NCBI GenBank assembly: GCA_036400935.1
Contig: DASWWW010000002.1
Coordinates: 63,939 to 127,938 of the forward strand
DNA length: 64,000 nt
Direction: 5' to 3'
Origin: Minisyncoccota bacterium
Lineage (GTDB): Bacteria; Patescibacteriota; Minisyncoccia; Phycocordibacterales; UBA6065
The notes beneath the pieces are model-generated. The model was not told the origin of the DNA. It saw nothing but the letters and a program-made list of their open reading frames with translations, and searched no databases. The translations under genes were made by a program, and so were the position numbers. This document shows positions 1-64,000 of the stretch, in pieces. Numbering within the stretch: the first letter of the stretch is position 1; each line of letters opens with the position of its first letter.

Positions 1-1677
1 TTCGGTCTTAACTTCGGCTGGAACCTTGTCGCCCGCCTCCTTCAGCGACTTCTCGGCGGTGTAGATCATCTGCTCTGCGACGTTTCGAGCCTCCACTTCT
101 GCTCGCTTCTTCTCGTCGTCTGCGGCGTTCATTTCCGCGTCCTTCTTCATGCGCTCGATATCCTCCTTCGAGAGGCCCGATGAGCCCTGAATCTTGATCG
201 ACTGCTCCTTGCCGGTAGACTTTTCCTTTGCCTTTACCGAAAGGATGCCGTTAGCGTCGATGTCGAAGGTAACTTCGATCTGAGGAAGGCCTCGAGGTGC
301 TGGCGGAATGCCGTCGAGCACGAATCGACCGAGAGACTTGTTGTCCTTAGCCATAGCTCGGTCTCCCTGAACGACGTTGATCTCTACGGACGGCTGATTG
401 TCGGCTGCGGTCGAGAAGATCTGCGACTTTGACGCAGGGATAGTGGTGTTCTTCTCGATAAGCTTGGTAGCGACGCCTCCCATTGTCTCGATACCGAACG
501 AGAGCGGAATAACGTCGAGCAAGAGAACGTCCTTGACGTCTCCTTTGAGCACGCCTCCCTGGATAGCGGCGCCGATAGCGACCACCTCGTCTGGGTTAAC
601 GCCCATATGCGGCTTTTTCTTGAAGTAGTCCTCTACGGCCTTTTGCATGGCTGGCATACGGGTCTGGCCTCCGACGAGGATGACCTCGTTGATGTCCGCG
701 ACCTTGAACGGAGACGCCTCCATGGCGCGTCGGGTGATTTCCATAGCGCGGGTGACGAACTCGTTTGTGAGCTCCTCGAGCTTTGCGCGAGTCATCTTCT
801 TTACGAGATGGAGAGGGCCGTCAGATCCGACGGAGATGAACGGAATGTTGATCTCGGTCTCGACTGCGGTAGAAAGCTCGATCTTTGCCTTTTCTGCGGC
901 GTCGTCCAGGCGCTGCTTTGCGAGGGCGTCTTTGCGGAGGTCGATGCCGTTCTCCTTCTGGAACTCCTCTGCGAGCCAGTTGATGATCTTCTGGTCGATG
1001 TCCTTTCCTCCGAGGTGCGCGTCTCCGTCGGTAGACTTCACTTCGATGACGTCATCGCCCACTTCGAGGACTGAGATGTCGAAGGTTCCTCCTCCAAAGT
1101 CGAAGACGACGATCTTCTCGTCCTTCTTCTTGTTGAATCCGTACGCGAGGGCTGCCGCAGTCGGCTCGTTTATGATGCGTAGCACGTTGAGGCCCGCGAT
1201 CTTGCCGGCGTCTTTGGTCGCCTGTCGCTGAGAGTCGTTGAAGTAAGCTGGAACGGTGATGACCGCTTCGGTTACGGGCTCTCCGAGGCGCGCTTCGGCG
1301 TCGGTCTTGAGCTTGGTGAGGATCATCGCAGAGACTTCCTCCGGTCGATACCACTTGTCGCCCATCTTCACCTCTACGCCGCCGTTCTCAGACTTGCGGG
1401 ATTCGAACGGAACGGTCTTGATGTCCTTCTGGACGGCCTGCTCGTCGAAGCTGTGGCCGATGAAGCGCTTGATCTGGAAGATCGTGTTCTTTGGGTTAGT
1501 TACCGACTGTCGCTTTGCGATAACTCCTCCTACGCGCTCGCCGGTTTTAGTCTGGGCGATGATCGAAGGCGTGGTTCGCATGCCTTCGGCGTTCTCGAGG
1601 ATCTTTGGCTCGCCGCCCTCCATTACGGCAACGGCTGAGTTCGTGGTACCGAGATCGATACCGATTATTTTAGACAT
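1..1677 (-). CDS. dnaK: Molecular chaperone DnaK (Hsp70); C-terminus lies beyond window start
   Basis: Minus-strand ATG at 1675-1677. Translation [18 protein letters not shown]... plus DLGGGTFD and other Hsp70 motifs. Open to position 1. The plus-strand ORFs in this span are antisense shadows. Confidence 0.92.
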
Positions 1678-1721
1678 AGTTTGAATGAATTAGCTTTGTA
1701 AGGCCGATATGCGGCAAGACG

Positions 1722-2066
1722 CTAATTCACCGACGGCGCGCGGGCAAGCTGATTCTGGAGAAAGCACAGGGTCGAGACGAACGGCGATTTGTAGGCCGAA
1801 TAGGTGGCTTTGGAAGGCTGCCAGAGGGCGGCCTTGAAGGCGGCTGGAAGGGCCAAAATTGCCTCTTCCTGGGCCGAACAAGCGGCAGCCGTGTCTGATA
1901 CGGCCTTGGTACCGAGAAAGCGGACTTCTACCTGGCCGCCTATATTTATGAGGGCGAAATATGCCAAAGCAGCCTCTCCATTCTCGAGAGTTACAGGTCG
2001 GGTTACTATTCGTACCTGAGGCTGTTTTATAAGCATAGTGGTGTACCTATAATACGTTTCTGGCAA
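1722..2066 (-). CDS. hypothetical protein (114 aa) between the upstream frameshifted ORF (2047-2426) and dnaK
   Basis: ORF only; no motif recognised. Its position inside the heat-shock cluster is the only support. Confidence 0.3.
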   Translation of the reverse strand: MPETYYRYTTMLIKQPQVRIVTRPVTLENGEAALAYFALINIGGQVEVRFLGTKAVSDTAAACSAQEEAILALPAAFKAALWQPSKATYSAYKSPFVSTLCFLQNQLARAPSVN

Positions 2067-2426
2067 CCAATTTCTTTACAAGATTATTATGCTCAGAACG
2101 GTCAAGTTTGTCTAGAGCAATTATATCTACTCGATAGCCAACCGCGTTAATCCTATCGCTCAATTTTACATCCAAATCATCAATGCGCTTGCTCAGCTTG
2201 CTTTCGATTCCGTCCATGCGCTCGATAAGAAAGTCTCCCATCGTATGCAAAGCCTCGGTGAAATGAACCCGTGACTCCTCAAACCGTTTGTCCATTTTTT
2301 TTCTGATAGATTCCGAATGCTCATATCCGTATTACCCGCCAATCGTTCCATTTTTTCCGCCAACTGACCGATAGTCATCCCCTTTGCCTCATCATTGGTA
2401 ACTTTTGTATTCATGATTGGAATCAT
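2047..2426 (-). pseudogene. coiled-coil hypothetical protein split into two frames at an A8 homopolymer (plus-strand T8 at 2295-2302)
   Basis: The 77-aa ORF (2193-2426) and the 82-aa ORF (2047-2295) abut at the homopolymer. One extra A would fuse ...NLSEKK to MDKRFEES... giving one ~123-aa protein. Confidence 0.4.
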
Positions 2427-2473
2427 ACAAAACCGGAGGTAAATTTTTCCTAAAGATCCCCGCGAACTGTGGA

Positions 2474-2995
2474 CTACTCGCCTTTTGACTCCAATACGAC
2501 GACTTTCGCCGGCTTGATGAGCTTTCCGCCGAGCATGTAGCCTTTTTCGATTACTTCAGAGACAGTGCCTACCTTTGCGGCATCCTCGGTGACTTCGAAT
2601 CGCACAGCCTCGTGTTGCGCAGGATCGAACTTCTGGCCGAGGGGAGAGACCGGCTGCAATCCGTTCTGCTCGACGACGGTCTTGAGCTGCGTATAGATGT
2701 ATTCGACGCCGGCTCGCCAGTTCTTGTCCACCTTCTCCCAAGACGCTTTGTTGCCAAAGGCCATTTCAAAGCTCTGAAGCACGGGAAGGATCTCCTCGAT
2801 CAGCCCCTCGTTCGCCATGGTCCGATAATCCTTCAGCGCGGCTTCGTGCTGCTTCTTGGCATTAGCAAAATCCGCCTTGGCGCGCTGCCAGCCCTGGAGA
2901 TACTCGTCTCGCTCGGCCGTTACCTTCTCGAGCTCGGTCATTTCTGGCTTTGGCTCAGGGCTCGTTTCCGTCGTCTTGTTTTCGTCTTTATCCAT
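2474..2995 (-). CDS. grpE: Nucleotide exchange factor GrpE
   Basis: 173-aa translation has a GrpE-like coiled-coil N-terminus and beta C-terminus (…VSEVIEKGYMLGGKLIKPAKVVV). It sits next to dnaK. Confidence 0.88.
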   Translation of the reverse strand: MDKDENKTTETSPEPKPEMTELEKVTAERDEYLQGWQRAKADFANAKKQHEAALKDYRTMANEGLIEEILPVLQSFEMAFGNKASWEKVDKNWRAGVEYIYTQLKTVVEQNGLQPVSPLGQKFDPAQHEAVRFEVTEDAAKVGTVSEVIEKGYMLGGKLIKPAKVVVLESKGE

Positions 2996-3030
2996 AGTTT
3001 TATACTAGCATCTATTGATAAAATTTGTGT

Positions 3031-3059
3031 TTGACATTTTATCCAGCGAGCCGTATGGT
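3031..3059 (+). promoter_or_regulatory. sigma-70-like promoter TTGACA-N17-TATGGT
   Basis: Hexamers read directly. It is divergent from grpE and lies upstream of the 3147 start. Confidence 0.4.
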
Positions 3060-3146
3060 GTCAACAGTCGGAGGTCCAGCTCATCACATCAACAGGCAGG
3101 ATTTACAAGGAATCCTTGGTGGCCGCAACACCAAATCAGATCGGAC

Positions 3147-3554
3147 ATGACGGAAGCAGCTAGAATTTTGTCAAAAAAGCTCAGAAGTTCCGCGAGCTAT
3201 TCTGCTCGCGACAATATCTGCATCGCATATATCCAAAAGGATCTTCAGGAAGCATGGCTGGAGATCGCCAGCTCGCTCGAAAAAAATCCGACGCCTGGCA
3301 ACATAAACGATCAGATCGCGATTCTTCTTGGATATACGCTTCCGAAAGTGGAGGCTGAAGAAATTCCAGGAGGCAACTTCCCCTGTTTCGTCTTCGTCCG
3401 CTTCAATCAGCCATCCAGCGAGGACATAGACACTGCCGCTCTTCGCATATTGAATGCCGGCATCCTTCCTATCGTCAGGGCCCTTTTGGCCGATCAGTCC
3501 GCCGAAAGCGCCCGTCGCCAAGCCGCCGCTCTGGAGTTGCTTATGTGCACATAG
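3147..3554 (+). CDS. hypothetical protein (start moved to the first ATG downstream of the predicted promoter)
   Basis: ORF 3015-3554 begins with TTG upstream of the -10 element. The ATG at 3147 (MTEAARILSKKL...) is the first plausible start. A terminator follows. Confidence 0.4.
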   Translation: MTEAARILSKKLRSSASYSARDNICIAYIQKDLQEAWLEIASSLEKNPTPGNINDQIAILLGYTLPKVEAEEIPGGNFPCFVFVRFNQPSSEDIDTAALRILNAGILPIVRALLADQSAESARRQAAALELLMCT

Positions 3555-3579
3555 CCGCTCACAAGGCGGCTTTTTTATT
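3555..3579 (+). terminator. Rho-independent terminator (GCCGC-loop-GCGGC + T6)
   Basis: Hairpin and T-run seen directly after the stop at 3554. Confidence 0.6.
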
Positions 3580-3597
3580 GGCAACGGACTTTGCACA

Positions 3598-3630
3598 TAA
3601 AACAAAAACACCCTTGCGGATGTTTTTTGT
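3598..3630 (-). terminator. weak hairpin + T-run downstream of rpsI
   Basis: Minus-strand read aaaaacatcc-gcaa-gggtgttttt followed by gttttatg. Confidence 0.35.
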
Positions 3631-3635
3631 AAGCT

Positions 3636-4046
3636 TTATCGCTTTGACCACTGTGGAGACTTTCGGGCCTTCTTGAGACCGAACTTCCTTCGCTCCTTTG
3701 CTCGAGGATCTCGCTTGAGGAATCCGAGCTTCTTGAGCTTCTTTCGGAGCTCGAGATCGTAGTCGAGGAGGGCTCGAGAGATAGCGTGTCGGAGAGCCTC
3801 AGACTGAGAGTGGATGCCGCCTCCGTTGAGGAGCGCAGTAACCTTGAACTTCTGAGTGATCTTTGACTGGACGAATGCCGCCTCCGCGATCATCTGCATC
3901 TCCTTCGTGACGAAGTACTCGGTAAAGTCCTTGTCGTTGATGGTGATCGACTGCTTTGTAGCAGGAGTGATGCGAGCGCGAGCGACTGCGGTCTTGCGTC
4001 GGCCGACTGCTTCGAAGTATTTGGTTTTTGTCTCGGTAGTTGACAT
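3636..4046 (-). CDS. rpsI: 30S ribosomal protein S9
   Basis: GRRKTAVARARI motif and C-terminal …KKARKSPQWSKR. Confidence 0.92.
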   Translation of the reverse strand: MSTTETKTKYFEAVGRRKTAVARARITPATKQSITINDKDFTEYFVTKEMQMIAEAAFVQSKITQKFKVTALLNGGGIHSQSEALRHAISRALLDYDLELRKKLKKLGFLKRDPRAKERRKFGLKKARKSPQWSKR

Positions 4047-4055
4047 ATATTGAAA

Positions 4056-4406
4056 TTATTCGGTTACGACCAAGTTCTTGAGCATCTTAGCCTGGAGCTT
4101 GTTCTTTGGGAGCATGCCCTTGATAGCGATCGTGAAGACCTCTGACATCCCCTTCTTCTCGACGAGGCGCTTCATAGAAGTCTCGATGAGGCCGCCTGGA
4201 TAGCCAGAGTAGCGCTTGTAGACTTTCTGGTCCATCTTCTTGTCGGTAACGTCCGCCTTTGCGGCGTTGATGATGCGCACCTCCACATCAGCAACTACGT
4301 TAGGAGCGTATGCCGTTGAATTCTTGCCCATGAGGATCTTTGCCGCCTCTGATGCGATGCGTCCGATCTTCTTTGCCTGCGCGTCGATGGTGTGTGTAGT
4401 TCTCAT
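4056..4406 (-). CDS. rplM: 50S ribosomal protein L13
   Basis: 116-aa translation typical of L13. Conserved rplM-rpsI order. Confidence 0.9.
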   Translation of the reverse strand: MRTTHTIDAQAKKIGRIASEAAKILMGKNSTAYAPNVVADVEVRIINAAKADVTDKKMDQKVYKRYSGYPGGLIETSMKRLVEKKGMSEVFTIAIKGMLPKNKLQAKMLKNLVVTE

Positions 4407-4410
4407 ATGA

Positions 4411-4764
4411 TTATTTTACGAACTGGATATGAGCCATCTTTGCTCCGTCAGACTTTCGGAGAGGAAGCTTGATAACGCGGGTATATCCGCCCATGCGAGT
4501 CTTCATGGTAGGAGCGACTACCTCGATGAGCTTCTTTGCGGCCTTCTCGTCGTCGATAGACGCGATGAGGGATCGTCGAGACGCGAGAGTGTTCTTCTTT
4601 GCGGTCGTGATCATAGGCTCGATGTACTTTCGGAGCTCCTTTGCCTTTGACTCGGTAGTTGTGATGCCCTCATGGATGATGAGAGATCGCACGAGAGAGC
4701 GAACCAGCGATACGCGCTGTCCTTTTTCTCGGCCGAGTGTCTTGAATTTATCGTGATGTCGCAT
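4411..4764 (-). CDS. rplQ: 50S ribosomal protein L17
   Basis: 117-aa translation (…GGYTRVIKLPLRKSDGAKMAHIQFV) matches L17 and follows rpoA. Confidence 0.9.
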   Translation of the reverse strand: MRHHDKFKTLGREKGQRVSLVRSLVRSLIIHEGITTTESKAKELRKYIEPMITTAKKNTLASRRSLIASIDDEKAAKKLIEVVAPTMKTRMGGYTRVIKLPLRKSDGAKMAHIQFVK

Positions 4765-4819
4765 GGGGTTGTTGGATTACTAGACTAACCGTTTTCGTTC
4801 GATTTGTCTAGTTTTTCGC

Positions 4820-5782
4820 TTATTTAAGGGTGATTCCGAACTCTGAGAGCGCCTTCCGGATCTCCTGGATGCCCTTTGGTCCGAGGCCCTCGATGTTCTC
4901 GATGTCTACCTCCTTCTTTCGAACGAGGCCGCCTACGGTTCGGATGTTAGCGCTAGCGAGCGCGTTCGACGTGCGCTGCGAAAGACCGAGGGTCTCGATT
5001 CGAGTCTTCAGGAACTCGGTGTCGAGCTCCTTCTTCTCGCCAAAAGATTCCTCAGACTTCTCCTCTGACTTTGGGGCCACAACCTCCTCTTCCTTGAAGC
5101 CAACGATAGCCTTGAGCTGGTTGATCATGGTAGCGATCGACATCTCGAGCGCCTCGTGAGGGGTGATGGTTCCGTCGGTCTCGATAGTGACCTTCAATCG
5201 GTTGAAATCGGTTCGGTCGCCGACTCGCATGTTCTCTACCTCGTAGTTAACTTTGCGGATAGGGGTGAACGTAGCGTCGAGAGAGATAGTGCCGATGTCT
5301 ACGCGCTCCTTCTGGAGAACGTCCTTAGATACGTATCCGAGGCCTCGGGCGACGGTAAGCTCGACATCGAGCTCGGTAGCCTTGTCGGTGATAGAGGCGA
5401 TGTGAAGGTCAGGGTTGAGGATCTCTACCTGGCCAGGGACAGTGATGTCGCTCGCCTTTACGTCCTTCACGCCCTTGATCTTGAAAGAAAGGGTCTGAGT
5501 CTCCTCAGAAGAGATGCGGATGCGGAGCTTCTTCAAGTTGAGGATGATAGTGATGACATCCTCCTTTACTCCGTTGATGGTCGAAAACTCATGGTTAACG
5601 CCCGCGATCTTCACGTGGGTAACAGCGGCGCCAGGAAGTGACGAGAGGATGATGCGTCGGAGAGAGTTTCCGAGTGTGTGTCCGTAGCCAGGATAGAGGC
5701 CGTCTATCTCGTACACGCCCAAGAAATCCTTCTCGAGGACTACCTTTGGCTTTGATGGGAGCACTACGTCTATATTTGTCAT
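4820..5782 (-). CDS. rpoA: DNA-directed RNA polymerase subunit alpha
   Basis: 320 aa. N-terminal dimerisation domain plus C-terminal alpha-CTD (…ETLGLSQRTSNALASANIRTVGGLV…). Confidence 0.93.
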   Translation of the reverse strand: MTNIDVVLPSKPKVVLEKDFLGVYEIDGLYPGYGHTLGNSLRRIILSSLPGAAVTHVKIAGVNHEFSTINGVKEDVITIILNLKKLRIRISSEETQTLSFKIKGVKDVKASDITVPGQVEILNPDLHIASITDKATELDVELTVARGLGYVSKDVLQKERVDIGTISLDATFTPIRKVNYEVENMRVGDRTDFNRLKVTIETDGTITPHEALEMSIATMINQLKAIVGFKEEEVVAPKSEEKSEESFGEKKELDTEFLKTRIETLGLSQRTSNALASANIRTVGGLVRKKEVDIENIEGLGPKGIQEIRKALSEFGITLK

Positions 5783-5833
5783 TGTTTTTTTATTTACAAA
5801 ATATTAGCCCGACCCAACCCTCACCGTCTCGAA

Positions 5834-6436
5834 TTATCGGCTGTAGAATTCGATAACCTGACCGAGGTTAAACAAATGGTCCTTCTGAGCGTACTTTGGC
5901 ATGCCTTCTACGGTCGCAGTCTTCTTGTCCGCGTCGTATGAGATCCATGAAGGCAAAGCGACCTTCTTCATCTTCTCGTCAACGGTGGCGAAAAGAGGCT
6001 TCTTCTGGCTCGCGAGCCTGATCGATACCTTGTCGCCCATAGAGATGGTCTGAGAAGGAACATTGGTTCGCTTGCCGTTCACGAGGATGTGGCCGTGAGC
6101 GGTCATCTGGCGAGCAGCCTGTCGCGTAGACGCGAGGCCGAGGCGGTAGACGACGTTGTCGAGTCGAGTCTCGAGTCGCTCGAAAAGCGCCTGGACCGTT
6201 GCGCCCTTCTTTGCGAGAGATTCGTTGACGTACTTCTTGAACTGTCGCTCTCCTACTCCGTATGAGAAGCGCACCTTCTGCTTCTCAAGCATGGCGAGGG
6301 CGTAGTCGCCCTTTGGTCGGAACGAGGGCTTGCCTCCCTTTCGCTCCTGCCTGAGTGCGAACTTCTGAGTCTGCGTCTTCTCGAAGATATTTGCTCCGAG
6401 TCGGCGAGCGATCTTGTATTTTGGTCCAGAAATCAT
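5834..6436 (-). CDS. rpsD: 30S ribosomal protein S4
   Basis: …ARRLGANIFEKTQTQKFALRQERKG… is an S4 N-terminus. Operon context. Confidence 0.9.
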   Translation of the reverse strand: MISGPKYKIARRLGANIFEKTQTQKFALRQERKGGKPSFRPKGDYALAMLEKQKVRFSYGVGERQFKKYVNESLAKKGATVQALFERLETRLDNVVYRLGLASTRQAARQMTAHGHILVNGKRTNVPSQTISMGDKVSIRLASQKKPLFATVDEKMKKVALPSWISYDADKKTATVEGMPKYAQKDHLFNLGQVIEFYSR

Positions 6437-6463
6437 AATAAAGTTTGATTATTAAAGATGAAA

Positions 6464-6898
6464 CTATACTCGTCGAGGCTTCTTAGCTCGAGGCCCGTTG
6501 AAAGGCACAGGAGTTACGTCTTTGATCGAAGAGATGCCGAGGCCCTTAGTGATGAAGCTTCGGACAGCAGACTCTCGTCCCGATCCTACGCCCTTGATGA
6601 CAGCGGCGACCTCCTTCATGCCCATGAGCTTTGCCTTGTCGGCGAGGATCTCGCCTACCTTTGCAGCCGCGAAAGGAGTTCCCTTCTTTGCGCCCTTGAA
6701 GCCGAGAGCTCCAGCAGACGATGCAGCCAAAGCGTTGCCCTTAGAATCCGTAAGGAGGCACATGGTGTTGTTGTATGTCGACTGGACATAGAGGATGCCA
6801 GTGTCGACTTTTCGCTTTGGGGCCTTCGCGACAGGAGCCGTGTCCTTCTTAGACTCGACCTTCTTGTCCTCCGGCGCTTTGATCTTTTTCTCTGCCAT
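6464..6898 (-). CDS. rpsK: 30S ribosomal protein S11 (with Lys-rich N-terminal extension)
   Basis: C-terminus …SFITKGLGISSIKDVTPVPFNGPRAKKPRRV. Confidence 0.9.
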   Translation of the reverse strand: MAEKKIKAPEDKKVESKKDTAPVAKAPKRKVDTGILYVQSTYNNTMCLLTDSKGNALAASSAGALGFKGAKKGTPFAAAKVGEILADKAKLMGMKEVAAVIKGVGSGRESAVRSFITKGLGISSIKDVTPVPFNGPRAKKPRRV

Positions 6899-6921
6899 AG
6901 TTTTAGTTATAAGTGTTGGAA

Positions 6922-7302
6922 TTATTTCTTCTCAGCTACCTTTCGTCCGGTACCCATGGTCTTTCGGGTATTTCCGCGGCGGGTTCGAGAGTTGGTCTTT
7001 GTCCTCTGGCCGTTAACTGGAAGGCTTCGCATATGTCGGATGCCTCGGTACGCCTTGATGTCCTTCAGGCGCTTGATGTTAGAAGCGACTTCTCGCTTGA
7101 GGTCTCCCTCGAACTTGAGGGTCTCCATCGCCTTCTTGATAGCGAGCTCCTCGTCTGCGGTGACTTCCTTTGCCTTCTTTGTAGGAACGACGTTAGCGTC
7201 CTTCAAAATAGAGAGGGCGCGAGAGCGGCCAATGCCGTAAAGCGAGGTGAGCGCGATGTCTATGTGCTTTTCGTCTGGAAGGCTGATACCGAGGATTCGC
7301 AT
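6922..7302 (-). CDS. rpsM: 30S ribosomal protein S13
   Basis: MRILGISLPDEKHIDIALTSLYGIGRSRA…. Confidence 0.92.
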   Translation of the reverse strand: MRILGISLPDEKHIDIALTSLYGIGRSRALSILKDANVVPTKKAKEVTADEELAIKKAMETLKFEGDLKREVASNIKRLKDIKAYRGIRHMRSLPVNGQRTKTNSRTRRGNTRKTMGTGRKVAEKK

Positions 7303-7340
7303 GTGTTAGTTTTCTTAAAAAATTACCTTAAAATTTGGCC

Positions 7341-7400
7341 GAATAACAAAAAAAGTTCTCCAAAGAGATAGGCTCCTATCCTAGCACGTAATGCTAGGAT
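7341..7400 (-). promoter_or_regulatory. two overlapping hairpins + T7 run between rpmJ and rpsM (attenuator / candidate S4-binding leader)
   Basis: Minus-strand read ATCCTAGCA-ttacg-TGCTAGGAT, then GATAGG-agc-CTATC, then ...aactttttttgtt. Confidence 0.4.
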
Positions 7401-7423
7401 TGTAAACCCTTTCTCTTATTGGA

Positions 7424-7540
7424 TTAACCCTGGCGCTGCTTGTGGCGAGGATTGCCCTTGCAAACAACGTAAACATAGCCCTTTCGTCGGACTACCTTAC
7501 AGGTCGCGCACTTCTTTTTTACTGATGACTTGACTCGCAT
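7424..7540 (-). CDS. rpmJ: 50S ribosomal protein L36
   Basis: Hand translation [38 protein letters not shown] (38 aa, zinc-ribbon Cys). It is below the 60-aa cutoff of the ORF track. Confidence 0.85.
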
Positions 7541-7579
7541 GTTTTTATAATTGTTAGTTTGTGAGGGCTACGCTCTTAC

Positions 7580-7792
7580 CTACATTCGCTGAATGATTCG
7601 ACCTTTGCCGCCGTACGGCTCAAGCTCGAGGCGCACCTTGTCGCCTACGAGAACCCTGATGCGGTTCATTCTCATTTTTCCAGCAAGATACGTAAGTATC
7701 TCGCTCTCGTCCTCAAGCTTTACCCTGAAGAACGTATTAGGCAAAGCCTCTGTGACTGTGCCGAGAACGCTTGTTTTGTTTTGGTCTGCCAT
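7580..7792 (-). CDS. infA: Translation initiation factor IF-1
   Basis: 70 aa, …[33 protein letters not shown] is the IF-1 S1 fold. Confidence 0.92.
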
Positions 7793-7807
7793 TTAGAACG
7801 TCTGTGT

Positions 7808-7836
7808 AGTGTAAACCAATTCGTAAAATACGTCAA
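7808..7836 (-). promoter_or_regulatory. candidate promoter TTGACG-N17-TACACT upstream of infA
   Basis: Hexamers read on the minus strand. The implied leader is very short. Confidence 0.3.
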
Positions 7837-7947
7837 TAAGGCCGTCGGTATCGCCCTCTCTCGGCACGCATAAAGGCCTACTGGCCTTTTGCTCCGCTCG
7901 CGCCGTCGCGATGCGCGAGGCCGATTTCGGGTGATCCGACCGGCCCA

Positions 7948-9369
7948 CTACATATTTTTCTTAACAACTATCTTATCGAGAGCCTCTGGGAAGGTTCGAG
8001 ACCAGAACGGACGCAATGAGATATCGGCCTTTTCTATAGTCGGGTACTTCTGGAGGACTGCCGGGATTTCCGAGCGGGCCTTGCCAGCCAAAGCCTCTTT
8101 TAAGGCCTGCTCGTCGTAATACCATTCGAAAGCGGCTGGTCCCGAGAGATTGAAGGAAATCGAGTCCGCCACCGCCGGATTAAAGCTTGTCCCCGGCTTG
8201 AACACGAGCTCGCCGGTATTGGTTACGACCACGGGAAGGCCGTCATAGCCGGAAATCTCGGATTTCGCTACCGCGCCGCCGAAAGCCTTCTTGTCAAAGA
8301 CGACAAGCGAGAGAGTTCCCTCCTCCTTGAGGGTGACTTCGGAGGCCGATGGGGATTCCTCAGGCAAAGAGACGAAATCGATCTTGTAGCCGTTCGCGAA
8401 ATACGCCATATCGGCGGTAACGTTCGCCTCGATCTGCTTTATGAGATCCGAAGTGATCTTGGACTCGATATTTGCCTTTGCCTTTGCGCGGTCGGCGTCG
8501 GCAACGACTTTCTGAATGCCGGAGAAACCGCCGTCGATAGCGGTCTTCGCTCGGGCATAGAATGTCGTATAGCGGGGATCGCCCTTAAAACCTGGGATAG
8601 TGAAGTCCTTGAGGCCGACATTGTACGAATCGCCCGAAGCGTCAGCAACGACGGTCGCCTCTACGCTGCCCGGAGTGGTGCCTGTCTTTCCGGGAACGGT
8701 TACTGAATCGGTAATGCGGAAAATCAAGCCCTCAGGAGTGGCGAATCGGGTGTTCTTGATGAGGCGCTGGGCGGTAGCGTTGTAGTTGTTGTAAATGATG
8801 ATGGTTCCGGTCGCCTTCTTGTCGACCTGCTTCTCGCCGGTCGCCTTTATGGTCTCCGATCCAGTCTGCTTTATGGAAACCACGGCAAAGCCGAGCTCGC
8901 TCGCGCTCGGGACCTTTTTGGCGACGAGATCAGTCTGGATATTTTGAGTCACCAACTTTGGAGTAACGGTAACCGTAGCGCCGTGGAATACATTAGAGAG
9001 GATGACGAGCAGCGCGATGACCGCTACGATGCCTCCGGCGGCTATGAGCTTCTTCCAGCCCTTCTTGCCGCGAGATCGCGACCTCGATGCCTCGAATTCG
9101 TTGCGGACGCTTTCGATCGTATCGGTATCGTCCCCGACGATGCGGAAATTGTCGGCCGCTGGCTCTGGACGCTCGATTACTTCCTCTACTTGGCGAACCT
9201 CCTCGACAACCTTCCTCGTCCTAACGGTCTTTGGTTTTACGATTTCCTCGACCGGAGCGGGACGAGCAGCCGACTTTGCGGCAGATCTTGCCCTGTTTTC
9301 TGAAACAGGAATCCTTCTAATCGTTTTACCGCCCTTTGGGACGATGTCTTGCATCGGGTTTTGTGCCAT
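7948..9369 (-). CDS. hypothetical bitopic membrane protein (basic ~105-aa cytoplasmic N-term, one TM, ~350-aa extracytoplasmic domain)
   Basis: TM segment LIAAGGIVAVIALLVILSNVF. Stop/start is 15 nt from the upstream actin-like ATPase gene. Confidence 0.7.
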   Translation of the reverse strand: MAQNPMQDIVPKGGKTIRRIPVSENRARSAAKSAARPAPVEEIVKPKTVRTRKVVEEVRQVEEVIERPEPAADNFRIVGDDTDTIESVRNEFEASRSRSRGKKGWKKLIAAGGIVAVIALLVILSNVFHGATVTVTPKLVTQNIQTDLVAKKVPSASELGFAVVSIKQTGSETIKATGEKQVDKKATGTIIIYNNYNATAQRLIKNTRFATPEGLIFRITDSVTVPGKTGTTPGSVEATVVADASGDSYNVGLKDFTIPGFKGDPRYTTFYARAKTAIDGGFSGIQKVVADADRAKAKANIESKITSDLIKQIEANVTADMAYFANGYKIDFVSLPEESPSASEVTLKEEGTLSLVVFDKKAFGGAVAKSEISGYDGLPVVVTNTGELVFKPGTSFNPAVADSISFNLSGPAAFEWYYDEQALKEALAGKARSEIPAVLQKYPTIEKADISLRPFWSRTFPEALDKIVVKKNM

Positions 9370-9383
9370 ATTTGTTCAGTATA

Positions 9384-10535
9384 CTATTTAGCCTTTGTTT
9401 CGTACACCCTGCCGACGAATGCCGCGAGCACGGCGATGAACGGATCGCGGATCGAGGTCTTCGAGAACTCGACTGCCGACCTCAGGCTGTCGAAATTGAG
9501 CAGCGTGACCTTTGAATTCGTGTCCATCGTGATCGCCTTCATGAAGAAGTCGGAGAAGTCATTGTCAATAATGGCGAAAATCTGCGAGGGCGCCTTCTTT
9601 TGGGAGACCGAGGCAAGCGTTTTCTTGAGCGCCGCCGACCATTCGATCGATGCCTGCGCTATGACAGGCTGCAACTGGGCCTCCAGCGCCGCCTCGGCAT
9701 GGCCCTGATGATACAGACGGACCAATGAGGCGGCCTCGTCCGGGGTCATAAGGAATGCGCGGGCCATTTTGCGCGCCAAGAAATGCCTTCCCAGCGGAAA
9801 GCTAGCCGTCTCGAGTATGAGCCCGTCCTTGATTACGGAAATGTCGGAAAGCTCCGAACCTACGTCTATGATCGCGAAGTCCCGCTGATCATGAAATACG
9901 TCGCGGATCGCCGAAAAGGATGCCAAAGGGAAAGAATACGCACCCATTTGCTTTGGATGGTACGCGGACATCGAGACGTCAAACACCCTGTCGATAACGG
10001 CGCGCGGCATGAGGCTTATGAAAAGCGAGATTTCGGCGAGCACGGCCTTCTTGCCGTACGGATTCGCGACTTCTTCGCCGTTCACCTTTATCTGGACGAC
10101 GCGCTTTTCCAAAACATGAAGCTTGTCTGCCAGATTGTTCGACCCGAGCATCTCTTTTTCGAATAATTTCTCCTGCTCCGCAACGATGCTGCTGACGAGC
10201 TTCTTGGTGAGGGTAAAGCCCTCCGGCTTTGCCACTACGGCAACCTTGGTCTGAGTAACGGCCCACGGCGATGAGAACGTATAAAAGATCCTGCGAGTCT
10301 CGTATTCGCCAAAGCCGAACCGCGCGAGATTGGCGTTGACCTTCTTGAGAGCGTCGAGCATGTCTCCGAGGAACCTTTCCGGCTGAGCCTGGTCCCGATA
10401 CGGGATATCCTCGCGGGCGACATGGAGGACCTGAGGGGTCTTGCCGCGACGCAAACGCATGAGGCCGGCCGACACCGACGACGAGCCTACATGGAATACG
10501 ATTCCGAGCTCGGGTTTGGATGAGAAAAGCGACAT
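9384..10535 (-). CDS. actin-like ATPase, PilM/FtsA family
   Basis: N-terminal GIVFHVGSSSVSAGL and later IIDVGSELSDISVIKDGL match the two phosphate-binding motifs of PilM/FtsA-type sugar-kinase/actin folds. Confidence 0.65.
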   Translation of the reverse strand: MSLFSSKPELGIVFHVGSSSVSAGLMRLRRGKTPQVLHVAREDIPYRDQAQPERFLGDMLDALKKVNANLARFGFGEYETRRIFYTFSSPWAVTQTKVAVVAKPEGFTLTKKLVSSIVAEQEKLFEKEMLGSNNLADKLHVLEKRVVQIKVNGEEVANPYGKKAVLAEISLFISLMPRAVIDRVFDVSMSAYHPKQMGAYSFPLASFSAIRDVFHDQRDFAIIDVGSELSDISVIKDGLILETASFPLGRHFLARKMARAFLMTPDEAASLVRLYHQGHAEAALEAQLQPVIAQASIEWSAALKKTLASVSQKKAPSQIFAIIDNDFSDFFMKAITMDTNSKVTLLNFDSLRSAVEFSKTSIRDPFIAVLAAFVGRVYETKAK

Positions 10536-10548
10536 GAGAATAGTATAG

Positions 10549-10588
10549 CAAAGAAAATCGCCGAGACGCTTGTGCGTAACTCGGCGAT
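10549..10588 (-). terminator. Rho-independent terminator after alaS
   Basis: ATCGCCGAG...CTCGGCGAT 9-bp stem followed by tttctttgc on the minus strand. Confidence 0.5.
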
Positions 10589-10607
10589 TCCCGATATTTG
10601 CAGGACT

Positions 10608-12491
10608 TTAGCTCAAAACCGCCTTGATGCGGCGAACCCCTGCTGAGACGGCCTCTTCCTTCTGAATCTTAAATGTGCCGAGGGTGCCCGTATTCTCCAC
10701 GTGCGGGCCTCCGCAGAACTCCTTTGATACGGCCGAGTCGATCGACTCGCCAATGTAGTAGACGGAGACGACATCGCCGTACTTGTCGCCAAAGAAATGG
10801 AGCGCGCCGGTCTTTTCAGCCTCTGCTTTCGGCAACTCGACGCGTCGGACAGACAATTTAGCGGAAATATTCTTGTTCACGATCCCCTCGACCCTCTTTT
10901 TCTCGTCATCGGTCATCTTTGCGGTATGGGTAAAATCGAATCGCAATCGTTCAGGCGTAATATTCGATCCCTTCTGCGATACGTGCGTACCGAGAACCTG
11001 TCGGAGGGCCTGGTGGAGCAAATGGGTGGCCGTATGGTACTTCACCGACATTTCCGAGGTGTCACCGAGGCCTCCCTTGAACTTCTGCTCTGCGCCCGCG
11101 CGCGAGAGGTCCTGATGCTTCTTCATTTCGACATCGAAAACAGACTTGGTATCGGCCGCGATAGCGACTTTTTCATACTGGGCGACCTCTACGGCGAGCT
11201 CATACGGGAATCCGTACGAGGTAAAAAGGGTGAAAGCGATGTTGCCGTCAAAAGGCTTGCCGCCTGCGACGAGCTTGTGGAATTCCTTGATGCCGTCAGC
11301 GACAGTCTTGCGGAATTTATCCTCCTCTCGAGCGATCTCCTCAGTGATCATGGCCTTTCGGGCGAAAGTCTCGGGATATGCGTCCTTATAGAAATTCAAA
11401 ATAGTCGGAACGAGACCGGTCAGGCCGCTTTCCCTGATGCCGAGGAGGTCCCAGTGGCGTACAGCGCGTCGCAAGAGGCGTCGCACGAAGTAGCCCTGAT
11501 CGGAGTTCGACGGATTGACGCCGTCGCCGATCAGAAAGATCGATGCTCGGACATGGTCGGCGACTACGCGGAATGACTTGGTGTATTTCTCGTCGGAATA
11601 CGACTTGCCCGAGAGCTTCTCGAGAGTCTCGATCACGCCTGCAAAGATATCGATCTTGAAGACGTCAGGAGTATTCGCAAGAGCCGCGACAATGCGCTCG
11701 AATCCCCCGCCGAAGTCAACGTTTTTCTGAGGAAGCTTCGAGAACGTGCCGTCAGGATTCTTCTTGTACTCCATGAATACGTTGTTTCCGATCTCGAGGA
11801 ATCGCCCGCAGTCGCAGTTTGGGTGGCAATGCTCGCCGTATTTGGTGTCGTGCTCTACATCCGTGAACTCATAGAACATTTCAGTGTCAGGGCCGCCCGG
11901 CTCGTTAGCAGGCATCTTTTCAGGAACTCCGGCACGGCTCCACCAGTTCTTCTTTACGTCGTAATAGAAGATGCGGCCACCCTGCATGCCGACCTTGCCG
12001 CCATTGTCCTCGCTGCCGATCTCGACAACCTTGGCGTCGATGCCCTTAGAGGCAAAAAGGCCTTTCCAAATCTCTACCGCCTCGGTATCCTTCGGGATCT
12101 TATTCTTGTCGTCGCCGATGAATGTCGTTACGTAAAAGCGCTTTGGGTCGATGCCGATTTGGTTTATCAAAAAGTCGAACATCCACGGGATCTGCTCCTG
12201 CTTGAAGAAGTCGCCGAGAGACCAGTTGCCGAGCATCTCGAAGAAAGTCGTATGGCGGTTGTCGCCCACGTCCTCGATGTCGCCCGAGCGGAACGACTTC
12301 TGCGAATCGGCGATGCGCGTGCCTAGAGGATGCTTTTCGCCAAGGAGGTACGGCACCATAGGCTGCATACCGGAGCCAGTAAAGAGCGTCGTAGGGTCGT
12401 TCTCGGGAACGAGGCTCGCCGATGGCACGATTACGTGCCCCTTGCTCTTGAAATAGTCGAAAAAACGCTGCCGTACGTCGTTTGATGTCAT
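10608..12491 (-). CDS. alaS: Alanine--tRNA ligase, short form (catalytic + tRNA-recognition + editing domains; no C-Ala domain)
   Basis: MTSNDVRQRFFDYFKSKGH…NDPTTLFTGSGMQP… class-II AlaRS. Editing-domain HxxxH motif HTATHLLHQAL. 627 aa versus about 870 typical. Confidence 0.92.
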   Translation of the reverse strand: MTSNDVRQRFFDYFKSKGHVIVPSASLVPENDPTTLFTGSGMQPMVPYLLGEKHPLGTRIADSQKSFRSGDIEDVGDNRHTTFFEMLGNWSLGDFFKQEQIPWMFDFLINQIGIDPKRFYVTTFIGDDKNKIPKDTEAVEIWKGLFASKGIDAKVVEIGSEDNGGKVGMQGGRIFYYDVKKNWWSRAGVPEKMPANEPGGPDTEMFYEFTDVEHDTKYGEHCHPNCDCGRFLEIGNNVFMEYKKNPDGTFSKLPQKNVDFGGGFERIVAALANTPDVFKIDIFAGVIETLEKLSGKSYSDEKYTKSFRVVADHVRASIFLIGDGVNPSNSDQGYFVRRLLRRAVRHWDLLGIRESGLTGLVPTILNFYKDAYPETFARKAMITEEIAREEDKFRKTVADGIKEFHKLVAGGKPFDGNIAFTLFTSYGFPYELAVEVAQYEKVAIAADTKSVFDVEMKKHQDLSRAGAEQKFKGGLGDTSEMSVKYHTATHLLHQALRQVLGTHVSQKGSNITPERLRFDFTHTAKMTDDEKKRVEGIVNKNISAKLSVRRVELPKAEAEKTGALHFFGDKYGDVVSVYYIGESIDSAVSKEFCGGPHVENTGTLGTFKIQKEEAVSAGVRRIKAVLS

Positions 12492-12501
12492 GTGCTCAAA
12501 T

Positions 12502-14259
12502 CTACCTGTTTTTAGTCAATTTTTCCAGTTTATCAATATCTTTCGAGATAGACTCAAGCCCTTTCTTCCAGAAATCAGGCTTGGTGACGTCGATGCCGAT
12601 GGACTTGAAGATGTTTTCAGGCGAGTCACTTCCTCCGGCAGACAGGAATTGCTTTATCTTACCAATGAATTTCTTGTCCTCCTTGTATTTGGCGTAGAGC
12701 GCCTTTGAGATGAGCTGGCCGAATGCGTATGAGTAGACGTAGAAGAAGCGACGGATATGACCCCACTGCACGAAATAATAGCCGTCGATATCCTTCATGT
12801 GAGTTATCGGACCGAGATACGAGGACATATGCTTGTTCATGAGGGCCGCCAGCTCCTCCTTGGACATGCCGCCCTTTGCCCGGATCGTCTTGTGCATCTC
12901 TGTTTCGAAATTGAAACACGCGATCTGGCGGAAGATGGTCTGAATGTCGTCATTTATCTTGGTGTGGAGGGCGACGATCTTTTCCTTTTCAGAAAGAGTC
13001 TCGTACACCGCATCGAAAAGGATGGCTTCAAAGAGCGTGCTCGCTACTTCGGCCGAGGACATCGAATAGTCCTGGTACATGACCGGCTGGACCTTGGACA
13101 GCTCGGAATGTATCGCGTGGCCCATCTCATGAGCGAATGTCGAGGCCGAATCGAATGTCTCGGTATCGTTCAAAAGCACGAATGTCGGGCGATTCTTGTC
13201 CGAATGGCAATATGCCCCGCCTGTCTTTCCCTGTCGTGGAAACACATCGATCTGGCCGTTCTCGAGGAATCGGTTGAGGATAGCTTCAAATTCAGGGTCA
13301 ACGTCTCGAAACACCTTTCGAAGCATCTCTACGGATTCGGCAAAGGGGATCTTTTTGACATTTTCGCCGATTCCGATATTGCGATCCGAGTATTCAAGGT
13401 GCGGCAGCTTGAGAAGCTTCGCCTTGAGGGCAAGGAATCGATGGCTAATCCTGAAATTGTCGGTGACGGCTGCGACGAGGGCGAGCACGCTCTTGCGCTC
13501 GTTCTGATAACCCAGGATCGTAGCGTCATAAGGCTCGACGAAACCCCGGAGCTCATCGTCGATCTTCTTGTTGGTCACGATGGCGTTTATCTCGCTCTCT
13601 GCGACATCGGAGTGTGACTCGAGCACTTTCATGAGGCTCGCGTGCAATTCGCGCCGCTCTGCGGTCGGCAGATCGCCGATCTTGTTTACCGCCTCTGGAA
13701 TCGGCATGTCTCGACCCTGAAACGAGACCGAGCTCTTGGCCAAGAGCTTTTCCGTAGCATCGAGCCAATGCGAATAGGCCGGCAGAGACTTGATGCTCAT
13801 GATTTTCTCCTCGGCCTCGGACAGATCATGCTTTGCCTTATTGAATACAGTCTTCAGGTAATACGCGAAAGGAGCCAATTTCTTGGAAGAGATGAATTTC
13901 TTCTGGAGAGGTGCCGGAATTTTCGCGAGCGAGAGCTCGAAGAACATGATCTTGTGCTCTATTTTCGTAAGGCGCTCTATGAACTGGGTCGACTTGGCAC
14001 GGGCAACCGAGTCCTTTGAATCGAGATCGGTCAGGAAATTGAAGTACGTGATCGATTTCGTGAAGCTGCGCTCGGAAAAGAGAGACTCAAAATCCTGGAG
14101 GGCTTTCAAAAGCTTTCCCTCGTTCTTGAGATAGTCCGTCTTGCCCTTGTAGGCCTTTTCGAATGCGGCAAAATCCTTTTCGGCCGAGCGGACGTCCTTC
14201 TCGATCCTTGGATCATTATGGTCCTTGTACAAGAGCCCGAGGTTCCAGGTTGTTTTCAT
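12502..14259 (-). CDS. pepF: Oligoendopeptidase F (M3 family)
   Basis: HEMGHAIH zinc motif and M3B-like length (585 aa). Confidence 0.85.
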   Translation of the reverse strand: MKTTWNLGLLYKDHNDPRIEKDVRSAEKDFAAFEKAYKGKTDYLKNEGKLLKALQDFESLFSERSFTKSITYFNFLTDLDSKDSVARAKSTQFIERLTKIEHKIMFFELSLAKIPAPLQKKFISSKKLAPFAYYLKTVFNKAKHDLSEAEEKIMSIKSLPAYSHWLDATEKLLAKSSVSFQGRDMPIPEAVNKIGDLPTAERRELHASLMKVLESHSDVAESEINAIVTNKKIDDELRGFVEPYDATILGYQNERKSVLALVAAVTDNFRISHRFLALKAKLLKLPHLEYSDRNIGIGENVKKIPFAESVEMLRKVFRDVDPEFEAILNRFLENGQIDVFPRQGKTGGAYCHSDKNRPTFVLLNDTETFDSASTFAHEMGHAIHSELSKVQPVMYQDYSMSSAEVASTLFEAILFDAVYETLSEKEKIVALHTKINDDIQTIFRQIACFNFETEMHKTIRAKGGMSKEELAALMNKHMSSYLGPITHMKDIDGYYFVQWGHIRRFFYVYSYAFGQLISKALYAKYKEDKKFIGKIKQFLSAGGSDSPENIFKSIGIDVTKPDFWKKGLESISKDIDKLEKLTKNR

Positions 14260-14266
14260 GTGGGTA

Positions 14267-14869
14267 TTAAATATATTTCTTAAGCGCCTTAAAGTCTTCC
14301 ATCAAAACGGGTTTCATTCCGCCATTGTAGAGGGCGACAGCGGGATGATACAGGGCTATGACCGTAACAGTACCATATGAGGCCGTTCCTTTGAATTCCT
14401 TGCCGTGAATTTTCGAAACGGGCTGAAGCTCCCCTGCCAGGCCGTATTTTTCAAATACGTATTTCATCGAGAGACGGCCAAGGCATGCGATTATGCGCGG
14501 CTTGATTATTTCGATCTGGCGCTCGAGGAATGGGCCGTAGAGCGTGATCTCCTCCGGCGACGGGTCGCGATTATCCTGAGGGCGATCCTTTACGAGATTG
14601 GTCACGTAGACCGTCGTCCGATCCATCTTTATCGAAGCGAGCAGCTCATCGAGCAATTTTCCCGATCGCCCGCAGAAAGGCTTTGCCGTCTTGGCCTCTG
14701 TCTCGCCGGGCGCCTCGCCTACAAACATTATATGCGACTCGTGATTTCCCTCTCCTATGACCGGAAAGTACTTGTTTTCGGTTCGGAAGGCGTACAGGGA
14801 CGACTGCTTGAGATTCAGGATTTCGTCTCGGATCTGCTTGAGCTGGTCGATATTGGAATTCAGCGCCAT
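14267..14869 (-). CDS. Uracil-DNA glycosylase, family 4
   Basis: GEAPGETEAKTAKPFCGRSGKLLDELL motif (GEAPG…PF.G..G). Confidence 0.85.
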   Translation of the reverse strand: MALNSNIDQLKQIRDEILNLKQSSLYAFRTENKYFPVIGEGNHESHIMFVGEAPGETEAKTAKPFCGRSGKLLDELLASIKMDRTTVYVTNLVKDRPQDNRDPSPEEITLYGPFLERQIEIIKPRIIACLGRLSMKYVFEKYGLAGELQPVSKIHGKEFKGTASYGTVTVIALYHPAVALYNGGMKPVLMEDFKALKKYI

Positions 14870-14954
14870 ACGGGAAGTATATCAAACGATTGACAGGATT
14901 GAGGGCCGGGATTAGCTTGAGGGAGTAAGCACACTTCAGCCCGCTCAAATCCTT

Positions 14955-15293
14955 ATGGATATATTCAAACCCGTCTGTTTTGGACTCGGCCTTGCCGCTA
15001 TAGCCGGCGGTGCCGTTTGGTACGATTCCCGCCCAGCACCTCCATCGAAAGGAATAAAGATCGAGGTTACCTATCCGAAACCCGAGGTGGAACCTCCAAA
15101 ACCGCAGATTGTCGATTTCAAAAACGGCGTCTACTGGTTTCCGTGGAGCGGTAACGAGTACCGGACCCAACTATCCTTGTTTCGCACGCAAAATCCGCAG
15201 CTTCGATTCGTGAGCGCTTCGCCCGAGATCGGCTCAAGTATGGCCGGATCTGTCGACGTCATCGGACACAACGTCTACTTCGAGGCGAAATAA
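14955..15293 (+). CDS. hypothetical small membrane-anchored protein
   Basis: N-terminal hydrophobic segment. A hairpin + T6 terminator follows at about 15296-15325. Confidence 0.5.
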   Translation: MDIFKPVCFGLGLAAIAGGAVWYDSRPAPPSKGIKIEVTYPKPEVEPPKPQIVDFKNGVYWFPWSGNEYRTQLSLFRTQNPQLRFVSASPEIGSSMAGSVDVIGHNVYFEAK

Positions 15294-15644
15294 GCCTCAA
15301 GGCAGCAAGACTCGCATTGCGGGTCTTTTTTATATAAAAAAGCACACCCCTAGTTATGGGTGCGCGCATACTTTTCCGCTCCTCCGTTTTCGACATAACT
15401 GAAAAACACCTGATTGCGCTCCGCTTCAGTCTTGCAAGGAGGGGCCTTGCAGAGCTCTCGGAGCATCTGGCGAAGATTTCGCTGGGACGTAAGCATGTCC
15501 CGCATTTTCTGAGGAGGCAGCGAACACGGCTGGGCAAGTTGGCGGTCGCAATTGCTGAGACCGATGAAAATCCTGCAGTATGTAAAGGAGTTCAAAGAGG
15601 GTTTGGGTTGCTCCTGTAATTGTCCTCCCAAACGCCCGAGAAAG

Positions 15645-15950
15645 CTAGGCGGTTATGCACACGCCCTCGGCCTTCAGCAAGGCGATCTTGGCCTTGTCGC
15701 CTGTCGCGCCGCCGCGGATGCCGTTATAGCCGCCGATCTTGCCATCAGACCTGATGACGCGGTGGCACGGGACCGACTTGTCGGAGTTGTGGGACATGAT
15801 CATGCCGACGGCGCGGGCGCCATTCGGGCTCCCCGCCCGCAACGCGACTTCCTTGTACGTCAAAGTCTTGCCCTTCGGTATGTCCCGAACGACTTTCTCA
15901 ACCATCTCCTTAAAGGAGGCTCGCCGTCTTGTTATTATCGTTTCCTTCAT
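15645..15950 (-). CDS. ogt: Methylated-DNA--protein-cysteine methyltransferase, DNA-binding domain only (Ogt/MGMT-like); start may be the ATG at 15905
   Basis: Active-site PCHRV motif within …VPCHRVIRSDGKIGGY…. Confidence 0.75.
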   Translation of the reverse strand: MKETIITRRRASFKEMVEKVVRDIPKGKTLTYKEVALRAGSPNGARAVGMIMSHNSDKSVPCHRVIRSDGKIGGYNGIRGGATGDKAKIALLKAEGVCITA

Positions 15951-16767
15951 CTTTCTTTGATTTAGATTTTACTTCGGCTCGCTTTGATTCAATTATCTTC
16001 TGGACGAACGGCGCCTGGACCTCGGTTACGAACTTTCGATACATGCAATAGTCGCATACCGGGCTGTGCGCCGGCAGCGTCTCGCTGTCGAGGCATTCGC
16101 GCGCCTGCATGATGGCATCCTCAACCCAGGTATCATCGCCCTTGTGAGGAATGAGGGTGACATCGAATTCGAGCTTCGCATCAAAAGCCTCCTTGTCCTT
16201 GCGCCCATTCACGTACACGAAGTATCCGGTGTCCGAAACCTTGAATCCCTTCTTGCGGAAGAGCCACTGGTACACCTCCATCTGGCGCTTGTACTGGCGG
16301 TCCCACCCGGAATCGGACAAGGTCTCGACTTTGCCGTCCTTCGAAGTCGCTTTGTAGTCGACGATGATCAGCTCGCCCTCCGAATTCACCCACAAGTCGT
16401 CGATCGCGCCGGAAACTGTCAGGCCGGAGGCGGGATGTCGAACCTGTATGCCGACGAAGTTCTCGCGCCAGTCGTTGAGCAGGTCGTGAGAGAAAGGAAC
16501 GGCGTCCACTCCGTATTTTTTCATCAAAGGATGCGACGTCTTTTCCGCGCGATGAAAATCAAACTCCTTCTTGAGCAAGGCGTCTACGGCAATGTTGAGC
16601 GTGAAGGACGGGCCTTTCGGTCGTCCCACGCCGAGCTTGTTGTCGAGGTAAAAGCAGCGCGGGCACTCCATGAAGAGGTCGAGCTTCGATCGGGAGAGTT
16701 TCCACTTTTCGCCGCCATAGTTCCAGTTGGCGCTGCGTATCTGCAATTTTTTGACGTATTCAGCCAT
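15910..16767 (-). CDS. PD-(D/E)XK nuclease with 4 Cys (Cas4/AddB-like Fe-S nuclease fold), standalone
   Basis: IIVDYKAT (D…E.K-type core) with Cys pairs CPRC (N-term) and CDYC (C-term). Confidence 0.7.
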   Translation of the reverse strand: MAEYVKKLQIRSANWNYGGEKWKLSRSKLDLFMECPRCFYLDNKLGVGRPKGPSFTLNIAVDALLKKEFDFHRAEKTSHPLMKKYGVDAVPFSHDLLNDWRENFVGIQVRHPASGLTVSGAIDDLWVNSEGELIIVDYKATSKDGKVETLSDSGWDRQYKRQMEVYQWLFRKKGFKVSDTGYFVYVNGRKDKEAFDAKLEFDVTLIPHKGDDTWVEDAIMQARECLDSETLPAHSPVCDYCMYRKFVTEVQAPFVQKIIESKRAEVKSKSKKDEGNDNNKTASLL

Positions 16768-16780
16768 AGTGATAGCGGGA

Positions 16781-17626
16781 TTATTTACAGACGCTCTTAA
16801 TGTCGGCCATGATTGCCGGAATGCGATCGCGAGGGACGCCCATGCCGACCAACTCCTCCTCGCTCACGTTCAAGTGCCTGCACAGCACGAGCCCGCTATC
16901 CAGGAGCTTTTGCTTGTCCATTTCAGAGAGGCTCGGCAATGCGGTCAGGGGATGAAGGCCCGATTCCTCGATCAGGTCCTCGAGGTTGCCCTTCCTTGGG
17001 TAATTCCAACCGATGAGGGCGAGGTCCTGGCACTCGGCATAGCGGATGGCGTGATCCGTAAACTTCGTATTGGTAATCAGGAAGCATTTTGTGAGCTTGC
17101 GCTTTTTGCCGCCGTATATGAAGCTGCGGCCTTTGAGGTCGTCGAAGCGCGCCTTTATATAGAGGGCGACCTTGATATCGGATTTCAGGCCGGGCTCGTT
17201 GTGGAATTTTGCCTCGACCATAGCGAGCTGATTGCCCTTCCACGCGACGACGTCGATCTCATGCTCGACGCAATGGCCTTCGACCATCTGATCGGTGACG
17301 GCCTCATATCCTTTTGCCTTGAAAATCTCAGCCACGAATTTCTCGAACGGAAAGCCCTTTGGACCGAGTTCCGAGACGGCGCGCTTCATTGAATATTTTA
17401 CGGCGGCGGCAGTCGCGGCCGCTTTTGGCATGCTGCGCAGGAGGTCAAAGGCATGGCGATAGATATCGTTCGTCGTCATGCCGTCGAAAAGCTCCTTCTC
17501 TATGTGCGAGGCGATCTCGTGCGCCTGGCCGGCAGTCGCGCCCGCGCGGCGAAGCGATCCGATGAGCTTCGAAGGGTCGAATACTTCCTGCTCTCCCGTA
17601 GATTTTACGACGAGGATTGGTGACAT
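16781..17626 (-). CDS. ATP-cone domain fused to restriction-endonuclease-like (Mrr-cat-like) domain
   Basis: N-terminus VVKSTGEQEVFDPSKLIGSLRRAGA matches the ATP-cone pattern. Middle segment VEHEIDVVAWKGNQLAMVEAKF looks like a D-x(n)-E-x-K core. Confidence 0.65.
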   Translation of the reverse strand: MSPILVVKSTGEQEVFDPSKLIGSLRRAGATAGQAHEIASHIEKELFDGMTTNDIYRHAFDLLRSMPKAAATAAAVKYSMKRAVSELGPKGFPFEKFVAEIFKAKGYEAVTDQMVEGHCVEHEIDVVAWKGNQLAMVEAKFHNEPGLKSDIKVALYIKARFDDLKGRSFIYGGKKRKLTKCFLITNTKFTDHAIRYAECQDLALIGWNYPRKGNLEDLIEESGLHPLTALPSLSEMDKQKLLDSGLVLCRHLNVSEEELVGMGVPRDRIPAIMADIKSVCK

Positions 17627-17656
17627 GCAGATATTATAAGGTATCGGACAGATAAC

Positions 17657-18751
17657 CTAAAGCACGATACCTCCACCTAGGCAGACATCGCCTTGGTACA
17701 AGACGATGGACTGCCCTGATGCGATTATAAGTGGCTTAAGAAAGCCAACTTCCACCTCCCCGTCGGTCACAGGCTCGATATGGCAATCGAGAAGCTCGCC
17801 GAGATGGCGAACGCGTGCCTTGTACACCTTTCCAGCCTCCGGAGGCACAGCAATCCAATTGACCGAACCGAGCGAATATTCCTTCTTTTCGATATTCAAA
17901 GTTCCTTCCAGAGATTTATGCGATACGGTGATTGTATTTTTTGAAATGTCGCGGGCGGTTATATAGTAGGGCTTCTCATCCGGGGTTTTCTGAGTGACCG
18001 TAAAGCCGTGGCGCTCGCCGAGCGTCAAAAAGATGGCGCTGTCATGCGTGCCGATAGCCTTTCCGGACTCGTCGAGAACATCGCCTTTTGTCTGAGCGAT
18101 GTAATGAGACAGGAATTCGCGGATATCAACTTTGCCGATGAAGCAGAGGCCTTGGCTGTCGCGTTTTTCTGCCGTCGGCAGGTTGAACTTTCGGGCGAGA
18201 TCGCGGACCTTTGCCTTTGGCATGCCTCCTACCGGGAAAATCGTCTTTGAGAGCTGCTCCGACGTGAGCGTCCAGAGGAAATACGACTGATCCTTGCCCT
18301 CATCGACGCCGGAAGCCAGGCACGACGCTCCGCCAACGTTTTTTATCTGGGCATAGTGCCCCGTCGCGACGAATACCTCCTCGCCGGGTTTTGCCTGCCT
18401 CATCGCCCAATCGAAAAACCCGCCGAATTTCACGTGACGGTTGCACATGATGTCGGGATTCGGCGTTCGGCCCGCCTTGTATTCGGAAATCATGTAATCA
18501 ACGACCTCCTTCTTGTATTCCTTTTCCAGATCGAGAGTGACGAACGGTATGCCGAGCTCTACCGCGACGCGCATGGCGTCTAGCCGATCCTCGCGCCATG
18601 TGCACTCGAACCAGTTCGGCTGCCAAACCTTTATGAAAACGCCAGTCACGTCAAAGCCCCGCTCCTTCAAGAGCGCCGCGGAGACGGAAGAGTCCACGCC
18701 TCCGGACATGCCGACGAATACTTTCTTTTTTGCCGAGGTTTGACCTTGCAT
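17657..18751 (-). CDS. mnmA: tRNA-specific 2-thiouridylase MnmA
   Basis: PP-loop SGGVDSS at the N-terminus, 364 aa. Confidence 0.9.
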   Translation of the reverse strand: MQGQTSAKKKVFVGMSGGVDSSVSAALLKERGFDVTGVFIKVWQPNWFECTWREDRLDAMRVAVELGIPFVTLDLEKEYKKEVVDYMISEYKAGRTPNPDIMCNRHVKFGGFFDWAMRQAKPGEEVFVATGHYAQIKNVGGASCLASGVDEGKDQSYFLWTLTSEQLSKTIFPVGGMPKAKVRDLARKFNLPTAEKRDSQGLCFIGKVDIREFLSHYIAQTKGDVLDESGKAIGTHDSAIFLTLGERHGFTVTQKTPDEKPYYITARDISKNTITVSHKSLEGTLNIEKKEYSLGSVNWIAVPPEAGKVYKARVRHLGELLDCHIEPVTDGEVEVGFLKPLIIASGQSIVLYQGDVCLGGGIVL

Positions 18752-18807
18752 GAGATATATGTAGCATTAATAACGGCGTCCTTCAACCCTCAATCCAACC
18801 TACGACC

Positions 18808-19332
18808 ATGCCTGAATCGATACCGCCCGTTCCTGAACCCGTCCACCACAAAATCGGACCCGCGCCCGGAACACCGCCTTTCAGGGTCGTGTTCCTCCCC
18901 ATCAATCTAGGCTTCGAAAACCCGCTCACAGATCACGGCGATCAGATCCGAGCACTTCAGCATTTTCAAGGCTTGCGCCGGCTGCTTCTCCATCTCGGCG
19001 GGGCCTGGTGGGTATCGCACACCGGCGACCTCAGCAAAGAGCACCCCGATCCGCTATTCGGCAAAAAGGGATATGTACATCCCGTAATCCTTCTCGCGGA
19101 TTTCAGCTCCGTGCAGACGGAACTCTCCGCCTCTCAGCTGCCCAAAGCCGCTGGGCCCATCGAGAAGCTCAATTCGGGATTCTCGCTCGAACCGTGGAGG
19201 ATCTGCCTCAATAAGTCGGGCGACAAGGAATGGCACGATCATATTAAGTTCGAGAATGGAAAGTTCTACATCGAGAGCATCCGTATCGAGCACGACCGTG
19301 CCGCTGCAGTTGCCGCGGCGACCACCGCGTAA
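18808..19332 (+). CDS. hypothetical protein
   Basis: Divergent from mnmA and followed by a clear terminator. Confidence 0.5.
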   Translation: MPESIPPVPEPVHHKIGPAPGTPPFRVVFLPINLGFENPLTDHGDQIRALQHFQGLRRLLLHLGGAWWVSHTGDLSKEHPDPLFGKKGYVHPVILLADFSSVQTELSASQLPKAAGPIEKLNSGFSLEPWRICLNKSGDKEWHDHIKFENGKFYIESIRIEHDRAAAVAAATTA

Positions 19333-19347
19333 TGCGCGGTTTTTTAT
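19325..19347 (+). terminator. Rho-independent terminator (CCGCG-taat-GCGCGG + T7)
   Basis: Read directly; it overlaps the stop codon. Confidence 0.65.
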
Positions 19348-19355
19348 TGCCGAAA

Positions 19356-20414
19356 TTATCTCAAATATTTATTCTTGTTCGCGACGTGCTCATCGTGCGT
19401 GACTCCGTAACGCATATTGCCGTCATTGTCGGTCAGATAGAAGTAATAAGCGGTCTTTATTGGGCGGACGGTAGCAGAAATGGCGGCAAGTCCTGGGTTT
19501 GAGATCGGGCCCGGCGGCAATCCCTTGTAAACATAGGTATTGTAGGGTGAATCGATCTTGAGATCCGCCAGAGTCAGCTCGGAGCTCGCCTTCTTGCCGT
19601 TTACGAATGCGAATGCGGCATCCACCTGCAGGAGCATCTTTTCATCGAGGCGCTTCCACAGAATTCCCGCGATCAGACGGCGAGATTCCTCGGTGCGAGC
19701 CTCTTCTTCTATGATCGAGGCCATAATAATGACGTCCTTGATCGGGCGACCAAACGTCTTGATCTCGGAAGCGAGCGTCTCGATGCGCTTCTTGTAGTTA
19801 TCAAGCATGCTGTTGAGCACGTCCTCGGCCGTTACGGTCGGCAGGAACATGTACGTGTCGGGAAAAAGGTATCCCTCGTACTGCTCGGCGATCTTTATAA
19901 ATTCTTTGGCGTCAAAATGGGCAAAGCGCTTGTCTTTGTCGATGAATGCGGCGATCTCGCCCGACGACCAGCCCTCAGGGATAGTGATTCGTATGTCGAC
20001 GAGCTCGTACTCGCTATTCTTTATTCGGGACGCGAGAGCTACGGCGCTTTGGCGTTCGTCGAGGTAGTAATCCCCCGCCTTGAGCGTCTTTGAGCCGCCC
20101 ATGGCAATCATGACGGCCTTAAAGGCGAAAGCCGATCGCACCGTGCCGTTCGCCTCTAGATCATGCGCCACGCCCGACAGGGTCTGCCCTGGCGCGATAG
20201 TGAGAACGGTGTCAGTTGGGAAAGACAGCGGCGCGCCAAAGAGCACCTGATAGCCGATAACCAAAGCTACGGCAAAGAGAGCGCAGAAAAGCGGCCACTT
20301 CCTGAAGCTGAATCGAAAATTGATGCAAAAAGGCTTCCGCGGAGGCTTTTGAGGCGCGTCCAGCAGGATCGGTTCCGGCGGCTCCGATATGTAGCGAAGT
20401 GATCCGTCGTCCAT
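19356..20414 (-). CDS. mltG: Endolytic murein transglycosylase MltG (YceG-like)
   Basis: N-terminal TM and YceG-like core (…YYLDERQSAVALASRI…, IPEGW…). Confidence 0.8.
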   Translation of the reverse strand: MDDGSLRYISEPPEPILLDAPQKPPRKPFCINFRFSFRKWPLFCALFAVALVIGYQVLFGAPLSFPTDTVLTIAPGQTLSGVAHDLEANGTVRSAFAFKAVMIAMGGSKTLKAGDYYLDERQSAVALASRIKNSEYELVDIRITIPEGWSSGEIAAFIDKDKRFAHFDAKEFIKIAEQYEGYLFPDTYMFLPTVTAEDVLNSMLDNYKKRIETLASEIKTFGRPIKDVIIMASIIEEEARTEESRRLIAGILWKRLDEKMLLQVDAAFAFVNGKKASSELTLADLKIDSPYNTYVYKGLPPGPISNPGLAAISATVRPIKTAYYFYLTDNDGNMRYGVTHDEHVANKNKYLR

Positions 20415-20429
20415 TGATGATTGAAAATA

Positions 20430-21671
20430 TTAGACCGGCAAGTTTGCTGGGGCGTCTCCGCGCTTCGATGGGATGCGCTTGAGGTTCGGGGTCTGAACCG
20501 CGCTGCCCGGGAAGTGGTACATCGTCGCGAGCTCCTCGGTGTTGAGCACGGTCCATTTCGCATTGAATGGGTAGTGGAAATAGCCTCGGTTGCAGTACGA
20601 GACGAAGTGGTCGATCTTGCGCTCAAGTAGCTTCTTGCCCGTCCAATCCTGCCACTTGTAGTCAAAGCTCATGGACTCAAGAGGCTTGAAGCCGTTAAGG
20701 TTAGGCGCGTTGAACTGCTTGAACGCTCCAAGGAGGCCTCCTCCGTTGCCCTTGTCGAAGACGTCCTTCGGAGCGATGTACATGATGCGGATGCCGGCAT
20801 CGAATGCGAACTTGGTCTGCGAGCGCTCGATAGCCTCGATGCGCTGCTTCTGGCCGGTGGTAAGCTTTACGGCGTTTGGTACCTGCTCGCCATCGGCAGT
20901 CTCTACGGCCGATTCCTCGATAATATCCTTGATCAATTCCTTCGACTCGTCCTTCCACTTGTCCGGATATTTCTCGTTGGTCGGAGTCTTCTCAGCTACG
21001 TGCGCGCGTACGACGTACTGCACCCATGCCTGATGGCCCTTCTTCAGGGTTCCCATGAATTCGATCAGAGGCGCGATAGGATCGACTTTGAATTCCTCAT
21101 CAGGATCCTTATCGAGGCCGTAGTCGACGTAGGTCTTGATAGGCAAAGGATCCGGGGCTACGGCCTCGAACTTGCAGCCCGCGATGTCGAACTTCGCAGG
21201 ATCAAAGAAGATCTTGCGGGTATAGTCCTCGACCTCGTGGATCTCAACGCCCGGATACTGCGCATAGACGCTCGCCTCGACGACGGTTCGCTGGCTCTTG
21301 AAGGTCCAGATATAGAAATGTATCTCGCCGCCGTCGGAGACGATCTCGAGCGAGAACCAAACGCGGGTCTTTCCCTCCCAATAGCGGTCGATAGGCGTTC
21401 CCTCTCCGCTGGTCTGATAGAGGCCGAGGAGCACGAGCTCCATGGCAAGCGGCGACTTTATAGTCTCCTGAGGCAACTTTATCTCGAGCAGGATCTTGTC
21501 CTGCTTCCTGATCCATTCGGTGCGCACGTAGCGGGTCCAGAGGCCCCAAGCGAGCTCGACAGTGACGATCGGTATCCAGATGACGGCAAGAAAGACGAGC
21601 CAGCGGAAAGTCTCAGGCAAGCCTACTTCGATGATGAACCGGAATACGTCGTGGAAAATAGTCGAAACCAT
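20430..21671 (-). CDS. hypothetical protein with N-terminal TM anchor (413 aa)
   Basis: Hydrophobic N-terminus LVFLAVIWIPIVTVELAWGLW. No recognised domain. Confidence 0.65.
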   Translation of the reverse strand: MVSTIFHDVFRFIIEVGLPETFRWLVFLAVIWIPIVTVELAWGLWTRYVRTEWIRKQDKILLEIKLPQETIKSPLAMELVLLGLYQTSGEGTPIDRYWEGKTRVWFSLEIVSDGGEIHFYIWTFKSQRTVVEASVYAQYPGVEIHEVEDYTRKIFFDPAKFDIAGCKFEAVAPDPLPIKTYVDYGLDKDPDEEFKVDPIAPLIEFMGTLKKGHQAWVQYVVRAHVAEKTPTNEKYPDKWKDESKELIKDIIEESAVETADGEQVPNAVKLTTGQKQRIEAIERSQTKFAFDAGIRIMYIAPKDVFDKGNGGGLLGAFKQFNAPNLNGFKPLESMSFDYKWQDWTGKKLLERKIDHFVSYCNRGYFHYPFNAKWTVLNTEELATMYHFPGSAVQTPNLKRIPSKRGDAPANLPV

Positions 21672-21702
21672 ACCCAGAGATTATACAAGAGAAACCGGAC
21701 AT

Positions 21703-21732
21703 AAAAAAGCCCGTCGCGGTGAAGCGGCGGGC
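21703..21732 (-). terminator. Rho-independent terminator after 21753-22070 gene
   Basis: GCCCGTCGC/GCGGCGGGC stem followed by a T-run on the minus strand. Confidence 0.55.
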
Positions 21733-21752
21733 TCGAGACAATGAGGGATCTT

Positions 21753-22070
21753 TTACTCTTTACCCTCGTAGTCGAGTTCCCAACCGAGGAGCAGGAGGAA
21801 CTGCTCGAAGTTGTACTCGACCTTTCGCTTCTCTTCGTCATTAGAGAGCGGCCCTCTGAACCAATACACTGAAATCCACATCTTTTCCGAGGGATGGGCA
21901 CGCTCGTCGTGGCGCAGGTCATAGACGAGCCCCTTGCTCCCGTCTTTTTCTACGACCACACCTCGCTCGATGGGCTTTTGCCCCTCGAAATAGATATTGA
22001 TCGGGTTTTCCTGGGCGCACTCGGGGCGATTGGAAGTGAAACCAATTTGGCTAGTATGTATCTTTTTCAT
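21753..22070 (-). CDS. hypothetical protein (105 aa), monocistronic with its own consensus promoter and terminator
   Basis: ORF bracketed by the 22166-22194 promoter and the 21703-21732 terminator. Confidence 0.6.
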   Translation of the reverse strand: MKKIHTSQIGFTSNRPECAQENPINIYFEGQKPIERGVVVEKDGSKGLVYDLRHDERAHPSEKMWISVYWFRGPLSNDEEKRKVEYNFEQFLLLLGWELDYEGKE

Positions 22071-22165
22071 GTTGAGTTATTGCGAGAAATTGAGCGAAGG
22101 ATGATTTGCCTTCGTACGATTTCTCCAATAACCCAATCGAATTCAACGTGCTGAACTACAATAAT

Positions 22166-22194
22166 ATTATACACCTATTATGTATAAAAGTCAA
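22166..22194 (-). promoter_or_regulatory. near-consensus sigma-70 promoter TTGACT-N17-TATAAT
   Basis: Minus-strand read TTGACTtttatacataataggtgTATAATattat. It shares extended identity with the promoter at 57586-57614. Confidence 0.6.
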
Positions 22195-22211
22195 TATTTG
22201 CTCAGACAAAG

Positions 22212-22239
22212 AAAAACCAGCCTTTAAAGCCGGTTTTTT
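22212..22239 (-). terminator. A/T-flanked short hairpin terminator after 22251-23282 gene
   Basis: aaaaaCCAGCC-tttaaa-GCCGGtttttt. Confidence 0.45.
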
Positions 22240-22250
22240 ATTTGATTTAG

Positions 22251-23282
22251 CTAAGCAGCTATCGAGTACCTGCCTTCCTTGTCCTTCTTGAAATACTTCG
22301 GATTCTGGAGGTTTACGAGGATAGTGTTCTCCTTCACGTATCGCTCCTTCAATACCTTGTCGATGACTTCCTTCTTGGTGAGAGGGCCGTTCTTCTCGAT
22401 GATCTTGTTGATCACGTCCTTAACGACTCCTGACATGTAGCCCCACTCTGAGAGAGCGTAGAGGCCGCGTCCGACGAGCACGAATCGAGGGTCCTTGATG
22501 AGCTCGTTGTGAGTAGTCGCAACGTGAGCCTTCTTGTCGAACATCTTCTCGATCTGCTTCGCCACCTCGCGGAAGTGGATAGGAGAGCCGTGCTTCCTGA
22601 TGACGAGGAATGCGTAGTCTCGCATGCCCTTTGCCTTGATGTTTGGAGAATGAGCCACTCCCCACTCGCCCAACGGATTCTTGCCGACCTTCTTTGAGAT
22701 CGAGAGCCATCGCTTCATGATCTCGTCGTTTCGGTACTGATCGTTGAGGCCCTCGACATGGTTGAGGAAGGTGTCGATCATCTCTGATTCAGGGATGATG
22801 TCGTCGTCCTTGAGGTTCTTGTAGAGCTTCTTCAAGGCGTCCTCGACCTTCTTTGAGGTTCCCTCGTCTACATGCCATCGGTGCTTGAAATGGTCGTCTT
22901 CCTTCTGCCACTTGAAAGCGCGTCCGAGGACGAGAAGGAAATAGATATGGTTCTGGGTAGACTGGTCCTTCGATACTGAATCGAGGAGGTCTTCTTCGGC
23001 GATAACGCCGCCCATCTCCGTGAGGAGGCTTTCGAGCTCCTTAAAGGCAGGGGCCTGGACCTCATACTCCTTTGACTTCTGGATATTGGAAATAGCGTAG
23101 TTCTCGATCTGGCGGACTCGCTCGCGAGTGATGCCATAGCTCTTGCCGATGGCCTCGAGGGTCATCTTCTTGGCGTCCTTGCCAAGGCCGTAACGCTTTA
23201 TCACGACTTCCTGAGCGCGGTCAGGGAGGCTCTTGAGGAGGGCTTTTACGACGATCTTAGGTTTGAGCGTGAGGGTTGGCAT
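22251..23282 (-). CDS. sigma-70 region-4-like HTH (N-term) + HARE-HTH-like winged helix (C-term) protein
   Basis: N-terminus …GKSYGITRERVRQIENYAI… is a sigma region 4.2 signature. C-terminus …HFREVAKQIEKMF…DPRFVLVGRGLYALSEWGY resembles the HARE-HTH / RNAP delta N-domain pattern. Confidence 0.65.
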   Translation of the reverse strand: MPTLTLKPKIVVKALLKSLPDRAQEVVIKRYGLGKDAKKMTLEAIGKSYGITRERVRQIENYAISNIQKSKEYEVQAPAFKELESLLTEMGGVIAEEDLLDSVSKDQSTQNHIYFLLVLGRAFKWQKEDDHFKHRWHVDEGTSKKVEDALKKLYKNLKDDDIIPESEMIDTFLNHVEGLNDQYRNDEIMKRWLSISKKVGKNPLGEWGVAHSPNIKAKGMRDYAFLVIRKHGSPIHFREVAKQIEKMFDKKAHVATTHNELIKDPRFVLVGRGLYALSEWGYMSGVVKDVINKIIEKNGPLTKKEVIDKVLKERYVKENTILVNLQNPKYFKKDKEGRYSIAA

Positions 23283-23385
23283 GTTTATTAGTAATCTTGA
23301 TAAATCTAAATTATCACTGGTTTGTTATAAAGTCAAGCTTATGTTACTAGACCACAGATGTCAAGAGATTCATGGTGCAATTTAC

Positions 23386-26289
23386 CTACTGTTTGATAAC
23401 AAAGGAAACGAGCTTGCCTGGTACCACGATAATCTTGTCGGGCTTCTTGTCCCCTACCCACTTTCTGACGTCGTCAAGGGCGAGCGCGGCCTTCTCGAGG
23501 CTCTCTTTCGACGCGTCCGGCGCCGCCGAGAAGCTTGCCCGCACCTTGCCGTTGACCTGGACGACGATGGTCGCCATGGCGTCCTTCAGCTTGGCCTCGT
23601 CGGCTACCGGCCATTCGGAAACATGGATGGATTTCTTATTGCCGAGGCCCTGCCAGAGCTCTTCCGTAATGTGCGGGGCGAGCGGTGCGAGGAGCTTGAG
23701 GAATGACTCGAAATCGGCGCGGGAAATCGCAGCTTCCTTTTCAAACGCATTCGAAAGGATCATGAGTGAACTCACGGCCGTGTTGTGCCGCAAAACTGAC
23801 ATGTCCTCGGACACTTTCTTTATGGTCTTGTGCAAGAGGGTCTCGGTCTCTGGGCTGAGCTTTGCCTCCGGCGCGTTCTTTGCGGGCTTTGCTGCGACTT
23901 TCTCGGACAATTTCCAGACGCGCTCGAGGAATCGGCGGGTTCCGATCATGCCGTTCGTATTCCAGGCGATCGCCTGGTCGAAGGGGCCCATGAACATCTC
24001 GTATACGCGCATGGTATCGGCGCCGTATGACGCGACGATCTCGTCAGGATTGACAACATTGCCGAATCGCTTCGACATCTTTCGTCCGTCCTCGCCCATG
24101 ATAAGGCCGACCGACTGCAATTTCTTGAACGGTTCGAGCGTCGAGACCGCGCCGATGTCGTAGAGGAACTTGTGCCAGAATCGCGCGTAGATCAAATGGC
24201 GGGTAGCATGCTCCGCGCCGCCGACATAGAAGTCGACCTGGCTCCAATACTTCTCCTGATCCTTCCCTACGATCGCTTTTGAGTTCTGCGGATCCATAAA
24301 GCGCAGGTAGTACCACGAAGAGCCCGCCCACTGGGGCATGGTGTTCGTCTCGCGCCTGAGGATTTTCGCACTCTTGCCCGATCCAACCTTCACATTCACC
24401 CACTTCGAGATGTCGGCGAGAGGAGATTCGCCCGTACCCGTAGGCTCGTACGACTTTACCTTCGGCAATTCGACAGGAAGATCTTTCTCAGCGACAGGAA
24501 TGTTCGTATCGCCGTCCTTCATGATCGGAAAAGGCTCGCCCCAGTAGCGCTGGCGAGAGAATACCCAGTCCTTGAGCTTGTATTTTACGACCCACCTGCC
24601 TCCGACGGCTTCGGTGATCTTTTTCTTGGCATCGACAGACTTTTGTCCGTCGAATTTTTCGGAATTGATGAGGATGCCCTCGTCAGTCATGCAGAAATTC
24701 GGAGAAAGCATGTCCCAGGCGACCTTAAGATCCGGTCGGTTTACGAAATCGCGGACCTTTTCGCGAGGAACCCAGACGATCTCGTGGAGATTCTTCTCTT
24801 CAGCCGCGGTCTCCTTCTGAGCGCCGTCCTTGAGGTGGAGCTCGACTACCACGAAATGGCCGAGGCGATTCTCTTTCTTGGCGTCGTGATAAAACTGCGA
24901 GTTTACTCGGCCGAGAGTCTTTACGTATTTGGCGTTGATGTAGCCGGTCTCCTCGGCGACTTCTCGCTCGGCGGTAACCGCCTCGCTCTCGTTGCCATCG
25001 ATGCCGCCGGTGACGAAACCCTGCCAATCATTGGTCCTCCATTTCGAGCAGAGATACTTGTCTTCAGACCAGTGCTTGATAAGGCACATGACGGCGGTCC
25101 TCTCCACGAAAGGCTTGTCCGCGCGCACGGCATCGAGGCCGTCCTTCTTGGCGAACAGCGCCTCGACGACCGGCTTTACCGGCAATTTGTATTTGGTGGC
25201 GAACTCCATGTCGCGCTCGTCGTGAGCGGGAACGGCCATAACCGCGCCCGTGCCATATTCGGCGAGGACATAGTCAGCGACGTATACAGGAACCTCCTCG
25301 TTGTTTGCGGGATTAATGGCGAAGACGCCGTCGAGCCTTACGCCGGTCTTGTCCTTCTTGGCGTCGGTGCGCTCGATCTCGGTCATCATGCGGGCATGAG
25401 CGACGTATTTGATGACTTCGTCTCGATTCTTGAGGGTTTTCAAGTCAGCGATGAGATTGGTGACGAAAGAATGCTCGGGAGCGACCACGACGTACGTGAC
25501 TCCGAACAATGTGTCGGGTCGAGTGGTGAAAACGGTGAGCTTTTCAGGCGAATTTTTGCCGGCTACTTTCAATGCAAAGCCGATCTCGGCACCTTCGGAG
25601 CGCCCGATCCAGTTTCGCTGGGATTCCTTGATCGATTCAGGCCATTCGAGCTGGTCGAGATCGGCGAGGAGACGGTCCGCATAGTCGGTGATGCGCAAGA
25701 CCCACTGGCGCATCTTCTTTTTCTCTACGGGAGTGCCGCAGCGCTCGCATTTGCCGTCCTCCACGTCCTCGTTCGCGAGGCCGGTCTTGCACGAGGGGCA
25801 CCAGTTGATCGGCTCGTACGATTCGTATGCCAAGCCCTTCTCCAGGAGCTTGAGGAAGATCCACTGAGTCCATTTGTAAAATTTCGGGTCGGTCGTATTG
25901 ACCTCGCGAGACCAGTCGTAGTCGAAGCCGAGGATTTCGAGCTGCTTCTTGTAGCGCGCGACGTTCTTTGCCACGGCGACCGAGGGGTTCGTCTTGGTCT
26001 TGATAGCATAATTTTCCGCCGGGAGGCCGAAGGCGTCGAAGCCCATAGGATGCAGCACGTTGAATCCCTGCATGCGCTTCATGCGGGAGACGATATCGGT
26101 AGCGATATAGCCCTTGGGATGCCCCACGTGGAGTCCTTCGCCTGAAGGATAAGGAAACATGTCGAGGACGTAGAATTTCGGCTTGTCGGAGGCTTCTGAG
26201 GTCTTATAGGTCTTCTTGGATTGCCATTCTTTCTGCCATTTCTTCTCGATTTTGGAGTGGTCGTACTTTTTCTGTGCCATGAAATTCAT
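23386..26289 (-). CDS. leuS: Leucine--tRNA ligase
   Basis: …PYPSGEGLHVGHPKGY… HIGH region, KMSKR motif (RKMSKRFGNVV), 967 aa. Confidence 0.95.
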   Translation of the reverse strand: MNFMAQKKYDHSKIEKKWQKEWQSKKTYKTSEASDKPKFYVLDMFPYPSGEGLHVGHPKGYIATDIVSRMKRMQGFNVLHPMGFDAFGLPAENYAIKTKTNPSVAVAKNVARYKKQLEILGFDYDWSREVNTTDPKFYKWTQWIFLKLLEKGLAYESYEPINWCPSCKTGLANEDVEDGKCERCGTPVEKKKMRQWVLRITDYADRLLADLDQLEWPESIKESQRNWIGRSEGAEIGFALKVAGKNSPEKLTVFTTRPDTLFGVTYVVVAPEHSFVTNLIADLKTLKNRDEVIKYVAHARMMTEIERTDAKKDKTGVRLDGVFAINPANNEEVPVYVADYVLAEYGTGAVMAVPAHDERDMEFATKYKLPVKPVVEALFAKKDGLDAVRADKPFVERTAVMCLIKHWSEDKYLCSKWRTNDWQGFVTGGIDGNESEAVTAEREVAEETGYINAKYVKTLGRVNSQFYHDAKKENRLGHFVVVELHLKDGAQKETAAEEKNLHEIVWVPREKVRDFVNRPDLKVAWDMLSPNFCMTDEGILINSEKFDGQKSVDAKKKITEAVGGRWVVKYKLKDWVFSRQRYWGEPFPIMKDGDTNIPVAEKDLPVELPKVKSYEPTGTGESPLADISKWVNVKVGSGKSAKILRRETNTMPQWAGSSWYYLRFMDPQNSKAIVGKDQEKYWSQVDFYVGGAEHATRHLIYARFWHKFLYDIGAVSTLEPFKKLQSVGLIMGEDGRKMSKRFGNVVNPDEIVASYGADTMRVYEMFMGPFDQAIAWNTNGMIGTRRFLERVWKLSEKVAAKPAKNAPEAKLSPETETLLHKTIKKVSEDMSVLRHNTAVSSLMILSNAFEKEAAISRADFESFLKLLAPLAPHITEELWQGLGNKKSIHVSEWPVADEAKLKDAMATIVVQVNGKVRASFSAAPDASKESLEKAALALDDVRKWVGDKKPDKIIVVPGKLVSFVIKQ

Positions 26290-26316
26290 ATTAGCGCAAA
26301 ACGCACCCTAAAACAA

Positions 26317-26349
26317 AGAGGCGCGGGTCCCATCGGGTCCCGCGCCTCT
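26317..26349 (-). terminator. strong hairpin (11-bp stem AGAGGCGCGGG/CCCGCGCCTCT), T-rich both sides
   Basis: Read directly between leuS and the upstream membrane-protein gene. Confidence 0.6.
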
Positions 26350-26381
26350 TTTAGACTTTTTTTAGAGCCCGCCCGCCGCTC

Positions 26382-27341
26382 CTAGAGAGCTCGGACAGGA
26401 TCCTTGAACGGAGGATACATCTCCGGATCGATCGTTCGCTCGAAGCAGGTCGTTCCCGCCCCGTGCTTCCAGTTCTCGCCGGCGAATCCGAAGCCGCCTA
26501 CAGGATACGCGTAGCTGTAGTCGCGGCCGTACGGTCCCTCGCCCCTGGTGTCCACGCTCGCGGTCTCGAAATCGGCGCAGAGCTTGAACTTGAGCTTGCC
26601 CTCGACGGAATAGCCGTATGGCTTGTCAGTTACAGGGTCGACAGGGGCCGTGTAGCCCGAGATAGAGTCGTCGAGCTCAGAAAGGGCCGCAGGAAGCTTC
26701 TCCTTCTGCTGCCAATGATTGAGCACCTGGTACTGGATCGAGCTGAGATTCTGGATTCGGGTGTCGTCCGCGCGGAGCTTTCGCATCGTCGCAGGCGAGC
26801 CGAAGACGAAGAATGACGAGATCACCAGAGCCGCGACCAGTACGGATGAGCCGTAGATCGTCGCGGTGAATTTTGCAGGCGAAGACGTGCCGCGAACCTC
26901 AGAGAGGTAGTGCCAGAACACGATGCCGCCCACTACGAGCACGACGAGGGTCTTGAGAAGGAATCGGGTCGAGATCTCGCCCGCCAGAAACGTGTTCAGA
27001 AGCGTGACAAGGTCGATCACGAGCATCGCCGACGAGAGGAAGAGCGTGATGTACACCATCCATCGTCGAACGAGTGACTCCTTGCGAGCCTGATCCGCCG
27101 CCATCGCCCTGGTGACGATACGCGAGAGCCAGACGAAGAGCGGAAACACGATGATGAGTGTCGCCATCGCGAATCGCACGCTCGACGAGTACGGATCGCC
27201 GTAGCCCGCGAGCCTGTCCGGGAAGAGCTTGTTAATGACATCGAAAGCGAGGCTGAGGAAAGCGGCGACGGACGCGTACAATGTCGCGACCACCCCGAGG
27301 TTCAGGAAGAAATCCTGCGCTGTAGATTTTCGTTCGTTCAT
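26382..27341 (-). CDS. hypothetical polytopic membrane protein (4-5 TM) with C-terminal soluble domain
   Basis: Multiple hydrophobic segments. C-terminal domain is rich in Y/G. Confidence 0.65.
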   Translation of the reverse strand: MNERKSTAQDFFLNLGVVATLYASVAAFLSLAFDVINKLFPDRLAGYGDPYSSSVRFAMATLIIVFPLFVWLSRIVTRAMAADQARKESLVRRWMVYITLFLSSAMLVIDLVTLLNTFLAGEISTRFLLKTLVVLVVGGIVFWHYLSEVRGTSSPAKFTATIYGSSVLVAALVISSFFVFGSPATMRKLRADDTRIQNLSSIQYQVLNHWQQKEKLPAALSELDDSISGYTAPVDPVTDKPYGYSVEGKLKFKLCADFETASVDTRGEGPYGRDYSYAYPVGGFGFAGENWKHGAGTTCFERTIDPEMYPPFKDPVRAL

Positions 27342-27560
27342 AATATGTATTAGTTAGCCGACCTGCCTATTATACGATAAAAGACTGCACAAAACCCGAC
27401 CTATTACAGGTCGGGTTTTGGCAAAATTTTATTTACTTCGCAGGCCCCACTGGTCAACCAAAGTCATAGGGCCCGTACTGCTCTTACTACATTCTAGTAT
27501 AGCGTCCTTTTCAAGTCAACATTCCCTAAAAAAGCCGCCATGCTTTCGCAAGACGGCGTG

Positions 27561-28568
27561 TCATTTCCGCTCAAAGATGCCCAGCACTCCCCGAAGGTAG
27601 TCGAGCACCCTCATTTCGGTATGGGCGGGGTCGATCAGCTTGTTGATCCGGTGCGGCAGAGAGACATGCCGCGAGCGCATCATATCCCTTACGAGTACGT
27701 GCCGCCTGTTCAGCCTTTCCATAAGCTCGAAAAGCTCGATGCTCTTAAGCAGGCCGAAACGCGAAATCTCCTGGGCCGCCTCATGCGATACGCCGGCCCA
27801 CTCGCCCGGCATGCCAAACGGCTCGATGTACGGGTAGGAGAAGCTCGCGCCGCCGACGGTCATCGGCAAGTACTCGCCCGGGCTGCATCCCGACTCGTAG
27901 CCGATAACGCGGCCGGAATGCGGCATGAGCGGAAAGATATCGTGAAAAGGAAGCCAGTCGATGACCTCTTTGACATCGATCACGGTCTTTACCCTCCCGT
28001 TGAGGCCCCTCTTGAGGGCATCGACGGCATTAAGCTTGCAGAAGCCGATGAGCACGTCTGAGACGGAGTGGCCCCTCGCGGAAAGCTCCTTGAGGACGAA
28101 TTCCAGGGTGCCGCCCGTAAAGACGCCGTCCTCGATGAGGACGACCGACTTGCCGAGCAAGTAATTGGACAGCTCATCGAGCTGAACGTCGATCGGAGGA
28201 AACCCCGGCCGAGGGCCATGACCTATGCATGCGCCATGGGGATCGTACAGCCGGTTTATGGCCAGGCATTGGCAGCCGATATACTCGGCCATGTCGGCGC
28301 AGGTGCTGAGGATGACTTTCGTGCTATCCGACCGGACGAGCTCAGACGCTCTGGCGTTGAGCTTGTCCATCAGGTCGTAGGAATCGATGACGAGGAGCGT
28401 GTGGGGTGCCACGACTCGGCGCATCAGATCGACGAAAGACCGATTGAATGAAAGCATCTCGGCTGACCGAGGCGCTGGAACTAGTAGACCAAAAGATTCA
28501 AGCATGGCTAGGCGATGCTCGAGGCTCAAGGTAACTATGAAAGTACCCGAAGCAGGGCATGGATTCAT
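27561..28568 (-). CDS. phosphoribosyltransferase (type I PRTase)-like domain protein
   Basis: VVLIEDGVFTGGTLEFVLKEL resembles the PRPP-binding motif. Start is uncertain. Confidence 0.5.
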   Translation of the reverse strand: MNPCPASGTFIVTLSLEHRLAMLESFGLLVPAPRSAEMLSFNRSFVDLMRRVVAPHTLLVIDSYDLMDKLNARASELVRSDSTKVILSTCADMAEYIGCQCLAINRLYDPHGACIGHGPRPGFPPIDVQLDELSNYLLGKSVVLIEDGVFTGGTLEFVLKELSARGHSVSDVLIGFCKLNAVDALKRGLNGRVKTVIDVKEVIDWLPFHDIFPLMPHSGRVIGYESGCSPGEYLPMTVGGASFSYPYIEPFGMPGEWAGVSHEAAQEISRFGLLKSIELFELMERLNRRHVLVRDMMRSRHVSLPHRINKLIDPAHTEMRVLDYLRGVLGIFERK

Positions 28569-28617
28569 AGGGAACCGAATGATTGTTGAAGAACGCAGGA
28601 CCTACTTGAGTGTAGCG

Positions 28618-28932
28618 CTACTTTTTTAGCCTGTCGATCATCATCTTGTAGCCGCCAGTCCCCTCCTTGAGCCATTTGTTGATGCGGGTGATCGTGATGG
28701 GAGAAATGCCCGTCTTGGCCTCGATCTGAGCGAACGTCATGCCGCTGTCGAGCATCTTTGCTATGCCCCATCGCATGTCGAATTCCTGAAGCTCCTTTTC
28801 AGTCATGAGGTCTCGGAAAAACATCCTGAGCTCCTCCTCGTTTTTGAGCGCGAGAAAAGCCTCCCAAACCCCGGAGTTCTGGACCTTAGGCCAAATCCAA
28901 TTCTTGTCTTCGTTTGTTATGTGAGGCGTCAT
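28618..28932 (-). CDS. TrpR-like HTH protein, YerC/YecD family
   Basis: 104 aa, …FFRDLMTEKELQEFDMRWGIAKMLDSGMTFAQIEAKTGISPITITRI…. Confidence 0.75.
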   Translation of the reverse strand: MTPHITNEDKNWIWPKVQNSGVWEAFLALKNEEELRMFFRDLMTEKELQEFDMRWGIAKMLDSGMTFAQIEAKTGISPITITRINKWLKEGTGGYKMMIDRLKK

Positions 28933-28939
28933 ATGAAAA

Positions 28940-30037
28940 CTATATCATGAACTCGATTACATCCCCGTCCTTCACGACGTATTCCTTTCCTTCGGTTCGG
29001 ACGAGTCCCTTCTCGCGAGCTGCAGGGTACGATCCTGCGGCAAGAAGCTTGTCCCACTCGATAATAGAGGCGCGAACGAACTTATCCTTGAAGTCGTTAT
29101 GGATGGCGGTGCCGGCAAGGGGCGCGGTCCAGCCCTTCTTGATCGTCCATCCGCGCGTCTCTTCTACTCCGGTCGTAAAATAGGTAATGAGGCCAAGGAT
29201 CTCGTAGCTCTTCTTGATCAAGAGGTCGATGCCGTTGTCGAGGCCGCCGAGGCCCGCACGCATATCATTCTTTTCCGCCTCGGTCATGTCCTTGAGGTCG
29301 TGCTCGATGCCCGCGTCGACGATGACGTAGTCCGCGCCGCTCTTCTTGATGAAATCGATGAGCTTCGTGAATCGCTCGTCCTTCATCTCGTCGAGATTCC
29401 TGCCTCCCGACTTCTTATTGAGGACGTAGAGGATCTTCTTTGATGTCAAAAGGTGGAGATGCTTGAGGAAAGGCGCCTCGAATTCGTTCGGAACGACTGT
29501 AGACGCGAGCTGGCCGGCCGCGAGCGCAGGCTTGAGCCTTTCAAGGAGGCCCATTTCCAGGATCGCCTCCTTCTTGCCGCCCTTCACCTCCTTGCCGAGG
29601 TTGATCATGCGCTTTGACACGGTATCGAGGTCTGCCGTGACGAGCTCCATATTGATCACCTCAATGTCGAACAGAGGGTCGACCTTGTTCGCGACATGGA
29701 TGATGTCGTCATCCTCGAAGATTCGCACGACTTCGGCGATAGCGTCGGTCTCGCGGATATTAGAGAGGAACTTGTTGCCGAGGCCCTCGCCCGCTGACGC
29801 GCCCTTTACGAGCCCAGCGATATCCACGAACTCTACGGCAGCGGGAATGATCTTTTTTGTCTGCGAAAAGGCCGCTAGCCTGTCGAGGCGCTCGTCAGGA
29901 ACGGCCACGACGCCGACCGACGGGTCGATAGTAGCGAACGGATAGTTAGCCACGAGCACGCTCTTCTTGGTGAGGGCGTTAAAAAGCGTTGATTTTCCGA
30001 CGTTTGGCAGGCCTACGATTCCAATTGATAGTGACAT
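28940..30037 (-). CDS. ychF: Ribosome-binding ATPase YchF
   Basis: IGIVGLPNVGKSTLFNALT G1 motif. 365 aa. C-terminal TGS-like …VKDGDVIEFMI. Confidence 0.9.
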   Translation of the reverse strand: MSLSIGIVGLPNVGKSTLFNALTKKSVLVANYPFATIDPSVGVVAVPDERLDRLAAFSQTKKIIPAAVEFVDIAGLVKGASAGEGLGNKFLSNIRETDAIAEVVRIFEDDDIIHVANKVDPLFDIEVINMELVTADLDTVSKRMINLGKEVKGGKKEAILEMGLLERLKPALAAGQLASTVVPNEFEAPFLKHLHLLTSKKILYVLNKKSGGRNLDEMKDERFTKLIDFIKKSGADYVIVDAGIEHDLKDMTEAEKNDMRAGLGGLDNGIDLLIKKSYEILGLITYFTTGVEETRGWTIKKGWTAPLAGTAIHNDFKDKFVRASIIEWDKLLAAGSYPAAREKGLVRTEGKEYVVKDGDVIEFMI

Positions 30038-30103
30038 GGGTACCAGACTAGCATTTCGGTCTTGTTTTTAAAAGACGGCGCGATATTCTTAATGCGTAGC
30101 AGC

Positions 30104-30235
30104 ATGAGAATTTTCCGCATCTTTCGCGAACTGTTCTTTATGGCGGTCGCCGTAGCGATAATAGTCGGAACACTCTATAAATGGGTTGAATTCGACAAAC
30201 AGAACCGAACAGCAGCTGCGATCACTTCTAAGTGA
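30104..30235 (+). CDS. candidate 43-aa hydrophobic small protein
   Basis: Hand translation MRIFRIFRELFFMAVAVAIIVGTLYKWVEFDKQNRTAAAITSK*. The stop is 6 nt before a clean terminator. It is below the ORF-track cutoff. Confidence 0.3.
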   Translation: MRIFRIFRELFFMAVAVAIIVGTLYKWVEFDKQNRTAAAITSK

Positions 30236-30241
30236 CTGAAG

Positions 30242-30272
30242 GCCAAGAACCCCTTGATTCTTGGCTTTTTTA
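30242..30272 (+). terminator. Rho-independent terminator (GCCAAGAA/TTCTTGGC + T7)
   Basis: Read directly. Confidence 0.6.
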
Positions 30273-30278
30273 TAACTA

Positions 30279-30307
30279 TTGACAATATATACTATATTTG
30301 ATATAAT
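30279..30307 (+). promoter_or_regulatory. consensus sigma-70 promoter TTGACA-N17-TATAAT
   Basis: Perfect hexamers with a 17-nt spacer. The spacer shares TATACTATATTT with the promoter at 57586-57614. Confidence 0.65.
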
Positions 30308-30313
30308 AGTATA

Positions 30314-30500
30314 AGTATAGAACCTTAAAATTGTTGTTGAGAGGCGCAGATAGGAGCAGGCAAGCGTTGTCTTCCCCTATCTGCGCCTCCATGGGGCGGC
30401 GTGGACGATAGGCTTACGGCCTATCGCAACTAAACGTCAGTTAGCAGTTAGGGCGTCAAACGTGTGCCCTTCCCTCAAGGGATAAATCACGCTTCCTCAT
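30314..30500 (+). promoter_or_regulatory. ~190-nt structured 5' leader / candidate cis-regulatory RNA
   Basis: 14-bp stem GAGGCGCAGATAGG (30341-30354) pairs with CCTATCTGCGCCTC (30376-30389). 8-bp stem CGATAGGC/GCCTATCG (30406-30426). No SD in front of the ATG at 30501 (…cttcctcatATG). Confidence 0.35.
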
Positions 30501-30956
30501 ATGCAAAACAGCTACATCGCGAAGATCATCGAGCGCAACATCAAGCCTGAGACCCCTGCCCACCGCGCGCAGTACCTCAAGGCCCGGGCGCTAGTGACCC
30601 AATACCTAGAGTTGGCTACGGACATCAGACTGGGCTGGAGCGAGCTCTTCATGGCCCGTCCGCTCTCGGTACGACTGCTCGATATCTTCAAATCTGTCGG
30701 CATGACCAGCGAGTATGCCGAAGAGATCGTGGGAAACATTCACTACTGCAAGCACCTTGTCGAAGACGTCCTGAAAAGCGGATCCGTCACGGTGCACATG
30801 CAGAAGTGGGATAGTGGCGACCTCCTTGTCATGTTCACCTTCTGGGAGAAAGACAAGAAAAAGGACTCGAGCCTCCATCTCAGCCGCCAGTTCACAGTAA
30901 CCGAACAGGGCGTAGTATACCGGAGCCAGTCCAGGACCGAGTTCCCGGAAAACTAA
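30501..30956 (+). CDS. hypothetical protein (151 aa)
   Basis: ORF flanked by the promoter+leader and a 12-bp-stem terminator. Confidence 0.55.
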   Translation: MQNSYIAKIIERNIKPETPAHRAQYLKARALVTQYLELATDIRLGWSELFMARPLSVRLLDIFKSVGMTSEYAEEIVGNIHYCKHLVEDVLKSGSVTVHMQKWDSGDLLVMFTFWEKDKKKDSSLHLSRQFTVTEQGVVYRSQSRTEFPEN

Positions 30957-30970
30957 TCAACAATAACCCA

Positions 30971-30998
30971 AGCCCCTTCGACGCAAGTCGAAGGGGCT
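30971..30998. terminator. bidirectional hairpin (AGCCCCTTCGAC-gcaa-GTCGAAGGGGCT) between convergent genes
   Basis: Perfect 12-bp stem. Confidence 0.55.
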
Positions 30999-31013
30999 TA
31001 AAACTTATATTCA

Positions 31014-31595
31014 CTATTTCGCCTTTCGTCCGAGGGCAGAGACCCTCTTGTCGAACCTTGCCACTCGATTAGGAGTGATTTTCTCGACATCGCCGATGCG
31101 AGTCATACGAACTGGAGAGAATCCCGAGAACCAGAGCGTAAGCCAGCGCAGATGGGTATAGCTGACATGGAAAAAGAATTTAAGAATGAGGTGATTCGTC
31201 GCCGAGGTCGTAATGATGCGAGCTTGCTTGCCTTTCAGCCGCTTAATCCAGCCGAGGCCGTTCTTGTTCATGTTGTAAGCGAAGCCCGGGAGCCACGCGC
31301 GATCGAAAAGGCCCTTGAGGAGAGCCGGCATGTCACCCCACCATGTTGGGAAGATCAATACGAACGTATCGGCCCACTTCACGTTCTCCTGGACCGTCTT
31401 GAGATCCGGCTCGAGAGCCTGGATCGCCTTGTATCCCATGTGAAGGATCGGATCAAACGAGAGGTCGCCGATATTCATACGGCGCACCTCGTGACCGGCT
31501 GACTTTGCAGCTACCTCGTACGTATCCGCTATATGGCCCGAGAGAGTCTCCTTGTTAGGATGGCCGACGAGAATGAAAACTTTTTTCGGTGCCAT
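31014..31595 (-). CDS. NAD(P)H dehydrogenase (quinone)-like flavoprotein (flavodoxin-like fold)
   Basis: …TFVLIFPTWWGDMPALLKGLFDR… is characteristic of the NQO/flavodoxin_2 family. Confidence 0.75.
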   Translation of the reverse strand: MAPKKVFILVGHPNKETLSGHIADTYEVAAKSAGHEVRRMNIGDLSFDPILHMGYKAIQALEPDLKTVQENVKWADTFVLIFPTWWGDMPALLKGLFDRAWLPGFAYNMNKNGLGWIKRLKGKQARIITTSATNHLILKFFFHVSYTHLRWLTLWFSGFSPVRMTRIGDVEKITPNRVARFDKRVSALGRKAK

Positions 31596-31822
31596 TACTT
31601 TTTCATGAGCTTTGCGAGCTCGTCTTTATACTTTGCCATGAGTTCCATAGCGACGGTCTGCTGGTCCTTGCCCTGCTTGAGGCCGGCCTGGAGCTCTGCG
31701 GCGATGTTCTCGAAGAAATCGGGATTCCTCTCGACCATGTCGAGGATCATCTCCTGCTGGTCTGCCGGAACGTGCTTGAGTTGTGACTTCATCGCCTGCT
31801 TCATCAAAAATTTCTTGATCAT
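31595..31822 (-). CDS. hypothetical small helical protein (75 aa), translationally coupled to the downstream flavoprotein (TAATG overlap)
   Basis: Its stop TAA overlaps the ATG of the next gene by 1 nt. Confidence 0.5.
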   Translation of the reverse strand: MIKKFLMKQAMKSQLKHVPADQQEMILDMVERNPDFFENIAAELQAGLKQGKDQQTVAMELMAKYKDELAKLMKK

Positions 31823-31860
31823 ATTGTTGTGGTGTTTGTATATTCTGCCGGTCTGTCCGC

Positions 31861-33021
31861 TTACTCTACCAAAAAAGGCTTTTGGCCGCTATATATTTCG
31901 AGCGGAACCCTGTCCCAACACGCGTGCGCGCGGTCCGAATAGCTCCAAAGGGCGAGGACTTCCTCTAATCCGACGAATTCGCGGTGCGAGCCGCGGAGGG
32001 CGGCGGCGATCATGGTCTCGTATGCCTCCTTGCCCTTCTTGAAATCATAGCTTTCCTGGGAGCCGTCCCCGTATGAGACGAGGATTGAGGCCTCCGATGA
32101 CGGCATCTTCTTGCCGGATTCAAGGATGATGAGAATCCGATCGAGCATGGTCACGACCCTGAAGGCTGTCTCAGTCACCGATCCTGCGGAAACGCCCTTT
32201 TCGGCGAGATAGCCGTCGTATTGCCCGCGGCGGAAATCGGCGCAAGTATTTTCAGGCGGAATCAGGCGACTCAATACGGACGCGCGGACGGACTGCCAAT
32301 TGCCGTCGCGGGCGCCGCCGGACGCAGACACGAGCGCGAGCGCCACCATCTCGAGCATGTGGTTCTGGCCCACATCGCGAAACGCCCCGACGCCGTCGTA
32401 CGACTCGCCCCGGCCGTCGATCCCCTTCTCCTCGAATATGCGGGCGCGGATCGACTTTATATCGGAATGCTTATCGGTAGCGTCCATGAGGCATTGGGCC
32501 GCCTCTTTTGAAAGGTAGTGGTCGATGCGGTATATATCGGCCTCATCAAGTCCGGTCGTCAAAACATCATTAAGCTCGCGAGCGGTAGCGCCGTTCGTCC
32601 CAAAAGGTTTTTCCACGAGCAACTTGACCTGGCCCCGGACAGCGATGCCGGCTTTAAAGAGAGCCTTAGCCACGACAGCGTGAAATTGAGGCGCGAGAGA
32701 CAGATAAACAGCGATCTGCGCGTCAGGAATTTCCTTTTTGTATTGGAAAATCTTGCTGGCAAGCTCCTCGTAGCCGGTACCCGCGCCGATATCGATCTTT
32801 GAATAGCGTAAGGCTGCAGAAAATTTCGCAGACGGAGCCTTTTTCGAAGTCTTTGCCACGTGATCAAGGAAAGCCTCGTCGTCCCAGTCGCGCCGCGACA
32901 CGCCGATCACCTTCGAATCGCTCGAAATCGTGCCGCCACTGAAAAGCACGTCGAGCGCCGGAAAGATTTTCTTCTGCGCCAGGTCGCCGGTCGCTCCGAA
33001 TAGGATAAATATGCTTTTCAT
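31861..33021 (-). CDS. zwf: Glucose-6-phosphate 1-dehydrogenase-like (short, 386 aa)
   Basis: N-terminal GATGDLAQKKIFPAL and the RIDHYLSKE signature. Confidence 0.75.
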   Translation of the reverse strand: MKSIFILFGATGDLAQKKIFPALDVLFSGGTISSDSKVIGVSRRDWDDEAFLDHVAKTSKKAPSAKFSAALRYSKIDIGAGTGYEELASKIFQYKKEIPDAQIAVYLSLAPQFHAVVAKALFKAGIAVRGQVKLLVEKPFGTNGATARELNDVLTTGLDEADIYRIDHYLSKEAAQCLMDATDKHSDIKSIRARIFEEKGIDGRGESYDGVGAFRDVGQNHMLEMVALALVSASGGARDGNWQSVRASVLSRLIPPENTCADFRRGQYDGYLAEKGVSAGSVTETAFRVVTMLDRILIILESGKKMPSSEASILVSYGDGSQESYDFKKGKEAYETMIAAALRGSHREFVGLEEVLALWSYSDRAHACWDRVPLEIYSGQKPFLVE

Positions 33022-33048
33022 AAAGGCTGGAAGCAGGAAAAGTATACA

Positions 33049-33079
33049 AGAAAAAAAGGCCCCGCACGAATGCGGGGCC
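33049..33079 (-). terminator. Rho-independent terminator (GGCCCCGCA-ttcg-TGCGGGGCC + T7)
   Basis: Read on the minus strand after the 33091 stop. Confidence 0.65.
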
Positions 33080-33090
33080 CAGGCGGCTTT

Positions 33091-33540
33091 CTAAAAGCGG
33101 TAATCAAAAAAGAAGGTTCGTTTGCGATGAGGCCGGAGATTGATGGTGATATCCTCGTCCTTCAGCAGCGGCGCCTGCATACGCAGGCCCTTCTTGATAT
33201 TGAATGTGCCCGTTGTATTCAGGAACTTCACCTCACGGACCCCTTGCAGCTGCCGGAATTCGCGAGCGCCGCCGATGAACGTGCCCAGGAACGGGACGTC
33301 CTCGTAGGTAAAGGTGTCCGGCAAAGCGGCGGTTCGACCAATGGTCGGCTCGGAGATCAGGCTGCCCTTGGACTTCTTGGCGAACAGACGATCGAGCTTG
33401 GCCTCGAGGCGGACCCAATCGAGATCGGGCTCCTGCTCGATTTCGGCAAACAAGGGCTCGGGAACGAACAGGGCTTGAGCGAACAGGCCCGACACGAACA
33501 CTGACAGTGCGAGAAACGCTGACAGAACGCGAGCTTTCAT
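33091..33540 (-). CDS. hypothetical secreted protein (signal peptide)
   Basis: MKARVLSAFLALSVFVSGLFAQA signal-like N-terminus. 149 aa. Confidence 0.55.
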   Translation of the reverse strand: MKARVLSAFLALSVFVSGLFAQALFVPEPLFAEIEQEPDLDWVRLEAKLDRLFAKKSKGSLISEPTIGRTAALPDTFTYEDVPFLGTFIGGAREFRQLQGVREVKFLNTTGTFNIKKGLRMQAPLLKDEDITINLRPHRKRTFFFDYRF

Positions 33541-33657
33541 GGGAATAAGAGCGGGAGTTAAGACGCAGTATTGCTTTTCCCAGTATAGTCAGCGGAAAAG
33601 CTAAGTCTAGGAAGGTTGTACACAGGTGATGTTCAGGCAGGTTTTCTTGACGCTTTG

Positions 33658-33730
33658 TGGACCCTACCGGATTCGAACCGGTCGCCTCGTCCATGCCATG
33701 GACGCGCTCTACCGAATGAGCTAAGGGCCC
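33658..33730 (-). tRNA. tRNA-Ala (anticodon GGC)
   Basis: Folded by hand into a cloverleaf: acceptor GGGCCCT/AGGGTCC with G3:U70, anticodon loop AT-GGC-AT, T-loop TTCGAAT, discriminator A. No encoded CCA. Confidence 0.85.
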
Positions 33731-33928
33731 GACGGCGATATTCTAAGCTATTTCATTGAAAATACATAGCGCAACACGTCGAAGCATAGACACTTTAGGA
33801 AAAATTGATCGTAAAGAGGGGTAAATTTAATATAAATGTAATATAAGCTCCCCTGTTCCGACTTGTAGTTAACGTTATAAGAACGTTCGCGTGAATGCGT
33901 TTTAAAAAATCTTAAACATTTTCATCAT

Positions 33929-35578
33929 ATGACAACAAACGATCTTTCGATCAGATCCCTGCGAAGGCCGTATCAAATGATGGTACTCGCTACCCTCATC
34001 GCGGCGGCTCTCGTGGGATTGCTTTTGATCCCAATCACCAAGGCGGACGCGCAGGAAGCGCCTGCCGACGAGGTGTCGTTCTCTTTCGTCGGTACCACTC
34101 CTAACACGGGCAACCGCGTAGCCGGAGAGAAGATCGACGTTTACTTCCAGGAATCCAGCAATCGAAACGACCTCACCCTTACTTCTTGTACCATTAACGG
34201 CTTGCAGCAGACCGCCCTCCTCAATCTTTCCGGCGGCCTCTACCAGATCGTCTACAACGTAGGCTCGAGCGATGAGGAGCGAAACGCGGGAGCTATCCCG
34301 GTAAACTGTACGTTCCAGACCCCATTGGGCACTACCATTACCGCGACAGCATGGACCGACAACAACATGCTCGGCATCGACAGCAACAGCAACGGCCAGA
34401 TCGACAGCGTGACAGTGCCTTCATTCTCGAACGTCGGAGTCATCCCAACCTCGGGAACCCTCACCACAGGCGATCACCTCGAAATCTTCTTTGACGAGCA
34501 GAATCACCAGAACGACCTTACCCAGGTAGGAGCCTGCTTGGTCAACGGCGTAGACATCGGCGCAATCCAGAACCTCTCGGGCGGACTCTACAAGGGAATC
34601 TACACGGTATCAGCGACTGATACTCCTCGCGAGGCTGGCCAGATCCCAGTAGACTGCAAGCTCGGAAACTCTTCGGGCACCGCACACGCGACAGCCTGGA
34701 CCGACAATAACACCGTAGCGATCGCATTCTCCAACGATGGCGGTAATAGCGGAGGCAACGATGGCAACAACGAAAACGGCACATCTACAGCTTCGACTAC
34801 CCCTACCCTTGGAAACGTCGGCGTAGTCCCATCAACCGGAACCCTCACCACAGGCGACATCCTCGAAGTCTTCTTCAACGAACAGAACCAGATGAACGAC
34901 CTCGTAGCGACCAGCACTTGTACTGTTAACGGCGTGAATATCGCGCCTCTCCAGAACCTTACTGGCGGACTCTACAAGGGAATCTACACCGTCTCAGCAA
35001 CCGACACGCCTCGAACTGCAGGCCAGATACCAGTCGACTGTACCCTGGAGAACGCTTCAGGCTCGATGCGAGCGACAGCATGGACGGACAACAACACCGT
35101 AGCGATCGCTTTTGACGGCGGCAACGGAAATAACGGCGGAAACAATGGCGGCAACAACGGAAACGGTACTTCTACAGCAACGACTACGGACGCAGCTCTC
35201 GCTCTCACCTCTATCTCTCAGTCACAGGGCACCGCTTCAGCGAACGGAAACTATGCTGACGGCTGGAAGTGGGTATTCCATGTCACGGCTCCAAGCAACG
35301 AAACTTCCCTTCAGTTCCGCTTCTCAGACTGGATCAACGGGTCAAACGGAAGCAGCACGATCTCATCGGCTAACAACATCCAAATCTCTTCAGCCCAGTC
35401 CTCTTCAGGAGTCGTCGCGATCACCGGAACAGACATCTACTCGAACGCCCTTACCCTCACAGGCGACCTCGACGCGAACATGCCGGGCCGACAGGTAGAA
35501 GTCCTCGTCGAAATGCGCGTACCGTCAGGATCGACTAACGGCTCGTACTCGACATCGTACGGAATCCGCAGCTACTAA
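33929..35578 (+). CDS. secreted/surface protein with three ~117-127-aa tandem repeats separated by N/G-rich linkers
   Basis: N-terminal signal/TM. Repeats share GVIPxSGTLTTGDxLExFFxEQN…QNLxGGLYKGIYTVSATDTPRxAGQIPVDCxL…ATAWTDNNTVAIAF. Confidence 0.8.
   Translation: MTTNDLSIRSLRRPYQMMVLATLIAAALVGLLLIPITKADAQEAPADEVSFSFVGTTPNTGNRVAGEKIDVYFQESSNRNDLTLTSCTINGLQQTALLNLSGGLYQIVYNVGSSDEERNAGAIPVNCTFQTPLGTTITATAWTDNNMLGIDSNSNGQIDSVTVPSFSNVGVIPTSGTLTTGDHLEIFFDEQNHQNDLTQVGACLVNGVDIGAIQNLSGGLYKGIYTVSATDTPREAGQIPVDCKLGNSSGTAHATAWTDNNTVAIAFSNDGGNSGGNDGNNENGTSTASTTPTLGNVGVVPSTGTLTTGDILEVFFNEQNQMNDLVATSTCTVNGVNIAPLQNLTGGLYKGIYTVSATDTPRTAGQIPVDCTLENASGSMRATAWTDNNTVAIAFDGGNGNNGGNNGGNNGNGTSTATTTDAALALTSISQSQGTASANGNYADGWKWVFHVTAPSNETSLQFRFSDWINGSNGSSTISSANNIQISSAQSSSGVVAITGTDIYSNALTLTGDLDANMPGRQVEVLVEMRVPSGSTNGSYSTSYGIRSY
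34073..35188 (+). repeat. three imperfect direct repeats (~351-381 bp units) inside the surface-protein gene
   Basis: Long near-identical DNA blocks, e.g. ggactctacaagggaatctacac…cctcg appears at ~34578 and ~34963. Confidence 0.75.
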
Positions 35579-35600
35579 TAGCAACTAAGAACACCTTATT

Positions 35601-36173
35601 ATGACCAGACACTTTACAAAGGTAGCCGCGATCACGGTCCTCGCGTCGATCGTCTCGATAACCGCAGGCATCGCTTACGCCTCGGCATCAGAGATCACAG
35701 GCGGAGTCTCGTCTAACCCTCAGGTAGTTGCCGGCTCGCACGCCACAGGCACGATCGCAGGCAATATCGGCCAGAACTCAGCGGCTCCAACGGAAAGCGA
35801 AGAGCTTACCAACACCTCCCGATCGGGCGGAAGGAGCTCGTCGCGAGTCGTGACGACAACCACATCGCCGGCTGACAGCACCTTCATCAGCTTTGCGGGA
35901 ACTGTCGGAGAGGCTGAGTACACCGCTCCCGCCTACGACGATACCGTCCTCGCCGTCAGCGACGATTCTGATCTCGAGACCGTAGTCGAGACTGACGCCG
36001 CCACAGGAAGCGCAGCCATCATCGATGAGGCGATCCAGGAGGATCAGAATACTGACAACCTCGCCGCAGTCGGAGCTCTCGGAGCGATCAACTGGGGCAC
36101 ATGGACGATGATTCTCGTCGGCCTCGTAGCGATCGGGGGAATCGCGTACGGAGTGAACAAGCTCATAGTCTAA
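35601..36173 (+). CDS. hypothetical surface protein with N-terminal signal/TM and C-terminal TM anchor; acidic, S/T-rich middle
   Basis: N-terminus VAAITVLASIVSITAGIAYASA. C-terminus …INWGTWTMILVGLVAIGGIAYGVNKLIV*. Confidence 0.65.
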   Translation: MTRHFTKVAAITVLASIVSITAGIAYASASEITGGVSSNPQVVAGSHATGTIAGNIGQNSAAPTESEELTNTSRSGGRSSSRVVTTTTSPADSTFISFAGTVGEAEYTAPAYDDTVLAVSDDSDLETVVETDAATGSAAIIDEAIQEDQNTDNLAAVGALGAINWGTWTMILVGLVAIGGIAYGVNKLIV

Positions 36174-36181
36174 AAAAATAG

Positions 36182-36237
36182 AAAAAAGGCCGTTCGCACG
36201 TCCAAGTCGGGGAAGGACTAACGAACGGCCTTTTTTC
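36182..36237. terminator. bidirectional terminator (GGCCGTTCG … CGAACGGCC, A6/T6 flanks)
   Basis: Lies between convergent genes. Confidence 0.55.
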
Positions 36238-36243
36238 TATTTC

Positions 36244-37449
36244 CTACTTGGCGATGGGAAGAGTGACCGTGAATATGCTTCCCTTGCCCTCCTTGCTCGT
36301 CGCGGTGACCGTGCCATTATGCGCCTCGGCGATCCACTTTACGATGGCGAGCCCGAGGCCCGTGCCGCCAGTCTCCTTCGATCGCGAGCTCTCGGCTCGG
36401 TAGAAGCGCTCAAAGATATGAGGAAGCGCCTGTGAAGATATGCCGACGCCGTTATCCTTGATGTCGACAGAGACGCTCTTGGCCGTTTTCCTGCCGCTAA
36501 TCCACACATCGCCATTGTCCTTTCCGTAGCGGATGGCGTTAGCAATGATGTTTGAGAAGAGGCGCTCGATATATCGCTCATCCCCATTCAGGTCGGCTAC
36601 AGGCAAGGTCCCGATATGGATCGAAATGCCCCTCTCCCTGGCGAATGCCTGGTGCCTCTTGGCGATGCGGGTAATGAGCTCCTTCGACCTTATGGTGCGA
36701 TTGACTACGGTGCGATGGAATTCCCCGCCCGTCGTGAGCAGGGCGAGATCGGACAGGAGATTGTCGAGATGCATGACCTCATTGTTGATGGCCTTCAGCG
36801 TCTCCTCAACCGACTGCGCGTCCCGTGTTTTTGCATGCAAGGCGAGATCGACGTTGCCCTTGATGATAGCCAGAGGGGTGCGCAATTCGTGCGCGGCGTC
36901 GGCGATGAACTCGAGCTTTACCTTCTCCTGCTTCATGAGAGCCTCCAGGCGGTTAGCCTCTTCCGCTCGCTTTCGCTCGGTCAGGTCTACGTTCACAGCC
37001 ACCGACGCCACGACATTGCCGTTCTCGTCATGGATAGGCGCGCCAACGGCCTCGTGGATCCAGCGCTTGCCGCTCGGCAGCTCCACCTCGATCTCTACGG
37101 GGTCGGTCTGGCGGTTCTCGGCGATAGCCCGCTGCATAGGCATCTCGGCTCCGGTAATCTGCTTGCCGTTTATGAAATGGCGCAGCTTTCGGCCCGCGAC
37201 GTTATCGTCCTTGAGGGCGTCCATAGAGATGTTGTCTCCCTGGCCCATCTCAAGCTTGTTGAGGATGTACGGATTTCCAGTAATGAACTCGCAGGTCGTA
37301 TCGGTCGAGAAGGTAATGCCCACAGGCAGCGCCTTGAGGAGCGCTCGCAGTCGCTGGGCGGAATCCAAAAGCTTCGGCGACTTGTGAATAGTCAGCGCCG
37401 GCTCCATCTGCTTCTCCTTCGTCTTCTTAGATACGGCCTTTTTCTTCAT
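36244..37449 (-). CDS. Sensor histidine kinase (PAS + HisKA + HATPase)
   Basis: H-box AAHELRTPLAIIKGN. G-box …GGTGLGLAIVK…. Confidence 0.88.
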   Translation of the reverse strand: MKKKAVSKKTKEKQMEPALTIHKSPKLLDSAQRLRALLKALPVGITFSTDTTCEFITGNPYILNKLEMGQGDNISMDALKDDNVAGRKLRHFINGKQITGAEMPMQRAIAENRQTDPVEIEVELPSGKRWIHEAVGAPIHDENGNVVASVAVNVDLTERKRAEEANRLEALMKQEKVKLEFIADAAHELRTPLAIIKGNVDLALHAKTRDAQSVEETLKAINNEVMHLDNLLSDLALLTTGGEFHRTVVNRTIRSKELITRIAKRHQAFARERGISIHIGTLPVADLNGDERYIERLFSNIIANAIRYGKDNGDVWISGRKTAKSVSVDIKDNGVGISSQALPHIFERFYRAESSRSKETGGTGLGLAIVKWIAEAHNGTVTATSKEGKGSIFTVTLPIAK

Positions 37450-37472
37450 AAATGATTGATTGGCTGCGGCTG

Positions 37473-38141
37473 TTAGTCGCGCATCGTGTAGCCGACGCCT
37501 CGGACGGTATGGATGAGGGGTTTTGCGCCCTCAGGATCGATCTTGCTGCGGAGATAGCGCATATGGACGTTGAGCTCGTGATTGTTCTCCTTGTATCCGG
37601 GCTCCCAGGCGACATCGACGAGCTGCTGGCGGGTGATCGCCTCGTTCTTATTTCGTATAAGGAGAAAGAGAAGGCGGTATTCCTTTGGAGTGAGCGGGAT
37701 GACCTTGCCTGCGCGCACGACCTCGTGCTTCTTGCCGTCGACGACGAGATCATCGAGCTTGAGGATGATCGGATCGGTCGTCTTGCGCCTGCGGAGGACC
37801 GCTCGGACGCGGGCAAAGATCTCCTCGATGCCGAAAGGCTTCGTAATGTAGTCGTCGGCGCCGGTGTCGAGGCCGTTTACCCGGTCGACGATGGTCGTTC
37901 GAGCCGTAAGCATGATGACTGGCGTATGGACCGACCGCGCGCGGAGCTCCTTGCAGACTTCAAAGCCGTCCTTTTTCGGGAGCATGACGTCAAGGAGGAT
38001 CAATGCGTAGTTTCCGGTGGACGCCATCTCGAGGCCCTTCTCGCCGTCATGCGCCATGTCTACAGAATAATGTTCGCTGGTAAGCGCCTTCTTTAAAATG
38101 TCGGCAAGCTTCTTTTCGTCCTCAATAACTAATATTCTCAT
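37473..38141 (-). CDS. Response regulator, OmpR/PhoB family
   Basis: MRILVIEDE…LILLDVMLP… receiver domain plus winged-helix C-terminus. Confidence 0.9.
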   Translation of the reverse strand: MRILVIEDEKKLADILKKALTSEHYSVDMAHDGEKGLEMASTGNYALILLDVMLPKKDGFEVCKELRARSVHTPVIMLTARTTIVDRVNGLDTGADDYITKPFGIEEIFARVRAVLRRRKTTDPIILKLDDLVVDGKKHEVVRAGKVIPLTPKEYRLLFLLIRNKNEAITRQQLVDVAWEPGYKENNHELNVHMRYLRSKIDPEGAKPLIHTVRGVGYTMRD

Positions 38142-38348
38142 GATTTTAATATTGTACTATAAATTTAACATTTAGCAATAGTGGAAAAAACCTAAGCAGG
38201 GCCTTATATTAAATACATATTAACTCTATCCACCGAGTTATCCACAGTTTTAAGGGTATTGTAGCCCTATCCCGCCTTTACTTAAATCTATATTAAGAAT
38301 ATATTAAACCTACAGGCGGATTTAAAAGGATTAAAGAAACATTAAATT

Positions 38349-38903
38349 ATGACACTAGCAGAGAAAACATACTTTGAGATCCTCTTAAACCAGGCTCACA
38401 CCACATTTAAGAAGGACCTCCAGCGCTATGCCCTATCGAAGATCGGCAACAAGGCATTGAGCGAGGACCTCGTGCAGGACACATTCGTAAAGACTTGGGC
38501 ATACCTCGCCAAGGGCGGAAAGATCCTCTTCATGCGAGCCTTCCTCTACCGAATCCTCAACAACCTCATCGTAGACGAGTACCGCAAGCGAAAGACCGTA
38601 TCCCTCGACGCAATGTTCAATGACGGATTCGAGCCAGCAGTCGACGACGCCGAGGCTCTCATGGACGCAGCGGACGGAAAGCGCGCACTCGAGGTCGTAA
38701 ACGAGCTCCCAGAGAAATACCAGAGCGTCATGAGCATGCGATTCGAGAAGGATATGTCTCTCGAGGAGATCTCAGCTGTCACGGGCCAGTCAAAGAACAG
38801 CATCACTGTCCAGGTCCACCGCGGCCTGAAGAAGATCAAGTCAATCTACGAGAATCGAGATGCACAGTTCGCAGCGCATTTGGGCAACGCAAGCCACGCT
38901 TAA
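38349..38903 (+). CDS. ECF-type sigma-70 family sigma factor
   Basis: Region 2 …LVQDTFVKTWAYL… and region 4 …MSLEEISAVTGQSKNSITVQVHRGLKKIK. Confidence 0.85.
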   Translation: MTLAEKTYFEILLNQAHTTFKKDLQRYALSKIGNKALSEDLVQDTFVKTWAYLAKGGKILFMRAFLYRILNNLIVDEYRKRKTVSLDAMFNDGFEPAVDDAEALMDAADGKRALEVVNELPEKYQSVMSMRFEKDMSLEEISAVTGQSKNSITVQVHRGLKKIKSIYENRDAQFAAHLGNASHA

Positions 38904-38980
38904 TTGCACGGGCTTTCGTTGATCACAGTTCGGTACAAACAAATACAGAGGCCGTGTCGTAAAGACAAATAGCCTCAGGC

Positions 38981-39008
38981 AGGCGCCCGAAGGGGCGCTT
39001 TTGCTTTG
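38981..39008 (+). terminator. Rho-independent terminator (GCGCCC-gaag-GGGCGC + T-run)
   Basis: Read directly. Confidence 0.55.
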
Positions 39009-39023
39009 CGCCCCTCTCTCCAA

Positions 39024-39052
39024 TAAAAAACACACCGATTAAGGTGTGTTAA
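39024..39052 (-). terminator. Rho-independent terminator (AACACACC-loop-GGTGTGTT + T6)
   Basis: Read on the minus strand after the 39057 stop. Confidence 0.6.
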
Positions 39053-39056
39053 GGGC

Positions 39057-39812
39057 TTAGGCCGCCATCGCGAGCTCCGCCCTGCGGAGGGTTGCCAGGA
39101 CGTCCCGGAGCACGATCTCCCGCTTTTCATCGGCGGAGATGACCTTGCCTGCGGCGTCGGTATTCTTTACTCGGCAGAACCTTGGATGCCACGACCACGA
39201 TCCGATCGTGCGGTCATCCTGCGCCACTGCCTCGAGGATGCTTTCGGAACGATGCGCATTGGTGTACTTCTTGCCGAAAAGCTCGGGGAGCCCTTTGGCA
39301 ATCGTATCCATATGGGTGACGCCCGCGTAGTGGTTTTCGGCCCACTCCCACGGGATGCCCTCCATTCGGAAAAGCGTCTTCGTGATCAGCCACGACACCC
39401 GCTTTGCGAAGTACGCCTCGATATCGAAGAGGCCTCTGTCGGTGGCGACGATCGCCGGCTTGTGCCGGACTTTCGGATACTTTTTCTGAAGCATCCGAAT
39501 GGCCTGGCACGCGCGAATCTCATCGTCGAGATGGGACCCGAGCACGCTGAGCTGAAAGCCCGCCCTGCCGAGGTTCACATAGCTGATGTTGTTGGCAAGC
39601 CGGTCCGTAGCAGCCTCAGACACCGACACCGCGAGATACCCCTCCATATTGAGCTTTGGAAGGATATACGGGGCTGTGGTGGTCGATTTGCCGCTTTCGG
39701 GACCGCCCGTAATAGCATGGAACAGGATGGGGCCGTAGCCTTCCCTGTGAGCAAGCAAAGAAAGAAGCTCTCTGAGGCGAAAGCCTCGGTTGAAGGAACT
39801 GGATGGTTTCAT
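39057..39812 (-). CDS. P-loop NTPase, AAA_28/NadR-kinase-like
   Basis: Walker A ITGGPESGKST. Confidence 0.6.
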   Translation of the reverse strand: MKPSSSFNRGFRLRELLSLLAHREGYGPILFHAITGGPESGKSTTTAPYILPKLNMEGYLAVSVSEAATDRLANNISYVNLGRAGFQLSVLGSHLDDEIRACQAIRMLQKKYPKVRHKPAIVATDRGLFDIEAYFAKRVSWLITKTLFRMEGIPWEWAENHYAGVTHMDTIAKGLPELFGKKYTNAHRSESILEAVAQDDRTIGSWSWHPRFCRVKNTDAAGKVISADEKREIVLRDVLATLRRAELAMAA

Positions 39813-39865
39813 ACTGATGTTAAAAATATATTAAATCAGTGTGAAAGTCAACAGTGGATAACTTT

Positions 39866-40462
39866 TTATTTCTTTGAACGGTTTGCGAAGAGGTAAACGC
39901 CGACGGCAGCGGTCGCGCCGAGGACGTCCATAAGCATGTCTTTCTGAGCGTCCCAAATATCGCCCTGCGAACCGAGAAAAGCGGCTCCCGATTCCCCGCC
40001 ATATGTCGCCGCGTATATCCACTCGATCCATTCATAGAAAACCGCGACAAAAGCCAGGGCAAAAATCGAATACGTTGCTGCGACCCACTTCTTTGCGACC
40101 AATTTACGACTGACAAGATATTCTATGATCGGCAAGGCATAGAATCCTACAGAGAAATGCGCGACGCGATCGAACATGTTTCGCTCGAAGCCGAAGAGGT
40201 TGTTGAACCAGTCGAACGGGACGAGCTCAAAGGTGTAGTGCCCGCCGATAGTGTGAAGAAACGGCAGGATGAAAATGAAAAGGTATGTGGTATTCGAGAA
40301 GCGAACGCCACGGCAATAGAGAAGGACGGCAAAAGCCACGAGCGCGACGATTGGCAGGTTTTCCGCATACCAGACAGTGCGAGAAAACGGATTGACGCCT
40401 GCGATTATGAATTCGACTACGTAGATAGCGAGGAGGATGTGCGGGAAGTATTTTTTGAGCAT
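39866..40462 (-). CDS. polytopic membrane protein, DUF2238/YjdF-like (start taken at MLKKYF)
   Basis: Five or more hydrophobic helices. The upstream 75 codons of the longer ORF are not hydrophobic and overlap a candidate plus-strand small gene. Confidence 0.55.
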   Translation of the reverse strand: MLKKYFPHILLAIYVVEFIIAGVNPFSRTVWYAENLPIVALVAFAVLLYCRGVRFSNTTYLFIFILPFLHTIGGHYTFELVPFDWFNNLFGFERNMFDRVAHFSVGFYALPIIEYLVSRKLVAKKWVAATYSIFALAFVAVFYEWIEWIYAATYGGESGAAFLGSQGDIWDAQKDMLMDVLGATAAVGVYLFANRSKK

Positions 40463-40525
40463 GGGGTAAGTATAGCAGTACAGAGACCACTTGATGCCAA
40501 ACGGAAAAATGCTATCTTTGAATCT

Positions 40526-40729
40526 ATGAGGCCCTTCGTTCTTTCCGTTCTTGCAGAAATGGGCATTCCCGACTGGCCACTTGATAAGGACGGCCTGCCA
40601 ATAGCCAAATGGTCTGATTTCGTGGGCGAAGTCAGAATAGTTTGCCACAGCATGACTGGAAGCATGGCCCGTCACAAGATTCTCCATAAGTGGAAAGCCG
40701 CCCTGCTAGAATTTGATCCTGTTATTTAG
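40526..40729 (+). CDS. candidate small protein (67 aa) followed by a terminator
   Basis: ATG at 40526 in the frame of ORF 40157-40729. Hairpin + T7 at 40739-40768 argues for a plus-strand transcript ending here. Confidence 0.2.
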   Translation: MRPFVLSVLAEMGIPDWPLDKDGLPIAKWSDFVGEVRIVCHSMTGSMARHKILHKWKAALLEFDPVI

Positions 40730-40738
40730 TGATTTTGT

Positions 40739-40768
40739 AGCACCGGGTATATACTCGGTGTTTTTTAT
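40739..40768 (+). terminator. Rho-independent terminator (CACCG-ggtatatact-CGGTG + T7)
   Basis: Read directly. Confidence 0.5.
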
Positions 40769-40869
40769 TTAAAAGCAGGACTCGGTCACGGGTATTTTTC
40801 TACTGAAAAATCCCGCGACCCCGCCTCGCGCCGTCGCGCTCCGGCTTTCTCGTCCTGTAATACCCAACC

Positions 40870-40911
40870 AAACGAAGAAAAGCACCTCTTAAGAGGTGCT
40901 TTTCTTCGTTT
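40870..40911 (-). terminator. 42-bp perfect palindrome hairpin downstream of tRNA-Ala(UGC)
   Basis: aaacgaagaaaagcacctctt/aagaggtgcttttcttcgttt. Confidence 0.55.
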
Positions 40912-40912
40912 G

Positions 40913-40985
40913 TGGACCCTACAGGACTCGAACCTGCCACCCCCTCATTGCAAATGAGGTGCTCTACCAGATGAGCTAAGGGCCC
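40913..40985 (-). tRNA. tRNA-Ala (anticodon UGC)
   Basis: Same acceptor stem as the other tRNA-Ala, with G3:U70. Anticodon loop TT-TGC-AA. T-loop TTCGAGT. Confidence 0.85.
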
Positions 40986-41021
40986 GTATATGCCGTTTTT
41001 ACCGACAAAGGCTATTCTACC

Positions 41022-42008
41022 CTATTTTCCAGCCCTTGCAAGAGTTATGACGTGATCCAGGAATTCGGACATCGAAGAGCCGACCGCATTGATGGATTTT
41101 GGCAGCAGGGATTCGGTCGTGAGGCCAGGCAGCGTATTTACCTCGAGGAAATAAACGCCGCGCTTTGGATGGACGATGAAATCAGATCGAGAATAGTGGC
41201 GCAGGCCGAGTTCGGCATGCACGGCCTGGGACGCCTCCTGGAGGGCGCGCTTTGTCGCCTCATCGAAGTTCCCTGGGCAGATTTCGAGCGATCCCCCGCC
41301 GTATTTTGCCTGATAGTCGAAGAAAGGAGACGCCGAATGCGGCACGATCTCTACGGGGAGCAATGCGTACTGCTTTTCGCCGCGAAAATGATCAAGGACG
41401 CCACAGGTCGCCTCGCGACCCTCGATGAATTCCTCGATGATGATCGAGTCCGAGTGCTCGAGGGCCGCCGCGATCGCCTTCTCAAGGGTGAAGAAGTCGC
41501 GCACGACGGTCACGCCGACGGACGAGCCTGCAGAGAGCGGCTTTACGATCGATGGGTGCGGAATTTCGCGGAAAATCGCGTGAGCGCCCTTGGCTGCGAC
41601 ATCCTCGCGCGTGAAAATCTTGTGCGCCGCCATCTTTACCTTGCCCATGAGCCTCTTCAGGCCGCCTTTGGTCAGGTGCTTGTTCATGGCGATAGCCGAC
41701 GGCAGCGACTGCGAGCCCGTAAACGGGATGCCGAGATGCTCCAAAATGCGCTGGACCTTTCCGTCCTCGCCGAACTGGCCATGAAGGGCCACGAACGCCA
41801 CGTCGGCATGCTTGAGGGCGTCAGCAGGCTTCTTTTCGATGCCGTGGACGTGCCAGACGCCGTCCTTTGATATGAAGATATCGATGCCCTCGTACTTTGG
41901 GGGCAGGTTCTTGAGAACGGTATCGCCCGTCTTGAGCGAGACCTCGTATTCGGACGACGGCCCGCCTCGCAGGACGGCCACTCGGATCTTGTGAGAAGAA
42001 TGCGACAT
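41022..42008 (-). CDS. ddl: D-alanine--D-alanine ligase (start at MSHSSHKIRVAVLRGG…)
   Basis: …RVAVLRGGPSSEYEVSL… and C-terminal …EVNTLPGLT…. The 27 codons upstream of the chosen ATG overlap a divergent promoter. Confidence 0.82.
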   Translation of the reverse strand: MSHSSHKIRVAVLRGGPSSEYEVSLKTGDTVLKNLPPKYEGIDIFISKDGVWHVHGIEKKPADALKHADVAFVALHGQFGEDGKVQRILEHLGIPFTGSQSLPSAIAMNKHLTKGGLKRLMGKVKMAAHKIFTREDVAAKGAHAIFREIPHPSIVKPLSAGSSVGVTVVRDFFTLEKAIAAALEHSDSIIIEEFIEGREATCGVLDHFRGEKQYALLPVEIVPHSASPFFDYQAKYGGGSLEICPGNFDEATKRALQEASQAVHAELGLRHYSRSDFIVHPKRGVYFLEVNTLPGLTTESLLPKSINAVGSSMSEFLDHVITLARAGK

Positions 42009-42115
42009 GCGTTTAGTATAACCTGAAAAGCTGCCGCAGGGTTTCGTTGACAAAACCGATATTTGAACGTAATTTACGAATCGAGACACGTCCCTTCAAC
42101 CAACGCAATTTCCAT

Positions 42116-42706
42116 ATGAGTTCATTTGTTAACGGAGCCGTCGGAGAGGTCCAAGACCTCGCGACCGCGGCAAAAATGCATGCCGAAGGCAAGCTGATTG
42201 CGGTGGAATTTATCCGCCGCATCGAGCTTCAAATTCAAATGTTGAGCGAAGCGCTCAACTTATTCCTAGCGAATCGAGGCCTGCCATTCAGCAGCGGCCA
42301 GCTGTTGGTATTCGCCGAACTCCTCGTCGATGCTGACACGGTCCTAGGCCGTCGCGCTGGCGCAAAGACCGCCATGGTCCATCCAGACCGCGAACTGTAC
42401 GAAAACTACAACGCGGCGGAATGGTTTGCCGTTGCCTCTATCGTGACGCCACTCCACCCCTGGCTTCGCGAAGGCTGGTCACGAGTAGCCTGGAACGAGC
42501 GCACCGAGGGCAGCAGACCGGAAATCATGATGATTCCAGGGCCCGAGCTGAGCAACCGAGTCGAGCAACTGCACCTTATGCTCATCTCAGAGATGCTCAA
42601 GCTCAACGCTCCAGGATGCTATGAGCATATCGGCAGGATAGTCGATGTCGCGAAAAGGATTCAAACGATATTCAAAAGCGCGATCCCGCTCCCTTCCTCA
42701 GCATAG
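42116..42706 (+). CDS. hypothetical protein (196 aa from MSSFVNG…)
   Basis: TTGACA at 42046. A terminator follows. Confidence 0.5.
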   Translation: MSSFVNGAVGEVQDLATAAKMHAEGKLIAVEFIRRIELQIQMLSEALNLFLANRGLPFSSGQLLVFAELLVDADTVLGRRAGAKTAMVHPDRELYENYNAAEWFAVASIVTPLHPWLREGWSRVAWNERTEGSRPEIMMIPGPELSNRVEQLHLMLISEMLKLNAPGCYEHIGRIVDVAKRIQTIFKSAIPLPSSA

Positions 42707-42733
42707 CCGCCGATCATATCGGCGGCTTTTTAT
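42706..42733 (+). terminator. Rho-independent terminator (GCCGCCGAT-cat-ATCGGCGGC + T5)
   Basis: Read directly. Confidence 0.65.
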
Positions 42734-42763
42734 TGCAATATGGACAAATAAAAAAGAGAGCCG

Positions 42764-43339
42764 TTAGCTCTCCTTGGATTGCCGCGGTAACGGCTTTTTT
42801 AACTCAAAGCTGTCGCAGCACATTCCATTTGCCCTATCAAAGCACGTTTTGCAGACATACACCTCATAGACGCCTCCCCAGACATTGATAAGCGCTGAAT
42901 GGGTGGCCTTCGCGGAGGCACCATCAGGACAATCCTTCAAGTGGCATTCGTGCGTTCCGGGAACCAGCGGAAAATTCGGCGAGGAACAGTCTCGGACGCG
43001 ATCCTTGCCGAACAAGCGATTTGCCCTCACGAGCGGCGAAAATCTTCCGATCGGCTTCAGGTCGGTAGGCTCGAAGCAGATGACACGCGGGCAGTTCCGG
43101 TAATTTTCCAAAGTAGGAATACCGCCCTTCCACTCTTCGGCCTCACGAGAGCCGACGAATTTGTAAGCATCGACTTCCTTATCAAAATAGACCGCAATCG
43201 GACCGTCTTCGGGAACCAGATTGCTTGCGACATCAATAACAAGTCCCTCGCATCCGTCAAAACTGGTGCCACACACGACAACAATTGATTCATTAGCAAT
43301 AGCAGGCGGAGTAATCTCCGCAGGAGAAGAGCTAGTCAT
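42764..43339 (-). CDS. Cys-rich hypothetical protein (191 aa, ~17 Cys)
   Basis: CGTSFDGCEG…NCPRVICFEP…THECHLKDCPDG…VCKTCFDRANGMCCDSFEL. The stop codon sits inside the terminator stem. Confidence 0.55.
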   Translation of the reverse strand: MTSSSPAEITPPAIANESIVVVCGTSFDGCEGLVIDVASNLVPEDGPIAVYFDKEVDAYKFVGSREAEEWKGGIPTLENYRNCPRVICFEPTDLKPIGRFSPLVRANRLFGKDRVRDCSSPNFPLVPGTHECHLKDCPDGASAKATHSALINVWGGVYEVYVCKTCFDRANGMCCDSFELKKPLPRQSKES

Positions 43340-43373
43340 AACGAAAATCTACGCTTTTGCGGAGCAAAGTCAA

Positions 43374-44669
43374 TTAGAACTTCCCCTTCCTCGGATTCCT
43401 CATCCTGCGCAATTTTCGATGGTATGAAAGAGAAAATCGGTGCGCTTCATGGTTTGCGAGGAGGATGGATTTCTTGTGCTGCTCGATCAGAGCGGCGCCG
43501 GATTCGTCGCCGAGCAGTCCTGCTGGCTTGTGGCGCTCGTCTTTGACCACGGACACTATCGGGACGTTGATACCGCGCTCCGCGAACACCTTCATGGCGA
43601 GATTGAGCTGGTTCTGGCCGCCATCTATGACCACCAGGTCAGGAGTGCGCCATTCCGGGTGATTGAAGCGCCTCTCGATGATCTCGCGCAGGCTCGCCGT
43701 GTCGTTGTTGCCGATCTCCGGGGACAGCTTGAACTTGCGATACTCATTCTTATCGAGCTCGCCATCCGAGACGACAGTCATGACGCCGGCGCTCTCCTTG
43801 CCGGACATATGCGCGGTATCGTACGCCTCGATGCGGAATGCGCGATTGAGCACGGAACCGTCCGCGCCGATTACCCCGCTGTCATTTGCGCCCGCGGTTC
43901 GGGTAATGAGCTCGACATCCTCCTTGATGAGGGCGATATCACGGATATGGTCGAGGGCGAACATCTTCTGGCGCACCTCGGCGGCCTTCTCGAATCGCAA
44001 TGCCTTGGCATGCTCGTCCATCTCGCGGCCGAGCGCGGCCAGGAGCTTGCCCTTCTTGCCCTCGAAAAAGAGGATGATATGGTCGATATTCTTTTGATAC
44101 TCGATGCGAGCCTCCTCAGACGCAGTATCAGGGGCAAGCCCAAGCTGACGATAGAAGATAGCCGTGTATTTCGACGAGGAATGCTTGTCGATAAACGGAA
44201 ACATTTTGCGGATGATCTTCAGAGCCTCACGCAAGGCAGAACCGTTGGTAAACGGGCCGAAGGTCTTGCGAACCCTGAGCTCCTTCTTCTGGCGCTCGAC
44301 CTCGAGCGTCCTGCCGCGGATGATGAGGATGCGCGGGAACTTCTCTTTGGTTATGACGACGTAGTTAAAGCTGCGATCGTCCTTCTCCTTTACGTTATAG
44401 TCGGGCCAGTGCTTCTTGATGAGGTTTGCCTCGGCGATCATTGCCTCGAGAACCGAATCAGTCTCGACCCACTCGATCGTATCCGACTTGAAAACCATGT
44501 CGACCAATCGCGGCCCGCGGGTATGTATGAGATCCGCGCCGAAATAGCTGCGTACGCGGTCGCGCAGGCTGGTCGCCTTGCCTATGTACAATATTTTCCC
44601 GGCAGATTTCCAGAAGTAGACTCCTGGCGCGTCGGGCATATTGAGCTTTGCGAATTCGGCTATGGTCAT
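43374..44669 (-). CDS. uvrC: Excinuclease ABC subunit C, short form lacking C-terminal HhH
   Basis: GIY-YIG N-terminus (GVYFWKSAGKILYIGKATSLRDRVRSY). 431 aa. Confidence 0.85.
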   Translation of the reverse strand: MTIAEFAKLNMPDAPGVYFWKSAGKILYIGKATSLRDRVRSYFGADLIHTRGPRLVDMVFKSDTIEWVETDSVLEAMIAEANLIKKHWPDYNVKEKDDRSFNYVVITKEKFPRILIIRGRTLEVERQKKELRVRKTFGPFTNGSALREALKIIRKMFPFIDKHSSSKYTAIFYRQLGLAPDTASEEARIEYQKNIDHIILFFEGKKGKLLAALGREMDEHAKALRFEKAAEVRQKMFALDHIRDIALIKEDVELITRTAGANDSGVIGADGSVLNRAFRIEAYDTAHMSGKESAGVMTVVSDGELDKNEYRKFKLSPEIGNNDTASLREIIERRFNHPEWRTPDLVVIDGGQNQLNLAMKVFAERGINVPIVSVVKDERHKPAGLLGDESGAALIEQHKKSILLANHEAHRFSLSYHRKLRRMRNPRKGKF

Positions 44670-44874
44670 ACGCTATTATTCTTGCATTATATCATAAAGT
44701 ATGCTGTAATACTACTTGAACCATGAAAGAATCCCGCTTTTCAGCCGTTTGGCGCCGAAAGCGCGCCAAACGTCCGGAATCTGGTAAAATAAGCCAGGCC
44801 TCCGCCTTTCCGAAACTCCACTCCGTCCGCTCGCGCAGACGTTCCAAACCTTTCAGATCAACCTGTTCCCCACA

Positions 44875-45426
44875 ATGATACCCGTCAACGCAAACACGCG
44901 CTCGCACTACACCGTCGCCGGCCTAGCGCTCGGCCACAAGCTCAGCCCCCGGTCGCGCTATTGGCTCAACAATAGCCTGCGATTCCTCATCAAATGGGGC
45001 ACGATCGCTCTCGTAGTCACAGTCCCCCTACTGGCGGTCCATCCGTTCGTACTCGGACTCTACAAGAGCTATCCGTGGCTGCCCTTCGCTGCCGCCCTCG
45101 GGCCCGGTGCCATCCTGTCGACGATTTACCTCGTCTTCAAGACGCCCAGGGAAACCGCAAGGCTGTCGCCGGAGGACCGCGACGCGATCAACGCGCGACT
45201 CAGGAACTTCTGCCTGCTGTGCGCCTCGATCGCCATGGTAATCCTGGCGATTTCGATGGCGCATCCCATGCTTCGGAGCTTCTACGAGGAGCACGTGCCA
45301 TTGCTTGTCGGTCTTCTCGCCGCCATCCTCGTCCTCCCCGCAACCCTGTACTACTTGGTCAAGATGCCAAGGGGTCAGGCGAAGCGCCATCGGGAAACCC
45401 CCGACCTGGAGGCGCGGACAGCGTAG
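44875..45426 (+). CDS. hypothetical membrane protein (4 TM)
   Basis: Hydrophobic helices. A terminator follows. Confidence 0.6.
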   Translation: MIPVNANTRSHYTVAGLALGHKLSPRSRYWLNNSLRFLIKWGTIALVVTVPLLAVHPFVLGLYKSYPWLPFAAALGPGAILSTIYLVFKTPRETARLSPEDRDAINARLRNFCLLCASIAMVILAISMAHPMLRSFYEEHVPLLVGLLAAILVLPATLYYLVKMPRGQAKRHRETPDLEARTA

Positions 45427-45431
45427 TCACC

Positions 45432-45461
45432 GCAGGCCCCATAAAGGCCTGCTTTTTTATT
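45432..45461 (+). terminator. Rho-independent terminator (GCAGGCC-loop-GGCCTGC + T6)
   Basis: Read directly. Confidence 0.65.
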
Positions 45462-45551
45462 TGACACATTTATAATATGATGTAAAGTATTGAGCGGGAA
45501 ATTCCTTTCCCTTGCACAGTTACAACCCGACAAGTCAGTACCTCACAAACC

Positions 45552-45887
45552 ATGAAGTTCACGCCTTACGGCAAGAAATCGTTCCAACGGCTCAAGAAGG
45601 GCTACATCCTCCTGAAGGACGGCGCCAAGCGCGCGTTCCAGGCCTTCTCGGTCGCGCACGCGCTCGAGGCTATCAAGACAGCGCTCCGTCTCAACGACGC
45701 GAGCCATCCGACCCTCAAGGCAGCAAATGTGGTCAAGGCGTTCCTCGGCAGTCACACGGTCATCGATTTCAGCGCGACCATGTCGAAGGCCCGCAGCGCC
45801 GGCCGCAGCAATCGCTGGACGATTAAGAAGCGCCCCAGCCGCCATCCCAACGCTCCCAGCCGGCGCGGCGCCCTTGCCTTCGCCTAA
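45552..45887 (+). CDS. hypothetical basic protein (111 aa)
   Basis: TATAAT upstream. A terminator follows. Confidence 0.5.
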   Translation: MKFTPYGKKSFQRLKKGYILLKDGAKRAFQAFSVAHALEAIKTALRLNDASHPTLKAANVVKAFLGSHTVIDFSATMSKARSAGRSNRWTIKKRPSRHPNAPSRRGALAFA

Positions 45888-45913
45888 ATTTTCGGCAACT
45901 TCAGATACGGCAA

Positions 45914-45948
45914 GCCCCGATTCGCGAGAATCGGGGCTTTTTATTTTC
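45914..45948 (+). terminator. Rho-independent terminator (GCCCCGATTC-gcga-GAATCGGGGC + T5ATTTT)
   Basis: Read directly. Confidence 0.65.
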
Positions 45949-45956
45949 CAAATTTT

Positions 45957-48596
45957 CTATTTCTTCTTCAGCAGCTTCTTTAGATACATTCCCGTATGGC
46001 TCTTCGGATTGGCCGCCACGTCCTCGGGAGTTCCCTTGGCCACGACGTACCCGCCGCCCTTTCCGCCTTCAGGGCCCATATCGACGATATAGTCGGCGCA
46101 CTTGATGAGGTCGAGGTTGTGCTCGATGACGATGACGGTATTGCCGTGATCGACGAGCTTCTGGAGGATCTCGACGAGCTTGCGCACGTCCTCGTAGTGG
46201 AGTCCGACGGTCGGCTCGTCCAAGAGGAAGACGGTCTTGTGGGTGTCAGGCCTGTAGAGCTCAGACGAGATCTTTACGCGCTGCGCCTCTCCTCCCGACA
46301 ATGTCGTAGCGGACTGGCCGAGCTCGAGATATCCGAGGCCCACTTCAGAGAGCGTCTTGAGCCTGTCATAGATCGCAGGGATGTCCTCAAAGAATTTGAG
46401 CGACTCCTCGACAGTCATCTCAAGCACGTCGAATACGCTCTTGCCCTTGTATTTGACCTCTAGAGTCTCCTTGGTAAAGCGCTTGCCCTGGCAGATCTCG
46501 CACGGTACGTAGACGGTCGGCAAGAAATGCATTTCGACCGCGATCTCGCCGTTTCCTTGGCAGGCTTCGCAGCGTCCGCCCTTTACATTGAACGAAAAGC
46601 GGTTCGATTTCCACCCTCGGGCGCGGGCCTCGGAAGTCTCGGCGAACATCTCGCGAATGTAGGTCCACGCGCCGGTGTATGTGGCCGGGTTCGAGCGCGG
46701 GGTTCGCCCGATCGGAGACTGGTCAATGAGGATCGTTCGCGAGACGTACTCAGTTCCCGTAAACGACGTCGCATTGAAGGTCTCGTTCGTCCTGTGGCGC
46801 TTCTCGAGGCGTGCCTGGAGGTTCTTATGGACGATCTCGTAGAGGAACGAAGACTTTCCGGAGCCGGACACGCCCGTAATGGCTACGAGCTTGCCGAGCG
46901 GCAGGTCTGCCGAAAGATTCTTGATATTGAAGATGTTTCCGCCCTTGATCGAGAGCTTGCCCTTGTCGTGGTTGCGGCGGACGTCCGGAAGCTCGATTTT
47001 CATCTCGCCTCGCAGGTAGCTCAGGGTAAGCGAATTCGAGTCGTTTTTCTTGGCGGTGAGAAGAGGCTCGAGATAGTCGGCCACGACGACGTTTCCGCCG
47101 TGCACGCCGGCGCCCGGACCGATGTCGATAATGTAATCGGACGCGAAAATGGTGTCCTCATCGTGCTCGACGACGAGAATGGTGTTGCCGAGGTCGCGCA
47201 GGTTGAGCAAGGTCTTGATCAGGCGGTCGTTATCGCGCTGGTGGAGGCCAATCGTAGGCTCATCCAGAACATATAGCGCGCCCACGAGGCCGGAACCGAG
47301 CTGCGACGCCAGCCTGATGCGCTGCGCCTCGCCTCCTGACAGCGTATGGGCGCGGCGGTCGAGCGTAAGGTACTCGATGCCCACGTCGAGCATGAATTTC
47401 AGGCGCGATTCGATCTCCTTGAAGACGGCCTTGGCGATCGTACGCTCCTTGTCCGAGATTTTCGCATTATTGAAGTAGTCGAAAGCCTGAGCGATCGACA
47501 TGGTCGTCACGCCCACGATAGAGACGCCGTCGATGAGGACGTGCAGGGCCTCCTCGCGCAGTCGTGCGCCCTTGCAGGTGTCGCACGGCTCGTCGCCGAA
47601 GATGTATTTCGTTCCGAGGCCGTTACAAGCGGGACACGCTCCATATGGCGAGTTGAATGAGAACAGGCGCGGCTCCACCTCTGGGTATGCGTAGCCGTCG
47701 TACGGGCACATGAACTTTACCGACATCAATTTTTCGGTCGGCGCGTCCTTTCCAGGCGTCTCGATCTTCAGGAGGCCGCCTGATTCGTTCACCGATCGCT
47801 CGATAGCTTCGGCAAGGCGCTCGCGCACGCCCTTTGGGTCGTTCTTGAACTCGCTGATATAGAACTCGTCGATGAGGATGTCGATGTCGTGCTTCTTGTT
47901 CTTCTCAAGCTCGATGCGCTCGCGGAGCTTTTTCACGACGCCGTCGATTTTGACGGTCTCATAGCCCTTGCCGAGGTAGTCGTAGAGCATCTGGTAGTAC
48001 TCGCCCTTGCGGCCGACCACGACCGGCGAGTAGATGCGAACTTTCGCCTTGTCTACGGGCACGCCCATTACTTTGGTGCCGTGATCTTCGGTCTTTATGT
48101 GGTTGATGCTGTCGAAAACGGTCTCAAGGATCTCCTCATTTGAGAGTTTTTTGATCTCGCGGTTGCAGATGAGGCAGTGCGGATGACCGATGCGCGCGAA
48201 AAGCACGCGCAGATAGTCGTAAATTTCGGTCTGGGTGGCGACGGTCGAGCGCGGATTGTTCGAGCGAGATTTTTGGTCGATAGAGATGGCTGGCGAGAGT
48301 CCGGAAATCTCGTCCACATCGGGCTTCTGCATCTGGCGCAAGAACTGGCGAGCGTATGACGAGAGCGACTCCACATAGCGACGCTGGCCCTCGGCGAAAA
48401 TGGTATCGAAAGCGAGCGACGACTTTCCGGAGCCGGAAAGGCCGGTAAACACGACCATCTTGTTGCGCGGCATGTCGACCGTGATGTTCTTCAGGTTGTG
48501 GGTGCGCGCGCCCTTTACCACGAGCTTGTCCGCGCCGGGATTGAAATCCGCCTTTGCATGCGAATGCGAGTCGTTTTTTGTGGTTTTTTTGCTCAT
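45957..48596 (-). CDS. uvrA: Excinuclease ABC subunit A
   Basis: Two ABC ATPase modules ([12 protein letters not shown]…; [12 protein letters not shown]…) and zinc-finger Cys. 879 aa. Confidence 0.95.
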
Positions 48597-48685
48597 TATC
48601 GTTGGTTTAGCCGCCTATATATAGGACTTCGCCCCTGGCGCGTCGCTAGGGGTTTGATGGTACCATCTTAGCAGATCACGACACT

Positions 48686-49039
48686 TTACGAAAGCCGTCC
48701 ACCCCTAAAAGCCTGAAGGCTGCGAACTGCTCTGATAATATCGGATTTCCAATAGCCGCCGCGTTCCGCATCTTTGTCCGAGTCCATACCCAAATCCCGC
48801 TTTTTTATGCGACGCAAAAGGCCGCGTTCGCAGAGCCTTTTGAGTGCGTAGTGGACATTGCCGCGAGAAACTTTCAAGTCGCGCGCGATTGCGGTAGTTG
48901 ATCTCGGATTATTCCACGTAGCAATAATTATTTTCCGCTCCATTTGCGTCAACCCAAGAACATCAAAGCACCGGTCGTTCACTGAAGGCGCCGGATTATT
49001 TTTTCCATACTGGTGCTGCTCTATCTCTTTTTCCATCAT
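48686..49039 (-). CDS. small winged-helix HTH transcriptional regulator (MarR/TrmB-like), likely autoregulated
   Basis: …LTQMERKIIIATWNNPRSTTAIARDLKVSRGNVHYALKRLCERGLL…. Its start codon lies inside a 21-bp perfect inverted repeat. Confidence 0.7.
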   Translation of the reverse strand: MMEKEIEQHQYGKNNPAPSVNDRCFDVLGLTQMERKIIIATWNNPRSTTAIARDLKVSRGNVHYALKRLCERGLLRRIKKRDLGMDSDKDAERGGYWKSDIIRAVRSLQAFRGGRLS

Positions 49040-49080
49040 AGGGATTTTGTAGTATTTTTTACTACAAAATCCCTATGATG
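49034..49080. promoter_or_regulatory. perfect 21-bp inverted repeat CATCATAGGGATTTTGTAGTA-ttttt-TACTACAAAATCCCTATGATG (operator candidate)
   Basis: Read directly. It overlaps the ATGATG start of the regulator. Putative -35/-10 (TTACTC-N17-ATATAT) lies just upstream on the minus strand. Confidence 0.6.
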
Positions 49081-49125
49081 GAAAATATATCTCTCACCCA
49101 ATCTCCCGAGTAATTTCTGAGAAGA

Positions 49126-49785
49126 CTATAATTTCCTTATCGCCTCTACCAATTCTGGAAAATGCTCTACCCTGAAATGCCCGCGATCTTTGAACGTGAC
49201 GAGCTCCGCCTCCGGCATGCCCTTCTTGTAGAGCTTTGCATGCGAGGCGGCGACCACCTTGTCGTCCTCGCTATGATAGATGGCCATCTTGCCCGACTGC
49301 GCTACGAGCTTTTTGAAGAATCCCGGCTTGTCGCTCACGGTAAAGCCCGCGTTCGCGCGCATTCCCGGATGGCCGCTTCCCTTCTTGCCCGGCTTGAAAA
49401 ATGGCGCTGCGACTAGAAACACTCCAGCGATCTTTACCTTTAGTTTGTTCTCGCTCAGGTAGCGGGCAAGGAAAATGCCGCCGAGAGAATGTCCGACAAG
49501 TACCGCGCCGCCATTCCCACCCGTCAGGAACGCTGCCGCCTTTTCAAAAACGACCTTCCACTCCTCATATTTGGCGTCCTCGGGCGAAGGCATCTCCGGC
49601 TGGAACACTTCAAAATTGCCGGCCGCCTTGCCGCCGTTCAGGTCCTCGCCCAGATTGTCCTTCCACCTCTTTGATCGGTCGCGGAAGAGATCCTCGCGTT
49701 TCATCGGCTCCTTCTTGAGGGACGCCAGATATTCCGCGCGAGTGTCGAAGAAATTTCCGCCATGTATTGCGAGCACCTGTTTCAT
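49126..49785 (-). CDS. alpha/beta-fold serine hydrolase (YdeN/RBBP9-like)
   Basis: …AVLVGHSLGGIFLARYL… nucleophile elbow GHSLG. Start overlaps the uvrB stop by 4 nt. Confidence 0.7.
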   Translation of the reverse strand: MKQVLAIHGGNFFDTRAEYLASLKKEPMKREDLFRDRSKRWKDNLGEDLNGGKAAGNFEVFQPEMPSPEDAKYEEWKVVFEKAAAFLTGGNGGAVLVGHSLGGIFLARYLSENKLKVKIAGVFLVAAPFFKPGKKGSGHPGMRANAGFTVSDKPGFFKKLVAQSGKMAIYHSEDDKVVAASHAKLYKKGMPEAELVTFKDRGHFRVEHFPELVEAIRKL

Positions 49786-51908
49786 ATTATTTCATCGCTA
49801 TTCTTATCCTTAGCCGCCTTTTCCTCCGCCTTCTTACCGGAAAGCCTCTTTTTCTTGTCTACCTTGGGCGGCTTTGGCGCTGCTGCATCGAGCTTTTCGT
49901 ACAAGGCCTGGATCTCGTCTCGCAAGAGCGCTGCCGTCTCGAAATCGAGCAACTTGACCGCATCGTTCATCTGGCGCTCCTTCTCGCGGATCAGGGCCTT
50001 TGGATCCTTGGCGAACATGGCCTCGTCGATCTTCAACTGCTCCTTTACGGCCTTCTTGTGCTCGGTCTGCATGTGGTCGGTGATATCCTTGATCGCCTTG
50101 ATGATTGTCTTTGGGGTGATGCCGTGCTTTGCATTGTACGCCTCCTGGATTTTGCGGCGGCGGTTAGTCTCCTTTACAGCGCGCTCGATCGAGCCGGTTA
50201 CCTGATCAGCATAAATAATCACGCGGCCCTCGGCATTTCGCGCGGCGCGGCCGATGATCTGAATGAGCGAGGTCTCCGATCGCAGGAATCCCTCCTTGTC
50301 CGCGTCCAAAATGGCGATCAATGCCACCTCGGGCAAGTCGAGTCCCTCTCGCAAGAGGTTGATACCGACAAGCACGTCGAATTCGCCGCGGCGGAACTTG
50401 GTCAGGATCTCGATTCGGTCGATCGTCTTGATATCGCTATGCAAGTATTCGGACTTGATCTTCCTTTCCTTGAGGTAGTCCACGAGGTCCTCGGCCATCT
50501 TTTTCGTCAGCGTCGTAAGGATGACGCGGAAGCCTGCCTTGATGGTCTTTTCTGCCTCGGCGATAGAGTCGGCGATCTGGCCGGGGAATGGATTCTTCCC
50601 TGCTTTCGTTTCAGTAACCGGCTTTATGGTGACGACCGGATCCAAGAGGCCAGTCGGTCGGATGACCTGCTCCATGATCTGGGTGCTGTTCTCCTTTTCG
50701 TACGCGCCCGGGGTCGCCGACGTATAGACGGTCTGGCCGACGCGCTGCTCAAACTCGCTGAACTGCAGCGGGCGGTTGTCGCGAGCCGACGGCAGGCGGA
50801 ATCCGTGCTCGATCAGGGTGTTCTTGCGGGACTGGTCGCCGGCATACATGCCCCCGATCTGCGGGATGGTCACGTGCGACTCGTCGATGATGGTAAGGAA
50901 GTCAGGCGTGCCGTCTGCCTTGTGCGGGAAGTATGACAAAAGGGTTTCAGGCGCCTCGCCCGGAGCCTTGCCTGCGAAATGGCGCGAATAGTTCTCGATG
51001 CCGTTGCAGTAGCCGACCTCGCGAATCATGGCGAGATCGTAGGTCGTGCGGCGCTTCAGGCGCTCCGCCTCGAGGTTCTTTCCCTCGGACTTGAGCTGCT
51101 CTAGCCGCGCGTCGAGCTCGGCCTTGATCGAGTTGAAGGCGCTCTCGATCTGAGCCTTGTCGGTGATGAAATGCTTTGCCGGAAAGAGGAAGAATACGTC
51201 GAGAGGCTTGAGGAGCGCTCGCGTCACGTGATCGATCTGGTCGATATGGCTCACGACGCCGCCGTCAAAGCTGATGCGGTAGATGACTTTTTCGTTTACG
51301 GGCATGACTTCGATCATGTTTCCGATGGCGCGCATCTGGCCCGGCTCGAGGTCGGCGTTGGTGCGCTCGAAATGGATGCCGACCATGCGGCGGATCATCT
51401 CCATGCGGTCGGCTTTCATGCCGACAGAGACTTTCATATTTACCTTCTCGTATTCTTTCGGCGAGCCGAGACCGTATATGCACGAAACTGATGCCACGAT
51501 GATGACATCCTTTCGCGTAAGCAAGGCTTGAGTCGAGGCATGGCGCAATCGCTCGATCTCCTCGTTGATCATGGCCTCCTTCTCGATATAGGTATCAGTG
51601 ACGGGCATGTACGCCTCCGGCTGGTAGTAGTCGTAGTACGAGACGAAATAATGTACGGCATTCTCTGGGAAGAATTCCGCATACTCCTGGGCGAGCTGCG
51701 CCGCGAGAGTCTTGTTATGCGCGATGACAAGCGTCGGCTTGCCCACCTGAGCGATCACGTTCGCGGCCGTAAAGGTCTTTCCCGAGCCGGTAACGCCCAA
51801 AAGCGTCTGGTGGCGAGCGCCGGACTTTATGCCCTTTACGAGGCCTTCTATGGCCTTTGGCTGGTCTCCTGCGGGCGCAAACCCGTTATGTACCTTGAAT
51901 AATGGCAT
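49782..51908 (-). CDS. uvrB: Excinuclease ABC subunit B
   Basis: …LLGVTGSGKTFTAANVIAQ… helicase motifs. C-terminal UVR domain …ALLRDEIQALYEKL…. Confidence 0.95.
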   Translation of the reverse strand: MPLFKVHNGFAPAGDQPKAIEGLVKGIKSGARHQTLLGVTGSGKTFTAANVIAQVGKPTLVIAHNKTLAAQLAQEYAEFFPENAVHYFVSYYDYYQPEAYMPVTDTYIEKEAMINEEIERLRHASTQALLTRKDVIIVASVSCIYGLGSPKEYEKVNMKVSVGMKADRMEMIRRMVGIHFERTNADLEPGQMRAIGNMIEVMPVNEKVIYRISFDGGVVSHIDQIDHVTRALLKPLDVFFLFPAKHFITDKAQIESAFNSIKAELDARLEQLKSEGKNLEAERLKRRTTYDLAMIREVGYCNGIENYSRHFAGKAPGEAPETLLSYFPHKADGTPDFLTIIDESHVTIPQIGGMYAGDQSRKNTLIEHGFRLPSARDNRPLQFSEFEQRVGQTVYTSATPGAYEKENSTQIMEQVIRPTGLLDPVVTIKPVTETKAGKNPFPGQIADSIAEAEKTIKAGFRVILTTLTKKMAEDLVDYLKERKIKSEYLHSDIKTIDRIEILTKFRRGEFDVLVGINLLREGLDLPEVALIAILDADKEGFLRSETSLIQIIGRAARNAEGRVIIYADQVTGSIERAVKETNRRRKIQEAYNAKHGITPKTIIKAIKDITDHMQTEHKKAVKEQLKIDEAMFAKDPKALIREKERQMNDAVKLLDFETAALLRDEIQALYEKLDAAAPKPPKVDKKKRLSGKKAEEKAAKDKNSDEII

Positions 51909-51970
51909 CTAGTTACTATAGCGCACCACGAGCGGGACATAAAGAGGACCCCTGCGATACGCGTAGTAGA

Positions 51971-52000
51971 AATAAAAAGCCGCGCACGAAGTGCGCGGCC
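51971..52000 (-). terminator. Rho-independent terminator (GCCGCGCAC-ttc-GTGCGCGGC + T5ATTT)
   Basis: Read on the minus strand directly after the 52008 stop. Confidence 0.65.
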
Positions 52001-52007
52001 ATATTGC

Positions 52008-52511
52008 CTAGTCCGTGTGACCCTGCTCGTCGGGTCCCGGCGCAGCAACAAGCTCGGCGGCTTGATTCAATGCAGCGGCCGTTACGGACCTCGGAAGATG
52101 CGTAAGGCACCGGTGACTAGTCCCGGCCTCACGGCCGTCGCCGTCAAAAGTCTGATTTACGTGTGCCGGGCCTTTAGGCTTCGACTCCTTCGGCTTCTGG
52201 CTCGTGACAGGCTTTCGGCTCTGCTTAAGAGCCTTATACTCCTCACGAGTCATGAACGTGCCGCTCTTGCGGTCGATTACGACCTTTACGCGCTTGGCAT
52301 GTCCCTCGCACACTGCCCAGAAAAAACCGGGATGGATGCTATAAGGATCCTTGAGAAGCTTGCCGTCCCTCCAAAGAACCTCGTCGGCCTTGGGTGCTTT
52401 ATGCCTTCCCTCTGCCTTGCGAATGGGCCTGTACGCCCTATTCGGATTCTCGACCGTATGAACAGTGATGATCTCGAGTGCCGTAAGCTTGCTAACCATT
52501 TCTTCGCTCAT
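52008..52511 (-). CDS. hypothetical protein (start at MSEEMVSKL…)
   Basis: ORF followed by a strong terminator. No motif recognised. Confidence 0.5.
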   Translation of the reverse strand: MSEEMVSKLTALEIITVHTVENPNRAYRPIRKAEGRHKAPKADEVLWRDGKLLKDPYSIHPGFFWAVCEGHAKRVKVVIDRKSGTFMTREEYKALKQSRKPVTSQKPKESKPKGPAHVNQTFDGDGREAGTSHRCLTHLPRSVTAAALNQAAELVAAPGPDEQGHTD

Positions 52512-52792
52512 TGCTAGTTTGATTTTGGGTTTATGATTCGGAATTACAAACAAGAGCCTGACAATCTAAAAAGAACAATCTGTGCCGACAAAAACAAAAT
52601 GAGCCATCGAATCTCTTCGAGGGCTCATTCTTGATTTCGCAGGTATTTTACGTTTAGCGCACGCGATCAGAAATGAGCCCTTCGTTTCGAAGGACCTTCT
52701 TAATGATCACTGTCTTTGTTCCAACGTATGACATGCGTAAAAGGATATCACAAACGGCCCTCTTGGCAAGATTTATGGGTAAAGACATATAT

Positions 52793-52820
52793 TTGACATT
52801 TAGTAAAATATATGTAATAT
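52793..52820 (+). promoter_or_regulatory. sigma-70 promoter TTGACA-N16-TAATAT
   Basis: Read directly. The ATG at 52825 is too close, so the start is reassigned to 52873. Confidence 0.5.
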
Positions 52821-52872
52821 AAAAATGTGTTCCTCAACAGTCCCGTTCATTAAATCGTCAGTATTTTGTCAC

Positions 52873-53457
52873 ATGAGCAATGATCAAGATTCATCCAAAC
52901 GCGTCCGCCACTCGCCCAGCTCGCTGATCATCAGCGATAACGACGAAACGGCGGCACACTTCTTCGAGCAGTTCTGCCGGCAGATCCCCATCCCTGGGAA
53001 ACTGACCGTCAAGATCGTCAACAAGCAGGCCAAGGTCAGGGCCATGCTCGGCAAGACCGGCATACGGCTTGTACCGCGACTGCCCGGCAAGCACTCGGTC
53101 GAGACGATCCTGTTTCTGAGCCCGACCGAAGCATGGCTGTGCTCTATGAGGGCCGAGGAAATGGGGGCGAGCAGCCTTCATAGCCTCATCCATACGTCTC
53201 CCGCGATGAAGGGTGATTTCTTCGAGTGCGAACCGAAGGCTACGGTGCCCGCACCGGCAGCAGCGCCGGCCGCGAAGGATACGGGGCAAGCGGCCTCTGC
53301 TCCGAAAAAGCAGCAGAAACTCCTGGCCCAGGCTGCCGACCTCAAGGAAATGGGGCGGCTGATCGAAGTGGCCATCGCCCTTCACCGACAAGGTGAAGAG
53401 TCTCTCGCCGAGGCCCGCAGGCTCGCCAGGAAGCACGGGATACAGATCGCCATCTGA
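52873..53457 (+). CDS. hypothetical protein; N-terminal domain paralogous to the next gene, followed by an A/P-rich linker and helical C-terminus
   Basis: …SPTEAWLCSMRAEEMGASSLHSLIHTSPAMKGDFFECEP aligns with …APEEAYQCTILPPAEGGGYALDRLLRRTVFAGGDFHQMEAGP of 53587-54453. Confidence 0.55.
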   Translation: MSNDQDSSKRVRHSPSSLIISDNDETAAHFFEQFCRQIPIPGKLTVKIVNKQAKVRAMLGKTGIRLVPRLPGKHSVETILFLSPTEAWLCSMRAEEMGASSLHSLIHTSPAMKGDFFECEPKATVPAPAAAPAAKDTGQAASAPKKQQKLLAQAADLKEMGRLIEVAIALHRQGEESLAEARRLARKHGIQIAI

Positions 53458-53476
53458 CAAGTATTTGAATCCCACG

Positions 53477-53507
53477 GACCGCCCCTCAAAAGGCGGTCTT
53501 TTTTATT
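53477..53507 (+). terminator. Rho-independent terminator (GACCGCC-loop-GGCGGTC + T8)
   Basis: Read directly. Confidence 0.65.
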
Positions 53508-53586
53508 CACCGTGAGGCTTTGACTTTGCCGTGAAAGCGCATACTATCAGAAGCACCAGAACTCGTTCTTTAAACCGCTATCAGCC

Positions 53587-54453
53587 ATGTCATCAATCAG
53601 TCCCACTTCAGGATCCGTAGGATCCTCGTCGGGCACAGGCCCGTCTGTTAGTCCTGATACGATCGCCACTCTCCAAGGTTATGTAAATCGCCTATGCGAG
53701 TTGGCGGGCGCCAAGGCAGGTCTGGGTACATGCCTCGGCAAGACAAGTCTGCCGACGCGCAGAGAACCAGGCGTCAAGCTGATGCCCTACACCACGACGA
53801 AACCGGTCAATGTAGTGATCCAAATCGCTCCAGAAGAGGCGTATCAGTGCACGATCCTGCCTCCGGCCGAAGGAGGGGGCTACGCACTCGACCGGCTCCT
53901 CAGAAGGACGGTCTTTGCTGGCGGCGATTTCCATCAGATGGAAGCCGGTCCGGCAACTTCCGCCATGCCGCAAAGTCCGAAGCCGGCACCATCGCCTCCC
54001 ACACCGCCAGCAAGAACTGCGGCACCGGATAAAAATAACGCCGATCGACCCACACAGCCTTCCCAGCCTCCTGCAGCTACGCCAGCCAAAGCACCTGCGC
54101 CATATCGGGAACCGGAAGCCATGCCGCCGAAGGCACAGAAGCGAAAGCCGGCAAAGCAAAAGGCCAAGAAGAAGGCGAAGAGCTCGAAGCCTACCGCAAA
54201 AGCCAAAAAGCCGGAAGCTGCCAAGCAATTGGTGCGTCCGGACGGCTATTATCGGAAGGCAATGCGCAAGCAACGTCTGGCCACAGCCGAGGTCGAGCTC
54301 ATCGACGCGCTCGAAGGGCGTATCGCGGCTATAGACGAGAAAGTTAAGGAGAGAATCGCCGCCCTACAGGCTCAAGCCGATCGGGAGATCGACGTCCTGC
54401 GACTCGAGCAGGAGCAAGCGATGACTCACCTGAAGGAGCTCATGAAAGCATAG
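53587..54453 (+). CDS. hypothetical protein; N-terminal domain paralogous to 52873-53457, long P/A/K-rich low-complexity linker, C-terminal coiled coil
   Basis: Alignment as above. …KPAPSPPTPPARTAAP…KRKPAKQKAKKKAKSSKPTAKAKKPEAAK…. Confidence 0.6.
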   Translation: MSSISPTSGSVGSSSGTGPSVSPDTIATLQGYVNRLCELAGAKAGLGTCLGKTSLPTRREPGVKLMPYTTTKPVNVVIQIAPEEAYQCTILPPAEGGGYALDRLLRRTVFAGGDFHQMEAGPATSAMPQSPKPAPSPPTPPARTAAPDKNNADRPTQPSQPPAATPAKAPAPYREPEAMPPKAQKRKPAKQKAKKKAKSSKPTAKAKKPEAAKQLVRPDGYYRKAMRKQRLATAEVELIDALEGRIAAIDEKVKERIAALQAQADREIDVLRLEQEQAMTHLKELMKA

Positions 54454-54454
54454 A

Positions 54455-54479
54455 CCGTCCCCGTGGACGGCCTTTTTTA
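54455..54479 (+). terminator. Rho-independent terminator (CCGTCC-ccgt-GGACGG + T6)
   Basis: Read directly. Confidence 0.65.
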
Positions 54480-54530
54480 TGGAAATAATGAGCGAAGCGA
54501 ATATATTTCCATTATCCCCTTGGGGATATT

Positions 54531-55766
<1,236 letters not shown>

Positions 55767-56516
55767 CTACTCCCTCCTCAATTTCGCCTCCTTGATGATC
55801 TGGACGATCTCCTCGTCGCTGTCGGTAATGTGATAGATCTTCTCGTCGCCCGGAGAGATAGTCTGGAAATCGTCGCGCAATGCGGCAGACAGGGTGTCGA
55901 CATTCTTCCAGAAATCCCTGCCCACGCAGATGATCGGCACTTTCGGAATCTTGCGGGTCTGCATCAATGTGACGATCTCAAAGAACTCGTCCATAGTGCC
56001 GTAGCCGCCCGGGAAATAGATGTATGCCTCGGCTGAGAAAGAGAGCGCCACCTTTCGTATGAAAAAGTAGTAGAAGCGGACGCTCGCCGTCAAAAACTCG
56101 TTCATCTTCTGCTCGTGCGGAAGGACAATGTTCATGCCGATGGACTTGCCGCCCGCCTCGTAGGCGCCGCGATTGGCAGCCTCCATGATGCCTCCCGCGC
56201 CCCCGGTAATGACGGCGTAGCCGGTCTCCTCGACGATCCTCTTGGCCAATTCGCGGGCGCGGATATAGCACGGATGATCTTCCGTGAATCGGGCCGATCC
56301 GAAGAACGTGATGGAGCGCGGATAGCTCTTGAGGAACTTGAACGTATGCCGAAACTCCTTGTTGATAGTCGCCAGGCGCTTGCGCGAGCCGTCCTTGAGC
56401 TCCTTCATCGATAGCTCGTGATCGGTCAGGCGATTCTCGATCATTTCGGCCATTTCAGCCGATCCCGCCGCATGTTTCGTCTTTTTCTTGAAGAGGTGTC
56501 GTAGCATGTGAGACAT
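55767..56516 (-). CDS. LOG family protein (TIGR00730-like cytokinin riboside 5'-monophosphate phosphoribohydrolase fold); start uncertain (56516 chosen to avoid overlap with the divergent FKBP gene)
   Basis: …AVITGGAGGIMEAANRGA… and PGGYGTMDEFFE motifs. Confidence 0.75.
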   Translation of the reverse strand: MSHMLRHLFKKKTKHAAGSAEMAEMIENRLTDHELSMKELKDGSRKRLATINKEFRHTFKFLKSYPRSITFFGSARFTEDHPCYIRARELAKRIVEETGYAVITGGAGGIMEAANRGAYEAGGKSIGMNIVLPHEQKMNEFLTASVRFYYFFIRKVALSFSAEAYIYFPGGYGTMDEFFEIVTLMQTRKIPKVPIICVGRDFWKNVDTLSAALRDDFQTISPGDEKIYHITDSDEEIVQIIKEAKLRRE

Positions 56517-56562
56517 TATAGTACAATGTCTGGGTACAAGCATCTTATTTTTAACCTTACAC

Positions 56563-57084
56563 ATGAAAACTCTTGAGAAACGCGAGTGGATTGGCGTAGC
56601 CGTAGCCGTCCTTGCGGCGACAATCCTCTTTTTCGGCCATACCATCTGGGGCTACATTACGGGAAGCAATCGCGCCGAGATGTCGCCGGCATCGCAAGAG
56701 ATCCTCTCCACGGCGGGCACGACGACGGCAATGGAGCTTTCCGCAACCAATATCTCTGCGGTTAAGGGCGTCGAGATCTACGACCTCCGCGTAGGAACGG
56801 GCACCGAGGCGGTCGCCGGCAAGAAAGTCACCGCGCACTACGTCGGAACCTTCCCTAACGGCACGAAATTCGACAGCTCGCTCGACCGCGGAACGCCTTA
56901 CACATTCACCCTCGGATCAGGCACCGTCATCAAGGGCTGGGACATCGGCATCACGGGCATGAGGCCAGGCGGCGTCCGCGCCCTCGTCATCTCGCCTGAG
57001 TACGGATACGGCAAGGCCATGATCGGCGAGATCCCCGCGAACTCGACCCTCGTGTTCCAGGTCCAGCTGATCGACGTTCAGTAA
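56563..57084 (+). CDS. FKBP-type peptidyl-prolyl cis-trans isomerase with N-terminal membrane anchor
   Basis: …VTAHYVGTFPNGTKFDSSLDRGTPYTFTLGSGTVIKGWDIGITGMRPGGVRALVI…. Confidence 0.88.
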   Translation: MKTLEKREWIGVAVAVLAATILFFGHTIWGYITGSNRAEMSPASQEILSTAGTTTAMELSATNISAVKGVEIYDLRVGTGTEAVAGKKVTAHYVGTFPNGTKFDSSLDRGTPYTFTLGSGTVIKGWDIGITGMRPGGVRALVISPEYGYGKAMIGEIPANSTLVFQVQLIDVQ

Positions 57085-57106
57085 ATTGTCAGAGCTACTT
57101 GGAAAT

Positions 57107-57138
57107 GAAAAAGGCCGCCTTTAAGGGGCGGTCTTTTG
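57107..57138. terminator. bidirectional terminator (GGCCGCC-loop-GGCGGTC, A5/T4 flanks)
   Basis: Lies between convergent genes. Confidence 0.55.
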
Positions 57139-57150
57139 ATTGGGGCACGA

Positions 57151-57513
57151 TCAGCACTTGAGACCTTGAGCAAAAGTGCTTACGGCTCCCTCAAGGCTAT
57201 CATCGGCCTGACTGAACCAAACCTCATCGGTGGCCTGATCAAGGCGCCAGGCGATATCGCAATCTGCCTCGGCCAAGACATGAAGCTGATTGTCCTGCGT
57301 GCAAACTCGCCCAACACTGCCCAACATGAGAAAGAGATTGTTCGGCTCAGCCGGTTCAACCGCCATCTGAGCGAATTTCCATGAAAGACCGTGGTCTTCG
57401 GGAAGGTTTAGGAGAGTTCTCAGCTTGGTATCTGCCTGGTTTACTAGAGCCAAGACCGCAGTAAGGCGATTAAGTCCCAGGTTTGTGAATTCAGTACTGA
57501 TTATAGATTTCAT
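57151..57513 (-). CDS. hypothetical protein (120 aa), monocistronic with consensus promoter and terminator
   Basis: Minus-strand promoter at 57586-57614 and terminator at 57107-57138. Confidence 0.55.
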   Translation of the reverse strand: MKSIISTEFTNLGLNRLTAVLALVNQADTKLRTLLNLPEDHGLSWKFAQMAVEPAEPNNLFLMLGSVGRVCTQDNQLHVLAEADCDIAWRLDQATDEVWFSQADDSLEGAVSTFAQGLKC

Positions 57514-57585
57514 TGTGATATGTGAAGGTGATTAGGACGAGCGAATATTCCCGCGCCCAAATCACCTCACACTCACTCTTATAAT

Positions 57586-57614
57586 ATTATACACCTAAAT
57601 ATAGTATATGTCAA
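57586..57614 (-). promoter_or_regulatory. consensus sigma-70 promoter TTGACA-N17-TATAAT
   Basis: Minus-strand read TTGACAtatactatatttaggtgTATAATattat. It shares AGGTGTATAATATTAT with the 22166 promoter and TATACTATATTT with the 30279 promoter. Confidence 0.6.
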
Positions 57615-57648
57615 TGTATATAATATGGCTCAACAGAGAGATATTAAT

Positions 57649-57684
57649 CAAGCAAAAGCCCTCTTATTAGAGGGCTTTTGCTTG
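57649..57684 (-). terminator. 16-bp-stem palindromic terminator after rpoD (CAAGCAAAAGCCCTCT-tatt-AGAGGGCTTTTGCTTG)
   Basis: Read directly. Confidence 0.65.
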
Positions 57685-57686
57685 TA

Positions 57687-58895
57687 TTAGTAGTTCTTCA
57701 GCTGGTTTATGCGCTCGTGCTGGCGGATCTTCTCGTGAGCCTTGGCCTCGATCTGGCGGATTCGCTCGCGGGTGACGCCGAATTCCTTGCCCACCTCCTC
57801 GAGGGTGTGGGTGATTCCGTCGTTCAAACCGTGTCGCATCTCGAGAATCTTGCGCTCCTTCGGCGAGAGGTCGTCGAGGATGTTTCGGACCTGATCGGCC
57901 AAAATGCGTCGCGACGATTCCTGGTCCGGAGACAGGATCTTGTCGTCAGAGAGGAAGTCGCCGAGGGTAGACTTGCCGTCGTCGCCGTCGTCCCCTACCG
58001 GGCTCTCAAGAGAGACGGTGTCCTGATCGATCTTCTCGATCTGATAGACCTTCTCCACCTCGAGTCCCATTTCGGTAGCGATCTCGTCCGGCAACGGGTC
58101 TCGCCCGAGGTCCTGCGAGAGCCGTCGCACGACCTGCTTGTACTTTGCGATGGTCTCAACCATGTGCACGGGCACGCGGATGGTTCGGGACTGGTCGGCG
58201 AGGGCACGGGTGATCGCCTGTCGGATCCACCATGTCGCGTATGTAGAGAATTTGAAGCCCTTGGACCAGTCGAACTTGTCGACGGCCTTGAACAGACCGA
58301 GGTTTCCCTCCTGGATGAGGTCGAGAAGGGTGAGGTCCGCCGAGCGGCCCACGTACTTCTTGGCAATCGATACCACGAGTCGGAGGTTCGCCTTTGCGAG
58401 CAAGCCCTTTGCCTCGTCGTCGCCCGCCTCGATGCGCTTTGCCAGCTCCTTTTCCATAGAAGCCGATACGAGCGGATACTGTCCGATCTCCTTCAGGTAC
58501 ATCTGGATAGAATCGTATGACGACTCGCTGCCTGCGCGGCCGAACGAGTACTTCTTGCCGTTCTCCTTTGCAGGAGGGTCGATGTCGAGCATGCCGCCCG
58601 ACTCGAGCACGTCGATGCCCGCGGTCGAGAATTTCGTATAGAGCTCGTCGAGGAACATAATGTCGTCCTCCACGGTCGGGAATTCCTTGAGAATCTCATC
58701 GTACGTGATGAAGCCCCTTTCCTTTCCCTTCAAAATGAGGCGGTCGGCCTTCCTGATGGCCTCCCTCGCCTTTTCCTTTGCCTTCGGAGATATTGCAGCT
58801 TTCGCCTTCGCCTTTTTAGGCGCGATTTTAGACGGCTTTGAAGCCCCCTTTTTATCAACCTTCTTTATGGATTTTTTGACGTTCTTTTTCGCCAT
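57687..58895 (-). CDS. rpoD: RNA polymerase sigma factor RpoD (Lys-rich N-terminal extension)
   Basis: Regions 2-4 (…DLIQEGNLGLFKAVDKFDW…, …LEEVGKEFGVTRERIRQIEAKA…). Confidence 0.92.
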   Translation of the reverse strand: MAKKNVKKSIKKVDKKGASKPSKIAPKKAKAKAAISPKAKEKAREAIRKADRLILKGKERGFITYDEILKEFPTVEDDIMFLDELYTKFSTAGIDVLESGGMLDIDPPAKENGKKYSFGRAGSESSYDSIQMYLKEIGQYPLVSASMEKELAKRIEAGDDEAKGLLAKANLRLVVSIAKKYVGRSADLTLLDLIQEGNLGLFKAVDKFDWSKGFKFSTYATWWIRQAITRALADQSRTIRVPVHMVETIAKYKQVVRRLSQDLGRDPLPDEIATEMGLEVEKVYQIEKIDQDTVSLESPVGDDGDDGKSTLGDFLSDDKILSPDQESSRRILADQVRNILDDLSPKERKILEMRHGLNDGITHTLEEVGKEFGVTRERIRQIEAKAHEKIRQHERINQLKNY

Positions 58896-58917
58896 GGGTG
58901 TTATTGTATCAAATCCG

Positions 58918-60654
58918 CTAAATCTTTTCCGTTAATGCCTTTATCTCCTGGATGCGCTTCGACAGGACCTGAATCTCCTGCATAAGCCCTCCGATGTCGC
59001 CCTTTCCTTTCTCCAATCTGTGAAGCAGGGCCATCTTCTCTTCCAGACTCCTCTTGGCGTACTCGCTTTCGAGATGGAGCATCAAGAGCTGATACTCCTT
59101 GTCCACCGATCCGTCGCCGTGAGTCACTTCCGCCTCGAGCGAGAGGCTCTCGATCTCGAGCTGCGGGAGCGCCTCGAAGGCTTTCGCCCTTTCCGGCCCG
59201 ACGATGGCGTACAGCGCCTTCTTCTTTGCCTCGTCGCCGCCGTAATACTTCTTCGAATGCATGATGCCGAGGACTTTCCTCTCTATCGATTCGATGCGCT
59301 CGACCTTCTTTGGCTGGGGCGAGGCTTGGGCCATGGCCGCCTTCTCGGGATTGAGCTTCACGTACGCCTGCAAGTCCTTCCAGAGGGCGTCCTCGCTGAT
59401 GGCGAGCTTTTCCGCGACCGTCTTGATCGCCTGGAACCGCTGCGTGTCGGCGGGAATCCTGCGGACGAACGGGAAGATATCCTGATTGATGAGCTTTCGC
59501 GCCTCGGTCGGCGAGGATTCCTTGTCCACGAACGAGTCGACGAGGAAATCGATGAAATGCTTCTTCGACTCCATCGCCTTTACCCAGTTCTTCGGGTCCT
59601 CCTTCACGATATCGGCCGGATCCTTGCCGCCCTTGATATCGATGATCTTGATATTCATGCCGAGAGAGATGGCCGTCATAAGTGAGATCGCTGGGACGAT
59701 GCGCTTTGCCGCCTTCTGCCCTGCCGCGTCGGAATCGAACGCTATTACGATATTGTCCGTAAGTCGCATGATGAGGCCGAGTCCCGACGACGGGCCGTCA
59801 TCCTCCGTGAACGCCGTGCCAGACGCCGCCACGGTGTTGGTAAAGCCCGCCTGATGGAGCATGACGCAATCCATCTGGCCCTCCACCAAAAGCACGTAAT
59901 CGCGCTTTCTAATGTCCTGCTTGGCCTTATCCAGCCCATAAAGGGTCTTGGACTTGCTGTAGAGGGCCGTTTCGGGGCTATTGAGGTATTTCGGCGACTT
60001 GTCGTCCGAAACCACGATACGGCCCGAATAGGCCACTACCCTGCCCGACGTGTCGCAGATCGGGAACATGATCCTTCCTCGGAATACGTCGTAGAACGGG
60101 TCGCCGCCCGGCTTGTCGGTGCGCTTGATCAAGCCCACCGCCTCGACGTCGGCGTCCCTGTACCCCTTCGTCCTCAAGTATGATCGCAACTGCCTCCAGT
60201 CGGCCGGCGCGTAGCCGACCCGGAAATGCTCGATCGTCTTTTCCGTCAATCCTCGCCCTACGATGTAGGCCTTGGCTGCTGCGTCCTTCTTAAGAGTCTC
60301 CTCATAGAAGACGGTAGCCGCCTCGAGAATCTCGTAAAGGATCTCCTTGCGATTGTCCTTGTTGGCGCCAGGACGAGCGAGAGAGACTCCCGCTCGGTCC
60401 GCAAGCACCTTCAAAGCGCCCGAGAAGTCCAGGCCTTCGAATTTCTCCACAAAGCTGAATATGTCTCCCTTCTCGCCGCAGCCGAAACAGTAGAACGAGT
60501 TTCGCTCGGGCGACACGTAGAAAGACGGGGTCTTCTCGTTATGGAAGGGGCAGCGCGCCTTGTAGTTCGCGCCCGACTTCTCAAGCTTTATGTAGGAGCT
60601 GAGTACCTCGACGATGCCGAGGCGCTCCTTTATGTCTTGCACATGAGTAGACAT
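58918..60654 (-). CDS. dnaG: DNA primase
   Basis: Zinc-binding CPFHNEKTPSF…CFGCGEKGD and TOPRIM (…LVEGQMDCV…). Confidence 0.9.
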   Translation of the reverse strand: MSTHVQDIKERLGIVEVLSSYIKLEKSGANYKARCPFHNEKTPSFYVSPERNSFYCFGCGEKGDIFSFVEKFEGLDFSGALKVLADRAGVSLARPGANKDNRKEILYEILEAATVFYEETLKKDAAAKAYIVGRGLTEKTIEHFRVGYAPADWRQLRSYLRTKGYRDADVEAVGLIKRTDKPGGDPFYDVFRGRIMFPICDTSGRVVAYSGRIVVSDDKSPKYLNSPETALYSKSKTLYGLDKAKQDIRKRDYVLLVEGQMDCVMLHQAGFTNTVAASGTAFTEDDGPSSGLGLIMRLTDNIVIAFDSDAAGQKAAKRIVPAISLMTAISLGMNIKIIDIKGGKDPADIVKEDPKNWVKAMESKKHFIDFLVDSFVDKESSPTEARKLINQDIFPFVRRIPADTQRFQAIKTVAEKLAISEDALWKDLQAYVKLNPEKAAMAQASPQPKKVERIESIERKVLGIMHSKKYYGGDEAKKKALYAIVGPERAKAFEALPQLEIESLSLEAEVTHGDGSVDKEYQLLMLHLESEYAKRSLEEKMALLHRLEKGKGDIGGLMQEIQVLSKRIQEIKALTEKI

Positions 60655-60795
60655 TTCGTTGTTGTGGCTATCCCGTAGTCACCGGCGTCTGCCGGAGCAC
60701 GGGTAATTCGTCTGGAACGAATTCCCTCACTCTCGCCCCGTCGGGCTCCGAGAGTCTCCGTCAGGCGCCGTGCCTACGGATCTATCCTCAACCAA

Positions 60796-63700
60796 CTATT
60801 CTGTTACGACTTCGTCCTTCGGCTGCATAGCCGCGATCATCTCGTTCTTTGGGCTGCCCTTGTATCCGGTACCTGCTGGGATGAGGCGTCCGATGATGAC
60901 GTTCTCCTTCAATCCCTGGAGCGAGTCCTCAGTTCCGCGGATAGCCGCAGAGATGAAGATTCGGGTGGTGTGCTGGAAGGAAGCTGCCGAGAGGAACGAC
61001 TGTCGGGAGAGCGATACTTCGGTGATTCCCATAACCACTGACTCCGATGTAGCCTCCGCCGTCTTCTCCGAAGCCTTTACCTTCTCGTTCTCGACGTTGA
61101 TATCGAATGCGTCTACGAGGTCGTCGATGGAGTACTTCGAGTCTCCCGCGCCGGTGACGCGTCGTCGTGAGAACATCTGCTTTACGATGATCTCGATGTG
61201 CTTTCGGGAAACGGTCTCTCCCTGGAGCTCGTAGATCTTTCCGATCTCTCGGATGATGTAGTCCATGGCTCGCTCCTTGCCCGCGTACTCGAATACCTCG
61301 TCGATATCCGCAGATCCGTCGGTGAGGAACTGTCCCTTGGCTACCTTGTCGCCTGCCTTAACGAGAGCCATGCGTCGTGACGAGAATGAGTACTCGATCT
61401 CCGCCGCGCCCTTCTTTGTCTTGCCCTTGTCCTCGAGGTCTGGGATTACGGAGATAACCTTCTCCTTTCCGAGATCCTTTACCGACGTGACGGTACCGCT
61501 GACAGTCGCGATAACGGCTGGGTTCTTTGGTCGTCGCTTCTCGAAGACCTCTTCGACGCGAGGAAGACCCGCGGTGATGTCTCCGCCGACCGACGCCGTA
61601 CCTCCGGCGTGGAAGGTACGCATCGTGAGCTGCGTTCCAGGCTCTCCGATCGCCTGAGCTGCGACGGTTCCGACCGCTTCGCCGATGTCTACGAGGTGGT
61701 TCTTGCCGAGGTCGATTCCGTAGCACTGCTTACATACGCCGTGGAGCGTCTTGCAAGCGAGAGGGCTGCGAACGTGGATCTCAGGAGCTCCCGAGTTCTC
61801 GATAGCCGCCGCGTCCTGCTTCGAGATAAGGGCGCCCTTCTTGAAGAGGACGTTGCCCTTCGCGTCAGCGACGTCGCGAGCGAGCACTCGTCCGCGGATG
61901 TTCTTTGCGATAGAGACCTCGATGCCTCCCGCCGACTCCTTCTTGATGACGATAGAATCCTTGGTTCCGCAGTCGTCCTCGGTGATCATGACGTCCTGAG
62001 CCACATCGAAGAGTCGTCGCGTGAGGTAACCCGCGCGAGCAGTGTTGAGAGCGGTGTCGGTAAGACCCTTACGAGCGCCGTGAGTAGTAATGAAGTACTC
62101 GATAGGAGTAAGGCCCTCCTTCATGCCAGAGATAATCGGGAATTCGATCGTCTCTCCGGCAGTGTTGGTAATGAGACCCTTCATTCCCACCATTTGGGTG
62201 ATGTTTCCGATCGAACCTCGGGCTCCCGATCGCACCATGTCGGTGACAGGCCCCTGAGCGTCCAATGAGTCTGGGATGAGCTTCTCGATGTCGGACTTGG
62301 CCTTGTGCCAGATCTCGACGTTCTTTCGGATGCGCTCGTCCTCAGAGAGGAGTCCGTCGTTGAACTGGTCGTTGACGGTCTCAGACTCTGCCTTTGCCTT
62401 TGTGATGACGCCTCCCTTGCCCTCCGGGGTTCGAACGTCGTCGATGCCCCATGTGATGCCAGAGTAGGTCGTGTAGGTGAATCCGAACTTCTTGATGTCG
62501 TTGAGGATCGCTGGGACCTTGTCGATAGAGTATCGAACGATGAGGTCGTCCATGATGCCCGCCATGACCTTTCGCTCTACGTCCTTGTTGATGTAAGGGT
62601 AGTCTGCAGGAAGAATGTTGTTGAAGAGGATTCGTCCGACGGTCGTCTCGAATACCTTGCCCTTCATCTCCGCGAACTTCGCGGTATCAGGAGCGAGGAC
62701 CTTTACGGCCGCGCGGTACGAGACCTCGTGGAAGTCAGAAGCGAGCACTGCCGCCTCCGGAGACTCGAAGATCTTGCCTTCGCCCTTCTCGCCCTTTACG
62801 GACTTGGTCATCCAGTACACTCCGAGAATGATGTCGAGCATCTTGTTCGTGAGGGTAAGGTCGCCAGATCCAGGCTTGAGAATGTTCTTGTCCGAGGCCA
62901 TGATCTCCTTCGCCTCTCGCTGCGCCTCTGGTGAGAGAGGGACGTGGACTGCCATCTGGTCTCCGTCGAAGTCCGCGTTGAAAGCAGAACACACGAGTGG
63001 GTGAACCTGGATAGCGTTTCCTTCGATGAGCTTTGGCTTGAAGGCCTGGATACCGAGTCGGTGGAGCGTAGGGGCTCGGTTGAGGAGCACGTACTTTCCG
63101 TCGATAACCTTCTCGAGGATCGCCCACACCTCCGGAATGCCGTCTTCGATCAATCGAGACGCGCCGCGGATGTTGTATGCGAGCTCTGACTTGAGGAGCT
63201 CAGAGATGACGAACGGCTTGAAGAGCTCGAGCGCCATGTGCTTTGGAAGTCCGCACTGGTCGAGAGCGAGGTCTGGGCCGACGACGATCACTGATCGTCC
63301 CGAGTAGTCCACGCGCTTACCGAGGAGGTTTCCTCGGAGGAGACCCCTCTTACCCTTGAGGTTGTCGGCGAGCGACTTGAGGGCGCGCTTTGAAGCGAGC
63401 GATCCTGCCGCGGTCGTTGAATTTCCGTGTCGAATAGAGTTGTCGATGAGTGCGTCTACCGCCTCCTGGAGGATTCGCTTCTCGTTTCGGAGGATGACGT
63501 CTGGCGCCATGATCTCCTTGAGCTTCGCGAGTCGGTTGTTTCGGTTGATGACGCGTCGGTAGAGATCGTTTACGTCAGATGTAGCGTAGCGTCCGCCGTC
63601 CAATGGAACCATCGGTCGGAGAGCTGGCGGGATGACTGGGATGCGAGAGAGGAACATCCACTCTGGGCGGATGCCTGACTTGATCATCGCTCGGACGACA

Positions 63701-64000
63701 GAGAGCCGTCGGTTCATCTTGTCCTTCTCGAGGCTGTTCGCCTTCTCGAGGGCAACGACGACCTGAGCTTCGAGCTTCTTGAGGTCGAGGGTCTTGCAGA
63801 TGTTGTAGATAGCTTCTGCGCCGATTCCCGCCTCGAACAATGTCGAGTATTTCATCGAGTACTTGCCGTATTCGACTTCGTCGAGAACGACTCCTTCCTG
63901 GATAGACTCGATCTCCTTCTTTGCGCCCGAGTACATGTCCTTCAAGGCCTGCTTTGTCTTCTCGTCGAGAAGGGTCTTTGACTTTGCCTTGAACTCTGAT
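60796..64000 (-). CDS. rpoC: DNA-directed RNA polymerase subunit beta', N-terminal portion outside the window
   Basis: NADFDGDQMAVHVP catalytic loop, trigger loop and C-terminal regions. The ORF is open through the window end. Confidence 0.95.
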   Translation of the reverse strand, partial: SEFKAKSKTLLDEKTKQALKDMYSGAKKEIESIQEGVVLDEVEYGKYSMKYSTLFEAGIGAEAIYNICKTLDLKKLEAQVVVALEKANSLEKDKMNRRLSVVRAMIKSGIRPEWMFLSRIPVIPPALRPMVPLDGGRYATSDVNDLYRRVINRNNRLAKLKEIMAPDVILRNEKRILQEAVDALIDNSIRHGNSTTAAGSLASKRALKSLADNLKGKRGLLRGNLLGKRVDYSGRSVIVVGPDLALDQCGLPKHMALELFKPFVISELLKSELAYNIRGASRLIEDGIPEVWAILEKVIDGKYVLLNRAPTLHRLGIQAFKPKLIEGNAIQVHPLVCSAFNADFDGDQMAVHVPLSPEAQREAKEIMASDKNILKPGSGDLTLTNKMLDIILGVYWMTKSVKGEKGEGKIFESPEAAVLASDFHEVSYRAAVKVLAPDTAKFAEMKGKVFETTVGRILFNNILPADYPYINKDVERKVMAGIMDDLIVRYSIDKVPAILNDIKKFGFTYTTYSGITWGIDDVRTPEGKGGVITKAKAESETVNDQFNDGLLSEDERIRKNVEIWHKAKSDIEKLIPDSLDAQGPVTDMVRSGARGSIGNITQMVGMKGLITNTAGETIEFPIISGMKEGLTPIEYFITTHGARKGLTDTALNTARAGYLTRRLFDVAQDVMITEDDCGTKDSIVIKKESAGGIEVSIAKNIRGRVLARDVADAKGNVLFKKGALISKQDAAAIENSGAPEIHVRSPLACKTLHGVCKQCYGIDLGKNHLVDIGEAVGTVAAQAIGEPGTQLTMRTFHAGGTASVGGDITAGLPRVEEVFEKRRPKNPAVIATVSGTVTSVKDLGKEKVISVIPDLEDKGKTKKGAAEIEYSFSSRRMALVKAGDKVAKGQFLTDGSADIDEVFEYAGKERAMDYIIREIGKIYELQGETVSRKHIEIIVKQMFSRRRVTGAGDSKYSIDDLVDAFDINVENEKVKASEKTAEATSESVVMGITEVSLSRQSFLSAASFQHTTRIFISAAIRGTEDSLQGLKENVIIGRLIPAGTGYKGSPKNEMIAAMQPKDEVVTE

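Follow-up and report, generated by a model that had tools for sequence, protein, structure and literature searches.

A consensus promoter and the gene starting at position 30501 are separated by a highly structured and strongly expressed non-coding RNA segment; this conclusion holds in our analysis of a 64,000-nucleotide stretch of DNA (the window) from a Candidatus Paceibacterota (CPR) metagenome-assembled genome. We propose, with moderate confidence, that this segment (30314-30500) may act as a structured 5' UTR, one that makes the mRNA more stable and sets its start codon through accessibility. It is a leader of a known kind, a structured mRNA leader, but without a known family or relatives among the searched sequences. 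As a single-genome element in front of a gene of unknown function it has a small reach. It bears on how the rare long-leader mRNAs of an apparently Shine-Dalgarno (SD)-free, mostly leaderless CPR bacterium are translated, and the leader locus and two sister cassettes elsewhere in the window are concrete test cases for long-leader translation.

The promoter is a sigma-70 consensus on the + strand (30279-30307), with TTGACA at 30279-30284, a 17-nt spacer, TATAAT at 30302-30307 and a TG extension. The original prediction had described it as a perfect TTGACA-N17-TATAAT promoter, and it does match the consensus at 12/12 positions. Two perfect promoters occur in all on both strands of the window, where by our own calculation, which assumes uniform composition, ~0.02 would be expected. 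The other one (57614-57586, minus strand) resembles it in spacer and discriminator, and the spacer motif TATACTATATTT is common to the two. We infer that transcription of the leader would start near 30314.

The segment 30310-30503 has an MFE of -80.9 kcal/mol, as against -55.1 +/- 3.9 kcal/mol for dinucleotide shuffles (z = -6.56), and 0/200 shuffles were as stable. In the predicted structure an AU-rich 5' leader segment of ~27 nt (30314-30340), mostly single-stranded according to both the fold and the pairing probabilities, is followed by a hairpin, P1 (30341-30389), which consists of a 14-bp perfect stem and an apical extension, ~21 bp in total. The 14-bp stem with a 21-nt loop that had been noticed before is present (30341-30354 / 30376-30389), and the loop pairs on, giving 23-nt arms that are 87 % complementary. 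Downstream of P1 comes a predicted multibranch domain (30391-30500), which taken alone has a folding energy of -46.7 kcal/mol and z = -4.86. Its closing helix (30391-30403 / 30488-30500) is predicted to have its last pair at position -1, abutting the AUG, and to enclose four hairpins (30406-30426, 30428-30449, 30450-30470 and 30471-30482), the first of which, with 8-9 bp, is the 8-bp stem reported earlier at that place. The motif GAUAGG/CCUAUC occurs both in P1 and in the 30406-30426 hairpin. The fold is retained after the addition of 90 nt of coding sequence. The AUG at 30501 is unpaired in the MFE structure and in the ensemble, and the mean unpaired probability is 0.30 for positions -20 to -1 and 0.67 for positions +1 to +20, while the sole upstream AUG, at 30392, is buried in the closing helix. 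With coding scores of -0.31 to -0.92 in three frames the leader is non-coding.

The gene that follows, ORF151 (30501-30956, + strand), is an orphan of 151 aa whose codon usage is that of a gene of this genome. Read in frame, it scores 0.43 bits per codon, where genes average 0.46, and its scores in the five other frames lie at about zero or below; GC3 amounts to 0.77, as against 0.72 in genes. The first 50 codons score 0.44, with a GC3 of 0.84. There is an in-frame stop at 30483-30485, and 30501 is therefore the earliest possible start of ORF151. Inspection of the sequence for a separate leaderless promoter revealed no TAnnnT hexamer with its end 4-10 nt upstream of the ATG. Coding from codon 1, together with the lack of a separate promoter, indicates that the long-leader transcript is the one from which ORF151 is translated, barring processing of that transcript. 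Of the three RNA classes named in the original prediction (riboswitch, RNA thermometer and independent sRNA), none stood up to the tests applied here. For an independent sRNA, the segment does have its own 12/12 promoter, but a terminator scan found no terminator-like site or other 3'-end signal within 30314-30500, and ORF151 is coding from its first codon.

Among 5.8 billion and among 1.84 billion proteins ORF151 matched itself alone, under the NCBI name 'MAG TPA: hypothetical protein [Candidatus Paceibacterota bacterium]'. No counterpart was found by tblastn in 166 related loci (1.08 Mb), no match in viral contigs, and no Pfam, PHROG, PADLOC or NCBIfam match; the single-sequence AlphaFold model has a pLDDT of 52, which is inadequate for a fold search. 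One extra match (P0002) proved to be the translation of a tandem repeat, hence no genuine relative.

SD-like 4-mers (GGAG, GAGG or AGGA) at positions -18 to -4 are found in 0/55 window genes, as against 7/55 in a control window, and TAnnnT hexamers peak with their end 6 nt before the start codons of window genes. Taken together, these two patterns make the genome look SD-free and largely leaderless. The absence of an SD in front of the 30501 gene, to which the original prediction drew attention, is therefore true but not distinctive, since the other window genes lack one as well. The distinctive trait of this gene is the opposite of the one flagged earlier, namely its long leader.

The mechanism that we propose would begin with the arrival of ORF151 within a ~1-kb insertion at a recombination hot spot beside ychF. 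The perfect sigma-70 promoter would transcribe a non-coding RNA of ~187 nt, and this RNA would fold into a 21-bp hairpin and then a closed multibranch domain ending one base before the AUG, so that the AUG and the first ~20 coding nt would remain single-stranded. The compact fold may shield a highly expressed transcript from 5'-end-dependent decay, and it may also hide all upstream initiation-competent sites, so that the first accessible AUG, that at 30501, would be chosen. We infer both of these functions, as we do the transcription start and the actual structure of the RNA.

Both functions have precedents. Stem-loops that stabilise mRNAs from the 5' UTR are known from the E. coli ompA and the B. 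subtilis aprE and cryIIIA leaders, in which the hairpin lies a few nt from the 5' end. Like these, the leader described here combines a strong promoter with a stable leader hairpin. The decay enzymes RNase J and RNase III have both been kept in CPR bacteria (PMC12641178). Unlike the leaders from E. coli and B. subtilis, the present one has a P1 that begins at +28 from the putative start at 30314, and its fold is much larger. SD-independent start selection through a local absence of structure has also been documented (Scharff et al. 2011, PMC3121790), and the 30501 gene resembles the sites in that study in having no SD and in having its start codon in an unpaired A-rich window flanked by structure. 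It differs from them in the extreme 187-nt fold, in the outer helix predicted to end exactly at -1, and in a host genome that appears almost wholly leaderless. Several points count against the reading of the leader as a stabilising and start-defining 5' UTR. The ~27 nt predicted to be single-stranded before P1 are unlike what is seen with classical 5' stabiliser hairpins, and a 187-nt multibranch fold exceeds the needs of stabilisation or start definition, which leaves room for a sensing or protein-binding role. The lack of homologues in the searched loci and the limited generality of a helix that ends at the AUG, both described below, weigh against it as well.

The cassette to which ORF151 belongs (30279-31002, + strand), composed of a perfect promoter, a structured leader and an orphan ORF, has two sisters in the window, both on the minus strand. 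Cassette A (57614-57105) has the second 12/12 promoter, an ATG at 57513, 120 codons and then a terminator; its leader of ~66 nt forms one long hairpin that starts at +4 (z = -6.76). Cassette B (22194-21705) has an 11/12 promoter (22194-22166), an ATG at 22070, 105 codons and then a terminator; its leader of ~89 nt contains a ~24-bp helix (z = -6.04). The predicted helix of each of the two stops at position -2, ~1 nt short of the ATG, and the start region is open. Quasi-continuous helices of at least 20 bp are found in all three leaders, and the three ORFs are unrelated orphans without mutual similarity. When 55 genes were scored by the pairing of the last 12 leader nt with upstream sequence, minus the pairing of +1 to +20, the three cassettes ranked 1, 2 and 3, with ORF151 first, although the pattern had been noticed first and was then scored on these same three genes.

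The comparison can be extended beyond the cassettes. In one relative (L170), an orphan gene at the ychF junction that shows no similarity to ORF151 is preceded by a TTGACA-17-TATTAT promoter, and its leader forms a long hairpin (z = -5.4). Translation of this gene probably begins further downstream, at an ATG with which a signal peptide starts, so that the helix would not abut the start. The promoter of a fourth leadered window gene (45552) is weaker, its leader is essentially devoid of structure (z = -0.14) and its score is low. In close relatives, which are likewise SD-poor (12/78 genes), leadered genes with strong promoters score from -0.81 to +0.15, and in more distant relatives the helix-at-AUG pattern was seen in 1/6. 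The combination of a strong promoter and a very stable leader hairpin before orphan genes recurs. A helix ending exactly at the AUG was also considered as a general rule and was given up, as it was reproduced neither in the relatives nor in gene 45552. It is a long shot that, in a bacterium which would have given up SD initiation and would translate mostly leaderless mRNAs, the few strongly expressed leadered genes may use a dedicated RNA device made of a compact fold with its last helix ending one nucleotide before the AUG, of which the three cassettes would be the first examples. With such a helix in place the ribosome might encounter the AUG as a pseudo-5' end; or else removal of the helix by cleavage might leave a true leaderless mRNA and a stable RNA of ~190 nt.

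Cleavage can also be envisaged for the ORF151 leader by itself. An endonuclease, for example RNase III, could cut it at the foot of the closing helix or in P1, yielding a stable, structured RNA of ~190 nt that would have its own function. The ORF151 mRNA left behind would have its 5' end at or close to the AUG and would be translated by the leaderless route that this organism seems to prefer. We consider this possible though rather unlikely. Perfect promoters are typical of stable RNA genes, and leaders processed by RNase III are known from the phage lambda N and T7 early mRNAs, with which the present leader shares a long, near-perfect helix of ~21 bp predicted near the 5' end of the RNA. Leaderless initiation appears to be a speciality of this genome, the last pair of the closing helix is at -1 here and that of the corresponding helices at -2 in cassettes A and B, the helices of at least 20 bp in the three leaders have the size of RNase III substrates, and CPR bacteria keep RNase III (PMC12641178). 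However, no processing site is evident, nor is there a conserved processing motif, and in contrast to the phage transcripts the gene concerned is a bacterial chromosomal orphan. Moreover, RNase III cuts inside helices, which would leave a short leader and not a 5'-terminal AUG. The helix-at-AUG pattern is missing from the leadered genes of the relatives, and the RNA is conserved nowhere in the searched loci.

The multibranch domain could also be a sensor, that is, a new riboswitch aptamer or the site of a regulatory protein, that controls the translation or stability of the ORFan mRNA. We regard this as unlikely. As in riboswitches, a multi-helix junction is predicted in the 5' UTR right before the start codon, in this case a five-way junction whose 12-bp closing helix abuts the start codon, and the domain alone has z = -4.9. 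The presence of GAUAGG/CCUAUC in P1 and in the 30406-30426 hairpin makes alternative pairings conceivable. A riboswitch had been among the possibilities raised in the original prediction, together with an Rfam/Infernal scan as a check. At the gathering score, Rfam 15 identified two tRNAs in the whole window and nothing else, and at E <= 10 the region 30000-30700 gave two chance alignments of miRNA hairpins on P1 and nothing else, so that there is no family match even at this threshold. Riboswitch models are among those without an Rfam match, as are 6S and RNase P; the earlier rejection of an SRP RNA also holds, since Rfam gives no SRP match, and ARAGORN detected neither a tmRNA nor a tRNA-like gene in this region.

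Relatives of the leader were equally sought outside the families. Searches of 166 genomic and metagenomic ychF loci (1.08 Mb) with blastn and nhmmer found no homologue, a covariance model that combined the single sequence with its predicted structure had no match in the window and 99 loci (675 kb), and two exact-pattern scans of viral contigs gave no match. Because no leader homologue was found in the searched loci, the predicted pairs are without covariation support. Riboswitches are normally conserved across genera and stand before metabolic or transport genes, not before a single-species orphan. Unlike the Rfam cis-regulatory families, the leader thus has neither a family match nor conservation, and its target gene is an orphan. 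Nor does it have an expression platform, as there is no terminator in the leader and no alternative structure that sequesters the AUG. These points argue against a sensor and, with it, against the riboswitch first suggested.

A further possibility, which we judge decidedly unlikely, is that the stems have no function at the RNA level and are DNA palindromes (protein sites or recombination scars) or chance structure in recently acquired DNA. The history of the locus bears on this directly. The leader is part of a lineage-specific block of ~975 bp (30038-31013, + strand) that is inserted in inverted orientation between ychF (28940-30037, minus strand) and a flavodoxin-like gene (31014-31595, minus strand) and that contains a small ORF (ORF43), a terminator (T1), the promoter, the leader, ORF151 and a hairpin (T2). 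The intergenic region from ychF to the 30501 gene measures 463 bp; it had been described as downstream of ychF but, ychF being on the minus strand, it is upstream of that gene and divergent from it. We compared ychF loci from GTDB genomes (80) and from metagenomes (80), to which eight contigs were added through seven more YchF proteins sharing 87-91 % identity with that of the window. Ancestrally, one strand carried G6PD, a 75-aa gene, the flavodoxin-like gene and ychF in that order. L162, the closest relative (91 % YchF identity), has 17 nt between the last two, which point in the same direction, and the whole 975-bp block is absent from the closest relatives (87-91 % YchF identity).

Other relatives carry different material at the same junction, in each case unrelated to the block in the window: a coiled-coil ORF of 65-68 aa (L164 and L165), a membrane ORF of 70 aa (L166), ~7 kb of genes (L168), an HTH gene (L169) and the opposite-strand orphan mentioned above (L170). 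The presence of unrelated inserts at one junction argues that the junction is a hot spot, and that the block 30038-31013 is, as judged from these loci, a species-specific inverted insertion. Related genomes thus insert differing orphan cassettes where the flavodoxin-like gene meets ychF. No terminal repeats were found flanking the insert, and no second copy of the leader element was found within the window.

A recent, non-conserved insertion at a hot spot, with a sequence that is unconstrained in any relative, speaks for stems without an RNA function. Against such a reading, z values of -6 to -7 were obtained for three independent leaders and of -5.4 for a leader in a relative, and the structures always lie between a strong promoter and an ORF. 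In addition, ORF151 has native codon usage, which means that the block did not come in from a foreign source very recently.

The block opens with ORF43 (30104-30235, + strand), a hydrophobic ORF of 43 aa (57 aa if a TTG start at 30062 is used) whose coding status is unproven. As the original prediction had it, a 43-codon ORF is present here before a terminator. It has a single hydrophobic segment of ~17-20 residues and a polar tail, and its stop codon lies 2-6 nt 5' of T1. ORF43 and the RNA downstream could accordingly be imagined as a pair resembling a type I toxin-antitoxin system, with a small membrane toxin under sRNA control, and the locus does resemble such systems in having a small hydrophobic ORF beside a strongly transcribed, structured RNA, a unit like an RNA gene placed 3' of ORF43. 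This is very improbable. In contrast to type I loci, the RNA is co-directional with ORF43 and has no antisense overlap with it, and the two are not complementary to any excess, with a duplex between the leader and the ORF43 mRNA at -75.1 as against -73.9 +/- 6.3 for shuffles, 84/200 of which bind as well or better. The sole candidate for an antisense promoter is weak (9/12). ORF43 itself has no homologue among 5.8 billion proteins, nor by tblastn in the 166 related loci. Its codon signal is weak (0.17, where genes average 0.46, with a GC3 of 0.51 as against 0.72), and the promoter seen on inspection of the sequence upstream is a weak candidate. Apart from its hydrophobicity, nothing speaks for the toxin-like peptide envisaged earlier, and ORF43 as a coding gene is unsupported. 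ORF43 overlies the AT-rich promoter region of ychF, which is on the opposite strand.

T1 (30238-30272) is an intrinsic terminator on the + strand only, an inverted repeat (arms 30239-30249 / 30258-30268) followed by a T6 run (30266-30271), with -14.6 kcal/mol and z = -4.85, and so the clean terminator that had been reported after ORF43 is there. It was not listed by the consensus terminator scanner, probably since its stem extends into the T tract. T1 suggests that some short + strand transcript ends there, and a small protein or RNA may therefore exist at ORF43.

The remaining proposal of the original prediction, an RNA thermometer in which warming would expose the start region, is hardly credible: the leader is indeed structured immediately upstream of the AUG, but an SD that could be masked is missing, the AUG and the stretch +1 to +20 are mostly unpaired already at 37 C, and the helices are long, GC-rich and very stable (14 perfect bp in P1) and not weak, mismatch-rich hairpins.

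Some minor observations concern the pairing of the leader with other sequences and the end of the cassette. Pairing between the 5' and 3' UTRs (30330-30341 / 30953-30964) is not significant, as 25/300 shuffles equal it, and is likewise missing in cassettes A and B; nor is there an excess of complementarity between the leader and the 5' end of ychF. The cassette is bounded downstream by T2 (30970-30999), an inverted repeat that forms a perfect 13-bp hairpin and that is common to the convergent genes ORF151 (+ strand) and the flavodoxin-like gene (minus strand). A terminator is called there on the minus strand (31002-30967), which is also the only strand on which a U-rich tail follows T2.

Two further units in the window, which we call cassettes A and B, consist of a promoter, a hairpin leader, an orphan ORF and a terminator. 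Cassette A lies on the minus strand at 57105-57614 and has a perfect TTGACA-17-TATAAT promoter (57614-57586), the spacer and discriminator of which resemble those of 30279-30316, the promoter region of the orphan gene ORF151 (30501-30956, plus strand). Its leader of about 66 nt is predicted to fold into a single long hairpin (z = -6.76, fold energy relative to shuffled sequences) that stops 1 nt short of the ATG at 57513. The ORF of 120 codons, with a terminator downstream, is an orphan of atypical codon usage (score of about 0, GC3 of 0.52). Cassette B, also on the minus strand (21705-22194), has a promoter at 22194-22166 with 11 of 12 matches to TTGACA/TATAAT. The leader is about 89 nt long (z = -6.04) and is predicted to contain a helix of about 24 bp, again stopping 1 nt short of the ATG, here at 22070. 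This is followed by an orphan ORF of 105 codons and a terminator. In the ORF151 leader a 12-nt segment (30330-30341), immediately 5' of the hairpin P1 (30341-30389), is complementary to 30953-30964 in the region of the ORF151 stop codon. In a comparison with shuffles this complementarity is not significant (25/300), and comparable complementarity between the 5' and stop-codon regions is absent from cassettes A and B.

The ORF151 block lies between ychF (28940-30037, minus strand) and a flavodoxin-like gene (31014-31595, minus strand), and the junction of these two genes, compared across loci L162-L170 and L082 of relatives, is a hot spot. The junction is 17 nt long in L162, while in other relatives it contains an ORF of 65-70 aa, an HTH gene, a 7-kb gene block or a secreted orphan on the opposite strand. 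About 900 nt upstream of ychF, on the reverse strand, the relatives L006 and L009 have a nearly identical promoter and leader and a terminator of identical sequence, and the ORFs between these common flanks are entirely different, which suggests the exchange of a coding cassette between conserved flanks. The corresponding position in L010 has promoter-like sites and, after them, a long region in which no ORF is obvious and which ends at a terminator-like hairpin. This region has no Rfam match at the gathering score and may be a large non-coding RNA.

Within the window, a candidate small RNA lies between two genes on the minus strand (27390-27519). Downstream of a promoter with 10 of 12 matches (27519-27491), some 100 nt (fold z = -5.75) contain a single GC-rich hairpin and a strong terminator. 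No ORF in this unit is longer than 12 codons, and Rfam gave only sub-threshold, terminator-like matches to it. ARAGORN also called a tRNA-Leu(CAG) at 51021-51096 on the plus strand, within a 708-aa minus-strand ORF (49782-51908). This call is probably a false positive, because it is missing from the matches of the Rfam tRNA model at the gathering score.

In four relatives a TTGACA-17 promoter and a leader of some 70-90 nt lie ahead of an orthologous 343-aa sigma-70-like gene (L167 8912, L168 15962, L169 9972 and L170 11491). This leader is predicted to be only weakly structured (z = -1.8 in L170), so not every long leader in the clade has a strong fold.

The genome is essentially without Shine-Dalgarno sites, which were found in none of the 55 scored window genes (minus-strand examples start at 10535, 14869, 17626, 21671, 28932, 51908 and 55745) as against 7/55 in a control window. 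Close relatives appear similar, with Shine-Dalgarno-like 4-mers in 12 of 78 genes. In many window genes the end of a TAnnnT -10 box lies about 6 nt ahead of the ATG, even where the preceding gene is only 8 nt away. Taken together, the lack of Shine-Dalgarno sites and the position of these boxes point to pervasive leaderless transcription and translation in this genome.

Follow-up and report, generated by a model that had tools for sequence, protein, structure and literature searches.

How does a secreted protein that carries no anchor of its own become attached to the cell surface? Patescibacteria (CPR) account for a large share of bacterial diversity; to our knowledge, all cultivated members live attached to other microbes, and we know of almost nothing on how they build and mount surface proteins apart from type IV pili. 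The question is raised by a gene (gene 1) in a 64,000-nucleotide stretch of DNA, referred to here as the window, and by the small gene that follows it (Table 1). The pairing of one domain of the gene 1 product, domain X, with an envelope-anchored partner encoded next door points to a previously unnoticed way of surface attachment in CPR.

Table 1. Features of the two-gene locus, in window coordinates
Feature	Position	Strand	Basis
Gene 1: secreted repeat protein, signal peptide + three Ig-like repeats + domain X	33929..35578	+	ORF, 549 aa
Predicted Sec signal peptide, aa 1-41	33929..34051	+	basic n-region, hydrophobic core, A-D-A|Q site, read from sequence
Ig-like repeat R1, aa 46-155, most divergent copy; Cys87/Cys127	34064..34393	+	HMM, BLASTP
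EF-hand-like loop DSNSNGQID, R1-R2 junction, possible Ca2+ site	34379..34405	+	motif scan
Ig-like repeat R2, aa 161-274; Cys203/Cys243	34409..34750	+	
Gly/Asn/Thr-rich linker, R2 to R3	34751..34792	+	sequence reading; model pLDDT low at linker start
Ig-like repeat R3, aa 289-400; Cys331/Cys371	34793..35128	+	identity to R2
GGN-rich linker, R3 to domain X	35129..35167	+	sequence reading
Domain X, aa 414-549, conserved C-terminal beta-sandwich	35168..35575	+	alignment, AF2, profile search
Partner gene, 190 aa: signal peptide, mature N-terminus SEITGGV, Gly/Ser/Thr-rich stalk, C-terminal TM helix	35601..36173	+	ORF
Partner motif 1, SEITGGV, directly after predicted A-S-A cleavage site (ASA|SEITGGV)	35688..35708	+	consensus alignment
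Partner motif 2, TGTIAGNIG, aligned with second conserved G-phi-x-G-x-phi element of other partners	35745..35771	+	alignment A5
Partner C-terminal TM helix, short tail NKLIV	36093..36155	+	sequence reading
Strong hairpin flanked by A-run and T-run, putative bidirectional terminator	36176..36242	.	RNA fold

The repeat protein encoded by gene 1

A sequence-only reading of this DNA had placed a surface protein at 33929-35578, and an ATG-to-stop frame occupies exactly these positions. The N-terminal signal or TM segment that it had claimed was recovered as a hydrophobic stretch followed by an A-x-A site (…ITKADA|QEAP), equivalent A-x-A sites are present in the homologues, and the assignment as a secreted or surface protein was supported. 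Judged from sequence, the signal peptides of both the gene 1 product and its partner should be cleaved. At its other end, the chain finishes in …NGSYSTSYGIRSY, with neither an LPXTG motif nor a C-terminal TM helix, and the protein appears to have no anchor of its own. No significant family was found for it in Pfam or NCBIfam. Among its 27 homologues, all those with a named organism derive from Parcubacteria, Paceibacterota or Patescibacteria MAGs. The guess that the organism might be an episymbiont agrees with the record of the partner protein (HEY0908051.1), which stems from a Candidatus Paceibacterota (CPR/Patescibacteria) MAG.

The central part of the protein comprises three repeats. Their number was as claimed, whereas their length came to ~112 aa instead of ~117-127 aa, and the DNA period to 384 nt instead of ~381 bp. 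Pairwise BLASTP placed the similarity between repeats far beyond chance (E = 8e-59 for R2/R3, 5e-30 for R1/R2 and 1e-29 for R1/R3). R2 and R3, which had been called near-identical, have 71% protein identity and 74% DNA identity, and R1 is 45-47% identical to either of them at the protein level. The longest exact run common to R2 and R3 is 26 nt, and their codons differ at 32 of 79 conserved residues. Tandem Repeats Finder reported no long-period tandem array in gene 1, and the repeats have therefore diverged too far to qualify as a tandem repeat in DNA terms.

The suspicion of an Ig-like or beta-sandwich fold held, as the model of each repeat is an Ig-like beta-sandwich (pLDDT 95), and the units are all-beta sandwiches of ~100 aa with structural similarity to known Ig-like domains, as expected of the Ig-like / E-set fold. 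At the sequence level, none of the Pfam bacterial Ig-like families (Big_1, Big_3, Bact_surface_Ig-like etc.) matched the gene 1 protein at E<=1, and the homologues gave sub-threshold or summed partial matches only. The repeats have a signature of their own, in which two invariant Cys at a spacing of 40 residues are joined by the segments G-L-Y-K-V-x-Y-T-V and F-T-D-x-N-T. In their alignment, the columns that are invariant or nearly so hold C, N, P, G, Y and D, and none holds His or Met. The Cys pair of each repeat probably forms a disulfide. GGN linkers had been described between the repeats, and these do follow R2 and R3; the R1-R2 junction, in contrast, is not GGN-rich and carries the EF-hand-like loop DSNSNGQID, whose motif makes Ca2+ binding possible. 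A motif scan found 31 such loops among the 124 repeats of the family, and homologues show weak EF-hand_5 matches at the position equivalent to this junction. A 12-nt micro-repeat lies at 35125-35160.

Domain X and the downstream partner gene

The ~130-aa tail behind the repeats had been described as S/T/N-rich. Its composition is indeed rich in S, G, N and T, yet it is not a low-complexity region but a conserved folded domain. No other part of the gene 1 protein is as widely conserved or as informative as this domain X, which the sequence-only reading overlooked. On its own, domain X was modelled by AF2 as a beta-sandwich with a pLDDT of 93; an alignment of 28 sequences contains 14 invariant columns, and no sequence match was found in Pfam, NCBIfam or PDB. 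A single-sequence query with a word index returned 5 proteins, and an index-free profile search raised this to 787 cluster representatives with E<=1e-3, of which 407 reached E<=1e-30. All carriers with a named source belong to Patescibacteria. The domain forms the extreme C-terminus in 161 of 162 members, which range from 133 to 1704 aa and contain TIG, Big_1, Big_5, HYR, Ice_binding, PKD, or nothing recognisable in their N-terminal parts. Residues 414-548 of the window protein match the family profile (A1) with 193 bits (E = 2e-58). The conserved blocks of this profile are G-W, T-V-P-x-x-E, K-F-x-D-W, N-x-R-I-S-S-x-Q, P-G-R-Q and N-G-S-Y-x-T-x-Y-G, the conserved Trp residues standing in G-W-x-W/Y and D-W contexts.

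Likewise missed was the link to the next gene, which is separated from gene 1 by a gap of 22 nt, with no terminator-like site found in it, and which appears to form one two-gene operon with gene 1. The hairpin behind the partner gene (dG -36.6 kcal/mol, z -7.1; as stable a fold in 0 of 200 shuffles) would close both this operon and a convergent histidine-kinase gene; G6PD, a tRNA, a histidine kinase, a response regulator and a sigma factor are the neighbours of the locus. For the partner protein, no significant family was detected in Pfam or NCBIfam, and a weak PID-CTERM hit (E 0.62) was dismissed as noise. Across 27 distinct partners, the first motif has the consensus S-E-V-T-G-T-L, with Gly5 invariant in 27/27, and the window partner departs from it by having Gly where Thr is usual. 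The far ends of the partners vary between a TM helix, present in the window and equivalently at five other loci (L002, L004, L006, L009 and L042), PG_binding_1 (E 6e-29), SH3_3 (2e-24) and Dockerin_1 (8e-9). TM-type partners contain 2-3 copies of the motif each.

A 6-sequence domain X alignment retrieved 3 genome and 38 metagenome loci. At all five close-homologue loci, an ORF of 209-249 aa without Pfam hits lies 3-27 bp downstream (that of L003 is 149 aa, ended by the contig end). Among 48 loci with an X gene, the partner-motif HMM matched directly downstream in 41; two of the remaining seven lack DNA downstream, and at the other five a divergent or split partner was recognised by eye. Every informative locus, that is, with downstream DNA present, thus has a small secreted partner directly after the X gene (46/46), and the mature N-terminus of this partner is conserved across X loci (S-E-V/I-T-G-T-L...). 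The window fits this pattern: the gene downstream of gene 1 combines a signal peptide with an S-E-V/I-T/S-G-T-L-type mature N-terminus. Elsewhere in 325 kb of six-frame ORFs, the partner-motif HMM had no significant match. In the reverse direction, a profile of the partner N-terminus retrieved just 7 short fragments, and the two that were used for a synteny test both sit directly downstream of an X gene. The pairing also holds in Saccharibacteria (L008, L009), some of which are genetically tractable; X is N-terminal in its protein there. Our search of the literature on the motifs and on similar systems in Patescibacteria returned nothing describing this cassette. SEML1_0315, an essential dockerin protein of Southlakia (Cell 2023), was considered as a partner-type protein and rejected, being a 927-aa monocistronic Ig-like protein. 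Paired alignments of X and partner showed clade-level co-variation, partners of the ST[FY]xGT type occurring together with an X that has an insertion; because it is confounded by phylogeny, this co-variation was not used.

Proposed attachment mechanism and alternative readings

We propose that the two-gene operon builds a surface appendage of Candidatus Paceibacterota, in which the partner tethers the X-bearing protein by binding domain X, and we regard this as probable, if by no great measure. The gene 1 product would be exported by the Sec pathway and would present three disulfide-stabilised Ig-like domains in a row with domain X at the end, one of its junctions being Ca-loop-like and two being flexible GGN linkers. 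The gene 2 product would be a type I membrane protein held by its C-terminal helix, and its cleavage would place the N-terminus SEITGGV…TGTIAGNIG at the tip of a disordered Gly/Ser/Thr-rich stalk of ~130 aa. Domain X would then bind the conserved N-terminal peptide of the partner (SEITGGV type; SEITGGVSSNPQVVAGSHATGTIAGNIG), which would tether the Ig-repeat protein to the envelope and let the repeats project outward with R1 as the distal tip. We infer the physical binding of domain X to the partner; a tight synteny of the two can also reflect co-function without direct binding. The likeliest mode of contact would be a beta-strand added to the X sandwich or inserted in it, by analogy with the AlphaFold prediction for WxL/WxLIP, so that the partner possibly donates a strand. 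Standing against such a donation is the confident model of domain X alone, which has no obvious need for a further strand. The departure of the window partner from the motif consensus also speaks against the proposal, as does the want of a significant match between the partner-motif HMM and the G-x-V-x-G-G segment found ahead of X in many members.

Only tentatively, and with some doubt, do we extend this to an undescribed display system widespread in Patescibacteria, into which dozens to hundreds of surface proteins would plug by strand complementation of domain X with S-E-V-T-G-T-L-tipped partners, the interchangeable far end of the adaptor deciding where on the envelope, or on a scaffold or a host wall, they are mounted. 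If true, domain X would serve as a sequence tag or handle that lists the displayed surface proteins of CPR genomes, and hence much of their surface proteome; the contact would be a concrete peptide-domain interaction that could be blocked or exploited for display; and the cassette would be a second, independent case of anchoring through a partner strand, the logic put forward for the WxL proteins of Firmicutes. The displayed passengers would include large Ig-rich candidate host-attachment proteins, and an adhesin or host-attachment role is plausible for the gene 1 protein as well. With this mechanism, gene 1 would change from a 'repetitive adhesin-like ORF' to a 'passenger of a two-component display cassette'.

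Domain X might instead be a lectin- or CBM-like module with direct affinity for the cell wall or for a glycan, of its own cell or of the host, with the neighbour as a co-expressed but independently anchored surface component. Its confident folding in isolation suits this idea, as does the reported peptidoglycan binding of WxL domains, the closest analogue. However, direct glycan binding leaves unexplained why the N-terminus of the neighbour is conserved beside freely swapped TM, PG-binding, SH3b and dockerin modules, and why the pairing survives when X sits at the protein N-terminus; given also that no CBM family matched the sequence, we consider it unlikely. Less likely again is a fibre or pilus in which X proteins are joined head-to-tail through donor-strand exchange, a mode of assembly known from TasA, chaperone-usher pilins and archaeal cannulae; the partner would then act as a TapA-like initiator and anchor bound to the membrane or wall. 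The fold matches do include many donor-strand-complemented pilins, CanX and the TasA fibre. Moreover, as in the TasA/TapA fibres of Bacillus, archaeal AbpA/AbpB and chaperone-usher pilins, which rely on donor-strand complementation (PMC9245690), a beta-sandwich subunit is accompanied by a neighbour gene whose product has a free mature N-terminal strand thought to complement, anchor or initiate. In half of the X proteins, a phi-x-G-x-phi-x-G segment stands just ahead of domain X and forms a strand in the AF2 model. The window protein, in contrast, has no such G-x-V-x-G-G segment ahead of its domain X. Compared with this cis segment, the partner-motif HMM gave weak hits that were ~4-fold enriched there, with no significant match, and therefore no cis/trans strand exchange is claimed. 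Unlike TasA and the pilins, domain X is a terminal module on large multidomain proteins and not a whole subunit, with varied N-terminal parts (up to 1,550 aa) that are atypical of pilins; no PF12389 or fimbrial family matched, and the operon has no chaperone, usher or SipW-like gene.

Some existing annotations of homologues would make the gene 1 protein a periplasmic protein of the CopC type, active in copper binding or copper resistance: most homologues carry precomputed PF04234 tags and JGI names P0016 'methionine-rich copper-binding protein CopC'. Conserved His/Met copper ligands are the defining feature of the CopC family, whereas the 355 repeat residues include 3 His and 3 Met, neither of them in the (nearly) invariant columns. 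Moreover, Pfam CopC did not match the window protein at E<=1, the NCBIfam score was 15 bits against a cut-off of 95, and the score of the homologues is a sum of partial matches at profile positions ~36-92, of which no single stretch passes. The multidomain architecture with domain X is likewise unlike the single-domain CopC. With neither a full-length match nor the His/Met ligands, membership of CopC (PF04234 / NF033814) was rejected as very improbable, which corrects misleading annotations of the homologues. As for the repeats themselves, the sequence-only reading had feared a collapse or expansion of the array during assembly, the chance of which we regard as practically negligible. The units differ at 26% of their DNA positions and have at most 26 identical bases in common, too little to mislead an assembler; the identical protein is found on 10 Logan contigs (one displayed, the other nine given as similar places), the partner also on 10 contigs, the longest of 295 kb, and three-repeat homologues of the same architecture are present in other MAGs. 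Nor did the gene prove to be recombination- and length-variation-prone, as had been suggested, since its units are diverged to this extent and all recovered copies of the protein are identical. Copy number does vary across homologues, from 1 to 9. Because 79 of 85 family repeats have their nearest relative in another protein, the arrays are old and not churning.

Relation to known surface systems

The proposed display cassette resembles the WxL/WxLIP (Csc) clusters of Lactobacillales and Bacillales, a surface-protein system (PMC10599100; PMC1534035) for which AlphaFold predicts that a strand of the partner inserts into and completes a beta-sandwich (PMC10599100). Like WxL, domain X is a non-LPXTG C-terminal domain of large secreted proteins with varied N-terminal domains, and the partner from the adjoining gene is anchored through a TM helix at its C-terminus. 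Unlike WxL, the domain X system gives no Pfam match to WxL, DUF916 or DUF3324 and lacks Trp-x-Leu motifs; a WxL match was found neither in the window protein at E<=1 nor among the 85 family members. Domain X is also smaller (~130 aa) than WxL, which spans 160-190 aa with two Trp-x-Leu motifs, and it occurs in Patescibacteria, whereas WxL occurs in Firmicutes. WxLIP consists of two Ig-like domains in a DUF916-DUF3324-TM arrangement; the X partner, in contrast, is anchored without DUF916 or DUF3324, presents a short, conserved peptide at its N-terminus, carried by a disordered stalk or a CHB_HEX domain, and has an interchangeable attachment module (TM, PG_binding_1, SH3b, dockerin).

In its stalk of tandem ~100-110-aa Ig-like beta-sandwiches with variable copy number (1-9 here), the gene 1 protein is similar to fibrillar adhesins such as invasin, intimin, FdeC and Gram-positive MSCRAMM-type stalks. 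It differs from them in that its repeat stays below the threshold of every Pfam Big family and bears its own signature, in that it has no recognisable ligand-binding head, and in that anchoring involves neither a beta-barrel nor LPXTG. With the cohesin-dockerin pairs of the cellulosome type, the cassette would share a modular, non-covalent attachment between a beta-sandwich receptor and a short partner module, although domain X is not detectable as a cohesin (Foldseek E ~0.1, TM ~0.3). Many X partners carry Dockerin_1 at their far end, opposite the conserved motif, whereas the window partner has a TM helix instead.

The repeat protein and its family

The open reading frame lay exactly where the sequence-only reading had placed it, and a profile built from the protein's own repeats recovered the three proposed Ig-like units at aa 46-155 (R1), 161-274 (R2) and 289-400 (R3). 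The repeats themselves are thus real, but calling the second and third near-identical was an overstatement: R2 and R3 are 71% identical in protein (pairwise BLASTP, E 8e-59) and 74% in DNA, and R1 shares 45-47% identity with either (E ~1e-29). The Asn/Gly-rich spacers were found as GGN-rich linkers after R2 and R3 but not at the R1-R2 junction, which holds an EF-hand-like loop, DSNSNGQID. Its pattern recurs at 31 inter-repeat junctions in a set of 124 repeats of the family and may bind Ca2+ and thereby make some junctions stiffer, the GGN linkers remaining flexible. The six cysteines, two per repeat and spaced 40 residues apart, would fit an extracellular location with one disulfide per domain; two Cys and one Asn are invariant across 69 aligned units. 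The protein matched no significant family in Pfam or NCBIfam.

A search of 5.8 billion proteins returned 27 relatives, those with a named organism all deriving from Parcubacteria, Paceibacterota or Patescibacteria MAGs. They carry 1-6 copies of the repeat, and up to 9 were counted in a wider sample, so that copy number does shift over evolutionary time, as the proposal of a length-variable gene implied, but there was no sign of a recombination hot spot. Against hypervariability speak the divergence of the R2 and R3 DNA (start-to-start spacing 384 nt), whose longest common run of identical bases is 26 nt, and the fact that 79 of 85 family repeats are closest to a repeat of another protein. Given the latter, the arrays are old and their repeats have stayed recognisable by position; the R2/R3 pair of the window protein is one of the few lineage-specific duplications. 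Different codons are used at 32 of the 79 residues conserved between these two repeats, and Tandem Repeats Finder reported no long-period array in the gene. An assembly artefact was excluded, as 10 Logan contigs encode exactly this repeat protein and the product of the downstream gene is recorded on 10 contigs (longest 295 kb; HEY0908051.1, NCBI MAG named Candidatus Paceibacterota bacterium). The four-repeat homologue P0016 (714 aa) bears the JGI name 'methionine-rich copper-binding protein CopC', and many homologues a PF04234 tag; both are probably mis-annotations, based on summed partial matches.

A C-terminal domain paired with the next gene

The stretch first taken for an S/T/N-rich tail is a conserved folded domain, hereafter domain X (aa 414-549), modelled by AlphaFold2 as a beta-sandwich with a pLDDT of 93. 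In all 27 relatives these last ~135 residues align well (14 invariant columns; mean column identity 59%), and three of the relatives (P0025-P0027) share them while their N-terminal regions are wholly different. Among 1.84 billion cluster representatives, profile searching found domain X in 787 proteins at E<=1e-3 and in 407 at E<=1e-30. In 161 of 162 examined members, ranging from 133 to 1704 aa, it stops at most a few residues short of the C-terminus; the window-type repeat is present in only 38 of the 162, and the others carry TIG, Big_1, Big_5, HYR, Ice_binding, Big_12/13, PKD or no recognisable domain. Searches of Pfam, NCBIfam and PDB sequences gave no match to domain X, and its structural matches were weak (all TM-score <=0.46), comprising CBM32, Pyrodictium CanX, the TasA fibre, type II cohesins and the donor-strand-complemented pilins CssA/B, CS17, SafD, Caf1, CfaB, FimA and PapA.

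Directly downstream of the X gene lies a gene for a small secreted protein, the partner. This arrangement was present in all five close-homologue loci examined (gaps 3-27 bp). Further loci were gathered by domain X alone, three from GTDB genomes (two Saccharibacteria) and 38 from metagenomes; where these extend downstream, the next gene almost without exception encodes a signal peptide and a conserved mature N-terminus. The consensus, S-E-V-T-G-T-L-(T/N)-T-G-V-x-T-G-V-E-G-x-V, is preceded by an A-x-A site, and none of the 27 distinct sequences departs from its Gly5. When 49 loci (325 kb) were scanned in six frames with a motif HMM, 48 contained an X gene, 41 of these had a motif match directly downstream, and no significant match lay elsewhere; of the remaining seven, two end without downstream DNA and five have divergent or split partners recognisable by eye. 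Conversely, both proteins retrieved via the partner motif sit directly downstream of an X gene, and the gene of a randomly picked X protein of 1704 aa is likewise followed by a partner gene. Tail domain and next gene are a conserved two-gene module, whose source-named members are all patescibacterial. In Saccharibacteria, domain X stands at the protein N-terminus with the pairing retained, which argues for an autonomous module and against a C-terminal sorting signal. At one locus (L049, 1056-1645) the partner gene is broken in two, one part of 44 aa (signal peptide and motif) and one of 138 aa (CHB_HEX and dockerin); either a sequencing error produced a frameshift or stop, or the gene is a pseudogene.

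Following the N-terminal peptide, partners often contain CHB_HEX_C_1 and then a variable terminal module: a TM helix (window, L002, L004, L006, L009, L042), PG_binding_1 (E 6e-29), bacterial SH3 domains (2e-24) or Dockerin_1 (8e-9), all of which are attachment modules. The window partner comprises a signal peptide, SEITGGV immediately behind an A-S-A site, a low-complexity region rich in Gly, Ser and Thr, and a C-terminal TM helix; TM-type partners of window-type repeat proteins have two or three motif copies. Dockerin_1 ends most metagenomic partners (L017-L041, L050), and dockerin-ended partners would imply a putative cohesin-like receptor in these Patescibacteria or on hosts. At L019, L027, L029 and L030 the mature N-terminus is ST[FY]xGT instead of SEVTGT, and the X domains paired with it carry six additional residues (…N-E-x-x-S-T-G…) in their first loop, which may reflect either co-variation or merely a common clade.

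A putative surface-display mechanism

On the most likely reading, the two-gene module serves to mount a variety of surface proteins on the cell envelope. The window X protein has neither an LPXTG motif nor a C-terminal helix, and hence no anchor of its own. Since the partner combines a conserved tip with interchangeable anchors, the simplest reading is that the tip peptide interacts with domain X and the partner thereby ties the X protein to the envelope; in that case the Ig-like repeats would extend outward from there, the divergent R1 being farthest out. We consider anchoring by the partner slightly more probable than not. As binding mode we favour beta-strand addition or insertion, suggested by the motif's beta-strand-like alternation, by hints of a pilin-like and cohesin-like fold and by the precedent of WxL/WxLIP, for which AlphaFold predicts that a gap in the C-terminal WxL sandwich is occupied by a strand of the TM-anchored partner (PMC10599100). 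Strand insertion specifically, however, deserves less confidence than anchoring, given that domain X models well without the partner and that the fold matches are weak. In half of the X family a G-x-V-x-G-G segment precedes domain X; its likeness to the partner motif was not significant when compared.

The cassette is proposed to work similarly to WxL/WxLIP but lacks WxL motifs and Pfam WxL, DUF916 or DUF3324 matches, and it is like TasA/TapA and chaperone-usher systems only in its proposed logic and weak fold similarity. Searching the literature for the motifs and for similar patescibacterial systems turned up no description of the pair. Neither the libraries nor the literature that were searched contain the module; two-component non-covalent surface display itself is already known. 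The repeat stalk of the window protein resembles those of fibrillar adhesins, and the protein is a plausible candidate adhesin. In Paceibacterales parasitising methanogens, extracellular Ig-like and PG-binding proteins are reported to be highly expressed (PMC10936435).

Operon and neighbouring genes

X gene and partner gene look like one operon, as the gap between them is short and held no terminator-like site, and a very stable hairpin follows the second gene. This hairpin is probably a bidirectional terminator; the consensus terminator scan did not report it, as its central loop exceeds the length permitted there.

Features of the repeat-protein locus and other calls in the window
Feature	Position	Strand	Remarks
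149-aa ORF	33091-33540	-	upstream of repeat gene; N-terminal signal-peptide-like segment; no Pfam match
tRNA-Ala(ggc)	33657-33730		between 149-aa ORF and repeat gene
Repeat-protein (X) gene	33929-35578	+	ATG start; 549 aa
Junction loop DSNSNGQID	34379-34405 (aa 151-159)	+	R1-R2 junction; fits D-x-N-x-[DN]-G-x-I-D, EF-hand or dockerin type
Partner gene	35601-36173	+	190-aa ORF, 22 nt after repeat gene
Hairpin	36176-36242		between partner gene (+) and convergent histidine-kinase gene (-); A-run and T-run flanks; dG -36.6 kcal/mol, z -7.1
PAS histidine kinase, OmpR-type response regulator, ECF-like sigma-70 factor	36244-38903	kinase gene -	adjoin operon
tRNA-Leu(cag) call	51021-51096	+	ARAGORN; within 708-aa ORF 49782-51908 (-)

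The operon and the adjoining kinase, regulator and sigma-factor genes may have a regulatory link. Two-component or sigma-factor genes also occur near other X genes (L048 225-1697, L004 591-1217, L002 1-351), inconsistently across loci. In Southlakia epibionticum, a tRNA, a response regulator and a PAS kinase are neighbours of SEML1_0315, an essential surface protein of Ig-like type. The tRNA-Leu(cag) call is probably a false positive: at the gathering threshold, Rfam returned only two tRNA-Ala genes in the window and no tRNA-Leu at this site. The Logan copy of the locus (L001) likewise has a gene call for the 149-aa ORF.

Follow-up and report, generated by a model that had tools for sequence, protein, structure and literature searches.

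A palindromic site at the 5' end of the regulator's own gene is the classical autoregulatory layout of the MarR family, seen in ST1710/BldR of Sulfolobus, ZitR/AdcR and OhrR. Adjacency of uvrB and uvrA is likewise a familiar arrangement, being the normal, LexA-controlled 'uvrBA operon' of Firmicutes such as Bacillus and Clostridium. Damage regulators that act independently of LexA are known as well: PafBC, DdrO/IrrE, DriD and DdiA belong to the WYL-domain or XRE type, frequently work with a sensor or protease partner, and have motifs that recur across repair genes.

The locus described here lies on a contig of Candidatus Paceibacterota (CPR), of which a stretch of 64 kb (the window) was analysed. 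Gene identities were assigned by running Pfam profiles on the window ORFs, and the features are as follows:

43374-44669, minus strand: uvrC, 431 aa, short form, with GIY-YIG, UVR and UvrC_RNaseH domains
44875-45426, plus strand: opposite-strand ORF of 183 aa, no Pfam match
45552-45887, plus strand: opposite-strand ORF of 111 aa, no Pfam match
45912-45939, plus strand: GC-rich hairpin followed by a T-run, terminator for the 111-aa ORF, just past the uvrA stop
45957-48596, minus strand: uvrA, 879 aa, with UvrA_inter and ABC_tran domains
48597-48685, minus strand: uvrA upstream region, with an extended -10-like motif and a leader hairpin
48686-49039, minus strand: winged-helix (wHTH) gene, 117 aa, mini MarR/TrmB-like protein
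49029-49085, no strand: perfect palindrome of 57 bp, with 26-nt arms and a 5-nt AT spacer
49126-49785, minus strand: alpha/beta-hydrolase gene (Ser_hydrolase, PF06821), 219 aa
49782-51908, minus strand: uvrB, 708 aa, with ResIII, UvrB_inter, Helicase_C, UvrB and UVR domains

ORF positions and Pfam profiles together confirm that uvrB, the hydrolase gene, the wHTH gene, uvrA and uvrC lie on one strand, as the earlier note on this DNA had stated. The three uvr products have the domains of a UvrABC excinuclease, with the exception of the C-terminal (HhH)2 of UvrC, the only UvrABC-typical domain not found (Pfam gave no HhH match); the short UvrC is typical of the clade, with lengths of 428-437 aa in relatives. 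The hydrolase OR​F runs 4 nt into the end of uvrB, across its stop codon, which suggests translational coupling, and the 1,287 nt between the end of uvrA and the start of uvrC contain the two plus-strand ORFs (44875-45887), equipped with a promoter-like site and terminator-like hairpins of their own, making uvrC a separate transcription unit. As in the Firmicutes operon, uvrB is upstream of uvrA on the same strand and the domain sets are standard, but here one to three variable genes lie between uvrB and uvrA, uvrC follows about 1.3 kb downstream, the genes have no Cheo box nearby, and uvrA possesses a promoter-like motif of its own together with a conserved leader hairpin.

The earlier view of this clustering as exceptional was an overstatement, both in the light of the Firmicutes operon and because the gene order tgt ... 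uvrB, variable slot, uvrA, small ORF(s), uvrC, ddl is typical of this Paceibacterota clade, with the uvrB...uvrA...uvrC-ddl order common across it and UvrA orthologues of 83-93% identity abundant in Paceibacterota. The variable slot, which in this genome holds the hydrolase and wHTH genes, has other cargo in relatives, such as genes for a REC-only protein and a HEPN protein. Hydrolase orthologues occupy the same slot in locus L005 (80% identity) and in L016. The wHTH gene is absent from three of the closest relatives, L016, L017 and L018, the UvrA proteins of which are 93%, 87% and 86% identical to that of the window and which have the same uvr genes.

Such presence and absence among close relatives, in a slot of changing content, is what would be expected if the wHTH gene and its palindrome were a remnant or cargo of a mobile or defence-island element in a variable hotspot, exerting no control over host genes. 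The slightly lower GC content of the wHTH gene (about 0.50, compared with 0.55-0.62), the great rarity of its family (20 matches among 1.8 billion representative proteins) and a palindrome standing alone in locus L009 point the same way. Nevertheless, we consider this origin extremely improbable: searches of viral contigs and phage genomes gave no relatives of the wHTH protein, the gene is not flanked by a transposase, an integrase, repeats or a tRNA-adjacent junction, and two gene contexts of the family, cysS-wHTH-dnaB and gapdh/tkt/rpiB, each turn up twice, in different genomes, a sign of vertical inheritance.

The 117-aa product had been called a winged-helix protein, and both profile and structural comparisons bear this out. 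It scored above the Pfam threshold for MarR_2 (PF12802; 31.3 bits, cut-off 27), gave 27.6 bits for HTH_24, and fell below threshold for both MarR proper (PF01047; 22.8 bits, cut-off 24.6) and TrmB (PF01978; 24.2 bits, cut-off 25.6); no LexA_DNA_bind, Peptidase_S24 or sensor domain was matched by Pfam. The AlphaFold model (pLDDT 83) is a wHTH fold with flanking N-terminal (residues 2-13) and C-terminal (residues 100-111) helices, for which the best structural matches were dimers of the MarR (ST1710, ZitR), Lrs14-like (AbfR2, ST1889) and ArsR/SmtB (CzrA) types; agreement with the MarR folds was at a TM-score of about 0.55, for a model that is a monomer and about 30 aa shorter than typical MarRs. 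A profile of the family also picks up BldR (3f3x), a MarR protein, with E = 2e-6. The model shows a winged-helix protein, for which DNA binding is predicted. The N-terminal sequence MxEK is common to this protein and its L005 homologue, supporting the ATG at 49039 as the start.

With the MarR autorepressors the protein shares, in the predicted model, a wHTH with flanking helices, as well as the MarR_2 match and the palindrome at its own 5' end. It differs in length (only 99-125 aa across its family, compared with about 140-150 aa for MarR), in having no evident ligand or metal pocket, and in the restriction of this very rare family to CPR. The family motif LGLSxxE(R/A)K...(I/V)P(R/K)xS(L/V)xYxLxxLxxRGL resembles the N-terminal wHTH of TrmB, but about 35 aa follow the wing in the window protein, which therefore has no TrmB effector domain, the sugar-binding C-terminal domain being absent. 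The Lrs14-like proteins AbfR2 (6cmv) and ST1889 (2d1h) are of similar size and gave the best two-way TM-scores (0.58/0.59, rmsd 3.5 Å); like TrmB, however, they are archaeal, whereas the host here is bacterial, and the sequences are less than 25% identical.

The start of the wHTH gene lies within the palindrome. The earlier note had described a perfect repeat with 21-bp arms and a 5-bp spacer; the repeat is real and the spacer correct, but the arms (49029-49054 and 49060-49085) are 26 nt each and 100% complementary. The wHTH ORF starts with ATGATGGAAAA, which lies in the proximal arm, so that this arm covers the start codon(s), as had been noticed, and the palindrome reaches 11 nt into the coding sequence; as operator core we propose TTTGTAGTA-N5-TACTACAAA. 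Four Logan assemblies, made independently from other sequencing runs, carry exactly this sequence, which rules out an artefact of assembly. No other perfect inverted repeat of the window with arms of 10 nt or more is as long or as poor in GC (0.28), the remainder being GC-rich and terminator-like.

Does the palindrome belong to the protein? A perfect inverted repeat with arms of at least 8 nt lies no more than 130 nt upstream of the gene in eight of nine independent family loci, against a background chance of 0.06 per 130 nt (binomial P = 1.3e-9), and in four of the nine the arms are at least 15 nt long (P = 1e-7). All the family palindromes are AT-centred and have the layout TTTG-N2-3-[T/G]AAAWTTT[A/C]-N2-3-CAAA. 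Moreover, the operators of L006, L008 and L010 differ from one another at no more than 2 of 21 positions, and the corresponding proteins (P0015, P0007 and P0017) all have a recognition helix starting IPRGS; where the motif is different (SRGN in the window; PVTS, PQKS, PKGS, PRSS or PRHR elsewhere) so is the palindrome. Judged from these alignments, recognition motif and palindrome co-vary across the family, and the palindrome is very probably the wHTH gene's own operator, in agreement with the original suggestion of an autorepressor site. The closest homologue, that of L005, departs from this: its sequence can be aligned with the window over the start codon and proximal arm (CAAAATCCCTATGATGGAAAAAG in the window, AAATTTGCCTATGCTAGAAAAAC in L005), but the repeat there is imperfect (13/17 only) and not significant (P about 0.085), indicating that autoregulation through the palindrome would not be conserved even within the uvrA-linked subgroup. 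No consistent assignment of promoter positions emerged across the wHTH family loci.

The length of the palindrome is less easily accommodated, because perfect arms of 26 nt far exceed any known MarR footprint (the perfect palindromes of the family, at up to 57 bp, are far longer than MarR boxes), and part of it may therefore serve another purpose, or none. As RNA it would fold into a hairpin of -39.5 kcal/mol (z = -10) with the AUG inside the stem, and a promoter-like site upstream, TTGGTA-N16-TATAGT (49152-49125), would give a leader containing both arms. It could thus act mainly as an RNA or DNA structure, insulating the uvrB-hydrolase transcript from the wHTH-uvrA unit or blocking wHTH translation by hiding the AUG, with protein binding incidental. 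We regard this as very unlikely, as neither strand has a U-tract after the hairpin, which is therefore not an intrinsic terminator; the palindromes of other family members sit 16-126 nt upstream and leave the start codon free; and the upstream promoter-like site is not kept in L005, where the -10 reads TATAGG.

The earlier note had further proposed that the wHTH protein might be a LexA-independent DNA-damage regulator of the whole uvrB/uvrA/uvrC cluster as well as of itself, and the location of the gene between uvrB and uvrA, on their strand, is in keeping with this. So is the absence of lexA and recA among the window ORFs scanned, and of the Cheo-type LexA box (GAAC-N4-GTTC) upstream of the uvr genes (it is not enriched in the window); neither the wHTH protein nor its locus has the characters of a LexA/SOS repressor. 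A search for further operators or half-sites, which the note had recommended, was negative within the 64 kb: none lies upstream of uvrA, uvrB or uvrC, even allowing up to 9 mismatches in 25-26, no operator-like sequence occurs elsewhere in the window, and the 21-mer half-site is found only at its two arm positions, with 0 chance matches expected. In favour of the proposal, the hexamer TACTAC/GTAGTA (the 6 nt of the operator arms nearest the spacer), which has only 15 occurrences in the 64 kb, is found once ahead of uvrB (51963) and once ahead of uvrC (44710), at a distance of no more than about 55 nt in each case. At these two places, however, the flanks are dissimilar and the spacing different.

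Each of the uvr genes instead appears to have signals of its own. A TATAGT -10-like hexamer (51915-51920) lies 6 nt from the uvrB ATG, downstream of the terminator-like hairpin of the preceding gene (51978-52000), so that the uvrB mRNA may be leaderless if the promoter is read correctly from the sequence. The extended -10-like motif of uvrC, TGATATAAT, is at 44686-44694, and that of uvrA, TGCTAAGAT, at 48665-48673, followed by the leader hairpin CCCCTAGCG/CGCCAGGGG (48632-48652), for which no Rfam family matches the leader region. Across five aligned uvrA upstream regions (the window, L005, L016, L017 and L018) the TG(C/T)TA motif is invariant, and the hairpin is present in four, including loci that have no wHTH gene. 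Those relatives evidently dispense with the protein, its more distant homologues adjoin unrelated genes (dnaB, the pentose-phosphate genes rpiB/tkt, a GT4 gene and fmt/hpf), one of the two outcomes that the note itself had named as speaking against its proposal, and it has neither a sensor nor an S24 peptidase domain nor a motif shared among repair genes, so that its likeness to PafBC, DdrO/IrrE, DriD and DdiA extends only to the idea of a non-LexA regulator beside repair genes. A LexA-based damage network, which Sanchez-Osuna et al. are said to have reported for Patescibacteria in 2017, also counts against the proposal. With no shared site in the 64 kb and no co-occurrence in L016, L017 or L018, a dedicated uvr regulon is not apparent, and a damage regulator of the entire cluster seems to us highly improbable.

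A narrower role, in uvrA expression only, deserves more weight, although we still think it unlikely. Here wHTH gene and uvrA would be one regulated unit, in which repression at the palindrome sets uvrA dosage. The wHTH gene lies directly upstream of uvrA in three or four of the closest family members (the window, L005, P0004 and perhaps P0006), and this position has been kept although the proteins of the three closest members are by now no more than 44-51% identical; on the P0004 contig only 13 nt separate the two genes. The kept position hints at some functional tie to uvrA. There is no terminator-like site between the hydrolase gene, the wHTH gene and uvrA, which would permit read-through, and an effect on uvrA by this route is possible. 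The pentose-phosphate-linked paralogues appear to control rpiB in a comparable manner, P0012 being preceded by two operators and followed after 4 nt by rpiB, and the L009 palindrome recurring between gapdh and rpiB. On the other hand, about 30 nt downstream of the second L009 copy are also similar, and it may therefore be a duplicated or relic regulatory region, while the clade-conserved promoter-like motif and leader of uvrA lie downstream of the wHTH stop codon, relatives manage without the protein, and no signal-sensing element is evident in it.

Taken together, the locus is probably an ordinary nucleotide-excision-repair neighbourhood with an accessory, self-regulating wHTH repressor. As a dimer, the protein would occupy the AT-centred core of the 57-bp palindrome that overlies the start of its gene, and would so switch off its own expression, which amounts to simple negative autoregulation. 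The symmetry that extends past the usual footprint most probably arose by inverted duplication or by template-switch 'perfecting' of an ancestral promoter-proximal arm, with the side effect that a uvrB-hydrolase read-through transcript would fold into a hairpin hiding the AUG. At most, the protein would modulate that share of uvrA transcription which reads through from the wHTH promoter; the promoter-like sites of the uvr genes themselves, with no operator at any of the three, argue against a cluster-wide function in the damage response. In this organism, then, the wHTH protein looks like an optional local repressor belonging to a rare CPR family.

The arrangement described in the earlier note, namely the uvr genes, the winged-helix gene (wHTH) and the inverted repeat, was confirmed by the open reading frames, Pfam domains and a repeat search. 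The window belongs to a Candidatus Paceibacterota (CPR) MAG, and its locus recurs in several Logan assemblies. The genes concerned are as follows.

49782-51908, minus strand: uvrB, 708 aa
49126-49785, minus strand: alpha/beta hydrolase (Ser_hydrolase), 219 aa, with a 4-nt overlap with the uvrB stop codon
48686-49039, minus strand: wHTH, 117 aa, with MarR_2 and HTH_24 matches
45957-48596, minus strand: uvrA, 879 aa
43374-44669, minus strand: uvrC, 431 aa, with GIY-YIG, UVR and RNase H-like domains

The gap of 1,287 nt between uvrA and uvrC contains two plus-strand ORFs, both of which lack a Pfam match. ARAGORN also placed a tRNA-Leu(CAG) at 51021-51096 on the plus strand, antisense within the uvrB coding region, which is probably a false positive.

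The arrangement was compared with L005, the locus of the closest wHTH homologue, and with the loci of three of the closest UvrA orthologues.

L016 (UvrA 93% identity): uvrB, REC-only response regulator, hydrolase, uvrA
L017 (UvrA 87% identity): uvrB, HEPN protein, 231-aa ORF, uvrA, then uvrC-ddl
L018 (UvrA 86% identity): dus, META, uvrA, one small ORF, uvrC, ddl

The clustering, taken in the earlier note as a special feature, is clade synteny and is ordinary for the clade rather than peculiar to the window genome; the order tgt ... uvrB, a variable slot, uvrA, small ORF(s), uvrC and ddl is common to the window, L005, L016 and L017, and L018 has the same order except for uvrB. In Firmicutes, adjacency of uvrB and uvrA is the standard uvrBA operon. 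The clade also has a short-form UvrC of 428-437 aa (window 43374-44669, minus strand; L005 14131-15444; L017 12851-14137; L018 11168-12466), in which the GIY-YIG, UVR and RNase H-like domains are present and a C-terminal (HhH)2 is not detectable; for the window UvrC, the domain search gave no HhH match.

Among the relatives (L016 6053-7061; L017 5618-7199; and the contigs of the family proteins P0004 and P0006), the uvrB-uvrA slot is a hotspot of variation, occupied by a REC-only response regulator with a hydrolase, by a HEPN-domain protein with an unknown ORF, or by a REC-only protein with wHTH after it; that the last pair forms a split response regulator is speculation. The variability of the slot, the presence or absence of wHTH among relatives and a slightly lower GC lend some support to the idea that wHTH came from a mobile element, although no relatives were found in viral contigs or phage records, mobility genes are absent and the same gene contexts recur across different genomes.

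A word-index protein search with wHTH gave almost no homologues beyond the protein itself, and HMMER, run exhaustively over 1.8 billion representative proteins, gave 20 matches at E < 1e-3, about a dozen of which are proteins of 99-148 aa with the common motif FDILGLSxxERKIIxATW...IPRxSLPYxLKxLxxRGL...WxSD. The AlphaFold model predicted from the family alignment is confident (pLDDT 83) and consists of a winged helix-turn-helix plus one helix at each terminus. The structures closest to it are those of the MarR proteins ST1710 and ZitR, the Lrs14-like AbfR2/ST1889 and the ArsR/SmtB protein CzrA, and a search with the family profile gave BldR, also a MarR protein, at E = 2e-6. On the strength of the motif, these fold neighbours and the profile match, wHTH is predicted to be a minimal MarR/TrmB-like DNA-binding protein of a rare family. 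All traceable members come from CPR-type contigs; a metagenome scan gave one family locus, and a scan of GTDB genomes with the hydrolase as query gave one relative. One CPR genome carries two paralogues on a single contig, L011 (5955-6488, plus strand, and 11882-12250, minus strand), of which one lies before rpiB and the other between cysS and dnaB, and their palindromes differ.

The inverted repeat over the wHTH start, described in the earlier note as a perfect 21-bp repeat with a 5-bp spacer, is real and has the 5-nt spacer, but its arms (49029-49054 and 49060-49085) are longer than claimed, being 26 nt each and 100% complementary. Its proposed operator core is TTTGTAGTA-N5-TACTACAAA, and the proximal arm includes ATGATGGAAAA, the 11 nt with which the wHTH ORF begins. 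Outside the palindrome the half-site does not occur in the 64-kb window, where the chance expectation is zero, and the whole intergenic region bearing the palindrome is identical in four independent (Logan) assemblies. No other perfect palindrome in the window is as long or as low in GC (0.28), the remaining ones being GC-rich and terminator-like. Two of these are a palindrome with 22-nt arms and no spacer at 40869-40912, immediately next to the 3′ end of tRNA-Ala(TGC), and one with 16-nt arms at 57649-57684, just downstream of rpoD; both form AAAAGC...GCTTTT terminator-like hairpins. An intrinsic terminator was ruled out for the palindrome at wHTH by the absence of a T-run after it on both strands, and a known RNA family by Rfam matches that were spurious miRNA-hairpin models far below gathering scores.

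In L005, the same position has only an imperfect repeat (13/17), which is not significant alone (P about 0.085). The proximal arm and start codon nevertheless align (...CAAAATCCCTATGATGGAAAAAG in the window versus ...AAATTTGCCTATGCTAGAAAAAC in L005), and both proteins begin MxEK. Because the proximal arm aligns with a locus whose own repeat is so imperfect, the distal arm looks like a lineage-specific inverted copy reaching into coding sequence, and the long arms would most simply be explained by a quasi-palindrome 'perfected' by template-switch or inverted duplication. An RNA containing both arms would fold into a hairpin of -39.5 kcal/mol (z = -10) with the AUG buried, and an RNA-level insulator or translational hairpin is possible at the window locus, though it finds no support in the pattern across the family. 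In the other members, 16-126 nt separate the palindrome from the start codon downstream of it, which it leaves free, so AUG sequestration is not the mechanism of the family.

We next consider the palindromes across the family, for which the 200 nt upstream of each family gene with DNA were taken (the window and L005-L011, with L011 counted twice for its paralogues, a and b, giving nine loci).

Upstream palindromes and gene contexts of wHTH-family loci
Window: arms 26 nt
L007: arms 23 nt; gene after def-fmt
L010: arms 18 nt; gene after pth
L009: arms 15 nt; gene among gapdh, rpiB, rpe and tkt
L006: arms 10 nt; gene before a GT4/MraY-like gene
L008: arms 9 nt; gene between cysS and dnaB
L011a: two copies, arms 8 nt; gene among gapdh, rpiB, rpe and tkt
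L011b: arms 8 nt perfect, or 16 nt with one mismatch; gene between cysS and dnaB

A perfect inverted repeat lies within 130 nt of the start codon in eight of the nine loci, against a background of 0.06 such repeats per 130 nt (190 kb of the same loci), giving P = 1.3e-9, or 1e-7 when only arms of 15 nt or more are counted. Each of the family palindromes is A/T at its centre and follows the layout TTTG-N2-3-[T/G]AAAWTTT[A/C]-N2-3-CAAA. The cores of L006, L008 and L010, of the form TTTGAT-N9-ATCAAA, differ pairwise at no more than 2 of 21 positions, despite different genomes and gene contexts, and the recognition helix begins IPRGS in all three of their proteins, P0015, P0007 and P0017, while members with other recognition-helix residues (SRGN in the window; PVTS, PQKS, PKGS, PRSS and PRHR elsewhere) have other palindromes. 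This is the pattern predicted for a dimeric repressor with a private operator, and it provides the main support for autoregulation of wHTH, as proposed in the earlier note, which we consider likely from these comparisons of sequence. Promoter assignment across the family loci was inconsistent and carries no weight here. In L009, one palindrome, GGTTATTTACTTAAAATTTAAGTAAATAACC, occurs twice (1301-1337 and 5937-5967), upstream of the wHTH gene and between gapdh and rpiB; the solo copy at gapdh-rpiB has 18-nt arms followed by about 30 nt of similar sequence, and represents a second operator or else a relic or duplicated regulatory region.

The proposal that wHTH is a LexA-independent DNA-damage regulator of the uvr cluster fared less well. 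Scanning the 64-kb window with the 21-mer, the 26-mer arms, the 25-bp core and the 13-mer core, mismatches allowed, we found none of the further copies sought upstream of uvrA, uvrB and uvrC, either as operator or as half-site, even with 9 mismatches in 25-26 nt; single TACTAC/GTAGTA hexamers upstream of uvrB and uvrC were rejected as sites, their flanks and spacing being unlike those of the operator. The scan returned the palindrome itself and one borderline half-site, CTACAAAATCaCTA (40727-40740, minus strand), a 13/14 match to the proximal arm that has no inverted partner and is borderline against chance, 40-52 nt upstream of a DUF2238 membrane-protein gene (start 40687). An HMM search of three loci from among the closest UvrA orthologues (L016-L018) found no family member near uvrA in any of them, and the more distant members lie beside unrelated genes, in dnaB, rpiB/tkt, GT4/MraY-like, def-fmt and pth contexts. 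Linkage of that kind is one of the two observations that the earlier note named as refuting its proposal. A role as damage regulator of the cluster is thus unlikely, and the evidence says that control of the uvr genes by wHTH is absent, or weak at most. The check for lexA, run within the 64-kb window, found neither lexA nor recA there, and no Cheo-type box was found near the uvr genes in the window; a LexA-based damage network has reportedly been described for Patescibacteria (Sanchez-Osuna et al. 2017).

A local effect on uvrA is a separate matter. The three closest members (window; L005, 51% identity; P0004, 44%) all lie directly upstream of uvrA, the gap is 13 nt in the P0004 contig and no terminator-like site was found between the two genes in the window, so that read-through from a regulated wHTH promoter into uvrA is plausible; we nevertheless regard wHTH as a rather improbable modulator of uvrA. 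The 89 nt between the wHTH stop and the uvrA start (48597-48685, minus strand) contain an extended -10-like TGCTAAGAT (48665-48673) and a GC hairpin, CCCCTAGCG/CGCCAGGGG, in the leader. The TG(C/T)TA motif is invariant in all five aligned uvrA upstream regions (window, L005, L016, L017 and L018), and the hairpin is found again in L005, L017 and L018, where its loops differ and its stem carries some compensatory changes. Because both are kept, also in loci without wHTH, uvrA has its own clade-conserved expression signals. The whole element (window 48597-48685, minus strand; L005 11058-11153; L017 about 7940-8000; L018 about 7930-8000) consists of the TG(C/T)TAA extended -10-like motif and then the hairpin ACCCCTAG...CTAGGGG, whose loops are GNRA-like (GCAA) in two relatives. 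No Rfam family matched the leader. The element is a candidate uvrA leader or regulatory RNA specific to the clade.

Elsewhere in the window, the editing domain of the leucyl-tRNA synthetase (23386-26289, minus strand, 967 aa) is followed by an inserted NUDIX hydrolase domain (residues 416-512), an unusual fusion. A 281-aa protein (16781-17626, minus strand) has an ATP-cone at its N-terminus as well as an Mrr_cat restriction-endonuclease-like domain, and its gene adjoins those of a PD-(D/E)XK/Cas4-like nuclease (15910-16767) and a UDG-family glycosylase (14267-14869).

For DNA repair the outcome is mainly negative and, because the uvr cluster is ordinary synteny and the regulator accessory, the window locus should be called a new damage-response system only if experiments bear this out. 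The wHTH protein itself is, as judged by sequence, a putative autorepressor of the MarR/TrmB-like kind, newly recognised and restricted to CPR. It is conceivable, but doubtful, that CPR bacteria possess an undescribed class of fast-evolving winged-helix repressors of ~100 aa with private, long, perfect, AT-centred palindromes and helix-operator co-evolution, whose paralogues before the core housekeeping genes uvrA, dnaB, rpiB-tkt and a GT4/MraY-like gene would form a modular regulatory layer in regulator-poor genomes, with the uvrA-linked subclade gating the dosage of excision repair, possibly jointly with the adjacent REC-only response regulator of relatives. The family-wide private-operator pattern is the part worth pursuing. 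Very little is known of transcriptional control in CPR/Patescibacteria, and mini-repressors with recognisable private operators offer a tractable entry point, since the operators can be read from sequence and the apparent helix-operator co-variation can be tested in vitro without cultivation.
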